Shown: one piece after another, positions 1 to 64,000 of the stretch
Position numbering within the stretch: the stretch's first letter is position 1
Layout: the number at the start of each line of letters is the position of its first letter
Source of the DNA: Mytilus californianus
Taxonomy: Eukaryota
Length of the DNA stretch: 64,000 nucleotides
Assembly: GCF_021869535.1 (NCBI RefSeq)
Contig: NW_026262734.1
Coordinates: 40,024,487-40,088,486, forward strand
Direction: 5' to 3'
Position numbers and translations under genes: made by a program
Notes under the pieces: generated by a model
Seen by the model: only the letters and a program-made list of their open reading frames with translations
What the model was told of the DNA's origin: nothing
Databases searched by the model: none

Positions 1-204
1 CGAGTAAATATTTATTATATCCCATATAAACAAAAGAGATTTCAGAAGATAAACATCTTGACCAGAGTCGTTGAAATTTCAGTCCCATTTTCAGCTTAAT
101 CTTTCTCCAATATTAAGCAGAGAAAGGAGAAGGTACACATGGGATTTATTTGCCCTGAAATTATCATAAAATAAGAAATTGCATAATACCAATTAGATAT
201 AAGA

Positions 205-335
205 AGATGTGGTATGAGTGCCAATGAGACAATTCTCCATCCAAGTCACAATTTGTAAAAGTAAACCATTATAGTTCAAAATACGGCCTTCAACACAGAG
301 CCTTGGCTCACACCGAACAGCAAGCTATAAAGCAA
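205..335 (+). mobile_element. SINE-like short interspersed repeat, subfamily B copy
   Basis: gatgtggtatgagtgccaatgagacaattctcca...ggccttcaacacagagccttggctcacaccgaacagcaagctataaag; inverted near-identical copy at 7215..7375. Confidence 0.6.
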
Positions 336-1443
336 TTGTTAACTTTAACTTGGCTAAAGAACCAATAGAATTGAAATATTTTAAACTGAAACTGGGTTGT
401 GTTAAAACAATACATAAACTCATTAAATTCTGGAATTTAAGAAATTTGGAAATATATTTGATTTGACCTCAAGTCATTTCATCCTCTTCAAGGGAGACAA
501 ACATCATGATATGGATCTTTATGCTCTCCTCAATCAAGATAAATATGAGTTGTCCCCTATATAAAATAATGTCCTGAGTTGGATCTTTATGATTAAATTC
601 TACTGGCATTTGCTGTAGGAACAGTAGATAAGAGTTATCTCCTGTATATACCAGATATATTTTAGGGAGACAACCATCATGACCTTTCTTAAAGTTCTGT
701 TGGTTCAAGCCAAGGAAAATATGAGTTATCTCCCATGCAAAGCAGAGAGATTTGCATAAGATAATCCTTATGAGACATATCCTTATTGTTGTATAAGTTA
801 ATTGTAAGAATAATAATATATACTTACCTATTTCTGTGGTAAAAAGGCAAGTATAAATTATAGTTCATATAAATTATGAGATTTTGAGGAAACAACTTTA
901 TGAGAAGGATCCATATAGGTAGATCACATGTTGAAGAAAATGTACAAATTTAATAATGAGTTATCTCCCATATCGAGAATGGATATATTGAGTTTTACTC
1001 TAGGTTTTTTCTATACACAAGGTAAAATTCAATTAAGTGTACTATTTACATGCAGTGAAGAGAGATGTGAAGAATATATAATGATGAAATCATGTGAAGA
1101 CTATATAATAATGAAATCCTTTTCTTCAGAGCTTTGTCACAACATATAAAAGTGACCAATGAAAATATCAACAAAAAATTTAAAATGTACCAAAAAAATA
1201 AAAGAATCACAAACTGTATCTGAGTGAAATGTTCTACTGTTCGACTGAGTATTAATTTTTCACAAACTGATGTTACCTTTTATTGAGCATTCATTCACCA
1301 GTACCCCCTCGTTTAGAATATGAAATATTTGCCACTAATAAATAAGCAAACAATATTCAATCACTAACTTATCAGCACTAATGATTAGTTATAATTACAT
1401 GTATCTTTTACGAAGATTTGATTAATGTAATTTACCTTTGTAG

Positions 1444-1509
1444 AAACTGTATTGGAATGAACTTTGCACAGAATGAAGAAAAAGTGATGATAGCGAGAAT
1501 TATCAAAAG
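1444..1509 (+). CDS. Cytochrome P450, penultimate coding exon (heme-binding Cys region), gene 5' part outside window
   Basis: Acceptor ctttgtag|aaactg, donor aaaag|gtatga; translation (N)CIGMNFAQNEEKVMIARIIK(R) matches the P450 signature FxxGxRxCxG tail (NCIGMxFA) seen in CYP3/CYP4-clan enzymes; phase continues into exon at 3787. Confidence 0.7.
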
Positions 1510-2609
1510 GTATGATGACTGCACTACAATCTCATATTAAACAGTTAGACAAATACAAACCTTCCACATCTAAGAAAATTCAGACAGATTTAAGAGCATT
1601 AAAGATATCACATATTATCACAAAAGCAAGTAGTAATTCAAAGAGAAGTGCTTTCAAATTTGAAATCACTTTTTATTTTAGTTAGGAAAAACCAGAGACA
1701 TATATACTATACTGTATTTATATGTCTCTGGAAAAACTGAATTATATAATATTTGATATTTTTTGCTTGTTTGTTAATGACAGGGATAAGTGCTTAAGTA
1801 TGCATGGAGTAAACTTAAGTACCTAGTGTCAATAACTGACCTTTGACCTTACATTTTGTTTTACATACCAGCAAATCAAGTACACCTAGCTTATTATAAA
1901 TACATAGACTAGTACCAGCTAGTAAGGTGATAAGTTTGTAGAATTCTCATTTTTCACTATGACTACAGAGCCAAAATATGTAATAAAGCATGTGAAAACT
2001 GGTTCCCCTGAGTCCTTAGTTATTGTATTACAACTATGCACAATGACCATAAAATTAATTGACATCAAAAAGTCTTGATATTACACAATCACAGATTTGA
2101 CATATAAATTGAGAAAGGAATCATATGGAATGGGTGTTTATGTGATACAAATCCATGAAATACAAGAAAATATCCATTATATATAGAATAGCTAATCAAA
2201 GAATTCAAATATTTTTTTTTAGTTATCATTGAAGATATTGATTTGATATTTTTTACATAGTTTAACCATGACAAGTAATAGACCAAGTTCGAATTTAGCT
2301 CTGTTCAGATGATTTTTTTGCAGAGTTATGGTCCTTGGACTAAGAAAATATAATATAAAAATATAATGTTGATACAACTCCTTTAGTGAAACTTTTTAAT
2401 ATATTCAGTTAGCATTTTGTTCCAGTACAATGCATTTTTAACTGGTAGGGGACAATGTATTGGCATGCAATAATCTCAGAATGCTTGTTCATTTTATTAA
2501 TGGAAATAAAGTATAAAATACAAGGAACTATATCTTTTTCTATGCATTCTCAATTCTTTTTGATGTAATGTCATTGACAATGTCTTGACAACGACACCAG
2601 AGGCGTCAA

Positions 2610-3445
2610 TAATATATTAGTTTGTGATTAGGTCTAGTTCATGGTGAACCACTAGTAGTAGGTCAATGATATTTGGTATGCAGTTGTATTAGCATTGGCA
2701 CATCTCATTACCATGGAGATTATTTGGCCCTGCCCCCTCAGTCAAGGTCTATTGACTTTGAAACTTTGCTTAGTTTACATGTATTAGTTTGTGATTAGGT
2801 CAGTTTATGGGGAACCACTAGTGGTAGGTCAATGAAATTTGGTATGCAGTTGTATAAGCATTGGTATATCTCATTTCCATGGAGATTATTTGGCCCTGTC
2901 CCCTCATTCAGGGTCTATTGACTTTGAAACTTTTGCTTAGTTTTCATGTATTAGTTTGTGATTAGGTCAGTTTAAGGGGAACTGTTAGTGGTAGGTCAAA
3001 GATAATTGATATGCATTTGTATAAGCATTAGCACATCTCATTTCCATGGAGAATATTTGGTCCTTACCCCTCAGTCATGGTCTATTGACTTTGAAACTTT
3101 TACTTAGTTTACATGTATTAGTTAGTGATTAGGTCAGTTTAAGATGAACCACTTATGTTAAGTCAATGATATTCAGTATGCAATTGTATTGGCATTTGCA
3201 AGTTTCATTTCCATGGAGATTACTGGTATATAACCCCACCCCCTAATTATGGTTCATTGACTTTGAAACTTTTACATAGTTTACAAGTTAATGTTTGTGT
3301 TTAGGTTTGTTTACAGGGAACTACTTATGAAAAGTCAATAGTATTTGGTTTGCAGTTGTATTAGCATTGGCACATCTCATTTCCAGGGAGATTGTTAAGC
3401 CCTGTACCTTCAGTCATGGTTCATTGACTTTGAATATTTGCATAA
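2610..3445. repeat. Tandem satellite, about 166-bp unit x5, inside the last P450 intron
   Basis: Unit starting gtattagtttgtgattaggtcagtttatgg...ccatggagattatttggccctg...ctattgactttgaaactt recurs at ~2614, 2782, 2947, 3115, 3278. Confidence 0.85.
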
Positions 3446-3786
3446 CTTATATGTTAAAGTATTGCTATTTTAATTTCAACATTTGCATTATCAAAATAAC
3501 AAATAGGCGAGACATATCTCTGTGTTAACAGTTTATTAAACTACAAAATAACAGTATTTCATTGCAATGTAATAATTCAAAGTAGCAGTACTTTTTTTGC
3601 TGTTGTTCTACATTGATAAAAGGAGCATTTATAATGTCTTTTATATTGACCTGTTTCAGTGATATTAAACGTACCTCATTTTTTTCATACAGTTTATTTG
3701 CCCAGAATAATGGATTGAGATAATCTGTACTTTTTAATTTTAGATCATCAGTTATACATTATATATGATTTAATTTTTTTGAACAG

Positions 3787-3892
3787 ATTTGAAATATCAC
3801 TAGATCCAGATCATGTTGTTGAACCTTTCATGGAGGTTGTTTTGAGGGCAAAAACTGGTATCATGGTGAATTTCAAAGAAAGAGACTTGTGA
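3787..3892 (+). CDS. Cytochrome P450, terminal coding exon with stop codon
   Basis: Acceptor tttttttgaacag|atttg; split codon AG|A = R; translation RFEISLDPDHVVEPFMEVVLRAKTGIMVNFKERDL* is a typical P450 C-terminus (L-helix then beta-sheet tail); TGA at 3890..3892. Confidence 0.7.
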
Positions 3893-4401
3893 AAGACTTC
3901 TCAAGATGTTTATTTCTGCAATGATGGCTAATTTGCTTAACAAGAGTTAATACATGCACTTCAGAGTATAAAATCATTTTTTGAAGCTATAAAATTACCA
4001 CTGCTTGAACAAATTAAAGCAAGAATCACATTATCAAGGAGTGGCAAGAGAGATTTTTGTCAAAAAAAATTTCAAATGTTTTTAAAAAATCCATCAACAA
4101 GGGAGATAAATCAGGAAAGTGGTACAGTGCTTTATAAAATTAATATATCTTTTAAAACTGAAGATACCACAAAAGGAGATTATTCATACATTATTTAATG
4201 ACATTTACAATTTTTGTATTTGTTGTGTGTATTTGTAACATTGGTAAAGAAAGTTGTGCAAATTGTTTTAGTTTGTAGCATTTCTAATACATGTATTAAG
4301 CTGGTTGTACTCACATGTTACAATTAGAATGTGTTATTAAGGAAGGGATTTGCTTTGAGAGTGTTGTTGGTTGGATACCAATTACGTGTTTCCCACTGTT
4401 A

Positions 4402-4407
4402 AATAAA
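4402..4407 (+). promoter_or_regulatory. Candidate polyadenylation signal AATAAA for the P450 transcript
   Basis: AATAAA about 510 nt downstream of the P450 stop codon, followed by T-rich stretch. Confidence 0.3.
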
Positions 4408-5245
4408 ACTTCCAGTGAAATGCAATCTTTTAATTAAAAAGTATTGTTCCTAGAATGGAGTCATGATTTGTTTTTTTGAAAATTCAGAAATTGGTCCTTA
4501 AATGGTAAATGAAATACAAAATTTATGAATTTAATTCAATTGTATCTGAAAATATTCATGATTATAATAAAAATGTATGCATCAAACCCAATATTTTCAT
4601 CTCTCAATTTTCAGCTGCATAAAGCAGAATATCAAAACAAAAATGGTTACCTATATATTCACACCTTTCAAAGCTCGCCATGTTTTACAGGCAAAATACT
4701 TAAATTTGTTACTTTTCAATGCTTTTTGAATTGTTTATTGTTTTTTTTTTTATTTATTAATATTTTGTATTTAATGGACTTTTTTTGCCTCAGTCAATGC
4801 AAGTAATATTTATATTATTTCTGTGCTATTTGAATATTAATGTTTATTGTTTTTATACATGTACATTTGTTTTTGAATGTTTTATACTTTTATTTGATGG
4901 AGTATTTATGCCTCAACTGCAATTGCAGCAGGTAAATTATTCACTGTCTGTGTGTATGCCAGAATCTTTGTTAATTCATACATTCTGGTTATTGTTGTTG
5001 TAACATAGTCACTTTTTGAAAACGCATTAACTTGAAGTTAAGCAATAATCAATCAATCATTCTGATTCAACCAATTGTTTTAAGGTATTTTTATGTGAAG
5101 TAAGGACACAAAACTTAATACAGCATATAACTACCTATAAATTATACATGTAATAAGATATAAACTTTTTAATGATAAAAATTTTTTAATTTTTTTAATA
5201 CAAGATGTTCATTGTATTGTACAATATAACTGAGACTACTATATC

Positions 5246-5335
5246 ACATTATAAAATAATGAACGAAAAACAAATATGATATACAGCAACAAACGACAAC
5301 CACTGAATAACAGGCTCCTGACTTGGGATAGGCAC
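5246..5335 (+). mobile_element. SINE-like repeat, 3' fragment
   Basis: aaaaacaaatatgatatacagcaacaaacgacaaccactgaa...gggataggcacat shared with copies at 6600..6700 and 63950..64000. Confidence 0.55.
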
Positions 5336-5624
5336 ATGTGTTATAGTAGTCTCAGAATATACAAAATATATGATTTGACTGGAATTTTATAGCCAAATGA
5401 TAAAAGTTAAATACAGATGTACATGTATTTGGTAAAAGATCTGAGAAACTTTTATGTGAAGCTCTTGTCATATCAACAGTAAACATTAAACAATGTAGCT
5501 TCCCAAAATGTTTGTGAAAAAGTGGCGAGAAATTATGTCCAAATATACAAAAGGATTAATTTTGTTACATAATGCTGCCTATTTCATCTTGGAGTTACTT
5601 GTTGGTGTGGAAGTGTCCAGTGGA

Positions 5625-5880
5625 CAATATGAAAATAAGGAGAAGTGGTTTTATTGCCAATGAGACAACTATCCGGCAGAGATCAAATGACATGAATACC
5701 AGCAATTATAGATCACTGTATGGCCTTCAACAATGAGAAAAACCTATACTTTGTAGTCAGTTATCAAAGGCCCAGACATGAAAAATGTGAACAAAAAACA
5801 GCCTAATTTTAACAATACAATTTACGAAAAACAATTATGACAGACGTGAACCAACGACAACCACTGAGAAGTTTACTTTC
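5625..5880 (+). mobile_element. SINE-like repeat, near full-length diverged copy
   Basis: ttgccaatgagacaact...cactgtatggccttcaacaatgag...acgacaaccactgag shares head, core and tail blocks with 6420..6700. Confidence 0.6.
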
Positions 5881-6419
5881 TATATCCCATTTAATATATG
5901 CTTATATAATTACATTGTAGTGTTTTGTAAGATTTTAAATTTTTTCAAACTCTATAGTTTGTGTTAAATATGGAAGAGTCATTAATAAACATTTGATAAT
6001 TAATTCATTTGTTTTGACTCATACTTGTTTCTTCAATAACTGTTAATGTCTGACATTTTTTATAATAGCATGCCTTCTATTAGTTAATTATTTCGACATG
6101 TTAGTGTCTCATGGTCAGTGAAAACTACTTTAGAAAAAAGAGCATGAAGAGGTCTTAGGCTAAAATGTCTTGAAATAATAAAATGCAGAATAACAATATT
6201 ATAAAACAGTAAATATTCTGAAGTAGTTTTGATGGTCTAAATGTTGTTTACTTTTGTTGAATATTGTAATATTATGTAATTTTGAGAGAAAATAATAAAA
6301 TTTAAAGAAAAATAAGTTGTCTCTGTCAATTCTAAGCATATTCTGATACCTCTAGGTATCTCCTTTCTTATCCATCTAAGAATTGGATGTAAATAGCAGA
6401 TCTATATATAAAAATAAAA

Positions 6420-6700
6420 AGATGCGGTATGATTGCCAATGAGACAACTCTCCACAAGAGACCAAATGACATCTAACAGAAGTTAACATCTATGGGTCAC
6501 AGTATGGCCTTCAACAATGAGCAAAACCCATACCTCATAGTCGGCTATAAAAGGCCCCGAAATGACAAATGTAAAACAATTCAAACGAGAAAACAAATAG
6601 CCTGATTTATGAATAAAATAATGAAAGAAAAACAAATATGATATACAGCAACAAACAACAACCACTGAATTGGGATAGGCACATACAGAATGTGGCGGGG
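6420..6700 (+). mobile_element. SINE-like repeat, full-length reference copy (~270 bp)
   Basis: gatgcggtatgattgccaatgagacaactctcca ... cacagtatggccttcaacaatgagcaaaacccatac ... ggccccgaaatgacaaatgtaaaacaattcaaacgag ... aaaaacaaatatgatatacagcaacaaacaacaaccactgaattgggataggcacat; same blocks at 21175, 63775 and others. Confidence 0.7.
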
Positions 6701-7214
6701 TAAAACTAGTTTGGAGGTGCCAACCCTCCCCTATAGTTCTCCCTGTATAATTTATTTCCAACTTGTTTAGAGCTGGATATATTGTATAGACACTAAAGTT
6801 AACTATCAGTAAGGACCTATGTTGACCATTAGTCATAGATATATAGATCTGTTTTTGGTCGCATTGTTGATATTCTATTTCACAGAACAGGAACAGGGTA
6901 ATGGGCAAGCGCAACTGTTTGAAAAAGAAAAGTTAATGATTTTGAGTACATTAGCGTATATCTATTGATTTTTTTACTGTTATTGCAGACTTCGTCCCCA
7001 TATTAAATATAAACACATATGAAAAAGCCCAAGCCAAGATAATTAGAACTGAGGGTAAGATTTCCAGTCCTTGACAAGGAGTGTCAGTTTCGGAGACAAT
7101 AGACAATTTTAACCAGGGAGTCTGTGATTTTCATATTTTGTATTTTTTCCTGTATTTTGATTCTTTTTCATACAGGTTTAAGATCAAATGGATAAAAAAC
7201 AGTTAAAAAGTCAG

Positions 7215-7375
7215 GAAAGATGTGTAAATTATGCCCCTTTATAGCTTGCTGTTCGGTGTGAGCCAAGGCTCCGTGTTGAAGACCATACTTTGAACTATAA
7301 TGGTTTACTTTTATAAATTTTGACTTGGATGGAGAGTTGTCTCATTGTCACTCATACCACATCTTCTTATATCTA
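7215..7375 (-). mobile_element. SINE-like repeat, subfamily B, inverted relative to copy at 205..335
   Basis: Reverse complement reads gatataagaagatgtggtatgagtgacaatgagacaactctccatccaagtca...ggtcttcaacacggagccttggctcacaccgaacagcaagctataaagggg. Confidence 0.6.
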
Positions 7376-7696
7376 TCTTTGCCAGGATTTGGTCAATAGC
7401 AACCACATGGGTGTTAACAAACAAAAATCTTCCTTCCAAGGAGTCTTTCCATTATCAAGTTCCCATGGAAAACAAGCTTCCCCACAGACCTTCAATAAGT
7501 AATACATCATAACAAAAACAATAAAATCGGAAATAGCAACCATATAATGTGCAATTAAAAAAAAACTGATATTTTACTATTTTATATGAAAACATACATT
7601 AACTCAAAATATCACAAAAGATCACTCAATCTAAGTCAAACTGCAATGTTCAACATAAACAATAAATTGCAACATATAAATCATGAGAAAAAACTT

Positions 7697-8503
7697 TTAA
7701 AATCTTCGTTTTTTGCTTGTTGTAAAGGTCATTCTGTTTCCACCAGGTGGGGCAGTTTCTCTTTCTTCAAGTTCTGATACTTGTTCTTTCAATAGACGAA
7801 CCTCTCTTTCATACTCGTTTTTCATGTGTTGTAATTTCATTCGGAATATTTCCTGATTTGTTGATGACCCATGTGCTGTTGAACTTGGTATTTTTTGTCG
7901 AAGTTTTGCCAGTTTACCTTCATATTCCATAGACACTCTAACAATCTCAGCTTCAGATTCCCTACTAGATATTTGTAATTTTTCTTTCAATTCTTCTACT
8001 TCTGAATTCTTTTTTCTTAAGGAAATTTCATTTCTCTCTTTCTCATTTTCTAATAAAATTTTCATTGAATTTCTAACCCCTTCTTTCTGTTTTTCATTAT
8101 CAATAGTTATTTCCTCTATAATTCTTAAATGTTGTCTTTCTTTCTCATCCATCTTTAAATTTGAATCTTCAATATCTGCTTTTAGCCTCTCTAAATTAGC
8201 TTTAACTTCCCTGTTTTCCTCCTCAACATCACAAATCCTATGTAAACTTTTATGTGTAGAATCCAGAACAGTTTGTAAATGGTCAATTTGATTCTCAAGC
8301 TCTTCATTTTTAGACACAAGCTTTTGTTTATCATGAGAAAGTGTATTAACATCCTCCACTAGTTTTGACTTCTCCTTCATCAAACTTTCGATAAAATTTT
8401 GCCAGTGATCAAAAGATTTCTGAAAGTCATCTAAATCATTACTACCGACACTTTTTCTTTTCACTGGCTCTGTCCAAGTTTCAGCCAATTGTATTTTCTC
8501 CAT
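7697..8503 (-). CDS. Coiled-coil protein of unknown family, 268 aa single continuous ORF
   Basis: 807-nt stop-free ORF in a ~33% GC genome. Protein is charged and heptad-rich (LKEQVSELEERE, LERLKADIEDSNLKMDEKERQHLRIIEE) with no recognisable catalytic motif. A polypyrimidine-CAG acceptor (tttctgtttcag) lies 5 nt upstream of the ATG, so the 5' UTR may be spliced. An in-frame stop lies 10 codons upstream of the ATG. Confidence 0.55.
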   Translation of the reverse strand: MEKIQLAETWTEPVKRKSVGSNDLDDFQKSFDHWQNFIESLMKEKSKLVEDVNTLSHDKQKLVSKNEELENQIDHLQTVLDSTHKSLHRICDVEEENREVKANLERLKADIEDSNLKMDEKERQHLRIIEEITIDNEKQKEGVRNSMKILLENEKERNEISLRKKNSEVEELKEKLQISSRESEAEIVRVSMEYEGKLAKLRQKIPSSTAHGSSTNQEIFRMKLQHMKNEYEREVRLLKEQVSELEERETAPPGGNRMTFTTSKKRRF

Positions 8504-9299
8504 TATATCTGAAACAGAAAATTTTAAGAACTTTTAATATGTGCTCATAAAAACAATGGTCAAAGTTGAGTTTGATTATTGGAGTACCCTTGAATAAATA
8601 TGTGCTTGTGCATCAACAGACAAAAAGTTCTCTAAAACTGAGAAACATACAGTTAGAGTTTATTATTTTAATTTTTTCCTCTCATTCTCAGTTGATTATT
8701 TTGTGAGTAAATGTATCATGGAGAGAATGACCATGTGTCATAATGCATGTACCTTATTTAATGTTCAAATTGGCTTTTTTAAGCTCATTGTTTACAAATG
8801 AAAGGTGATGTCCGGCAAATTTCAATGAAACAGCAACCTAACAAAACAGAAAAATTAAAAAGACATCTCGAGGGTGGTATGTTGTCCTGTTTGGTATTTT
8901 TGTGATTCCTTTTATCCTTTATTGTATTAATTTAGTCAATATACAGTCTTCAACAATATATATATGGATGTACAATATTTCAAACGCCAAATTACTGGAG
9001 TCTTGTAAATGTGTGAATAAATTTAACAGAGACTGTTAAACAAATGCCATCAACACCAAATTCCACAAAATTACCAAATAAAATGACATTAAGACATATA
9101 TATGACAAGAAAAAACTACTTTAAAAAAAAGAAAAAATGAAAACAACACTTTATAAATTTTACGTGTCCGAAGCAATTTGAAATCCAAGCTGTATAAGAA
9201 CAGAAAAAGAAACAGTCAAAGAGTTAATATGACCAAAAGGGACCTACAAAAAATAGCCAAATCAAATCTAAGCTGTCAACTGTGCATGAGGGAGTTGAA

Positions 9300-9700
9300 A
9301 CGTTACTGCAGAGTTTCCGAAATCTTTTTTCCCTTGGTGGTCCATGAAGAAAATCTGCTGGTCCTAACTATTATTTCTATTGCATAATACCAAAATTGTG
9401 TTGGTCCTTTGCAAAATTTTGGTGGTCAAAACCTTCGGACCATCACTTTTCCAGAACTCTTTATAATTTATAAACGGACAATTTTAGACAGGTTTGCAAA
9501 GTTCGTTACTTCAGTGGTTCTAAAGGCTTTGAAAAATCAATTGGACATTTGGTCCAGTGAAACATTCTTCTTAATTGGACCAGATTCTTTTTACAGGACA
9601 TTTACACCTATGATTTGGACAAAATTAATAATTTTACTGGTCATTTGGTCGAGTAATGCATATCACTTAACTGGACCAAACCAATTTTCACTGCGACCTT
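9300..9700. repeat. Degenerate short-period repeat (TGGTCC/GGACCA-containing ~35-bp units)
   Basis: Recurring ttggtggtccat, ctgctggtcct, tgttggtccttt, atttggtccagtg, aattggaccag, aactggaccaaacc; explains the 97-aa ORF 9409..9702. Confidence 0.5.
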
Positions 9701-10454
9701 AGGAATGACTGTTACTTGAGACAGGCACATATATATGTGGTAGGGTTAAAGTAACTTTTGAGTTCTCAATGCCCCTTATATAATCTCAATCAGTGGACTT
9801 AAACTTAACAAAAGAACATACAATATGAAAAAAGATCAGTACAATTACCGATACACCAAGTTTTGTGTCCAAGTTCAGTTTCCATAAACCGGGTGTAAGC
9901 CACAGTAAGGATGCATCTAGTGGAGCATGACAACTTCTTACAAAAAATGTGTATAACTCTGACCTACATTTTAGATTATTTGTGTCGGAATAAGTGGCCT
10001 ACAATTATCTAACTCTGTGCAAGGGTACATCTATGGTCAAAAGCACTATCCTATAAAAGGTCACTTTGACCTACATTTTATGCTTCATTGAATGACTTGT
10101 ATCAAGTTAAACATCAAGATTTCATACAATCATATAACTTATGTGTAAAGATGTGTCCAAAAGAGTATATATGACAGCCTAATACAAAAAGTAGGTCTAT
10201 TTACATCTAAACTGTAAGATGACTTCTTGTAGGAGTTATTGCCCTTAAATGATAAATTTTACAAACTTTTTGTAATCTGCTAAAATTAAAATAGAAAGAC
10301 ATACATTTTATATATCAAAATTGATAAGTAAGACAAGATCTAAAAATAATCCCTTATAAGAGTTATCACTCTTGAATGATGACTTTTACCATTTAAATTA
10401 TGCCATTTTTACCTATTATTTTGAAACAATGATAGATAAAGAGAATTTTAGAGA

Positions 10455-11458
10455 GTAATAAAATGCCCTGCAGGCACAGATTGATAAGACTGCAGAGGTT
10501 GAACCCTGAACAGTTGGGGAAAGTATGAACACAACATTAAAGCTGGATACAGCTCTGAATTTGGATTGTGATTTAATAGTGGACTCAGCATAGGTTTCTG
10601 ACACAGAATGAATGTGGTCTAAGAAATTAAAAATTTGAAATTGGACATTTACCTATTACGGTCCAATTATCAAAATCTAATTACATGGGTAGATTCAGCA
10701 TATCAAAGAATCCCAAGAATTTAATTTTTGATGAAATCAAACAGTTTGATTTTGGACAATTTGGACCTCAATGTGGACCAATATGAATCATGATTCCAGG
10801 CCCAAAATCCAAAATCTAAATATGTGGTTAGATTCAGCATATCAAAGGACCCCATATATTCCATTTTTGTAGAAATCAAACGAAGTTTCATTTTGGACCC
10901 AAATTTGGACCAACTTGAAAACTGGGCCAAATCAAAAATCTTAATTTGTACATGTTTATATTCAGCATATCAAAGAACCCCAAGAATTCAATTTTTGTCA
11001 AAAATTAAAATATGTTTAATTTTGGACCCTTTGGACCTTAATGTGGACCAATTTTAAAATCAAGCCCAAAATCATAAATCTAAATACAAGAATTCAAGAC
11101 TTTGAATTACACCACATTGAAATTGGTCAAGAAATAAGCAATTTATACAAAGTATTAGAAAAGTATTGTTTTTTTGGCCCCTTTTTTCTTAACTGTTAAG
11201 GCCATAACCCCAAAATTCAAACCTTCCTTTTTTGATATGGAACCTAGTGATTCAATTTCATAGAGATCCATACACTTATGGGCAAGTTATTATACTGAAA
11301 CCAGAAAATCCTTGTTTTTTGGCTCTCTTTATGGCCCCTAATTCCTAAATGGTTTGGGCCATAACCCCCAAAATCAATCACAACCTTTCTTTTGAGGTAT
11401 GGAACCTTGTGGTACAATTTCATACCATTATAGACCGCAAAAATTTTGGAGTCGTATA
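10455..11458 (+). mobile_element. Composite hairpin-ended element (Helentron/HINE-like), copy E1; related leader repeats extend back to ~9900
   Basis: Left end ataaaatgccctgcaggcacagattgataagactgcagaggttgaaccctgaacagttgggg (degenerate family terminus). Internal ~133-bp satellite in reverse orientation (10620..11100), then diverged ~160-bp satellite units. Right end hairpin tatagaccgcaaaaattttggagtcgtata at 11429..11458. Confidence 0.6.
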
Positions 11459-12439
11459 AATAAAAATGATCGACAAGGCATTAGATCTGAAAAAAGTCCA
11501 CATTGCTGAAATCGTTGGTCAACTCTTTACAATAAGATAATTATAAAGTATAGACAATAAAACAGACAATTGTACAGTAAAAAAACAGGGTGACAGTGGC
11601 TTTCACATGAGAATTTAAAAATATATATAATAATAAATGGCTACAATATTCGAGTATTCTTAAATAATCATTAATTATCATGTACAAAAATATTAACATA
11701 CAAAAAAAATTTAGACTTTTTTTCTGAATGAAAGACAATCATTATAAAATTGTATTTTGCAATGATTTTGATAATGAATGGTGTGCTGCTGCTCAACAGT
11801 GAGGACAGTCTTTGCAATCAACCACAGTCCCACCAGCCCAGGCTTGTAAAAATGCTGTCGGGCCTGTAAAAATCTTCTCTACAATCCAATAGAATCTAAC
11901 TAAGATTTTGTAAAATTAAACTTCGGGCCTGTAGATTTAAAAGTATATCGTGAAGACTGTGAGGAGATATGATTCAGTGATATTACTGAATGCAATTTGT
12001 ACAATTAAAATATCTGTTTTTTTTTTTTTTTTAGATAAGTACCTCTTAATAAGGCATAGCATGGACAAGAAAAGTCTGAAAAGAAATGGTATTCATCTTC
12101 AATTTGTTCTCTGTCTCTGTCTGGCATAAGCATAATGTTTTCTTTCAATAGCTAGGGAATGGGAACTGAGTTTAAATTTACCAAGGACTGATCTGTCAGA
12201 TTTTGTTTAATAAATAATTAATATCAATATAAGGGGGTTGTTTCTCAACTTTTTTATATGAATATTATGAAAAAAAAAAAATAGCTTTTCACATTTTTGG
12301 ATTGAACAGTTCGAGTTTTGGAGAGCCAGATCAATGATCATTTGTTGGATATTATATGAGTTAGTGCCCTTACATGACAATTTTTACTATTTTTTTGCGT
12401 TTTTGCCAATTATCTTGAAAACTATAATAGATAGATAAT

Positions 12440-13757
12440 AAAATGGGCGCAGCTTGATACAACCGCAGAGGTGGAACCCTGAACAGTTGGGGCAAGTATG
12501 GACACAACATTCAAGCTTGATACAGCACTGAATTTGGATTGTGATTAAATATTTGACACAGCATAGGTTTCTGACACAGAATGAATGTGGTCTAAGAACT
12601 TAAAAAAATTTAATTTACCTATTCAAACCATATCATTATTATTTGCTTTTATATATAAATCAGAAATAACCAATTTAAAATGGAAAATTTTAAAGAAAAA
12701 AAGGAAAAAAAGGGAAAAAAATCCCTCCCCCAAATTTTTTGAACCCCCTTATGATTCATTACCCCCAAACCCAATCCCAACCTTCCCTTTGTGGTATGGT
12801 ACCCAGGTGCAGTACAAATTCAGAGAGATCCATACACTTGAACACAAGTTATTGTCTGGAAACTAGAAAAATGCTTGTTTTTTGGCCCCTTTTTGGCCCC
12901 AAATTCCTAAATGTTTAAGGCAATTACCCCCAAACTCAAACCCAGCTTTCCCTTTGTGATATGGAACCTTGTAGCACAATTTCATAAAGATCCATACACT
13001 TACACACAAGTTATTGTCCTGAAACTAGAAAAATGCTTGTTTTTTGCCCCTTTTTTGCCCCTAATTCCTAAAATTTTAAGGGAATTACCCCAAAATCAAT
13101 CCCAGCCTTCCCCTTGTGGTATGGTAGGTTGCAGTACAATTTCAGAGAGATCCATACACTTGAACACAAGTTATTGTCTGGAAACTAGAAGAATGCTTAT
13201 TTTTGGCCCCTTTTTGGTCCCTTATTCTTTAATGTTTTTGGGCAATTACCCCCAAACTCAATTCCAGCTTTCCCTTTGTGATATGGAACCTTGTAGTACA
13301 ATTTCAGAAAGATCCATACACTTACACACAAGTTATTATCATGAAACTAGAAAAATGCTTGTTTTTTGCCCCTTTTTTGGCCCCTAATTCCTAAAATTTT
13401 GAGGCAATTACCCCCAAAATCAATCCCAGCATTTCCTTTGTGATATGGAAACTTGTGGTATAATGTCAGAGAGATCCATACACTAACACACAAGTTATGT
13501 CTGGAAGTTACAAAAATGCTTATTTTTGACCCCTTTTTGGCCCCTAATTCCTTAACTGTTGGTACCATAACCTACGAAAATCAATCCCAACCTTCCTTTT
13601 GTGGTATTGAACCTGATGGTAAAATTTCATAGAGATCCATTCACTTAAACTAAAGTTAGAGTGCGAAAACCAATGTGTCTTTTGACGACGACGATGACGA
13701 CGACGACGCCAACGTCATATACCAATATTCGACCGCAAAATGTTTTTGCGGTCGAAT
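12440..13757 (+). mobile_element. Composite hairpin-ended element (Helentron/HINE-like), copy E2
   Basis: Terminus aataaaatgggcgcagcttgatacaaccgcagaggtggaaccctgaacagttggggcaag at 12440. Six tandem ~160-bp units at 12760..13650 (ccctttgtgatatggaaccttgtagtacaatttcagaaagatccatacacttacacacaagttattgtc...). Then (GAC)n tract and hairpin atattcgaccgcaaaatgtttttgcggtcgaata at 13726..13757. Confidence 0.75.
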
Positions 13758-14708
13758 AAAAAATTTTAAAAAGCAAAACATATCAGCAAGACAAGATCTG
13801 CAAATAGGTCAGCATTATGGGTCATTATCAAAAAACATGCAAATTTCGATGAAGTAATATTTGGAAAAACGATGTCATTGTTTAAAACATTTAAATGTGT
13901 CCCTCTATTCTATAGTATGGTAGCAACTATTTTCAGAAATATGCAATGGGAAAAATGAAGGGTTCCTTCAATTTCAACAATTTTAGGTCATCCTTTGATA
14001 GAATCGTGTCAATGGTGTTACCAATTAAAACATGCATTTAGGTACTAAATATTATTGTTAAACATTAAACAACTGTTCCAATTTGTTGTTAAGGTTTAAA
14101 TTACTACTTATTGACATTATTCCTCTAGCTATACATTCTTTTTAAACATAAATTTCAGATTACATTGTCGTAAACAAGTTGGCTGTCCTAATTATGGCTG
14201 TTGTAAATACTAAAAAATACACTTAAATTGAATATATGTATAATGTATAAGATGAAATGATAAGAATATGCTTAATCCTTCGTATACAACATAAAAACGC
14301 TTTCATTTATGAATCAAAATTAAAAAGTATCGCATTTTTATATAGTAACAACACTGACTCTTCAGTAACTCCAATGACACAAAAGTATCACCATTGACAA
14401 CACATTTCAAAATTTACTTTTATTAAGTACTGAACACAAAACAGAGAACACTGAGCAAATGAAAAAGAAGAAAAAAATAATTCTTAGGCTTAAAAATCTC
14501 AAATTATATAACATATTAAATATCAATAACTAAAAATGTCAGTAGTGTTACTAAATAGTGTCATTGGTGTTACCAGCATACACCAGTTTTTGAAAACTTT
14601 GTATATGTAATACATGATATATTGTTAAATAAGTATTGTTTGTTATAAATAATATGATGTTTCGCTTGTTAAACATGAAAGAAACACCAAAAAATGCTGA
14701 TTGTCATA

Positions 14709-14914
14709 CTGTAAATTCAGAAATTATTGCGTGCATTTATTATTGCGATTTTGTCATTTTAGACTAAAATGCGATTTTAATTTTTGCGATAATGAGAAAA
14801 ATCCTGTTTAATTCATACAACAAATTTCAAAATGCGAGTTTAAATTATTGCGATTATAACCCTGTCGCATTTTTCGCAATAATAAAAACATCGCAATAAT
14901 TTCTGAATTTACAG
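14709..14914. mobile_element. Stowaway-like MITE, 206 bp, 24-bp TIRs, TA target-site duplication
   Basis: TA|ctgtaaattcagaaattattgcg ... cgcaataatttctgaatttacag|TA; second family member at 49740..49926. Confidence 0.75.
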
Positions 14915-16423
14915 TAATATATTCAGTGGTGTTACTTAAAGCTGGTCAACGGTGTTATTTTATTAAAATGGTCTCACCATTGACAGTAACACCATTGATT
15001 TTCAGGTGTATTTTAAGGTTTAGTTACAAAATAAGGGCTCCATTCCCCTATTTTATATGGCGTTCCTGGTGCATGTTTCTACAATCAATATATTTCATAA
15101 TTCAAAGTTCAGGAATTTAAAAAAAAAAAGATTTTTATAAGGGTACACCATGGACACTATTTTCAATTACGATATAGCTTGTACTTACTTTTAATATTTT
15201 TTTACTAAATTTTCAACATAAATGTTTGTTTTCTTTTGCATAACATGCTAACAGGTAACATTGCTAAGGGAGAAACTATTGTTAATGCTGAAATATTGAG
15301 AAAGATAACTCTTACCCTACCAATTTGTCTTTTGGTTACACCATTGACTTAAAAAATGAGACTTTTCCTTTTGGTTAAATTTTTTATTATAAAACCAACA
15401 TACACCTTCCAAATCATTAAAAAAATGTTTGTATGTATCAAATGCAATAAAAAGTGATAATTTCTAATAACAAATGATATGAATAATAGCCCTATTTCAG
15501 GTCTGAAGGGATTTATAGTAAAAAATAACAGTTGATTCTGGCTATATCCAAGGGTTTGAGAAAAAATTAAGAATGTTTTTATAACATTTCATACTGTAAA
15601 CTGTGTATAGTGTATCACAAAACATTCATATCTTTCATATGCAATAGTTATTTTGATACATTTTGATATAGTTTCATGTCTTTTGACCTGAAAAGACCAA
15701 ATAACATAGTTTTGCATGTTTTTTTGATAATGACCCATATGTAGATGAATTTGTAATTTGTCTTTGAAAAAAATCATGGCTTAAATGATGATTTTGACCC
15801 TTTTTTGTGTTTATCATTTCTAATTCTGGTATAGATTCAAGATTCCAATCATATTCATACACACACAAAAAAAAGTCAAAATACAACAATTTGACAATAA
15901 TTTAAATTTAATTACCATAGGTAAGATACACGTTAGAAGCATTTACTGATCAATGATTAGGGAAACACTTGATAATATTGATTCTTTCAGTTAATTATAA
16001 TGCAAGCTTTTTTCTATTATATGTATGCCAAGGATTTGGAGTTCTTCAAGTATGCAGACGATTTTTTTCTGAGCAGACATAAAATACCATCTTGAAGTTC
16101 TAGTGCTATTTCTGTCTTATTTAAAACACTTCGATAACCATGAATCGGGATTTCCCTTGTGGTGTAATATCTAAAAATAATTACTGGATGCATTGATTGG
16201 TCAGTTGAAGACACTCCTACACTGCGGTAAAACCGGAACTTGTGAAAAAGGTGTTAACCACTGGACTGGTCAGAACAAAGTCAAAGAAGTTCAACCTCGA
16301 CAAGGTAAACAGCTTAGTTAACATTGGCAGTAATTATCATTGACTTGAATGTCTGACATCATAATGACACATTGCAAAATGAAACCGAAAGTTACAGGGG
16401 CACCGGTCCAGAGGCAGAGAGTT

Positions 16424-19400
16424 GGGCTTTCCACAGGGGTTTGTTACAAATTATTTGCCGGGTTTACTATCCATACGAACCCCGAAAAAAACCCCGAAAA
16501 AATCACTTTTTCGGGGTTCGTATGGTATTACGTACATGGGGGGACATATACCTCATTACCTGCCTCCCCATGCCGCTAAAGTTATATTTGCTTAAGAGCA
16601 ACAAAAACATCTATTTCCATAACACGTTTATTTCAAAGAGACAGATAACATCACATCAAATATGCATCATCATCATACAAAGGGACACAACTCTCACGAC
16701 TTAACTACAAAACACATACGACCATACAATACATATACATGTATATAACATCCCGCCCCCAAAAAGAAAATTTCCCAAATTTTATCAAAAAGGTGTATGT
16801 GTTTTATCCATATACAATTTCAAGAAGAAGAAAAATTGCACTAAAATTCAAACTATATAATCACTTCCGTATAAGACTAAAATCAGTTTCCAAATAATCT
16901 TTGTAAATAAATTTATAATAACTGAAATGTTCGTGGCTGACCAGTTCTCACATCCAGCATCCATTGGCATACACACCAGTATCAACAATGCAGAAAAATC
17001 CGAACGTCTGGCATCTCGATCTCCCCCTTAGGACTTTATGCACACATTACGTCCATTCAACAACACAAAAAAAAAATGCATTTGATACATTTACTCAGTC
17101 TACTAAATGGAAAATACTAGAATGTTGTGATAGATAATCATCAGAGACCTTTAACTCTTAAAAAAAATGGTAAATATTACATCAATGAAACACTTCATAA
17201 GTAACATATGTCAGTAAAAGAAAATACAACTAATTCTCCCTCTCTAACATGTCCAATCTCTCATACTTCACGCTCACAAAAATAAAATAAAGATGAAACA
17301 AATGAAAAGCTCCAGAAATGTCAATATCAACCTAGGTTTTATTAATGACTATTATCCCATCGCTACTGACAATCCGCTGTCAAATCAGTCCAACTGTTAA
17401 CAGAAATGTTGTGTATAAACAATACACTCATACCAGATAATTCATAGAAAAATCCTTGAGACAAAATTGAATTCATAATTAATATTCGAAATAAGTCCGT
17501 GTTTGTCCTTGTAACTGGGTAGCGTACGACGAGATAAATCTCACACGTACCGTCTGCAGTAGAATTTAAATAGTTCAAAACTGTAACACATTTTCCCTGC
17601 TAAATCCTAAATACACATATAGGTCAAGCTGATTAGTTACTAAAGATAATGCCAATTACTAAGCAACTATATTCCAAGTACTGTAAGATGATAGGCCGGG
17701 ACGTCACATGACACATGCTACAGTTTTCTGCACACATAAACATACACAGCTGTATTTCTTGATGTTAGACCAACGCCAAATTGCGGTTAAAAGTTTAATT
17801 GTTTGTGTCTAAATTTCGATCGCGTCCAACAGTCCAAATGATAATTAAAGTTCAGATGACAATAAACAATTGCGAAATACTTTTGATATTAATATGCATG
17901 TACAATGTAGTTTAAAAACAGTTCCTTAAATTTTACCGTTTTCTTTTGTTGACGAAAACTCCCATGGTGACTTCTGAATATTGGCTAAATCCAAATTAAA
18001 AACATCAAAATTTAACATAAAATCCAAAAATTGGTTCCAGTGTCAACTGCATGGTACTGCTATACTCCACTGAACAAAATTCCAAGATTTCAACGTGGTC
18101 AAAATTTAATAATGGCGCCGCCAGCCTCGTGGTCTAGACTTTTAGAAAGTTGATTCTTCATCTTTGGGGACAGCTCACATAAAATACACTCAAAGGGACA
18201 GTTTTGAAGTCCTCCACCATATTACGTACATGGGGGGACATATACCTGCCTCCCCATGCCGCTAAAGTTATATTTGCTTAAGAGCAACAAAAACATCTAT
18301 TTCCATAGCACGTTTATTTCAAAGAGACAGATAACATCACATCAAATATGCATCATCATCATACAAAGGGACACAACTCTCACGACTTAACTACAAAACA
18401 CATACGACCATACAATACATATACATGTATATAACAATGGATAGTAAACCCGGTAAATTGTAACAAACCCCTGTGGGATTTCCTCAAATTTTCTAGTCCA
18501 AATTATAATTAAGCTCACAGAAAACAATTAAAATAGCCTTTCTAGACGTCACATAATTATTTGGACTACAAATTTTCTGTCGCTGTATTTTTCAACAAAC
18601 CCCATTTTTAGCTCACCTGACCTGAAAGGTCAAGTGAGCTTTTCTCATCACTTTGCGTCCGTCGTCCGTAAACTTTTACAAAAATCTTCTCCTCTGAAAC
18701 TACTGGGCCAAATTTGACTAAACTTGGCCACAATCATCATTAGGGTATCTAGTTTAAAAAATGTGTCCGATGACCCCGCCAACCAACCAAGATGGCCGCC
18801 ATGGCTAAAAACAGAACATAGGGGGTAAAATGTAGATTTTGGCTTATATCTCTGAAACCAAAGCATTTAGAGCAAATCTGACATGGGGTAAAATTGTTTA
18901 TCAGGTCAAGATCTATCTGCCCTGAAATTTTCAGATGAATCGGACAACCCGTTATTGGGTTGCTGCCCCTGAATTGGTAATTTTAAGGAAATTTTGCCGT
19001 TTTTGGTTATTATCTTGAATATTATTATAGATAGAGATAAACTGCAAACAGCAATAATGTTCAGCAAAGTATGATCTACAAATAAGTCAACTTGACCAAA
19101 ATGGTCAGTTGACCCCTTAAGGAGTTATTGCCCTTTATAGTCAATTTTTAACCATTTTTCGTAAATTTTTGTAATCTTTTACAAAAATCTTCTCCTCTGA
19201 AACTACAAAGACAAATTTAACCAAAATTGTCCACAATCATCATTAGGGTATCTAGTTTAAAAAATGTGTCCGATGACCCTGCCCGCAAACCAAGATGGCC
19301 GACATGGCAAAAAAATAATACATAGGGTAAAATGCAGTTTTTGGCTCATATCTCTGAAACCAAAGCATTTAGAGCAAATCTGATGGTATAAAATTGTTCA

Positions 19401-19945
19401 TTAGGTCAAGATCTATCTGCCCTGAAATTTTCAGACCAATCAGGCAACATGTTGTTGGGTTGCTGCCCCTGAATTGGTAATTTTAAGAAAATTTTGCAGC
19501 TTTTGGTTATTATCTTGAATATTATTATAGATAGAGATAAACTGTAAACAGCCATAATGTACAGCAACGTTAGATCTACAAATAAGTCAACATGACCAAA
19601 ATTGTCAATTGACCCCTTAAGGAGTTATTGCCCTTTATAGTCAATTTTTTACAATTTTCATAAATTTTGTAAATTTTTGTAAATTTTTACAAAATATTTT
19701 CCACTGTAACTACTGGGCCAAGTTCATTATAGATAGAGATAATAGTAAGGAGCAAGAATGTTCAGTAAAGTAAGATCTACAAACACATCACCATCACCAA
19801 AACACAATTTTGTCATGAATCCATCTGTGTCCATTGTTTAATATGCACATAGACCAAGGTGAGCGACACAAGCTCTTTAGAGCCTCTAGTTCGGGGTTCC
19901 CATGGATAGTAAACCCGGCAAATAGTAACAAACTTTGTGGTATAT
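16424..19945. mobile_element. Foldback/long-TIR element complex with three copies of a ~45-bp terminal repeat and internal 505-bp tandem repeats
   Basis: cacaggggtttgttacaaattatttgccgggtttactatccatacgaaccccg at 16424. Its reverse complement occurs at 18438..18482 (atggatagtaaacccggtaaattgtaacaaacccctgtggg) and again at 19880..19945 (cggggttcccatggatagtaaacccggcaaatagtaacaaac). Palindrome cgaaccccgaaaaaaaccccgaaaaaatcactttttcggggttcg at 16472..16520. A 215-bp core is duplicated at 16535..16750 and 18222..18437. Confidence 0.6.
18650..19790. repeat. Tandem repeat, ~505-bp unit x2.3
   Basis: tttacaaaaatcttctcctctgaaactac...ccacaatcatcattagggtatctagtttaaaaaatgtgtccgatgacc...ttggttattatcttgaatattattatagatagagataaactg recurs with 505-bp period. 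Shares the ttatcttgaa..atagatagagataa block with the 5' leaders of elements E1 and E2. Confidence 0.8.
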
Positions 19946-20179
19946 GTATGTGAACTCAAAGAAAAGGTATTGTCGAATTTACCAACTTCAATGTTTGTTA
20001 TATTAATATTGCCAGCCTTAATGCCTTGTGAAAATGAAAAAAGAAATTTTCATGGGATGTGTGCAGTGTTTTTTCAAAGTTTTGAGAGTCATTTTTGTAT
20101 TATTTAATATTTCCTTGTATTATGGGTTTTCGTGCTATTTAGAATTGACATCACAATTTCCATTAAAAATTAGCATGCA

Positions 20180-20760
20180 TAGTGCGAAACCTTACTGAAA
20201 AAATTAGCCTCCTGCAAATATTTGCTTCAAGTCTGCTGCAGACTTGCAGCAAACATTTGATAGGCATTTACAGCAAGCTTGCTGCAACTGTGCGGCAAGT
20301 CTGCCGCAAACAATTTACCATGCAAATGAGTGTTCGCTGCAGATCAGCGGCAAACATTTATATGCAAATTAATCTTTTTCCTGCGTGTTTGCTGCAATTA
20401 CTCAAACACCATCAACATGTTCAATATTGAGCACCAAATTTCAAATTTTAACTTCCAGGAAGTTACCAGTAGGCAATTATTGCTCAGTCATTTAATGTAA
20501 TTCTTGCAATGTTCTTGCAAACATTAAGAATGGTCAAAGATTTCTACAATCTAGCTGTGAACATCCTTATATTCTAAATTTTGCTGCAATCTTACTAAGA
20601 ACATAATTGTTTCTGCGAACTTGCAGCAAGCTTGCAGCAAAAAGCTGCAAACATCTGCAAACATTATTTCCAGGTTTCCTGCAAACTTTTTGTTTGCAGC
20701 AAATCTGCAGCAGACCTGCTGCAGATCTGCAGCAAACATTTCAGTTCTAGATTTGAGGAT
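20180..20760. repeat. Low-complexity region built from TGCAGCAAA / TTTGCTGCA 9-mers and short palindromes
   Basis: Dozens of gcagcaaac / gtttgctgc motifs; perfect palindrome ttgcagcaagcttgctgcaa at ~20270; near-palindrome tttgcagcaaatctgcagcagacctgctgcagatctgcagcaaa at ~20690; ORFs on both strands are repeat translations. Confidence 0.6.
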
Positions 20761-21174
20761 GAAGAGATGAAAATTTATCTGAAAGATCAATTAGATAACA
20801 GAGTCGTCAGACCATCCACATACATGTAATTCATATGACGTGCGAAAACATATGATCTGACAATTTGTATTAATTTAATTCTTTTCTCATTTAAAGTTAA
20901 GCTTAGTTTTTCCTGTTTGAAATTTGTGTCCCCATTTCTTTCTTCAGCAGTTATTACCCAATAGTCCTACATCATTTACATACAGTTTTAAAAAGAAGCC
21001 AATAATTTGCAGAAAGCGTTTCTGACAACTTTCCATTTTAGCGAACTTCCATTTTAGCCCCAGTCAAAGGGTGTTCTGTTGCCTCCAACTTTAGCACTAT
21101 AACTGTCAGTGTAACATATGTAAGTCTTGCTTGAAGTGGTCATCTTGTTGTTATCTGAAGGTTCAGTTTAGAAA

Positions 21175-21290
21175 TAAGAAGATGTTGTATGATTGCCAAT
21201 GAGACAACTCTCCCATCAGTGCCCAAATGACGTAAAAGTTAACAACTTTAAGTCACTGTATGGCCTTCAACAATGAGCATCATGATCATC
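21175..21290 (+). mobile_element. SINE-like repeat, 5' half
   Basis: gaagatgttgtatgattgccaatgagacaactctcccatcagtgcccaaatgacg...cactgtatggccttcaacaatgagca. Confidence 0.6.
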
Positions 21291-21366
21291 ATAAATAGCT
21301 TCTGTTGGTACTGAAGATAAAGTGTCCTGAGATGAATTGAAAAGATCTCCAATCTGCAATGCTTAA

Positions 21367-21412
21367 GCACAGTCGCCTGGAGATCTTCAGGCGACTGTGG
21401 CTTAAAGTGGCA
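21367..21412. repeat. 19-bp inverted repeat (stem-loop) with 9-bp loop
   Basis: gcttaagcacagtcgcctg gagatcttc aggcgactgtggcttaaag. Confidence 0.5.
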
Positions 21413-22306
21413 CTAGCTGTCAAATTCATGTTCACCGATTTGACTCAAATTCTCATATTTGATTTATAACAATGTAAAACATTTATCCAAATTATAAAAA
21501 AGTCTAAAATAAACAATATTCCGGGCATGGGCTCGATAATATGTAGCTTTGTTTCGTGTGTATTTTAGTCTAGACACCATCTAATTAACTGTCGAGTTGA
21601 CCCCCGAAGACCTCCAATTGCCATATAAGTGATATAAACATAAATAAAGATATAAATAGATAGCAGACGCGTGCATTTGGATTTTTCTATGTCTGTTTAA
21701 TTTCATATTATAGATTAAAAATATATGTTAATCGTAGTTTTTACCTGTATAAGAATGATTTTTTGTGGATCGAACCAGTCAATCAAATTATTTACCTTTG
21801 TTTCACTTTCAATGTTGACATTCTTTTCCTTTAAATAATTGAACACGCACAATGCATGCGGTATCCATCTCTAGCCAAGGGGTTAAATTGAAGTTCACAT
21901 GAATACGGATTCAATGAGGTCGAATTATTCACTTGCAAGTGAACAATTCATCCTCAATGTTTCTTAGCTTATTTTGACAAAATTGAACCATAATGGCTGC
22001 TAAAAGCGATATATTATTTCACTATTTCACTTTCATTAATGATTGAACAAAAAAAATCATATTTTATATTTTTTATATATCTCGTAGCTAGTGCCCCTTT
22101 AAGGCTCAGTAAAGTCTGTCATTTTAATTTATAAAGAAATGTGGATAGGCTTATAATTTATTGTTCATCTGGTACTTCAGCAAGAAGATATATTATATTA
22201 TTGAAGATACCAGGTAGTAGTTTAAAGTTATCAGTTATCAGTTTATATTTCCTTAAAACATAGGTCAGTCAGACATCAGCCAGAACAAAATGATAGAACT
22301 ACTTTT

Positions 22307-24045
22307 TATACAACCGCAAAAAAATTTTGTGGTCGTATATTGGTTAAGGTTAAGGAATTAGTTTATGGATCTCTCTGACATTGTACCAAAGGGTTACATA
22401 CCACAAAGGGAATGCTGGGATTGATTTTGGGGGTAATTGCCTCAAAATTTTGGGAACAAGGGGCCAAAAAAGGGGCAAAAAACAAGCATTTTTCTAGTTT
22501 CATGACAATAACTTGTGTGTAAGTGTATAGATCTTTCTGAAATTGTACTACAAGGTTCCATATCACAAAGGAAAAGCTTGAATTGAGTTTGGGGGTAATT
22601 GCCCAAAAAGTTTAGGAATAAGGGGCCAAAAATAAGCATTTTTCTAGTTTCCAGACAATAACTTGTGTTCAAGTGTATGGATCTCTCTGAAATTGTACTG
22701 CAAGGTACCATACCACAAAGGAAAGGCTTGGATTGATTTTGGGGGTAATTGTCTCAAAAGTTTAGGAATTAGGGGCCAAAAAGGGGCAAAAATCAAGCAT
22801 TTTTCTAGTTTCAGGACAATAACTTGTGTGTAAGTGTATGGATCTTTCTGAAATTGTACTTCAAGGTTCCATATCACAAAGGGAATGCTGGGATTGATTT
22901 TGGGGGTAATTGCGTCAAAATTTTAGGAATTAGGGGCCAAAAAAAGGGCAAAAAACAAGCATTTTTCTAGTTTCATGACTATAACGTGTGTTCAAGTGTA
23001 TGGATCTTTATGAAATTGTACTACAAGGTTCCATATCTCAAAGGGAATGATGGGATTGATTTTGGGGGTAATTGTCTCAAAATTTTTTATGAATTAGGGG
23101 CCAAAAAAGGGGCAAAAAACAAGCAGTTTTCTAGTTTCATGACAATAACTTGTGTGTAAGTGTATGGATCTTTCTGAAATTGTACTACAAGGTTCCATAT
23201 CACAAAGGGAAAGCTGGAATTGAGTTTGGGGGTAATTGCCCAAAACATTTAGGAATAAGGGGCCAAAAAGGGCCAAAAATAAGCATTTTTCTAGTTTCCA
23301 GACAATAACTTGTGTTCAAGTGTATGGATCTCTCTGAAATTGTATTACAAGGTACCATACCGCAAAGGGAATGCTGGGATTGATTTTGGGGGTAATTGCC
23401 TCAAAAGTTTAGGAATTAGGGGCCAAAAAGGGGCAAAAAACAAGCATTTTTCTAGTTTCAGGACAATAACTTGTGTGTAAGTGTATGGATCTTTATGAAA
23501 TTGTACTACAAAGTTCCATATCACAAAGGGAAAGCTGGGTTTGAGTTTGGGGTTAATTGCCCTTAACGTTTAGGAATTAGGGGCCAAAAAGGGCCAAAAA
23601 TAAGCATTTTTCTAGTTTCCAGACAATAACTTGTGTTCAAGTGTATGGATCTCTCTGAAATTGTACTGCAAGGTACCATACCAAAGAGGGAAGGCTTAGA
23701 TTGAGTTTGGGGGTGATGAATCATAAGGGGGTTCAAAAAATTTGGGGGGAGGGATTTTTTTTTCCTTTTTTTTTCTTTAAAATTTTCCATTTTAAATTGG
23801 TTATTTCTGATTTATATGTAAAAGCAAATAATAATGATATGGTTTGAATAGGTCAATTAATAATTTATAAGTTCTTAGACCACATTCATTCTGTGTCAGA
23901 AACCTATGCTGTGTCAAATATTTAATCACAATCCAAATTCAGTGTGTATCAAGCTTGAATGTTGTGTCCATACTTGCCCCAACTGTTCAGGGATTCGACC
24001 TCTGCGGTCGTATCAAGCTGCGCCCAGCGGAACATTTTATTTTTT
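22307..24045 (-). mobile_element. Composite hairpin-ended element (Helentron/HINE-like), copy E3, inverted orientation
   Basis: Hairpin tatacaaccgcaaaaaaattttgtggtcgtata at 22307..22339. About 8 tandem ~160-bp units at 22360..23720 in reverse complement. Poly-G/T tract. Terminus ...ccccaactgttcagggattcgacctctgcggtcgtatcaagctgcgcccagcggaacattttatttt at 23990..24045. Confidence 0.75.
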
Positions 24046-25413
24046 GTGACAAGCTCTCTTTACTGTAGGAAACACGGGTACATGTTTCTGAAAAAAATAC
24101 CTATCGTGTATAATTGGTTTTAAATCAAGGTTATTATTCTCCATTAGGAACAATTACGAGTTTTCAAAGTGATAACAATTTAAATTTTGGTATTTAGGTT
24201 TTTCATTAAATTTTAGAATGTAAAAATTGTACTCATAATTTATGGATAATGAAATTTCTTTCTAGATGAAACTTATTTATATTTTTCAAGACTTCCCATG
24301 TAGAAGCTCAGAAAACTACAATCCTTCATTCAGCCATACTTTTTTTTTAACAACATTAGTGAAAATAAAAATCTTTGCTTACAAAAAGTTACATTTACCA
24401 TGTTTACAATGAATTTAAAGTACAACTGTCACCTTAAAAATGTCTTTTTGAAATATGAAGATATCATTTTTTTCTCACAGTAAACCCCTGATTTAAGAAA
24501 GTAATGCCTCTCTTGGGGAACTTTTTGCGTGAACCCCTGAGGGTTCACGCATATAAATTAGTTAGAAATATAGTCTATGGAGGAATATTCGGAAGCTAAA
24601 TTATTGTTCATTCGGAACACCTATTAATCTTATCTGTATTAGCTTCCTGCAATTAAGAGCACCTCCATACGGGGTATCTAAGATATTTAAAACATGACAA
24701 AAAAGAATTTTCACAGATCACTAATTCACTTATCTGATATATGATAATAAACAATCTATAGATCCTTTTCAAACATGTATATTTATTGTAAAGCTACATT
24801 TTATGCACTGACTTGAGCAAAGTTGACAGTTGTACCCTTTGATAAACAAGTGAAAGATAAATGGTCAAGATTTAATTATAACGACCTATGCATATGGTAT
24901 CAAACATCTGTGTATAGATATTCACAGAGAGATATTTTAAAATAGTGCTGTGGCTTCTACATAATGAGTTATAGTTGGCTTTGGGATTTGATTTGTAACA
25001 ATAAAATCATTATGCATACTTGTCATTTTGACAAATCAGATAAAAAAAATCTGTATCAACTGAAAATAAAACAAGTAAAATATTAAAAGACTATTCGTTA
25101 ATATACATTTTTTACAACTTTTACTGTTTCCTTTTTACAGTATTCTCTATCAATTAAGTTATCTTGTAATCTAATTAATTGTTTATTTAATTGATTGATG
25201 TCACTATTATTTCTTATATTATTCACACACTGTAAATTAATACTCTTAAATTTATGTGTCACAGTGTTTTGGATGTGCACTAGTGATTGCAGGTAAATAT
25301 TGATACGTTTCTGTGTTTTTAATATACGTGACTTAACATCAAGAATTCCATTACTATGGAATCGATCACCTTTGTACACTTCGGTATCTAAATAGGGGTA
25401 GTATAAAAAAAAA

Positions 25414-25429
25414 GGGGGGGGGGGGGGGG
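25414..25429. repeat. Homopolymer G16 tract flanked by A9
   Basis: aaaaaaaaagggggggggggggggg. Confidence 0.9.
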
Positions 25430-27466
25430 TCTGAACACGGAAACACGTGAAATAACAAATCGCAAAAACGTTGCACGGAAAAAAACACTCTGGAAAAACG
25501 AAGCCATTGGAACTTATCTAAGATTTTAATGAATAGGACAGACAGATGCAGATCTGTGCATTTTGGTGAAAATATACCACCCATGAGCGCTCCTATAATG
25601 CATTCTTTTTTGACCTCATATGTGACTTTATTTTATTAATGGAATCTTTTTATCTTGAATGTAAAAGTTATGCCTCTTCAATAATGGTTTTATAATTTGA
25701 TCAAGTAAGTATCTCTGGAGGGAGAGTTGCATTTATTGATGATTGGTTGGTAACGAACATTAATGTGTCCTGGTAGCTGACCAGTTCGCAATGCCTCTTT
25801 ACTTATTTCTAGATTAATTTTATGGAAGAAGGTACATGTGTCCCCCATGTTTTGAATCATTATTATTCTTTAAGAAATTATATGTCTGGGAATCTTTTTT
25901 TTTCCCTCATTGCTTTATATTTAACACTTCTCTCAACATGCCAAAATTGTAATGATTTACAATAAAAAGAAAATATTATCTTCCACACACATGACCATGC
26001 AAACACTGATATAATTTCTTATTCAGTTGAATTAATAATTAGAATAAAAAAGTTCTAAGGTTCACGCATTGTCTTTTTTTTTTTAAATAGCAACTTGTTT
26101 AATCAGTTTTATCATCTAATTTCCTTTTCAAATAAACAAAATAGGGATTGTTAATGTTGTTTATCTTTTATGTCAACTGAATTGTACCATTGTACAAAAT
26201 GTGTACATTATAAAAATGTTTTTGTTGTGGTAAGAATTTTGTTGTAAATTAACACATAAAATCTGCACTTTTATCTCAATACATTTAAACTGAGAAAACT
26301 CATCCATATAAATTTGATTATGTAAACAGTGACTTGTCATAACCAGTACCACATGAGAAATCCAATTGAGGTAAATAGGTAAGTTGGTTGTGAAATCCCC
26401 ATTTCTATTTTTAGACATTATTGTATTGCACCATTGCTGACTAAGGTCAATTAATTGTTGGTGCCAGCATTTTTGATAGGCATAAATTGGAGAGCTTGTA
26501 TGTGAGTAAACATTTAAAACAATTTTTAGATGGTAGCTATACACATTTATTCTTACTGTTAAAAGTTAATAATGTAGACAAGCATATAGCATTTGACCTT
26601 AAGAAGGAGTATTCTGTAGGATAGAGTGACTTTTTGTAAGTTTAGTTATTTTTTAACAAATTTTAGTAGGAAAATTGAAAAAAACTTAAATTTAGATGTG
26701 TTATTTACTTACAAGATTTTTGAATTTCTTCATGTTAAGAAAAACATGAATTCAATACCAGATTTCTTTGATAAAAGTTACTGTAACAATTTTTAGACAA
26801 AATAAAACTGCATGTGTTATACAACTTTTCTCAAGCTGAATAATTGCTGAAGGTGAACCACTCTAAAATTCATCATCAGATGTACAAAACAATTTAGCCT
26901 GCAGACAGAAAATGTTTTTTTTTTATACATATATCTTTTTTTTCAATAAGGCCACGACATAGCTGATTTTATCCAATGAAATAATGACAAAAAATGATAA
27001 CACAATGAATCAATTTAATATGAAAGGAAATAATAATCTTGACGATTTCATATTTTCTCAGCCCAATAGACTTTTAACATGTTTAACAAATAAGCAGAAG
27101 TACACACAGTTATTACACCATGATTATTATGTGTAAGCCAAAATCAATATGTATATATCCTAGTAAATAACTTGAATGCTTGGCTGGGTATATATTGATT
27201 AACTTGGGAAGGTTAAAGGGTATTTATTGTGAATAAATGTTTGGCTTGTATCCAACCAACCTGTAAATCAATTCATTACTGTCAGCATTTTTCAGGTATG
27301 CTCTTGACATAATTAATATATATTCATATATGCCCATTTTTTCACACATTTTTATCACAATGCAAAAGATGTGATGCATTTATTTTTTTTACCTTTATTC
27401 AAAACAATGAAAAGCAAGGTTCAAAATGTAGGACAAAAATTACTGCTGAATTAAGTAATGCTATTT

Positions 27467-27911
27467 CCTACACTGCTACTTTTGCATAGGTACTATTTAT
27501 GTACTAAAAATCTGAAGTACTGCATGGAAATTTACTTTTAACATTTAGTACTATTTCTTTACTTTAAAATTATTGTAATATTTAGGTACCTGTATTTTAC
27601 AGTACTTGATTGGACTAAAAATTTTGGTACAGAAATAATACCAACAGTGATCGCAATATTCCATATGTTTGAAAATCATAACTTAAAGAGATTTGAAATA
27701 GACAAACTTTTAAAATGCTGAAAATGTAATGGTGTAACCAAAAATCTGTAGTACTTAAATTTCAAGTACAAATCAAGTACTGTAAAATACAGGTACCTAA
27801 ATATTACAATAAATTTAAAGTAACAAAATAGTACTGAATATTAAAAGTAGATTTCCAGTACTACAGATTTTTGGTACAGAAATAGTACCTATGCAAAAGT
27901 AGCTGTGTAAG
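27467..27911. repeat. Long inverted repeat / foldback, ~170-bp arms, ~100-bp spacer
   Basis: Left arm ctacactgctacttttgcataggtactatttatgtactaaaaatctgaagtactg...taggtacctgtattttacagtacttgatt is the reverse complement (~85% identity) of right arm aatcaagtactgtaaaatacaggtacctaaatattacaat...cagtactacagatttttggtacagaaatagtacctatgcaaaagtagctgtgtaag. Confidence 0.75.
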
Positions 27912-28849
27912 ATATATTTCACAATTTTCTTTGTTTTTTAAAATTTATGACTTCTTCTGGATGTTATAGGTTTGAAAAAGTATCATAGATACTATCTAGC
28001 CTGTCCTCTTCATTTTATGTTAATGGAATGTTATAAGTATGCAAGACCTGCAGGGCTTGAGGTCATATAGTCCAAATATATAGTATTGGACAGACGATTC
28101 TGTTGTTTAGCATGTTTAGTGATCTATAGTTTGTATAACTTTTACATCATTTGGTTTCTGGTGGAGAGTTGTGTAGGAGTGGTATCTATGATGGTTTATT
28201 ATTCGGGTCTCTACCATTATGTAGGAGTAGGCTTTTACTCCTATAAGAAAAGTTTTAGATACGGGGGAAAATTGTCTCGGTTCACTAGCTCACATATAAA
28301 AGGTACTCCATTTTATAACTATAATTGTTTATTAAACATGTGATGCATCCATAATATTTCATATCAAACAGATTCACAATAATATATAATTCCAGCAATA
28401 GATGTTTATATGACAAATACAATTCTCAAAGTCAATTAAAACTGACTAAGACCTAACTCTATAATTAATTTAACTGACCGTTTAGCCTACTACTTAATAT
28501 TCTAAATTTATCTTAAGTATCAAACCTTTGACCTTTTAATTACCAAATAGAAATGCTGAATTAGACAGAACATATTTATCTAAGAATCTTTTATGTCTCA
28601 TGTGGTGGTCAATAACATGTGAAATAAACAATTAATTACAATTAATTACTTTTCTGAACTACTTCTACTAAAGACACTAAAATCAACATCTGTTGTTCAC
28701 TAATAAAATTAAGCATGCAAATTCTTTTATCTTTAACATGAAATAATTGAAATACTGAAAATTGTTTAAAATGTAACTTTTCAATTTGTAATGTAAATTT
28801 ACTCTACTATAGTTGTCTCATTGGCAATCATACCACATCTATTTATTTT

Positions 28850-29800
28850 TATACGACCGCAAAAAAAATTTTGGGATCGTATAATGGTATCATGTCGTCG
28901 TCCGAAGACACATTGGTTTCCGGACAATAACGTTAGTTTAAGTGAATGGATCTCTATGAAATTTTTTAAGAAGGTTCAATACCACAAAAGGAAGGTTGGG
29001 ATTGATTTTGGGGATGATGGTCCCAACCGTTAAGAATTTAGGGGCTCAAAAGGGGCCCAAAACAAGCATTTTCTAGTTTCAGGATAATAACTTGTGTATA
29101 AGTATTTTGATTGCTCTGAAATTGTACCACAATGTTTAATACCACAAGTAGAAGGTTGGGATTCATTTTAGGGGTCATGGGGCCAACAGTTTAGGAATTA
29201 AGGGCCAAAAACAAGCATTTTTCTAGTTTCCAGACATTAACTTGTGTGTAAGTGTATGGATCTCTCTGACATTGTACCACAAGGTTCCATATCATAAAGG
29301 GAAGGCTGGGATTGAGTTTGGGGTTAATTGCCCAAAACATGTAGAAATTAGGGGCCAAAAAAGGGCCAAAAACAAGCATTTTTCTAGTTTCCAGACAATA
29401 ACTTGTGTTTAAGTGTATGGATCTCTCTGAAATTGGACTACAAGGTTCCATACTTCAAAGGCAATGCTTCGATTGAGTTTTGTGGTTATTGCTCCAAGGG
29501 GGGTTTCAAAAAGTTGGGAGGGATTTTTTAAGGGATTCATATTTTTTTCAAAATTTTTCAAATTTCAAATTTTTGAAAAGTTTCAAGAACAAATCTTCAA
29601 TTGCACAGTATTGCGCAATAGATTTGTAAGATCTTTGACCACATTTATTTTGTGTCAGAAAACCTATATTATGTCAGAAATTTGATCACAATCCAAATTC
29701 AGACAGTATCAAGCTTGAATATTGTGTCCAAATTTGCCCCAACTGTTCAGGGTTCGACCTCTGCGGTCGTATCAGGCTGTGCTCAGCGAAGCATTTTATT
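28850..29800 (-). mobile_element. Composite hairpin-ended element, copy E4
   Basis: Hairpin tatacgaccgcaaaaaaaattttgggatcgtata at 28850..28882 followed by gtcgtcgtccgaagacacattggtttccggacaataac. Four ~160-bp units. A 35-bp satellite fragment. Terminus ccccaactgttcagggttcgacctctgcggtcgtatcaggctgtgctcagcgaagcattttatt at ~29740..29800. Confidence 0.7.
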
Positions 29801-30108
29801 ATATTATGCAGTATGCAAGTCTGTCATTTTTATTTTTCTCAGATATAGGTAGATAGGACACTGTCAAACTCAACATTGGTGTCCAAAAGGCTTAAAAGTT
29901 ATTTAATTCTTCTCTTTTTAAAGACAAAATAATGTTTTCATATTAAGATATCTAATATTTTCCTGAAAGAAAAATATTTTAGAAAAATGTCAGTGAAATT
30001 TTCCACAAATCAAGGACTCTGTGTGATTTGATAAGGGAGGTAATTTTTTTACAGATAACACATGAGGGGAGAAAATTAATCTGGACATTACAGCAAATCA
30101 ACCACAAA

Positions 30109-30925
30109 TCGTATATTGGTATCACGTCGGCGTCAGCGTCGTCCGAAGACATTTGGTTTCCGGACAATAACTTTAGTTTAAGTGTATGGATCTCTTTGAA
30201 ATTTAAAAAGGTTCAATACCACAAAAGGAAGGTTGGGATTGTTTTTGGGGGTGATGGTCCCAACCGTTTAGGAATCTAAGGGGCAAATGGGGCAAAAACA
30301 AGCATTTTTCTAGTTTCAGGACATAAACTTGTGTATAAGTATTTTAATTGCTCTGAAATTGTACCACAAGGTTCAATACCACAAGTAGAAGGTTGGGATT
30401 CATTTTGGGGGTACTTGCCCAAACCGTTCAGGAATTAGGGGCCAAAAAGGGTCTAAAACAAGCATTTTTCTAGTTTTCAGACAATAACTTGTGTTTAGGT
30501 GTATGGATGTCTCTTAATTTGTACCACATTTTAATTTGGGGGGGGAGGGGGGGGTCCATTTTTTCCCCTCAAGATGAAAGAAACTGTCAATTTTCCAAAG
30601 GAAAAAATTTGGAATCACAATTTATTTTGCTAATTCTTTGTAAAAAGTCTGAAAACAGATTTACTAAGTATTGGGCAACAGCACAGTGTATTGCACAACA
30701 TCAAGAAATCTTCAATTGAATATAAATTCAAATCATACAACCAATTTCAAGTTCTTTGACACATTTATTCTGTGTCAGAAACCTATAATGTGTCAAATAT
30801 TTAATTACAATCCAAATTCAGACCTGTATCAAGCTTGAATATTGTGTCCATTTTTGCCCCAACTGTTCAGGGTTGGACCTCTGTGGTCGTATCCAGCTGC
30901 GCTTGGCGAAGCAGTTTATTACACA
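30109..30925 (-). mobile_element. Composite element, copy E5, truncated at hairpin end
   Basis: Starts tcgtatattggtatcacgtcggcgtcagcgtcgtccgaagacatttggtttccggacaataac without the hairpin. Three ~160-bp units. G-rich tract at 30535..30560. Terminus gttcagggttggacctctgtggtcgtatccagctgcgcttggcgaagcagtttatt. Confidence 0.65.
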
Positions 30926-31398
30926 TTAATTAAACTGTCAAGAAAAATGGATGGAGTTTTGTTATATCACAAACTACATAGTACAGTGGTAAGGGGGCTG
31001 TATTGTCTTCTAGTCTGTGTGTCCTTCTGTGTGCTGGTCCTCCATGTGTCTGTCTGGTATCAGGTTTAAGATTTGGTTTACAGTAGTTTATTTACTATAA
31101 AGTAGTGGTCACATCTACTTGAAACTTAGTACACATGTTCATTATTTATTTGAACATTTAAAAATAAATGCCACATTAAGCAGGGCATGGTATCCATTGG
31201 ATACCATGTACTTGTTTTCTCTATTGTAGAAGTTTACCTTTAACATGTGTTTTTTTATGGTTTACAACCAAAAATATACTTTATAACCAGATAATCAGAT
31301 ATGGTAGATATGTTTACACTTAAATTAACATACAAAGATTTTCCATAAAAATTATTTTGAATTGTAGATAATATTGTAAGACATCATCCACCATCATC

Positions 31399-31538
31399 AT
31401 GTCCGCACCAAGGAGATCAGCAGATGAGCCTATTTACAGAATACCACCATATTACTTTCTACATGTATTGGACCAAAATCTTAACATCACAAGACTAGAG
31501 ATAGGTCCACAGACCTTCATTAGACAGGACAATGAAAG
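31399..31538 (+). CDS. MVP: Major vault protein, coding exon 1 (start codon)
   Basis: ATG at 31399; [46 protein letters not shown](R) aligns to human MVP N-terminus [36 protein letters not shown]; donor AG|gtaagg at 31539. Confidence 0.85.
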
Positions 31539-31938
31539 GTAAGGACTGTTTCTATAGAATGCTTCCATGTTACCTCATTACCTCCTACTCATCTTGGACA
31601 TGTTTGATCAGAACCTTAACATTACAGAACTAAAAAAAGGTCCATAGACCTTTCTTTATAAGGCAGGCCTTTAATTGGTAGGGCCATGGAAGATAATTGG
31701 ATGTAATCACTACTAGTGTTCATTATATACAATTATTCTGGATATTATTTTGCCGTTTTTAATTCACATGAACAAAGAACTTTTGTTAATAATCAAAATT
31801 ATATTTTGAGTTTCTTTACATGTTTAAAGTAGTTAATCATGCTTACGGTATAGACCATTATACCCAACTCTTTCATTTCTCTTAGCAATTACTGTAATAT
31901 GGAGAGTAAAACGTTTACTAATGTGTTGATATTTACAG

Positions 31939-32134
31939 AGTGGTATATGGACCAGAGCGTATGATCACAGTACCCCCAAGGCATTATTGTATCATAGAAA
32001 ACCCAGTACTGAGGGACAAAGAAGCTAAAGTTGTCTTTGATGAAAGTGGACAGGCCAAACTTGTACATGCTGACCAAGAGATAAGATTGGCACAGGATCC
32101 TTTTCCTTTGTACCCAGGGGAAATACTGAAACAG
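31939..32134 (+). CDS. MVP: Major vault protein, coding exon 2
   Basis: Acceptor atttacag|a; split codon AG|A=R then [65 protein letters not shown] (human [12 protein letters not shown]...[19 protein letters not shown]); donor cag|gtatac. Confidence 0.9.
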
Positions 32135-33069
32135 GTATACCACATCTTCCTATATCTATATATGATTTACCAATATGCTGGGCTTTGTTTACATGTATCA
32201 TATTGGAACCTTACTGGTATATATGTATATATGGTCAAATATATTGAGAGGAAATCCCAATTGTTATAGAGGTCATTAGGGTTAATGTCAAGTCATAGAT
32301 ACTAGAAATATACCAAAAATGTGCAGAAAAGTCAGTCAAGGTATTTTGTTTATTGCAATCTAACATATGATCATCACTTATAATGAGGAGAAGTCTGCTT
32401 TTAATTTTGTGTTCACTACATCTAGAATTCATCTGCTGCTCATGTGATAATGTTATAACATTGTCTTTGGAAATGTTCGAAGATATAGTTTGAATGAAAT
32501 CTGATGAAATTGGCTATTTTAACTTTTAACAGTCATGCTGTTGTTATATATACAGTAGAAAATTAGACAGGATGTAGAAAATAACATTTGTAAAATAAGA
32601 AATGAAAAGGAAGTAATCTGAAGTTTACAAGGTCTTGGTTTTATCTTAAATTTACTCAGCCAGTACAGGTAACATTTAAAACTGGTCTATTAAATCAACA
32701 TTGATCATATATAACAAGGAAGTAAGATGTCATAGATGTTTTGAATTGATACCAAATACCTTTAAATGTCTTCTCAAAATTGAATTGACATGTTTGATAG
32801 TTAAACTATTTACTTCAAGGTTAAGACTGTATGTTTTAAATCTTTCGATTTACATGTATTTGATCTTCACCACAAATATGAATTGAACTTATATGAACTT
32901 TTTAGACTTTTGCCTCAAAATCTATTACAAGCCAGTCCTTAGGTTGGAAGCAAAAACATTGATTATCTTTCTTGTTGTTTAATGGCTGTGAACATGGTGA
33001 AAGCCCATTTATACAGTATTTACCATATTAATGGTTGGTAAATGATTAGGATTGAAGGTGAATGCATCC

Positions 33070-33326
33070 TATTTGATTATCTCCTCAATTTGTAGTAGGT
33101 TTTATCACCCTTGAACGTGATAACAGCTAATTTTCACCTTTATTATTTATAGGATGTAACCCTCTAAAAGTGCTAGCAGCTGAATTGATTAACTCCCTTG
33201 TTAATAATAGGTTATAAAACCCCTAAAGTGGTAGCAGCTGATTTGATTAACTTCCTTGTTAATAATAGGTTATAAAACCCCTAAAGTGGAAGCAGCTAAT
33301 TTGATTATCTCCCTTGTTGATTATAG
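33070..33326 (+). repeat. Tandem array (~58-bp unit x5) duplicating the exon 3 acceptor and exon start; four upstream decoy acceptors
   Basis: Units ttgattaac(t/c)cccttgttaataatag|gttataaaacccctaaagtgg(t/a)agcagctga; last unit is the functional acceptor. Upstream copies contain in-frame TAG (gtg gta gca in the real exon becomes g tgg tag in the copies) and a 59-nt frameshifting offset. Confidence 0.85.
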
Positions 33327-33677
33327 GTTGTAACCCCCTTGAAAGTGGTAGCAGCTAACTCAGCTCTTCGGCTCAGAGCTATTTTAGACTTTGAAGATGA
33401 TGATGAGGAAAAGAGAACAGCTGGGGATGAGTGGCTATTTGAAGGACCAGGAACATATATCCCAAGGAAAGAGGTTGTTATTGAGGAGACTGTCAGGGCC
33501 ACAGTTATTAGACCTAACCAGGCCATCCGATTGAGGGCCAGGAAGGAGACCATTGACAGACAAGGCGTTGCTAGGGTAACTGGTGAGGAATGGCTGGTAA
33601 AGAAGACCGGAGCTTACCTCCCTGGAGCTTATGAAGAAGTCGTAGATGTTGTCAACGCTTATGTCTTAACAGATAAG
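33327..33677 (+). CDS. MVP: Major vault protein, coding exon 3 (two vault repeats)
   Basis: Acceptor gattatag|gttgta; [117 protein letters not shown]; donor aag|gtaaag. Confidence 0.9.
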
Positions 33678-34048
33678 GTAAAGTGACTGTATGAGAAAGC
33701 GAATAAAAACAAAAATAATGGTTTTTTTGTTGGAACAAGGAAGTAAAAAAGTAACATAATGTATATGTAATAGTATATTTTTGCTTTATGGTGTCGACAA
33801 CAACTTTACTTAGGTCTGACTCTTTGAAATTTCTGCATTATGTTTTAAATAGATTACAAGACAACTGATGTAAATTTAAAAAAGGCTTTCTGATATCCAA
33901 AAGATGGAATTATATCTAATGCATGTATTTAAAACAAAAACAACATGGAAAATATAAAGAGCATATGAAACAAAAAATAATGTACCCCTTCAATTGATGC
34001 TTATCAGATATATATATGTTTGAAGGAATTTTTTTTTCACATTTGCAG

Positions 34049-34174
34049 AAAGCTCTTCATATGAGATCATTGAGAACATTTAAAGACGACTTTGGTGTAA
34101 CCAGAAAGAATGGAGAGGAATGGTTGATCAAAATGACAGACACAGAGACACACATACCTAATGTGTATGAAGAG
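34049..34174 (+). CDS. MVP: Major vault protein, coding exon 4
   Basis: Acceptor catttgcag|aaagct; KALHMRSLRTFKDDFGVTRKNGEEWLIKMTDTETHIPNVYEE (human [42 protein letters not shown]); donor gag|gtatgt. Confidence 0.9.
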
Positions 34175-34309
34175 GTATGTACCTTACTGGTGTAATAATA
34201 AACACACATACCTAATGTGTATGAAGAGGTATGTACCTTACTGGTGTAATAATAAACACACATACCTAATGTGTATGAAGAGGTATGTACTTTACTGGTG
34301 TAAAATAAT
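34147..34309 (+). repeat. Tandem array (54-bp unit x3) duplicating the exon 4 3' end and donor site
   Basis: aacacacatacctaatgtgtatgaagag|gtatgtaccttactggtgtaataata x3. Use of a downstream copy would insert 54 nt containing an in-frame TAA. Confidence 0.85.
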
Positions 34310-34780
34310 AGATAAATGAGGTAGCCATATGTTCTATACAATCAATGTTTACTTACTGTACATGTCCACAAATGGGATGTTTTTCATTACTGTAAACCAG
34401 CTAATAAAAGGGAGCGATTTATATTTTCGAGAAGAAAAATAACAGGAAAAAGTGTCAAATTGGTCAAACTTACTCAAAGTTATATAGAAAATGGGAATAA
34501 AAATTGTGCAAAATCTGATTAAAAATGACAAATGCTTTTAAAAAAACTATCCTATCTGTGAAATAAGTTGGTTACATTATTCTTGTTTTAATCTCTATAA
34601 TCTAAGTTTTGTTAATAACCATACTTGGAACCCTGCATTGAACATTTTTAATAACAATAATTGGTAAGGTAAAGACAATTGATTTATAAAAATTATTAAT
34701 GAAGAAATCTTCGTTTTATGGAACTATACTTAAAAGTCTGGCTGCTAACTCTTAAAGGACCTACTTTAATTTTTTCTCAG

Positions 34781-34891
34781 GTCGTCGGAGTAGTGAATAT
34801 TACCACACTAACTAGCAGACAATACTGTATCATCCTTGATCCTTCAGATGAACATGGCAGACCACAACTTGGTAGAAAGAAATTAGTCAAG
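34781..34891 (+). CDS. MVP: Major vault protein, coding exon 5
   Basis: Acceptor ttttttctcag|gtcgtc; VVGVVNITTLTSRQYCIILDPSDEHGRPQLGRKKLVK (human [37 protein letters not shown]); donor aag|gtatgt. Confidence 0.9.
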
Positions 34892-36039
34892 GTATGTGAA
34901 CATTTTTTTCATGAGAAATAACTCTTTTGAAAAACATCCAGAGTAAGCTGTATTAAATCTTACAGTTTAAATATGTTATAAAGAGATTGCTTCTTCAGCA
35001 CTAGTCGAAAGAACTGACTAAAGAATGTTAAATGTAAATACATTTACATGTATTTTCATTGCATCTAATTTTTCTTATTTTGTTAGCCTCAGCGTGTATT
35101 TATTTTCTAGTAGTATATGATTATATATATTTATTCAATTATGATAATATTCAATGACTATTTTTATACGACCGCAAAAAAATTTTTGTGGTCGTATATT
35201 GGTATGACGTTGGCGTCGTCGTCGTCCGGCGTCGTCGTCGTCGTCGTCGTCCGGCGTCGTCCGAAGACACATTGGTTTTCGCACTCTAACTTTAGTTTAA
35301 GTGAATGGATCTTTATGAAATTTTACCACAAGGTTCAATACCACAAAAGGAAGGTTGGGATTGATTTTGGGGGTTATGGTAATAACAGTAAAGGAATTAG
35401 GGGCCAAAAAGGGGCCAAAAATAAGCATTTTTGTAACTTCCAGACATAACTTGTGTGTTAGTGTATGGATCTCTCTAACATTGTACCACAAGGTTCCATA
35501 TCACTAAAGGAATGCTGGGATTGATTTTGGGGGTAATTGCCTCCAAATTTTAGGAATTAGGGGCCAAAAAAGGGGCAAAAAACAAGCATTTTTCTAGTTT
35601 CATGACAATAACTTGTGTGTAAGTGTATGGATCTTTCTGAAATTGTACTACAAGGTTCCATATCACAAAGGGAAAGCTGGGTTTGAGTTTGGGGGTAATT
35701 GCCCTAAACGTTTAGGAATTTGGGGCCAAAAAGGGGCCAAAAAACACATTTTTTTCTAGTTTCCAGACAATAACTTGTGTTCAAGTGTATGGATCTCTCT
35801 GAAATTGTACTGCAAGGTACCATACCACAAAGGGAAGGCTGGGATTGAGTTTGGGGGTGATGAATCATAATGGGGGTTCAAAAAATTTTGGGGGGGGGAT
35901 TAATTTTTTTTTCCTTTTTTTTCTTTTTTTCCTTTTTTGTTTCTTTTAAAATTTTCCATTTTAAGTTGGTTATTTCTGATTTATATTTAAAATCAAATAA
36001 TAATGATATGGTAGGAGATACACACCAAACAGGACGTGT

Positions 36040-36265
36040 AAATTATTATATAATAAGTATTGTGCAATAGCAAGAAATTTTCAATTGCACAGTATTGCAC
36101 AATAGCAAGAAATCTTCAATTGCACAGTATTGCGCAATAGCAAGAAATCTTCAATTGCACAGTATTGCGCAATAGCAAGAAATATCCAATAGCACAATAT
36201 TGCGCAATAGCAAGAAATTGTCAATTGTACAGTATTGCGCAATAGCAAGAAATATTTAATAGCAC
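36040..36265. repeat. 35-bp satellite (caattgcacagtattgcgcaatagcaagaaatctt) x6 inside E6
   Basis: Unit contains palindromes caattg and ttgcgcaa; same satellite x12 at 53035..53460 and fragments at 29590 and 60900. Confidence 0.85.
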
Positions 36266-36299
36266 AGGATTGTGCAAAAGAAGATACTTCCTATAAATT

Positions 36300-37470
36300 G
36301 CTTATTTCTTGACCAATTTCAATGGGGTTTTATTCTTGATTTCATGGGGTTCTTTAATATGCTGAATCTAACCGTGTATTTAGTTTTTGGATTTTGGGCC
36401 CCGTTTTTAAATTGGTCCACATTGAGGTCCAAAGGGTCCAAAATTAAACTTTGTTTGATTTCAACAAAAATTGAATATATGGGGTTCTTTGATATGCTGA
36501 ATCAAACCATGTATTTAGATTTTTGATTTTTGGGCCCCGTTATCAACTTTGTCCACATTGTGGTCAAAAGGGTCCAAAATTAAACTTTGTTTGATTTCAT
36601 CAAAAATTGAATTATTGGGGTTCTTTGATATGCCGAATCTAACCGTGTATTTAGATTCTTAATTTTTGGTTCCGTTTTCAAATTGGTCTACATTAAGGTC
36701 CAAAGGGTCCAAAATTAAACTTAGTTTGATTTTAACAAAAATTGAATTCTTAGGGTTCTTTGATATGCTGAATCTAAACATGTATTTAGATTTTTGATTA
36801 TGGGCCCAGTTTTCAAGTTGGTCCAAATCGGGGTCCAAAATTAAACTTTGTTTGATTTCAACAAAAATTGAATATATGGGGTTCTTTGATATGCTGAATC
36901 TAACCATGTATTTAGATTTTTGATTTTTGGGCCCCGTTATCAACTTTGTCCACATTGAGGTCAAAAGGGTCCAAAATTAAACTTTGTTTGATTTCATCAA
37001 AATTTGAATTATTGGGGTTCTTTGATATGCCGAATCTAACCGTTTATTTAGATTCTTAATTTTTGGTTCCGTTTTCAAATTGGTCTACATTAAGGTCCAA
37101 AGGGTCCAAAATTAAACTTAGTTTGATTTTAACAAAAATTGAATTCTTAGGGTTCTTTGATACGCTGAATCTAAACATGTATTTAGATTTTTGATTATGG
37201 GCCCAGTTTTCAAGTTGGTCCAAATCGAGGTCCAAAATTAAACTTTGTTTGATTTCAACAAAAATTGAATATATGGGGTTCTTTGATATGCTGAATCTAA
37301 CCATGTATTTAGATTTTTGATTTTTGGGCCCTGTTATCAACTTTGTCCACATTGTGGTCAAAAGGGTCCAAAATTAAACTTTGTTTGATTTCATCAAAAA
37401 TTGAATTCTTGGGGTTCTTTGATATGCTGAATCTAACCATGTATTTAGATTTTGGATATTGGACCATAAT
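36300..37470. repeat. ~133-bp satellite with 397-bp higher-order (3-unit) periodicity, x9
   Basis: ggggttctttgatatgctgaatctaacc(a/g)tgtatttagatttttgatttttgggccccgtt...tccaaaattaaactttgtttgatttcaacaaaaattgaat. ORFs 36659..36964 and 37056..37361 are near-identical, 397 bp apart. Same satellite in reverse orientation at 10620..11100 and at 53520..53830. Confidence 0.85.
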
Positions 37471-38328
37471 AGGTGAATGTCCAATTTAAAATTTTTAAGT
37501 TCTTAGACCACATTCAATCTGTGTTAGAAACCTATGCTGTGTCAAATATTTAATCACAATCCAAATCCAAAGCTGTATCAAGCTTGAATGTTGTGTCCAT
37601 ACTTCCCCCAACTGTTCAGGGTTCGACCTCTGCGGTCGTATCAAGCTGCGCCCTGCGGAGCATTTTATTTAACTGTGCTGTGGGAACTGTGAAAATAATG
37701 AAAACTTGTAGTGCACTGGAAAATTATAAATACATTTGAAATTCTACACTATTTTTAGGTTGGAATATGATGTTTCTCTAATGTTTGTGCTATTTTCACA
37801 TTTCTTGAGCAGTGTGAGAAAAATATTTCTCCTCACTAGTGAAATATCTGTTCTCAGCAAATGATTGGTCGAAATTTAATTATGACGTTAAATTTTTCTT
37901 CATTTCTTCTGAATTTCCTATTGTGACGTCATGAAAAAGGGCAACCATGCCTGATGACGTCACGTATAAAGAACACAACTTTCTGCAAATCTTTGAAAAG
38001 GAAGGATTAAAATCATCAGAGAAACAGATTCCACCACTATAACTCGTGTATTACGATATTTCTCCACTCTCAACAGTTAAATTTAAATATTTAAAAAGCT
38101 TGGCAAGCCTCGCGCTTTAAATATTAAAATTTAACTGTCTCGAGTGGAGAAATATCGTAACACACTTATTGCAGTGATGGAATCTATATTTCTTAAATTG
38201 ATAAAAAGAAGTTTCGATAGCTGAAAGTTCATAATTTTTTTTTTTCAACAAGGGTCAATTTCTTCTCTTTATGATGTAGAGATAAATATTTGATAACAGT
38301 ATAACTGATTTAAATGTATTTTTGATAG

Positions 38329-38454
38329 GGAGAGTGTTCCTTCTTTTTGTTACCTGGAGAACGATTTGAGAGAGGAATCCAGAATGTCTACGTACTTGGA
38401 GAAGATGAAGGTGTTATACTGAGAGCTACAGAATCATTTAAAGATACAGATGCT
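38329..38454 (+). CDS. MVP: Major vault protein, coding exon 6
   Basis: Acceptor tttgatag|ggagag; GECSFFLLPGERFERGIQNVYVLGEDEGVILRATESFKDTDA (human [33 protein letters not shown]...); donor gct|gtaagt. Confidence 0.85.
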
Positions 38455-40567
38455 GTAAGTTTCCTGCATATTAAAAAAAAAGTATCCGGAAAGTCATAAA
38501 TTGAAATTTGTGTTGTGGAGTGTAGGTATTCCAGGTAGCTGGCAGATATCTACATGAATTCTACATCTATAGCATAAATTCCAGTTGTTTGTGCAAAATT
38601 AACACAGTATAAGTCATCTGTGTATGATACAGTTTGTCAGTTACTCATAGATGGACATGTTGTTATCAGGTCAACCAATTTTCTTCAATCAAACTGCCCC
38701 TGAAATATCTTAAATACATAAAACCAAAATTAAGAAAAGACAAAATCAGATAATAGATTGAATTTCATGGATATTTTCTTTCTAGGTATCTTGACGCTGA
38801 CCATTTCTATATTTCATTCATGCCTTCTTTGCATTGTTAAATAAAAATTGCAGTGAATTTGAAACATCTGTGAAATTGACGAAACTTCTGTCATAATGCA
38901 AAGTGAATCTTTTGAAGAAATCTTTTAAGGTTTAGAAATTTTTTATTTTATTGATCAATGAAGGGAATCTGGTTTGCTTTGCAATAAGAAAAATAGCATT
39001 GCTTAGAACAGAAGACAACAGGACAAACTACTTATATTGTGTTGCAACTTTTTGTATAAAAGATAAAGGTAGAAAAAGGAGCAAGCCTTGACTATAGTTA
39101 AGCATTTTTAATAGGTGGAACTTTTAACTAAGTACACAATGCAGTGAACATATAGTTCAACCTTATGTCAAGGATTAGTTTGTTTTGTTGAATAATGTTT
39201 ATTTACTCTGCATGTTTATTTTTTGTTGTATAAGATTTATTTACTCTGCATGATAATCCTGTCCGTCTCTCTGCACAATTTACTGTTTCAGAATCTAAAG
39301 GACTCTGGGTAATGTAATTGTTCATATACACCTTAGTGAAAATTACATTACACCATTGGTTGGATATCTATTATTTAAGAGATAACCAAATAGAATATGT
39401 TGTCGTAAACTTTTTAAAATATTACCCAGAATGCATTATGGGTAGATTCTGAAATGGTAAATTGTCAAATAAATAAAATCATGCATGAAAGTCTAAAGTA
39501 GGCAATAGAGTAAGTGAATTTTACTTTTTTGTTCATTTCAGACTGACGAAAAAGTAAGTCAACAAATGCAATTCGTGCTTGCAGTGCTTTCAGTGCTTTG
39601 TTCTAACAGTTATTCTTGTAATACACATTTCTTATAACATGTTTGAATAACGCCCTGCTTAAGAATGGGATATGCTGCCTACAATTGTATTGTGTTTTTA
39701 ATGTGTTTGTGTGTCCTTCACTCCCTGTTTTGCAAATGCAATGCATTTTGTTCAGTGTTTGTTCTTATCATTCTAGGAAATCTTAGAAGTGAATAGATGT
39801 ATTTTATACTTTTTATTGAAAACTAGGTTTTTTAAGAAGAAAAAAAAAGCTTCTGTTAATGAAGATATTAAAACAATTTTGAACATATTTGATAATGGTA
39901 AGTTTGTAGATTTCCTAAAATGATGTGTGATTATTCATCTGTTGGGCCATAATAACATAGAAAAGTGCTAGATGAAAAGATGTTATAAATATTAACTAAA
40001 GATTTCTTACAATTTGTGCTTCAATTATATAAGTTTGTTTTATATTAGGTTCATATTTCAACCTCAATTCCATTGGGAGACTCCTATACTGTTTATACAA
40101 AAGTAAGTCATAGTGACTTAGCTTTATAAATTGATGTTTTGAAAGTTCAGTGTTGTTTGAATATTTTATATGTTCTTGTTTTTTAAGTTTTTCTTAAAAA
40201 GATATTCTCCAATCAAAATATTTGAATCAAGTTATTCTCAATACTAAATTCCTGACATACTTATATGCTTGTTTCAAATGGTGTTATCTCATAGTTGTAT
40301 CTCGTTAGCCTTTAATGTCCAGAATATGCCTGTAGTATTTGCCACTGGAAATTAAGGAGCCATTAAAAATAATTATGATATTGATTAAATTAATTTGATG
40401 CCAGGGTGTTAAAAGAAGACAGAAAATTGTTGGCTATAAATCTATTCACTGCAAAATATCCAAAACAATAGAATATTTGTGCAAATGGAAAAAAGTCATG
40501 ACAACCATTAGGGAAATGTTTAAATTCTTAGTTCATTGCACATGTAATAGAAAGGCAATGGCGGATC

Positions 40568-40587
40568 CTGGGGGGGGGGGGGGGGTT
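40568..40587. repeat. Homopolymer G~20 followed by T10 in MVP intron 6
   Basis: cctgggggggggggggggggggttctttttttttttg. Confidence 0.85.
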
Positions 40588-41332
40588 CTTTTTTTTTTTG
40601 ATGATCAATGCTTTTGAAAGGGGACATAGGGTTGGAAACCCCTTTTATAAATGGCTGGATCTGCCCCTGAAAGGACATCATGACCACTTTCTCTGTCAAC
40701 TTTTAAATACAAAGATTTTTTAGATTGATGTAATTAGAGATGCACATTGTAGATGCTTTCATTGCAGTTTATTATAATGAAATCAGTTTGCTTGGTCATA
40801 ACTTCTTGATTCATACTTGATATTTACATTTCCAAGACTAATAACACAGTTTATAATATCTATTCATTCATATCACATTTTCTCAAACTCCTTTACTTAG
40901 ATACCTGTTTTCTTTGTACTAAATCTGCATTTGAGGTTTGATTTATTTTGAATTCACAACAAAGCCTACATGTAACATCACAGGTCTTCTTGTTCCATGA
41001 GAGAAACATTTTTTTTTATATTTTCATATTTTCTATGTTGTACAAGTTCATCTTTTTTTTATATTTTTATTTTGTAATTTGCTTTTCCTAGTACATGTAT
41101 GTAGTATGCTAGTATTTACTTCAGTTGTTACATATACATTTATAAGTTTTGCATTTAAACTTTTAAATCACTGTCAGTTTAAGTCTTCAAATGTCAATAG
41201 TTGTGATATCTTTTAGTTTGATACCCCATTCCATTTCTTTTCATAATGCCTGAACAAGATTTAAAAAATTAAGATTTCTGAAAGAGAATTTTTATGACAC
41301 AAAATTATTTATTATCAAAATTTTTATTTTAG

Positions 41333-41482
41333 GATGTTGGAAGGAAACCAGGAGATAAGTGGATGATCCGGGGACCAGCAGAATATGTACCTCCTGTGGA
41401 GGTTGAGGTTATCATGAAGAGAACTGCAATCCCATTGGATGAAAATGAGGGTATCTATGTCAGAGATATCAAAACTGGAAAG
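41333..41482 (+). CDS. MVP: Major vault protein, coding exon 7
   Basis: Acceptor tttttattttag|gatgtt; [50 protein letters not shown] (human [45 protein letters not shown]); donor aag|gtacga. Confidence 0.9.
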
Positions 41483-41901
41483 GTACGAGTTACAAGTACT
41501 AAAATCAAAACATGAAATGAACATTAATATTTTTTCAAAAAGCCCATACTGCAGTAAGGTAGCCAATCTTTTTTGAATAAAAATGTTTTGCAAAAATTTA
41601 GTTCATTTTCAAAAGAAGCATTTTTTATGAATTTTGTTAAACAAAAACAACCTGTTACATATCTGAAAAATTTTGGTAAATGAATGCTTTGTGAAAGTGG
41701 GAATCTTTATATTGACGTAAAAAAACAATTTTATATGTATCCAAGATTTGTTGTCCTTTAGGTGAAAAACAAATATTCTGGATATATGATGATTTTGAGA
41801 ATAAAGTTAACTTTTAGATTGGAACACCTCAAATCACAATTTGATATTGTCTTTTTCTTTTGTAAGTTTTTGATTAGGATTACAATCATAATATATTTTA
41901 G

Positions 41902-42140
41902 GTCAGAGCTGTTACTGGAGAAACATATATGTTGAACCAAGATGAGGAATTGTGGGCCAAGGAACTTCCTCCTGCAGTCGAGACCCTTCTGGCTCAAGGA
42001 AAGGACCCTATGGCTGACAGGAGTGACAGGTCCAAATCTAGTGATGCATCCAAACCACGTGACAAAACTCGTGTTGTCACATTCAGAGTTCCACACAATG
42101 CTGCAGTACAGATTTATGATTATAAAGAAAAGAAAGCCAG
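41902..42140 (+). CDS. MVP: Major vault protein, coding exon 8
   Basis: Acceptor atattttag|gtcaga; [79 protein letters not shown](R); donor ccag|gtaaat, phase 2. Confidence 0.9.
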
Positions 42141-43127
42141 GTAAATATTGTTTCTTAGTCTGTGTGTACATTCCAGTAACCAACAGCCTATGATCAGGAT
42201 CAGGTCAGTCATATCAGGCCTAATGGTCTAAGTAGTTCAAATAATTTGGATTCATAAATTTTTTGAGGGTATCAATTTTCGTTGATTATGGAATATTTGT
42301 ATTTTTCATGTATATATGATTTAATGGTTTAACAAAAGTTTGCATACAAGCCTATAAAACTTTTCACTTTGTTGAACAGTTAAATTCATGGTTCACTTGT
42401 ACCGAAGAAATCCCATGAAAATAGGTATCCAACAAACCGTGATAAAACCACAGTACAGTGATCACGATCTGTCAACTTTGAGGTTACGAGTTCTATCCCA
42501 GTTCGTTCCAAGTGTGTTTTAATTCAATCTTATTTGACAAGGATTGCCATTTTGGTTCCTTCCTGATACTCCAGCTTCCTCCATCAATAAAATTGGCCGC
42601 CATGTGGTTGAAAGTGGCATTAAACACGGATAAACAAACAAACAAACAAACTTCTTTACTTAAGTCTTTGTTACTTTGGACAATAGAATCGGTATGTAAC
42701 CAACAGAATAATTACCGACAGTGCAAGACCCTCATGGGTAGTCGAGGTCGTTAAAAAAAACCTCTTCGTTGCCTCAATTTTTGAGAAATTCCCTTCATTT
42801 AGGATTTTACATCGGTAATTTAATGAATAAAAAATGTTCACTGTAAATTATCAGAAGTAACTAGTGTATGTCTGTTTAAATTGTGATGAGAAAAATGATT
42901 TGTATTATTGTTGATGAAAAAATTATATATTTTCAAAGATTTTTTATTTAATTTTTTATGCAAACTCGACATATAAGCCTGCAGGAAATTTGTATTTTAT
43001 TGAATATGATTTATACTAAATTAATACCCTTGAAATCCTGGAAAATAAGTACCAAACAAATAATATTGATTGCACAGTAGTTATTACTATACAAATAATA
43101 CCACATGTAATTTTCTTTTCATTCTAG

Positions 43128-43470
43128 AGTTGTGTTTGGTCCAGAATTAGTTATGTTGGGTCCAGATGAACAATTCACACAGCTTAGTCTCTCTGGAGGC
43201 AAACCTAAGAAACAAAATGTAATCAAATCATTGTGTTTACTTCTGGGTCCTGATTTCTGTACTGACATTATCACCGTGGAAACAGCCGATCACGCCAGAT
43301 TGTCACTTCAGCTGTCATACAACTGGCACTTTGATATTAAGAATAAAGAAGATAAGACTGAGGCATCCAAGATTTTCAGTGTACCAGATTTTGTTGGAGA
43401 TGCGTGCAAGGCTATTGCCTCCCGAATCAGAGGAGCCGTGGCACAAGTACAATTTGATGATTTCCACAAG
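43128..43470 (+). CDS. MVP: Major vault protein, coding exon 9
   Basis: Acceptor cattctag|agttgt; (R)[114 protein letters not shown], near-identical to human over long stretches; donor aag|gtatgc. Confidence 0.95.
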
Positions 43471-44027
43471 GTATGCTTAATGATATGTACAAGTTGATTT
43501 GAATAGATTCAAGGATTACCACAGAAAAATGTTCAAAGGTGGAACTCATAAAATAATTAGCTTACCTGTTGAGAAAATATTCATCAACATCATACCTTTG
43601 GCAATAATCTTGAATACATATGTATGTATATATATTGTATCTTTATTTTATGAAAAAAACAAAAATAAGCTTAATAATGGTCTTTCAAAATTATACTAAA
43701 GAACTATTGATGCCTGAAATCTAAGGGTGGTCTTAAAAATTCTAGATAGGAGGAGCATCACCATTAAATATCCTTTGGTGATCCATGAGAGATATTGATA
43801 TGTAAGGAACTTTAGGTTTTCAATATGTTTCATCCATATATATTTTTAAGTTTTCCACTGCATTGTAATGAACTGTTTTCTCACCTGGGCATGAATAAAA
43901 TTAATCCTACAAAATGCAAAAAATCAAATAGTATGCTTATAAGATGAAAATAATCATTGCACATTGAAAATTAGATACTGTGGATAGAAAAGATCAGTAT
44001 TTGGAAATTTGCACATTTATATTACAG

Positions 44028-44239
44028 AATTCAGCTAGAATCATCAGATCTTCTGTGTTTGGTTTTGATGACAAAGACAAAGTGCGTGAAGTTTTCAAAT
44101 TTCCTCAAAACAACTTAGTATTCACCAGTATTGATATCCAATCAGTAGAACCTGTAGATCAGAGAACAAGAGATGCCTTACAAAAATCTGTACAGCTGGC
44201 CATTGAAATCACAACAAACTCACAGGAAGCTGCTGCAAG
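44028..44239 (+). CDS. MVP: Major vault protein, coding exon 10
   Basis: Acceptor atattacag|aattca; [70 protein letters not shown](R); donor gcaag|gtaggt, phase 2. Confidence 0.9.
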
Positions 44240-44400
44240 GTAGGTAACTCTATAGAAAATCTGTACAGCTGGCCATTGAAATCACAATAAACTCACAAGA
44301 AGCTGCTGCAAGGTAGGTAACTCTACAGAAATCTGTACACCTGGTCATTGAAATCACAACAAACTCACAGGAAGCTGCTGCAAGGTAGGTAACTCTAATT
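44183..44400 (+). repeat. Tandem array (~73-bp unit x3) duplicating the exon 10 3' end and donor site
   Basis: aaatctgtacagctggccattgaaatcacaacaaactcacaggaagctgctgcaag|gtaggtaactcta x3 (copies 2 and 3 slightly diverged: cacaataaactcacaaga, gtacacctggtcattg). Confidence 0.85.
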
Positions 44401-44803
44401 CACATTCAAAATGATGAGTGTAAATGGCGGGACTGTTAGGTTATGAGCTAAAAACATACATGTTTGAGAAAAAGCAATGCATATTTATAACACAAAAAAA
44501 ATTGCCTACTAAATGTTAAAATATAATTCATGAACATTGGCAAAACCACAGATGTTGAATTTGTTTAAACTTGCACATATGATAAATGGTAGGGGGTCCT
44601 GTTCAACATGTGAGGAACCCTTTACATAGTTTGGTTGTTCCTCTGTACGGCTGTCTATCATTTAGATTGTGTCTTTCCAGTAATAAGAATCATATTCTCA
44701 ACATGCTGGGAAGCAATCTGCAGAACACAAAATAATCATTTGTTAGTTTTGAGATATATTTAATGAATATAAATGGGAGAGTTTTATCAATCTGTATTTT
44801 CAG

Positions 44804-45047
44804 ACATGAAGCAGAAAGATTAGAACAGGAAGCCAAAGGAAGATTGGAGAGACAGAAAATTTCAGATGAAGCAGAGGCTGAGAAATCCAGAAAACAATTG
44901 TTAGAATTACAGGCAAACAGTGCTGCAGTAGAAAGTACTGGTCAGGCTAAAGCAGAGGCACAGTCCCGAGCTGAGGCTGCCAGGATTGAGGGTGAGGCAG
45001 CTGTAGACCAGGCCAAACTGAAATCACAGGCAATGAAGATTGAAGCA
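44804..45047 (+). CDS. MVP: Major vault protein, coding exon 11 (coiled-coil cap helix region)
   Basis: Acceptor gtattttcag|acatga; (R)[81 protein letters not shown]; donor gca|gtaagt. Confidence 0.9.
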
Positions 45048-46774
45048 GTAAGTAGAATAGTTTGTTACCCTGTCAGAATATCAATAATTTGTTGCCTGTC
45101 AGAATACTGTTGATTCAGAATGCGTGCATTTTTAATTGTGATTTTTGAAGAATGGACAAAAATGCAAGATTAATTATTGCGATTTGAGAAAAATTTCTTT
45201 AATATATATGTATTAGATATCAGAAGAAAACTGGATAATCAATATTTTATTGTATTCCTGTAATAATGTTATGTGCATTAGCACTCAATCATACTTTATT
45301 TAAATGAAAAGTATTTCAATAAAAGAAGACCTATGAATAAAGATACTACTGAAAATTGTTTCATGAAAAGTTGTCTCAGAAAAAGATTACCAGATTATTC
45401 TAATGCAGACCTCTAGATACATTAACTTTTTTTATTCGAGTGTCACTGATGAGTGTTTTGTAGACGAAACGTGTGTCTGGCGTACAAAATTTCAATCCTT
45501 GTATCTATGATGAGTTTATTGTCCCCTGCTCAAGGATCCGGAAATTTTCCCAAGTCATTTCGGTCATTTTTTTTTGTGATGTAATAATATCGTGATGCAC
45601 AATAATGCATTTTTCTGAGGGTGACAAGTCTTGCACATGGACAAGTAAAGTCCTTTTTTGTGAAGTATTGGGTCAAACAAGTGTAACTGTACCCTGATCT
45701 AACAGTAACAGTGATGTCTCTGAGTTAGAAACTACACGAGGAGACGTTTTGTTGTTGTGTATTGCATCACTGAGGTCGTATGCATAACCCTTTAAATTTG
45801 CATAAAAAATAATATACCGAAAAGTTAACAGTAAAATCAATCTTTCAAATAAGATCATCAATTAACCCATGTTGATCCCCATTTTCCATGCGCAAACTCA
45901 GTAAACATAAATCTATATTTAACAAACGTTGACCAAATCAGCTGATCGATTATAAATGGATTATATGTTTTATTTGGATAAAAATGGACAGATTCTCGAG
46001 TCAACAGTGTTATTTGACTTCTTTAATGAATAAAATAATATCTTTTGGGAAAATCTAGGTCAGAATGGTTAAAACGTTAAATTTGATGCACAGCAAATCG
46101 CCATATTGTTTTTATTGCTTAACAGGTGTTTACAGGTGAGATTTGTGTACATGGCCTTTATGGCTTTAATCAAGACAATAACGACACCCAAGCCGAATTC
46201 AAACTTCCTGGACATTGATTACTATCCTCAAGTGGTGATAATTACTATGTAAACAAACCTAGTGGCTTGAACCCAGACTTACCCCACAGTGTGACTCGAC
46301 AGAGTCCTGTACATTGTTTTCACTTACATTATAGAATAAACAACAGACTAATGATAAATATTATTAAATCACTAACACAAATCAATAAAATTTTTATTTT
46401 GTCTCAAACAAATCTATTTTTCTTGATGAGCTGAAAACAAAAATAAGTTCAAAATGGCGACCGATAAAACCCTGATCTCAATGAAATGACCGAAATTATT
46501 TCTGTAAAAAAAAAAAAAGACCTAAATCCCAATAAATCATTTCGGTCTTTTCAGTTTCCAAATCGGTCATGTCTGGCATTCTGAGTTCTAAGATCAGTGC
46601 CTATCAATTATATTTAAAAGAGTTATTCCCCTTGGAAACATTACCTTGTACTACTTTGGATAGAAAAAATATGTGCAACGTGGGGGACATTAAAACTCTG
46701 TTCCTTTTATATACTTACTATTGATAATGCAAAAAGTTGGTGAGCATATTTAGATTATTGTGTTGACTTTGTAG

Positions 46775-47113
46775 GAGTCTGAATTAGAAAGACTAACACA
46801 GGCCAGAGAAGCAGAACTTAAATATGTTAGAGAGCAGAATGAAATGGAACTTTCCAAATCAAAAGAAATGTCAACCATCGAGACAACAAAATTCAAGAAC
46901 ATGGTGGATGCTATTGGAGCAAATACCTTGGCAACCATGGCATCTGCTGGACCAGACCAACAGGTCCGTATGTTGCAGTCTCTTGGCCTGAAATCCACCC
47001 TAATCACGGACGGTAGCACACCAATTAATCTGTTCAATACAGCTAATGGACTGATTGGAGGTATGATGCCAGCAAAGAGGAGCAGGAGGTCTGATGAGGA
47101 AGACGATGATTAA
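46775..47113 (+). CDS. MVP: Major vault protein, terminal coding exon with stop
   Basis: Acceptor gactttgtag|gagtct; [112 protein letters not shown]; [24 protein letters not shown] is identical to human MVP; TAA at 47111..47113. Confidence 0.95.
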
Positions 47114-49199
47114 AACTTTGTGTTAAATTGTGATGTAACACCAAAAGGAAGATGGTGTTTTAAAATTTGACCTTTTCATAACTATTACCTGACTGATGAA
47201 ATCCTTGGTAAAAAGACAATAATGTTGACTGTTTGTTGTACACATTTGGTCAGAACTTATATAATTATCTTCTTTGTATGTTGCTAAAAATAATTTTGTT
47301 TCTCTTCGTTATTTTTTTTTTATTTATTTGAATGTACAAAATGTTTGAGTGATTGTGGTAGTTATACTTGGGGTTTTTAATGAAAGAGGTGTGAAAATAA
47401 TATTCTGATAAAAGCAATGGACCAAGTATGTGATGTTTTATAGTGCTCTCCTTTTTTCATTCTATAGTTTTATATCATTATTTTCATATCAAAACAATTA
47501 TTAGGGAGTAATCTTGATCTTTATTTATTTCTATTATTTGATACTTTTTATATGCTGTTAAAAACATAAAAAAAGGACACAAAATTTTTGTGCAATAATT
47601 ATTTACTTGCTTCAAAGTGTGGTGAATAAGTCATATATATCTGTTATCTGTATTCTATATTGTTTTCAATTTTACATTGACTATTGGAAGCACCTTAAAC
47701 AATCATAACTTTAAATACCTTGATTATATATTGTTATAAATCATGTATTGTTTACTTAATTGTAGTGAATTGAAATTATAAAAAAAAATAAAAAAAGACA
47801 TTTAACAGAAAAGTTAATAAAAATTCAGATATAATCACTTTTTATTATTTTAGTACTTTTTGTTTTCTTTTTGTGAGCAGAAAGGACTACAAGATTTAGA
47901 AATAACAAAATATTAAACTTAAGAAAAATGCGCTAATCACATACTTTAACGAAAAGTAATTAAAATCTCTGTAACAAAGAATGAACTCAACAGAACGTCA
48001 TACAGGCTATATAATTTGACTTTGAACATGCATAAGACCAAATGTTAAAATAGTTTTTCTGGGTACCCAAACCCTTGTTTATGATATACCTTATTTAAGA
48101 CAAATACAACACACACAATACATGCTAAACACTTATTTAGATGACAGCAAATTAGAATGTGAAGCCTGACAGTTTGCTGGTAGTAAAATTATACACAAGT
48201 TAAAGAATGGACACTACATATGATAAACACGAATGTGTCCATAGTACATGGATGCCCCAATCACACTATTATTTTCTATGTTTAGTGGACCGTGAAATTG
48301 GGGTAAAAACTCTAATTTGGCATTAAAATTAGAAAGATCATATTATAGGGAACATGTGTACTAAGTTTCAAGTTGATTGGACTTCAACTTCATCAAGAAC
48401 TACCTTGACCAAAAACTTTAACCTGAAGAGGGACAGACAGACGAACGGACAAGGGATGCACAGACCGAAACACATAGTGCCACTCTACTATCGTAGGTGG
48501 GGCATAAAAAGGCTGACTGACTTCAACCAGTACAAATTTCTGCCACCTCTACAATAGCAGTGTAATATGTGGATTTATTGTGTCGACTATTATTTGAAGA
48601 ATTTTGACAGGTACCTTAGATACTAAATTTAAGTTGATTAAAATGCTATTAAGGTACTTAAGGGTTTTTAAAGGCTATGAAAGTCCCTGTCTCTGGCCAA
48701 CATTACCAGATATATAAATGGTATCACAATACCTGTACCTGGTAATTTTTTCCAGGTATTTAAAGGTGTCAGACCACCAATTCAAAATCCCTACCTATTC
48801 AACCAAATTTTGCAATTTTCACAGCTTAATATTTTACCTTAAGTTTAACTTCATAGAAACCAGGTATATCCTGAATTGTACATGTATCACCTTTCTACAT
48901 GCCAATTTTCAACTCATGTTTAAAGAATTCTAAGAAAGAACTGCTTTTCGGAAGACCAGTACTACTAAAAATAACCCCTGGTTTTCTGGAAATCTTAAAT
49001 AAGTATACTATAGAGTGCATTAATCTTCAATTTTTAATGCAAACTCATAGACAAGTAAATTTTGGCTCAGAATGGTCTAAATATATTTCCCTTTCACCAA
49101 AAGTTTCATTTCTGCAAATTTGTTGGATAGTTTAAGTAAACAATGACATCAAAAGCACTATTTTGTGTAAGAGTAGGGCTACTTTTACGTTCTAAATTG

Positions 49200-50060
49200 G
49201 AGGGAGTGAATTGGTTGTCTGACACCTAAAGGCTATCACAGTCCTTGTACCTGGCCAATATTACAAGGTATTTAATGCTATGGCTGTCCCTGTATCTGGC
49301 CAATATAAGCGGGTATATAAATGCTATCACAGTCCTTGTACCTGACCAATAGTACAAGGTGTTTAAAGGCTATCACAGCCCTGTACCTGGCTAATATTAC
49401 AAGGTATTTAAAGGCTATCACAGCCACTGTACCTGGCTAATATTACAAGGTATTTAAAGGCTATCGCAGTCCTTGTACCTGGTCAATTTTACAAGGTATT
49501 TAAAGGCTATAGCAGCACCTGTACCTGGCTAATATTACAAGGTATTTAAAGGCTATTGCAGTCCTTGTACCTGGTCAATTTTACAAGGTTTTTTAAAGGC
49601 TTTCACAGTCATTGTATCTGACTAATATTACCTAGTATTTAAATGTTATCCACAACCCCTGTACCTGGCCAATATTACCGGTACTAGTGTTTAAAGGCTA
49701 TGACAGTCCCTGGACATTATTATCACCAGGTACAATGTACTGTAAATTCAGAAATTATTGCGTGTATTTATTTTTAGCAAATTTGGAATATCAATCATTG
49801 GAATTTCAGAAAGAGCTTCTTGCAGATATATGTATCCAATATTATAATGTGAGTTCTTATTGCGATACTCACCCAGTCGCATTATTCACATTAATAAAAA
49901 CCTTGTAACAATTTCTAAATTTACAGTATTTAAAAAGGCTACCACGGCTCCTGTACCTGGCTAATGTTACCAGGTATTTAAATGATATAATAGTCCCTGT
50001 ACCTGGCCATTAACTGTTTAAAAAAACTATAGCAGACCCTGTACCTGGTCATTTGGGTAT
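49200..50060. repeat. 58-bp minisatellite x~14, interrupted by a MITE; additional diverged units at 48640..48790
   Basis: ggtatttaaaggctatcacagtccttgtacctggccaatattacaa repeated; ctgtacctggc(t/c)aatattacaaggtatttaaaggctat. Confidence 0.8.
49740..49926. mobile_element. Stowaway-like MITE (same family as 14709..14914) nested in the minisatellite, TA TSD
   Basis: TA|ctgtaaattcagaaattattgcg ... caatttctaaatttacag|TA; minisatellite units resume immediately after. Confidence 0.75.
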
Positions 50061-50379
50061 TCGGTCTCTGAGATACATGCATTATACAGCTGTTTTAAGG
50101 GTACAGTGCTTTTTCCTCTTCTGGTTGTCGAGCCTGCGACTTTTGTCGCAGAAAGCTCGACATAGGGATAGTGATCCGGCGGCATTAGCTAACTTCTTAA
50201 AAGCTTTATACTTTAGAAGCTAGAAGACCTGGATGCTTCATACTTTGTATATAGATGCCTTATGTTACGAAGTTTCCGTCTGTCATATGTCCATTGTCCT
50301 TGACCTCATTTTCATGGTTCACTGACTACTTGAAAAAAAGTCAACATTTTTTGTAATGTTATTTTTATGCCCCCGCCGT

Positions 50380-51500
50380 AGCGGAGGGGGCATTAAGTTT
50401 TACCCTTGTCCGTCTGTACGTACGTACGTCCCGAAATTGGTTTCCGTTCTCTAACTTCAGTTTGCCTCAACCAAATGTTATGAAACTTATACACAATGCT
50501 TATTACCACAAAACACAGATCAAGTTTGAATTTTGGTGGCGTCACTTTAACCGATCTAGAGTTATGCTCCTTTATAAAAGGAAATATTGCAAAATTTTTA
50601 GTTTCCGTTCTCTAACTTAAGTTTGCCTCAACCAAATGTTATGAAACTTATACACAATGCTTATTACCACAAAACACAGATCAAGTTTGAATTTTGGTGG
50701 TGTCACTTTAACGGATCTAGAGTTATGCCCCTTTATAAAAGGAAAAATTGCAAAATTTTTATTTTCTTCTAAATATCAAGTTTATATAATATATTTTTAA
50801 AATTGGAGTTATCTTCCTTTGACCATGATTATAGTTGGATCAACTACAATCAATGCTTTATACAATGCAATGTTTAATATTGACTTCCACTGATAAAACA
50901 CAGATCAAGTTGAATTTGGGTAGTGTCACTTTAACCATTATTGAGTTATGCCCCTTTATAAATAGAAAGATTGCAAATTTTTTTAGTTTCCATTCTGTAA
51001 CTGAAGTTTTCCCCAGCCAAACATTATGAAACCTATACACAATATTCATTACCACAAAACTCAGTAAGGATCAAGTACAATTTTTTTGTTTCAGTTCTCT
51101 AACTTGAGTTTGCCTCAACCAAATGTTATGAAACTTTTACACAATGCTTATTACTACATAATACAGATTAAGTACGAAATTAGGTGGCAACACTTTTACC
51201 ATTCTAGAGTTATGTCCCTTTATAAACATAAAAATTGCTGAATTTTTTAGTTTTGTCTCAACCAAATGTTGTAAAACTTATACACAACTGTTCTAGAGTT
51301 ATGGGTGTTTACAAATAGAAAAATTGCTGAATTTTTAGTTTCTGTTCCCTTCTAAAGTTAGCCTCAACCAAATGTTATGAGACTTACACACAATGCTTAT
51401 TACCACAAAACTCAGATCAAGTTCAAATTTGGGTAGCGTCACTTTTACCGTTCTTCAGTTAAGTCTCTTTATAACTATATGATATGCAAGCGGGGGCATC
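50380..51500 (+). repeat. Repeat family D: hairpin-headed element with internal ~150-190-bp tandem units
   Basis: Head atgcccccgccgtagcggagggggcat (palindrome) + taagttttacccttgtccgtctgtacg. Units gtttccgttctctaacttcagtttgcctcaaccaaatgttatgaaacttatacacaatgcttattaccacaaaacacagatcaagtt...ctagagttatgc(t/c)cctttataaa x~7. Tail tataactatatgatatgcaagcgggggcatcatctgtgtcc. Copies also at 54050..54240 and 55950..56330. Confidence 0.7.
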
Positions 51501-51559
51501 ATCTGTGTCCACATGTGGACACTATCCACATTTATTTTTCTTATTATGAGTAATAGGAT

Positions 51560-52400
51560 AACTATATTTAGTATGTGCGTACCTTGCAAGGTCCTCATGC
51601 CCGTCAGACAATTTTCAATTGACCTCGACCTCATTTCATGGATCAGTGAACAAGGTTAAGTTTTCGTGGTCAAGTCCATATATCAGATACTATAAGCAGT
51701 AGGTCTACTATATTTGGTATATGGAATGATTGTAAGGTGTACATGTCCAACTGGTAGGTGTCATCTGACCTTGACCTCATTTTCAGGGTTCAGTAGTCAA
51801 AGTTAAGTTTTTGTGTTTTGGTCTTTTTTTCTGATACTATATGCAATAGGTCAACTATAAATGGTGTATGGAAATATTTTGGATATACATGTCAGTCTCA
51901 CAGGTTTTATTTGACCTTGACCTCATTTTCATGGTTCATTTCTCAGTGTTAAGTTTTTGTGTTTTGGTCTGTTTTTCTTCAACTAGAAGCAATAGATCAA
52001 CTATATTTGATGTATGGAAGGATTGTAAGGTGTATATGTCTGTCTGGCAGGTATCATCTGACCTTGACCTTATTTTCATGGTTCATTGGTCAATGTTAAG
52101 TTTTCATGGTTAAGTCTGTTTCTTAGATACTATATTTAATGTCTAAATTGATTGTAAGGTGTACATGTCTGTCTGGCATGGTTCATCTGACCTTGACCTC
52201 ATTTTCATGGTTCATTGGTCATATGTTAAGTTTTCTTGTTTAAGACTGTTTCTTAGAAACAATAAGCAATAGGTCAACTATGTTTGGTTTATTGAATGAT
52301 TGTAAGGTGTACATGTATTTCTCGCTTGGTTTATCTGACCTTGACCTCATTTTCTTGGATCATGTTAAGTTTATATTTTTATTTGTATTTAGGACTATCA
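51560..52400 (+). repeat. ~150-bp tandem satellite x6
   Basis: gattgtaaggtgtacatgtctgtctggca(g/t)g...tcatctgaccttgacctcattttcatggttcat...gttaagttttc recurring; produces the repeated DLDLIFMVH ORF 51868..52113. Confidence 0.8.
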
Positions 52401-52460
52401 ACATAAAATCAATGGTTAGTAAAGAAGGCGAGACATTTCAGCGTGTTCACTCTTGTTTTT

Positions 52461-54035
52461 ATACTACTGCAAAAAAAATTTTGCGTCGTATAATGCTATG
52501 ATGTCGTCGTCGTCCGAAGACACATTTGGTTTCCGGACAATAACTTTAGTTTAAGCTAATGGATCTCTATGAATTTTTTACCAGAAGGTTCAATACCACA
52601 AAAGGAAGGTTGGGATTGATTTTGGGGGTGATGGTACCAGCAGTTTAGGAATTGGGGAACAAAAACAAGCATTTTTGTAGTTTCCGGACAATAATGTGTG
52701 TGTAAGTGTATGGATCTGTACCACAAGGTTTCATAACACAATGGGAAGGCTGGGATTGAGTTTGGGGTTAAATGCCCCAAACGTTCAGGAATTAGGGGCA
52801 AAAAAGGGGTCAAAAACAAGCTTTTTTCTAGTTTCCAGACAATAACTTGTGTTTAAGTGTATGGATCTCTCTAAAATTGTACTACAAGGTTCCATACCAT
52901 ATAGAGAAGGCTGGGATTGAGTTTCGGGGGGAATTTCTCCAAAAAGGGGGGGGGGTCAAAAAGATTTTTTTTCCAATTTTTTTTTTGGGGGGGGGGGGTT
53001 CATTTTTTTTCTTCAAAATGTTTGAAATTTCAAATTTTTGAAATCTTCAATTGCACAGTATTGCACAATAGCAAGAAATCTTCAATTGGACAGTATTGCG
53101 CAATAGCACAGTATTGTACAATAGTATAGTATTGGGCAAAAGCAAGAAATCTTCAATTGCACAGTATTGCGCAATAGCACAGTATTACACAATAGCACAG
53201 TATTGCGCAATAGCAAGAAATCTTCAATTGCATAGTAGTGTGCAATAGCACAGTATTGTGCAATATCACAGTATTGCGCAATAGCAAGAAATCTTCAATT
53301 GCACAGTATTGCGCTATAGCAAAAAAATCTTCAATTGCACAGTATTATGCAACAACACAGTATTGCGCAATAGCAAGAAATCTTCAATTGCACAGTATTG
53401 CACAATAGCAAGAAATCTTGAATTGCACAGTATTGCGCAATAGCAAGATATCTTCAATTGAAAACAAATACAAATGTTTTAACCAATATCGATGGGATTA
53501 ATTAAGTCTTTAATTTTTGGGGGTTCTAGCCTTGTATAATTTTTTTGGATATTGGGCCCCATTTTTAAATTGTTCTACATTGAGGTCAAAAGGGTCCAAC
53601 ATTAAACTTTGTTTGATTTCATCAAAAACTGAATTATTGCGGCTGTATGATTTGCTGAATCTTATTGTGCATTAAGATTTTTATTATGGGCCCTGTTTTC
53701 AAATAAGTTCATATTAAGATTTGAAGGGTCCAAAATGAAACTTTGTTTGATTTCAACTAAAATTAAATTATTGGTGTTTTTTTATATGCTGAATCTAACC
53801 ATGTTGTTAGATTTTGGATATCAGACCATTCTAGGTAAATTAAATGTCCCATTTCAAATTTTTAAGATCTTTGACCACATTTATTTTGTGTCAGAACCTA
53901 TATTATAAAAATTTGATCACAATCCAAATTCAGACAGTATCAAGCTTGAATATTGTGTCCAAACTTGCCCCAACTGTTCAGGGTTCGACCTCTCGGTCGT
54001 ATCAGGCTGCGATCTGCGAAGCATTTTATTATTGT
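52461..54035 (-). mobile_element. Composite hairpin-ended element, copy E7
   Basis: Degenerate hairpin atactactgcaaaaaaaattttgcgtcgtata. Three ~160-bp units. G/T homopolymers at 52925..53010. 35-bp satellite x12 at 53035..53460. ~133-bp satellite at 53520..53830. Terminus ccccaactgttcagggttcgacctctcggtcgtatcaggctgcgatctgcgaagcattttatt. Confidence 0.75.
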
Positions 54036-54250
54036 ATTATCTTTCCTTTTCGTTTTGGTATTCCCCCGCCATAGCGGAGGGAGCATTAATTTTTACCCTT
54101 GTCCGTCTGTACATTTCAAAATTGGTTTCCGTTCTCTAACTTTAGTTTGCCTCAACCAAATGTTTTGAAACTTATACACAATGCTTATTACCACAAAACA
54201 TAGATCAAGTTTCAATTTTACCTTTCTAGAGTTTTGCCCTTCACAAATGG

Positions 54251-55947
54251 AATAAAATGCTCCGCTGGGCGCAGCTTGATACGACCACATTCAAGCCTGA
54301 TGCAGCACTGAATTAGGATTGTGATTAAATATTTGACACAGAATGAATGTGGTCTAAGAACTTAAAAAAAATTTAATTTACCTATTCAAACCATTTCATT
54401 ATTATTTGTTTTTGTATATAAATCAGAAAAAATCAATTTAAAATGGAAAATTTTAAAGAAAAAAAAGGAAAAAAAGGAAAAAAAAATCCCTCCCCCAAAT
54501 TTTTTGAACCCCCTTATGATTCATCACCCCTAAACTCAATCCCAACCTTCCCTTTGTGGTATGGTACCTTGCAGTACAATTTCAGAGAGATCCATACACT
54601 TGAACACAAGTTATTGTCTGGAAACTAGAAAAATGCTTGTTTTTTTGCCCCTTTTTGGCCCCTTATTCCTAAACGTTTTAGGCAATTACACCCAAACTCA
54701 AACCCAGCTTTCCCTTTGTGATATGGAACCTTGTACTACAATTTCAGAAAGATCCATACACTTACACACAAGTTATTGTCCTGAAACTAGAAAAATGCTT
54801 GTTTTTTGTCCCTTTTTGGCCCCTAATTCCTAAAATTTTGAGGCAATTACCCCCAAAATCAATCCCAGCCTTCCCTTTGTGGTATGGTAGGTTGCAGTAC
54901 AATTTCAGAGAGATCCATACACTTGAACACAAGTTATTGTCTGGAAACTAGAAGAATGCTTATTTTTGGCCATTTATTCCTAAACGTTTTGGGCAATTAC
55001 ACCCAAACTCAATTCCAGCTTTCCCTTTGTGATATGGAACCTTGTAGTACAATTTCAGAAAGATCCATACACTTACACACAAGTTATTATCATGAAACTA
55101 GAAAAATGCTTGTTTTTTTACCCCTTTTTTAGCCCCTAATTCCTAAAATTTTGAGGCAATTACCCCCAAAATCAATCCAAGCCTTCCCTTTGTGGCATGG
55201 TAGGTTGCAGTACAATTTCAGAGAGATTCATACACTTGAACACAAGTTATTGTCTGGAAACTAGGAGAATGCTTATTTTTGGCCCCTTATTCCTAAACGT
55301 TTTAGGCAATTACACCCAAACTCAATTCCAGCTTTCCCTTTGTGATATGGAACCTTGTAGTACAATTTCAGAAAGATCCATACACTTACACACAAGTTAT
55401 TATCATGAAACTAGAAAAATGCTTTTTTGCCCCTTTTTTGGCCCCTAATTCCTAAAATTTTGAGGCAATTACCCCCCAAATCAATCCCAGCCTTCCCTTT
55501 GTGGTATGGCAGGTTGCAGTACAATTTCAGAGAGATCCATACACTTGAACACAAGTTATTGTCTGGAAACTAGAAGAATGCTTATTTTTGGCCCTTTTTT
55601 TGGCCCCTTATTCCTAAACGTTTTGGGCAATTACACCAAAACTCAATTCCAGCTTTCCCTTTGTGATATGGAAACTTGTGGTATAATGTCAGAGAGATCC
55701 ATACACTAACACACAAGTTATGACTGGAAGTTACAAAAATGCTTATTTTGTCCCCTAATTCCTTAACTGTTAGTACTATAACCCCCAAAATCAATCCCAA
55801 CCTTTCTTTTGTGGTATTGAACCTTATGGTAAAATTTCATAGAGATCCATTCACTTAAACTAAAGTTAGAGTGCGAAAAACAATGTGTCTTCGGACGACG
55901 ACGACGACGCCAACGTCATACCAATATACGACCGCAAAATTTATTTG
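54251..55947 (+). mobile_element. Composite hairpin-ended element, copy E8, head-to-head with E7
   Basis: Terminus aataaaatgctccgctgggcgcagcttgatacgaccac (internally deleted). Nine ~160-bp units at 54530..55850. (GAC)n tract. Hairpin atatacgaccgcaaaatttatttgcggtcgtata at 55915..55947. Confidence 0.8.
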
Positions 55948-56924
55948 CGGTCGTATAAAAATTGCTGAATTTTTCGTTCCCATTCTCTAACGTAAGTTTG
56001 CCTAAACCAAATGTTATGAATCTTATACACAATGCTTATTACCAAAAAACACAGATCAAGTATGAATTTTGGTGGCGTCCCTTTTACTGTTCTAGAGTTA
56101 TTCCCCTTTACAAATGGAAAAATTGCTTAATTTTCATTTCCGTTCTCTAACTTTAGATTGCCTCAACCAAATGTTCTGAAACTTATACACAATGCTTATT
56201 ACCACAAAACTCAGATCAAGTACGAATTTCGGTAGCGTCACTTTTACCGTTCTTGAGTTATGTCCCTTTATAACGTGATATGCAAGCGGGAGCATCATCT
56301 ATGTCCCATGGACACATTCCCCCACCGTTCCCCATTTATTAACAACTGATCGAGAAATTAAAGGGGACAGTGTTGACATCTGAAATAAGTCTGTTACATT
56401 TTTATTCAGGAACCTCGTCATTTTTTGTTGTATGTCATATCAATATTGATGTTTTCGCTATTTGAAGAATTGGTTTTTAGAGACAGATCTTTTGATTGGC
56501 TGTCGTTGAGTGTTACTCGTTAACACTGTACCGATTTAAACATTGTCAAGTTACTTTGGGGACACTTCTTTTTTACGTACTGATGAGTTATTTCGAATCT
56601 GATTGGTCAACCGACAACTGAGGATTTCGTTATACTTTGGAACTCATGTAAACCCGATAGAAATAATGCAGTTTAAAACATTTACCGTATCGGTAAGCTT
56701 TATTTATAGGCACTGGCTACGATTACGTTGAAATGTAAGATCATGTAACAATAGTTAAAAAGTTATTATTACGTTGGACACTAATTGCTGGAATGATTTG
56801 TTGGGTAAGGAACCGATTAATTACGAACGTGACAATAACATTTGTTTCTACGGTTACGTTGCGTTATTGTTCGTTAGATTTATCAACTTTTAACCTACTA
56901 TAGTTTTGTTGCTTAATTCTTAGA

Positions 56925-57060
56925 TAAACTTGATAATAATAATAATAATAATAATAATATTAATAATAATAATAATAATAATAAAGATATTAATAATAAT
57001 TATTATTAATATTATTAAAATTATTTTTTTATCATTATTATTATTAATTATTATTCCACA
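56925..57060. repeat. (AAT/ATT)n microsatellite
   Basis: aataataataataataataataatattaataataataataataataataaag... Confidence 0.95.
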
Positions 57061-57999
57061 AATAAAAAAAGTTCGATGAAAACTGGTCCAGATTCGATGC
57101 GCATTGAGTGGTAAAGATATGATTGAGAGAGATGTTATCAGGGAAGAAAAACCAAATGCACCAATACTGATATGTCTCACGTTGTCATGTATTACGGACA
57201 TTCAAGAGAGACGTTACTACCGAGGAGCTAGGAATATCAAAAGACGAACATGTTTTGGCTCTTGAATTGCTTCAGAAAATGGCTTATGCTAGGTCAGAAG
57301 ACAGCTACTCAGAATTTTACCAAGAAGTGAAAGACACAAATCTCGAATAAATAAAAAACAAGAGTGAAAAAAAAGTAATTTAATGGCACTATTAATTAAT
57401 TTTACAATACTTGATTAACTGTTCAAACGTACTGTCGCCAATAAGAACGAAATTGCGATCACAAAACATCTGGACTCTGAAAATGAAAATAGGTTCATCT
57501 CCAGCTAAACACTGTTGATACCTGTCGGCAAATGTCAAAATCAATTGCCTTCACAAATAGTTCTCGGCTTGTATTTTTAAGTTTTATTGTTTATTATTTT
57601 CCATTTCAGCCATGCTAAGTTGGATATTGAAATCAGAGATGAACATTACATCAGTAATGGACGGAAATGAGAAAACATAAAACAAGATTACATGTTTCCA
57701 ACAAAAATTTTGGACGAAAATATAATCATTTCAAAAATAAAAAAATATTTTTCACCTGAAGTATGGCAGACATTGAAAGTTGCTATAACTTCAAAAAGGG
57801 ATATTGCAAAGTGGAACTGTTTAGTTTTCAAAACCGACGTGCACATTGCTGCATCACTCTGGACTAAGTAGATTCACCTAAAATGCGTTGGATAAAACAT
57901 GCTCCTTAAAGCACATACTGATTGTGAAGAAGTTGCCATTGTACATAAATAAAAAAAAATGTATGCAATATTGTAGCATTGCAGTGTTTACGAATAAAA

Positions 58000-58240
58000 G
58001 TTTTCAAGTTGTATTTTAATACATATTACTAATCCCATCATACATTGAAGTGCATTAACGTAACAATAACACAACATAATTCAAGTTGTATTTTAATACA
58101 TATTACTAATCCCATCATACATTGAAGTGCATTAACGTAACAATAACACAACATAATTAAAGTTGTATTTTAATACATATTACTAATCCCATCATACATT
58201 GAAGTGCATTAGCGTAACAATAACACAACATAACCGTAAA
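58000..58240. repeat. 77-bp tandem repeat x3
   Basis: ttcaagttgtattttaatacatattactaatcccatcatacattgaagtgcattaacgtaacaataacacaacataa x3. Confidence 0.9.
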
Positions 58241-58559
58241 CACAAATATTATTGTTACATTCGCAATTAATCGTTTCCTAACCCAACCTAGCATTCCGGG
58301 AATTAGTGTCCAATGTAACAATAACTTTTTTATTATTGTTACATTTCAACGTAATCGTAGCCAGTGCCTTAGGTATATGACTATTGTAGGCATGAGCTAG
58401 CATCGATCATTTTGTATCAATATCGTATATTCTGGTTAATCGCAAGTACACTGCAGAAAAAGATACTATAGACAATATTGATTTCTATGCAAATAAAAAC
58501 AATTGCAAAGAGAGCCGTCAAATTATAATTGGTATCAACTGGTTCAGATGTAATACAGT

Positions 58560-59400
58560 TCATGAATATATTATTCTGGTCCAAATTTTTTGGATTTTTT
58601 TAATAGTTAGTCCTCGAGCATCGTTGAAGTGTCATTAATTGTCGAAATACGCATCTGATTCAGTGAAATTGGCAATGTTGATATTTTACTATCACTAGGT
58701 TGGTACCTTTGCTGGTGGACTGTCGGTCTCGGTGGTATCACTAGCCCAGTAGCCAGTACTTCTATTGGCATGAAAATACGGATATTGTTTTTGATGGAAA
58801 TTTGCCTGTAATAAAATTTTGGAAAACATTTTAAATTAAGGAATATATCTCCCTCATGCTAAGCCCGGATTCCATATCCGGATTTGGCTATACTTAAGGT
58901 CCATCTTGGTTTGATCATCTCTTCAACGTTTGTATTAGGATTTGGATTTTTAAAATATTTGGCTGGAGCACCACTGAAGAGACATTAATTGTCGAAACGC
59001 AAAATATTTACCGTTAATGTTATAACTACCACTGGGTCGATAATTCGGCTCGTTCACGGTTAGTCATCGAAGGTATCACCAGCCAAGTTGTCAGGTCTTC
59101 GATATTGGCATGAACATACGGATATTGTTTTTGATAAAAAATTGCTGTTATAAAGTTTGGAGATTATTTTAAGATAAGGAATATGTCTCCCTCATGAAAA
59201 GCCCGGTTTCTTTGTCTGGATTTTGGGTTTCTTTAGGTCCGTTTTGGTTTGATCAGCTCTTCAACGTTTGTATAAGAATTTGGATTTAAACATGCTGGCC
59301 TCTAGCATCACTGAAGTGACATTAAAAGTCTAAATGCGCATCCGGTGTAGTAATTTTGTACCGTTAGCGTTATTGAAAGTTAATTTAAATTTGCATGCAC
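58560..59400. repeat. ~335-bp tandem repeat x2.5; inverted partial copy at 59815..59885
   Basis: Shared blocks tctccctcatg(c/a)(t/a)aagcccgg(a/t)tt, ggtttgatca(t/g)ctcttcaacgtttgtat, cactgaag(ag/tg)acattaa..gtc(g/t)aaa, attggcatgaa(a/c)atacggatattgtttttgat. Confidence 0.75.
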
Positions 59401-60711
59401 GTTTTGTTTACAGGAACAGCATTAACACAGTTCTAAGTGGTCAATAGCCTTATTATTAAAGTTGCGTCAAATTTGCATTCATCTTTTGACTGTATAATGT
59501 GTATTATCTCCAAGCAAGTAAAAGAGAGGCGAAAGACACCAAAGGGACATTCAAACTCATATAAGTCGAAAATAAACAGACAACGCCATGACAAAAAAAG
59601 AAAAAGACCAAAAGACAAACAATAGGACACAAAACACTACACAGAAAACTAAAGACAGAGCAACACGAACCACACCAAAAACCAGGGTGCATTAAAATGC
59701 ATTAAAACCCCCAAAGTTAATTAGCAGTCAAAGTATTCGATGAATGAAATATTTTTATACGATTTTCAATTAATAATTACATAAACGGTACCATTTTTGT
59801 TTCTGCACTAGATGCACATTTCGACAATCAATGTCTCTTCAGTGATGCTCGAGGCCAAAATATTTGAAAATCCAAAGCTTATTAAAAAGATGAAGAGCTA
59901 TAAACCAACAGGACAACAAATGTTAAACGTGCACAAAGGACTAAGTAATAAGTGTATATGCATGCATTGGTTTAATTGTTTCCTTAAATTTTAATCACCA
60001 ATAACTCGTTTCATATCACCTTTATGCAAAATATTGTTTTCCCATCTAAAAACATATAAAAGAAAAATATTAAGAGACGAAACAACTTCGATGTGTATTA
60101 TTTTCACCCTATAACTGTTGTATGTTGTACTGTAACTATTGTTAGTTTGTTTACATTAATGTGACTTTTGCATCATGCATGATGATCATATAAATCGCAA
60201 AATTAAAACATATTTGTTATACTTAAATGCAAGTCTTTCACGATAGACACATGATTCATATCTCGTGTATTATTGGAATAATAATTAAGTATTGAAAAAG
60301 ACAAGTGTCCGATATTTGATTTAAGCAAGCCTAAAAGATGTGCAAAACCGTCCTTATAGAAAATCACATTTTTAATGAGAAGTTGGGACGAGATTGGTGT
60401 ACGTGTACGTGGCCTTGAACTCCATTAAAACTCGTATTTAAACTACGAAAACTACAAACTTAACTTGAACAATCAAAATATGATTTATTTTGAAGTATCT
60501 ATCCATTAATGGTTGATTTTATAGTGTTATCTTTTATATAGACGACATATATTATAATTTTGTTTGACTGAATTTTAAATAGCGCATAAGTGCTGTATTC
60601 TTCGTCTTACATGCTATTTTTCGTGCTCTACTATTCCTCTATATCGAATTCAAACCCGTTTTCTAGTACGCTTTCCTCAAATAATTGTTTCCAATTAAAA
60701 ATGCAAGCCCG

Positions 60712-61725
60712 ATAAAAAATAAACTGCTTCGCCAAGCGCAGCTGGATACGACCGCAGAGGTCCAACCCTGAACAGTTGGGGCAAAAATAGACACAATTTT
60801 CAAGCTTGATACTGGTCTGCATTGGATTGTAATTGAATATTTGACACATTATAGGTTTCTGACACAGAATAAATGTGTCAAAGAACTTGAAATTGGTTGT
60901 ATGATTTGAATTTATATTCAATTGAAGATTTCTTGCTGTTGTGCAATACACTGTGCTGTTGCGCAATACTTAGTAAATCTGTTTTCAGACTATATACAAA
61001 GAATTAGCAAAATAAATTGTGACCCCCAATTTTTTCTTTGGAAAATAGACAATTTCTAAAATCTTGAGGGAAAAAAAATTGACCCCCACCTAAAAAAATT
61101 GGTTTACCCCCCCCCCCCCCCCCCCCCTTTTCCAAAAAAATTAATATTTGAAGAGAATTTTATTTTGAGGAAAAAAATTGCCTCCCCTAAAAAAAATATA
61201 AAATTTAACCCCCCCCCCCCCCTCCTTTCCAAAATAATTAATTTTGATTAAATTTTCTTTTTGTAAAATGTGATACAAATTAAGAGACATCCATACACTT
61301 AAACACAAGTTATTGTCTGAAAACTAGATTTATTTTTGTTTTAGACCCTTTTTGGCCCCTAATTCCTGAACGGTTTGGGCAACTACCCCCAAAATGAATC
61401 CCAACCTTCTACTTGTGGTATTGAAACTTTTGGTACAATTTCAGAGCAATCAAAATACTTATACACAAGTTATTGTCCTGAAACTAGAAAAATGCTTGTT
61501 TTTGCCCCTTTTTGGCCCCTAATTCCTAAACGGTTGGGACCATGATCACCCCCAAAAACAATCCCAACCTTGCTTTTGTGGTATTGAACCTTTTGTTAAA
61601 TTTCAAAGAGATCCATACACTTAAACTAAAGTTATTGTCCGGAAACCAAATGTCTTCGGACGACGCTGACGCCGACGACGACGTGATACCAATATACGAC
61701 CGCAAATTTTTTTTGCGGTCGTATA
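60712..61725 (+). mobile_element. Composite hairpin-ended element, copy E9
   Basis: Terminus aaataaactgcttcgccaagcgcagctggatacgaccgcagaggtccaaccctgaacagttggggcaaa. 35-bp satellite fragments. C20+ homopolymers at 61115..61140 and 61210..61225. 2.5 ~160-bp units. (GAC)n. Hairpin atatacgaccgcaaattttttttgcggtcgtata at 61693..61725. Confidence 0.75.
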
Positions 61726-62294
61726 AAAACCACAAGAACTTTGGACGAAAGAAGTAATTAATATATATCAATTCTCTTCTAAAAATAACAAATTGGTAAT
61801 GAGTTTCGTATAGGACGTTGAGAAAGCAACAAATAAGCAAATTCTATATCAATCAATCGAATTGCTGAATAAACTCATCATAGATACCAGGATTCCAATT
61901 TTGTACACCAGGCACACCAAAGCCAATGTTGCATAACTGTTTGCTCTTAATGGAATTTTATGCGACTGTCATACAAGTGAGAGGTTTAGCTAGCTATAAA
62001 ACCAGGCTTAATCCACAATTTTCTACATAAATGCCTGCACCAAGTCAGGAATATGACAGTTGCTTTCCATTTGTTGGATGTGTTTGAGCTTTTGATTTTG
62101 CCATTTGATAAGGGACTTTCCATTTTGAATTTTCCTTGGAGTTCGTTATTTTTGTTATTTTACTTTTTACCTGAATTTTTAATACCATATTTGGTGAACC
62201 GTGATTCGCCGAGGTTATCAACAGTACCAACCGTTCTTTAGACATCGTTTATTGATATAACAAGCATTTTGAGAGTATAAATTGCATGGCAATA

Positions 62295-62835
62295 CATAGT
62301 CCCCTACCGGTTAAGAATTTATTGTACTGGAACAAAATGCTAACTTGATCTATAACTTGTCATGGTGTAAACTATATAACAAATATCAAGTCAATATCTT
62401 CAAGCATGATGAAAAAAAATATTGTTTATATATTTACTGATTATTTGAGTGAATTTACTAAGTCCAAGGACCATAACTCTGCACAAAATCATCAGACCGG
62501 AACAAAATTCGATCTTGATCTGTAACTTGATAAGATAAAACTATATACCAATTATTAAATCAATATCTTCAAGCATGACGAAAAAAATTGTGGAAAACTG
62601 ATTATTTGAGTGAATTTTCTAAGTCCAAGGACCATAACTCTGGATAAAATCATCAAACCAAAACAAAATTCGAACTTGATCTGTAACTTGTCATGATAAA
62701 ACTATATACCAAGTATCAAATCAATAACTTCAAGTGTGAAGAAAAAGAGTGTGGAAAACTTATTTGCCGGACTGACGGATGGACAAACAGACAGACAGAG
62801 TGAAAACCTAAAGTCCCCTTCGACTTCGTCGGTAG
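62295..62835. mobile_element. Short-TIR element with internal ~125-bp tandem repeat x3
   Basis: Ends catagtcccctaccgg ... cgtcggtaggggactaaaaatag (12-bp inverted termini). Internal units taagtccaaggaccataactctg(c/g)a(c/t)aaaatcatca(g/a)acc(g/a)(g/a)aacaaaattcga(t/a)cttgatctgtaacttg. Confidence 0.6.
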
Positions 62836-63774
62836 GGGACTAAAAATAGGGTTCATTCCCTCTATTCCCACTTTTTATAAATCTGGTAAGAAAAGTTAAT
62901 ATTTCATGTGGGAATAGGGGGAAAACTTGTGCAAACAAAGGATTATACTGTACAAACATTTTTTAATCAACTGTTAATTGACCAGTGTTTTTTTTATTAG
63001 GACAGGTAATAAGTTATTTTTGCATCTGTATGAATTCTGTTTTTTTTTAAACAAAATAAATATGAAAGAAATTAAAATATATGATTTCTTTTATAACACA
63101 AATTCAACTGCAGATTCAAGCAAGCATAATATAACACAAATTATACAACAGCACTAAATCAAATCACACATTCTAGCACATACATTAGACAATCACTGTA
63201 TACAAGTCTATTAAAGTTTATCAATCTATTCCACGTGAACAAGGTGGGAGGCTGCATCACCAAACTCTAACTCAGTCAATTAAAATTAATCAAATCTGAT
63301 TGCTCGTGCTTTGAAGTAAAGTTAACAGTTTTCACCCATTATTTTACGTCTTTGGTTATTGGTCCAAGTAATTATATTTTTAGAGTATACTTTTGTTCCA
63401 CATCTTAAGATTATACTTGGTTATAATATTATTTTATATCATGATTTATTTGTACAGCAGACAATTCTTTAAGGTTATAAATTCAAAAATTTTAAAATAA
63501 ATCTTACTTCAATCTATTTATCATAATTATTCTTTATTTTTAAATATATCTTTGACGAAAAAAGAAATAAACTAGGTATTATACATAAACAGTGTACCAA
63601 ATATGTTATGTTTTAAAAAAAAATACAGGTAAATCTTAGGTGAAATTCTAATTAACCTTGATTGTTATAAAAACAAATTATTTATCAAAACATCTATTGT
63701 TATTTGCATGTGGGAATAGAAGGAATAGTATTTTTAAAAAGTGGGAATAGGAGGAAGACACCAAAAATAGGAGG

Positions 63775-64000
63775 TGGTATGATTGCTGATGACACAACTC
63801 TCCACCAGATGACGTAGAAGTTTGCAGGTTACCGTACAACAATGAGCAAAACCCATACTACATGGTAAGCTATAAAAGGCCCCGAAATGACAAACTTAAA
63901 ACAATTCAAACGAGAAATTTAAACTAACGGCATGATTTATAAACTTAAACGAAAAACAAATATGATATACAGCAACAGACGACATCCACTGAAGTACATA
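63775..64000 (+). mobile_element. SINE-like repeat, copy truncated by window end
   Basis: ggtggtatgattgctgatgacacaactctcca...caacaatgagcaaaacccatac...ggccccgaaatgacaaacttaaaacaattcaaacgag...aaaaacaaatatgatatacagcaacagacgacatccactgaa. Confidence 0.7.

Follow-up and report, generated by a model that had tools for sequence, protein, structure and literature searches.

Tandem arrays spanning exon–intron boundaries of the major vault protein gene in Mytilus californianus

The duplication of a splice junction by a minisatellite has already been described, and the human F7 gene appears to be the closest precedent for the arrangement considered here. The F7 IVS7 minisatellite is a 37-bp VNTR, present in 5–9 copies, that spans the exon 7/IVS7 boundary (Borensztajn et al., 2006, PMC1557585), and only its most upstream, exon-proximal 5′ splice site is physiologically used, with identical pseudo-sites following (PMC1557585). 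As to how tandem repeats arise, microhomology-mediated tandem duplication has been put forward as the principal route (bioRxiv 10.64898/2026.02.28.708716). Splice signals are also duplicated locally, one copy becoming intronic, in intron gain or sliding by proto-splice-site exon duplication (Hellsten et al., 2011, PMC3265369; Lehmann et al., 2010, PMC2891723), whilst in bivalves short tandem arrays of the Helentron/pearl type lie scattered in genes and introns (PMC7492417). Here, we describe arrays at several splice junctions of a single mussel gene.

The MVP gene and its junction arrays

Using human MVP (major vault protein) as a tblastn query we located the MVP coding region in the window, i.e. 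the whole 64,000-nucleotide stretch of Mytilus californianus DNA that was analysed, where it occupies 31399..47113 of the + strand in 12 coding exons (Table 1). The GT-AG exon model gives a clean 858-aa ORF whose translation is exactly that of M. californianus RefSeq isoform X3 (P0247 / XP_052073494.1, 858 aa), confirming the gene identity proposed in the initial annotation of this DNA. RefSeq protein isoforms X1–X3 differ solely between exons 6 and 7, in alternative exons of intron 6.

Table 1. Coding exons of MVP and the repeats associated with its splice junctions (positions in the window).
Feature	Position	Strand	Basis
MVP exon 1	31399-31538	+	tblastn + GT-AG model
Decayed tandem duplication of ~137 nt across exon 1 donor	31461..31680	+	self-blastn, cross-species alignments
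MVP exon 2	31939-32134	+	tblastn + GT-AG model
Exon 3 acceptor array: 4 decoy units + real junction	33071..33358	+	TRF, sequence reading, unit table
MVP exon 3	33327-33677	+	tblastn + GT-AG model
MVP exon 4	34049-34174	+	tblastn + GT-AG model
Exon 4 donor array: three 54-nt units	34148..34309	+	TRF, unit table
MVP exon 5	34781-34891	+	tblastn + GT-AG model
MVP exon 6	38329-38454	+	tblastn + GT-AG model
MVP exon 7	41333-41482	+	tblastn + GT-AG model
MVP exon 8	41902-42140	+	tblastn + GT-AG model
MVP exon 9	43128-43470	+	tblastn + GT-AG model
MVP exon 10	44028-44239	+	tblastn + GT-AG model
Exon 10 donor array: three units of 73/73/72 nt	44179..44397	+	TRF, unit table
MVP exon 11	44804-45047	+	tblastn + GT-AG model
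26/27-nt tandem array past exon 11 donor	45056..45106	+	TRF
MVP exon 12	46775-47113	+	tblastn + GT-AG model

TRF, sequence reading and the gene model place tandem arrays on the exon 3 acceptor, the exon 4 donor and the exon 10 donor, the three junctions at which they had initially been noticed, and every copy carries a splice-site dinucleotide (AG or GT) within an identical or near-identical consensus. TRF reported 33158-33356 for exon 3 (58 bp × 3.4, 87%), 34148-34308 for exon 4 (54 bp × 3.0, 98%) and 44179-44397 for exon 10 (73 bp × 3.0, 93%). The exon 4 unit takes in 27 nt on each side of the boundary, from the end of exon 4 and the beginning of intron 4, with GAG|GTATGT repeated identically three times at exon ends 34174 (real), 34228 and 34282, whilst the exon 10 unit takes in the final ~58 nt of its exon and the first 15 nt of intron 10, with three identical AAG|GTAGGT sites at exon ends 44239 (real), 44312 and 44384, the donors being spaced 73 and 72 nt apart. 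As a minor correction to the initial annotation, exon 10 ends at 44239 and its donor is hence AAG|GT. On the acceptor side, the exon 3 unit consists of ~32 nt similar to the beginning of exon 3 followed by a ~26-nt polypyrimidine tract ending in AG. Its five polypyrimidine-AG copies, which are alike but not identical, end at 33098, 33152, 33210, 33268 and 33326 (the last being the real site), with 54, 58, 58 and 58 nt between successive AGs. Alignment of exon edges with the adjacent intron gave scores of 34, 54 and 107 for exons 3, 4 and 10, against null maxima of 21, 20 and 27.

The anatomy of these arrays is that of the F7 type: units in the range of 30–100 nt lie head to tail (TRF periods 58, 54 and 73; 3.0–3.4 copies), the authentic boundary falls in a terminal element, namely the last unit for exon 3 (33326|33327) and the first for exon 4 (34174|34175) and exon 10 (44239|44240), and each element repeats the same splice consensus, the acceptor copies being similar only. 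The likeness to F7 extends at both MVP donors to a first element that contains the exon–intron junction, and the RefSeq-supported donor is the first copy, as in the exon-proximal choice made in F7. In contrast to F7, the MVP donor arrays have three copies of 54- and 73-nt units, several junctions are affected, including an acceptor-side array that F7 lacks, and the silence of the decoys is read from annotation, not from minigenes.

Repeats also accompany two other MVP donors. The exon 1 segment 31461-31517 recurs at 31598-31652 (77% identity), with a degenerate donor, ‘attg|gtaggg’, past this duplicate near 31675, and the exon 1 donor edge scored 50 against the intron (null maximum 23). The array beside exon 11 starts 9 nt downstream of donor 45047|45048 and leaves the splice site unduplicated.

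Ages of the arrays among mussels

Orthologous MVP loci were compared in four further Mytilus species and a second mussel genus, a comparison suggested in the initial annotation, and the arrays proved to be of different ages. Intron sequence of M. coruscus MVP is ~94% identical to the window and that of M. trossulus ~80%. Copy identities differ from array to array (98–100% at exon 4, 93–96% at exon 10, 75–91% at exon 3 and ~77% at exon 1), which indicates different ages. Copy number also varies between species: the exon 3 acceptor has four decoys in M. californianus, three in M. coruscus and one each in the M. edulis complex and the other genus; the exon 4 donor is present either once or three times; and the exon 11-adjacent array has two copies in M. 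californianus, at least four in M. coruscus and one in the M. edulis complex.

The exon 4 donor is single copy with colinear flanks in M. coruscus, M. trossulus, M. edulis, M. galloprovincialis and the outgroup L014, and by this comparison the array is specific to M. californianus. Its first two copies do not differ (100% identity), whilst copy 3 (98%) has its own substitutions and an indel. The identity of the first two copies, and the occurrence of this array in one assembly only, are what might be expected had copy number been spuriously expanded during assembly. We regard such an artefact as very unlikely given the private differences of the third copy, the presence of the exon 3, 10 and 11 arrays in an independent M. 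coruscus assembly with substitutions of their own, and the fact that copies 4–25% apart cannot be collapse or expansion errors.

The exon 10 donor likewise has three copies in M. coruscus, which share variants with those of M. californianus in mosaic fashion, and a decayed second copy lies in register in M. trossulus and M. galloprovincialis (P=0.003–0.005). Judged from these alignments, the exon 10 array dates back at least to the californianus/coruscus ancestor and is probably older. At exon 3 the identities of the units form a gradient of 75% to 91% with the oldest units upstream, and together with the decoy counts they suggest stepwise growth from one to three to four decoys across species. 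The exon 1 duplication could be aligned in californianus, coruscus, edulis and galloprovincialis; it and the first exon 3 acceptor copy appear to be old and common to Mytilus.

Origin of the arrays

We consider it likely that the arrays are locus-specific minisatellites derived from ordinary local tandem duplications that happened to include MVP exon–intron boundaries. Segments of 54–137 bp, each including such a boundary, would have been duplicated locally at different times at exons 1, 3, 4 and 10, and the resulting arrays may later have gained or exchanged units through slippage or unequal exchange. The recurring mutational process envisaged in the initial annotation holds in this generic sense, given the different ages and the continued expansion in the californianus/coruscus lineage; for templating by the junction itself we found no indication.

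The consensus units of the junction arrays matched no other locus in the window, as against 9–11 loci for a dispersed 160-bp satellite family, and an origin from transposable elements was ruled out since the units have no other copies there. Several ~160-bp arrays do occur in the window, including one in MVP intron 5, and recall the scattered short arrays of the Helentron/pearl type (PMC7492417), but the junction arrays differ from these in being locus-specific and in consisting of exon and intron sequence of MVP itself, not of a mobile element. The units are colinear with unspliced genomic DNA, contiguous across exon and intron, and lie head to tail at their source locus, with no exon–exon junction, poly(A) tail or target-site duplication. 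These features run counter to the suggestion that junction fragments were inserted by reverse splicing or retro-insertion, an RNA-mediated origin favoured by nothing besides the coincidence with junctions and to which we attach almost no credence; a comparable analysis in Drosophila likewise preferred tandem duplication over reverse splicing (PMC2891723). The arrays resemble cases of intron gain and sliding in that splice signals have been duplicated locally with one copy intronic, but MVP has no new or moved intron, its duplicated segments straddle junctions that already existed, and the ancestral junction is still in use (Hellsten et al., 2011, PMC3265369; Lehmann et al., 2010, PMC2891723). 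No new intron was found between the GT and AG of successive copies, all 11 MVP intron positions (11/11) being common to five Mytilus species.

The exon 4 array offers a view of the duplication step, as a single-copy state with the same flanks is preserved in M. coruscus and four other taxa. The series from a single copy in the sister species, through a perfect duplication, to a three-copy array resembles microhomology-mediated duplication, as do short motifs at the unit ends, AACA at exon 4 and CTA for the exon 3 unit (PMC8639346; bioRxiv 10.64898/2026.02.28.708716). In the M. coruscus single-copy region AACA stands at both ends of the future unit (gaAACAcac in the exon, ataACAgg in the intron), ~52 nt apart, a pair compatible with microhomology-mediated tandem duplication. 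The MVP case differs from the published ones in that the match is only 3–4 nt and is partly hidden by later substitutions in the californianus flanks; since those substitutions are needed and the microhomology is ≤4 nt, the mechanism is no more than a candidate for exon 4. A 7-nt ACACATA microhomology for the exon 4 array was discarded as a trossulus-specific insertion that is not ancestral.

The presence of three or four arrays in one gene can mostly be attributed to the very high tandem-duplication load of this genome, to the longer persistence of a recognisable copy where it is anchored by a conserved exon and to the choice of the gene for its striking look. Tandem arrays with a period of ≥20 make up 17.6% of the window, and 21% of random 100-nt probes drawn from it had a direct copy within 400 nt. 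An alternative is that mutation favours junctions, MVP exon–intron boundaries being hotspots of tandem duplication through, for example, transcription- or splicing-associated replication problems. Three of the 11 locus-specific arrays span a junction (P=0.0013 under random unit placement, post hoc), as do three of the four arrays within MVP (P=0.0013, also post hoc), a nominal excess that weakens to P=0.03 under a looser, equally post hoc null in which whole arrays are placed at random. Five junction-associated events lie within one 15.7-kb gene, the fourth MVP array is only 9 nt from a junction (exon 11), and the exon 3 acceptor and exon 10 donor carry exon-edge copies in another genus too. 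Against this, an exon-edge copy was present at only one of the 19 unflagged MVP junctions (the exon 1 donor), close to a background estimate of ~0.6; M. coruscus has three comparable arrays deep within MVP introns; the events are scattered over a long time rather than clustered; RNA structure at the arrays is not unusual (z = −1.7 and −0.2); and MVP was selected post hoc. A hotspot of this kind therefore seems improbable to us, and the earlier argument that three junctions are more than coincidence is not upheld, the junction excess beyond background being nominal and far weaker than the evidence for non-chance similarity.

The junction test could not be carried to a second gene, as the window has just one further clear gene (ORF 7697-8503, minus strand) and this consists of one coding exon; Pfam scans of the other long ORFs in the window gave no matches and no coding exons were found in ORFs around the 46-bp and 77-bp arrays. 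In the other genus the exon 10 copy agrees over 17 nt with the exon of the species itself, which calls for gene conversion or independent recurrence. That such exon-anchored repeats are more than chance survivors, the exon 3 acceptor and exon 10 donor repeatedly generating or retaining copies of exon edge and splice site across mussel genera, whether as a duplication/gene-conversion hotspot or because the decoys are used as regulated unproductive sites or as a source of branch points, is unlikely.

Fate of the decoy splice sites

All the decoys are non-productive, as the initial annotation proposed, each leading to a premature stop. Inclusion of 54 or 108 nt at exon 4 brings in an in-frame TAA (...CTLLV*), inclusion of 73 or 145 nt at exon 10 meets an in-frame TAG at once, and all four upstream exon 3 acceptor copies (4/4), if used, reach a stop within 5–17 codons; here only the 59-nt acceptor offset given earlier had to be amended, to 58 nt (54 nt for the oldest unit). 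The sole full-length MVP ORF uses the exon-proximal site at each array, and this exon-proximal model is the RefSeq protein. If the arrays are duplications of the ordinary kind, they would be tolerated since the surplus copies fall to the intron side of the junction, the spliceosome would take the exon-proximal site (the first donor or the last acceptor), and any misuse of a decoy would produce an early stop codon and removal of the transcript by nonsense-mediated decay. None of RefSeq protein isoforms X1–X3 uses a decoy, although non-productive isoforms would escape protein annotation.

Classical AG-scanning would, if anything, prefer upstream acceptor copies equipped with branch sites of their own. 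Such a preference counts against the silence of the exon 3 decoys that goes with our favoured explanation.

Selection might instead have kept the decoys for a role in splicing, either NMD-coupled tuning of MVP output or the supply of a branch point to exon 3. The decoy donor 9-mers are identical to the real donors, and the exon 3 acceptor decoy, always with its AG, is found in five Mytilus species and another genus. In californianus and coruscus the exon-derived part moreover finishes with gcagCTAAT. This motif, whose source is the exon codons GCT AAC, fits the branch-site consensus and lies 28 nt upstream of the real AG. CTAAT is absent from the M. edulis complex (CAAAT) and from the outgroup, however, so that the branch-point idea holds in californianus and coruscus only and is kept here as part of the functional alternative. 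The exon-like half of the decoy is ~69% identical between californianus and trossulus, no better than the surrounding intron (~80%), the closest exon 3 relative (L007) has no acceptor decoy, the exon 4 array is missing in every other species compared, and the RefSeq isoforms pass over the decoys. On this evidence a selected function appears unlikely.

Masking of the decoys by RNA structure was rejected, as the exon 4 and exon 10 arrays do not fold unusually (z = −1.68 and −0.20), and Rfam covariance models gave no match to the junction arrays at the gathering threshold. We also set aside recursive splicing through the AG|GT that each acceptor unit contains, the regenerated donor CAG|GTTATA being weak.

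If the arrays did arise by ordinary tandem duplication, their value would be modest: a clean, datable series of junction-straddling duplications being born, expanding and decaying in a conserved gene that is left unharmed. They would add an acceptor-side and multi-junction example to the single well-studied human case, F7, and they advise caution in annotating repeat-rich mollusc genomes, where identical decoys beside real sites can mislead gene predictors. Were the decoys used, MVP would provide four naturally occurring experiments on how competing 5′ and 3′ splice sites are selected in an invertebrate, and if either decoy use or a mutational hotspot proved to be the case the gene would be a natural multi-site model of splice-site choice among identical competitors.

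Splice junctions of the MVP gene

The MVP gene was modelled from a tblastn search with human MVP followed by GT-AG refinement by hand, in DNA that is AT-rich, eukaryotic and crowded with tandem arrays. The protein of the resulting model is identical to an M. californianus RefSeq entry, P0247 (XP_052073494.1; ‘major vault protein-like isoform X3’), so the DNA is California mussel and the annotated product uses the junctions of the model. Intron 6 holds two alternative exons, both with good AG/GT flanks, and other mussel MVP isoforms carry a 4-residue insert (PDEK, ADHK) at the protein position of TDEK. A second MVP-like gene annotated in M. californianus (P0123; 860 aa, 92% identical) is listed on the same chromosome.

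Tandem Repeats Finder and reading of the sequence placed arrays at the exon 3 acceptor, exon 4 donor and exon 10 donor, as in the initial annotation. Upstream of exon 3 are five polypyrimidine-AG copies (ends at 33098, 33152, 33210, 33268 and 33326), each with ~32 nt similar to the beginning of exon 3 after it; the real acceptor is the last of the five. The exon 4 donor lies in a 54-nt unit (27 nt exon + 27 nt intron) present three times with GAG/GTATGT in each, and the exon 10 donor in a 73-nt unit (58 nt exon + 15 nt intron), also present three times, with AAG/GTAGGT in each. The claim that every decoy copy is non-productive held when the decoys were put into the model: those of exon 3 gave a stop within 5-17 codons, those of exon 4 read CTLLV and then a stop, and those of exon 10 met TAG at once. 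Productive splicing thus depends on the final acceptor copy and on the first copy of each donor. RNA folding of the exon 4 and exon 10 arrays gave nothing unusual and an Rfam search no match.

We then have a junction test, in which each exon edge was aligned to the adjacent intron at all 22 MVP junctions with other introns as the null; it recovered the three flagged junctions and a fourth, the exon 1 donor, where a degenerate donor near 31675 follows the copied segment.

Features of the window (positions in the window)
Feature	Position	Remarks
MVP gene	31399-47113	+ strand; 12 exons; uninterrupted 858-aa reading frame
Exon 1 donor duplication, ~137 nt	31461-31680	old, decayed; segment 31461-31517 copied at 31598-31652, 77% identity
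12-nt microexon, MVP intron 6	39542-39553	encodes TDEK; RefSeq isoform X2
54-nt exon, MVP intron 6	40049-40102	encodes VHISTSIPLGDSYTVYTK; isoform X1
26/27-nt array	45056-45106	starts 9 nt past exon 11 donor; splice site not copied
Locus-specific array, 46 bp x9.8	49227-49678	donor-like AAG/GTATT in each copy
Locus-specific array, 77 bp x3	58003-58233	98% identity
~160-bp satellite-like arrays	12758-13658, 22360-23714, 29053-29497, 30156-30528, 35287-35858, 54526-55868, 61295-61646	both orientations
35-bp repeat (AGTATTGCGCAATAGCAAGAAATATTCAATTGCAC)	36056-36284, 53048-53460	first adjoins 135/397-bp array in MVP intron 5; second ~17 kb downstream
Single-exon 268-aa coiled-coil ORF	7697-8503	- strand; without Pfam family

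Ages of the arrays

Orthologous junctions were compared in five sets: M. trossulus (L010), M. coruscus (L011), M. edulis (L012), M. galloprovincialis (L013) and contigs of a non-Mytilus mussel (L001-L006 and L014; MVP 93% identical). All MVP intron positions are common to the five Mytilus species. This comparison, suggested as a check in the initial annotation, showed arrays of differing age. The original observation is correct and, with the exon 1 and exon 11 repeats, slightly richer than first described. The exon 1 duplication is visible too in M. coruscus, M. edulis and M. galloprovincialis, and the exon 11-adjacent array has two copies here, at least four in M. coruscus and one in the M. 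edulis complex. The ORF at 7697-8503 is conserved on the MVP-bearing contigs of M. coruscus (96%) and M. edulis (88%).

Among the arrays, only that of exon 4 is a young event: its copies are 98-100% identical, and among the species compared it occurs in M. californianus alone. Even M. coruscus, the sister species, has a single copy of the region, with introns that match the window at ~94%. In that single-copy region AACA occurs near either end of the future unit, a match that would fit microhomology-mediated tandem duplication, known as a general source of tandem repeats (PMC8639346; bioRxiv 10.64898/2026.02.28.708716), though too short as proof.

The exon 3 array grew stepwise: the M. edulis complex has a single diverged decoy, M. 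coruscus has three and M. californianus four, and unit identities form a gradient from 75% to 91%. In the non-Mytilus mussel a single decoy precedes exon 3; none was found in L007, the contig whose exon 3 is most similar. In M. californianus and M. coruscus the last unit carries a consensus branch motif, gcagCTAAT, 28 nt 5' of the real AG and derived from the exon codons GCT AAC. This motif could favour the real acceptor, but it is missing from the other species compared and is treated as no more than a lead.

At exon 10 both M. californianus and M. coruscus have three copies, and their mosaic sharing of variants suggests that the copies exchanged sequence with one another. M. trossulus and M. 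galloprovincialis retain one decayed copy that lies downstream by one unit, exactly in register (P=0.003-0.005); in M. edulis the alignment is weaker (P=0.06). In the non-Mytilus contig L014 part of the end of its own exon 10 is repeated (12232-12250) ~55 nt into intron 10, with a 17-nt exact match (aatcaccacaaattctc; score 34, null maximum 20), ttttacag immediately before it and states unlike the Mytilus exon. By eye, the L014 copy seems to share some of these non-Mytilus states with the decayed M. trossulus decoy.

Clustering of arrays at junctions

To the initial annotation, three such junctions looked more like a recurring process than coincidence. When units of the 11 locus-specific arrays were placed randomly in the window, 0.24 junction-spanning events were expected (P(>=3)=0.0013). 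A test restricted to the four arrays within the MVP gene again gave 0.0013, and a looser null placing whole arrays gave P=0.03. An excess is therefore nominally there, but we judge it suggestive and not established. Several points count against placing weight on the excess: tandem arrays make up 17.6% of the window, 21% of random 100-nt probes find a direct copy of themselves no more than 400 nt away, and this gene was chosen for its unusual look. A copy anchored to a conserved exon can also be recognised for longer than two intronic copies, since its partner is nearly fixed while it decays, and conversion may perhaps refresh it. No recognisable exon was found near the 77-bp and 46-bp arrays.

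The best case for a mutational process favouring junctions, or for a function of the decoys, is that copies at the exon 3 and exon 10 junctions recur or persist across genera. We regard a decoy function as improbable. A junction-favoured process is equally improbable, given that only 1 of the 19 junctions not initially flagged was positive against ~0.6 expected (estimated from locus-specific duplication density) and that three comparable arrays lie well inside the MVP introns of M. coruscus.

Origin and tolerance of the arrays

The junction arrays are locus-specific, in contrast to the ~160-bp satellite family, which is dispersed and occupies much of the window. At some copies of that family (CGT)n/(GAC)n and T-rich tracts adjoin the array, one array lies within MVP intron 5, and the arrays resemble the Helentron/pearl-borne tandem arrays of bivalves (PMC7492417). 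The 35-bp repeat, which recurs in an MVP intron of M. trossulus (L010 13657-13744), probably belongs to a composite mobile element.

Reverse splicing or retro-insertion of junction fragments, one of the origins first proposed, is ruled out since the units are colinear with unspliced genomic DNA and stand head to tail in place. The same arrangement points to local tandem duplication, which would have come first, with slippage or unequal exchange afterwards. Misuse of a decoy would introduce a premature stop, and nonsense-mediated decay would presumably remove such transcripts.

In human F7 a 37-bp minisatellite has its first element across the exon 7/IVS7 boundary, and of the real donor and the 5-9 identical 5' pseudo-sites after it the most upstream alone is used (PMC1557585). 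The same rule would choose the first copy at MVP exons 4 and 10, in agreement with what the RefSeq product requires. Ordinary local tandem duplications of various ages, tolerated through exon-proximal splice-site choice, are the likely explanation, and the MVP arrays would be a new invertebrate, multi-junction example of an already known phenomenon.
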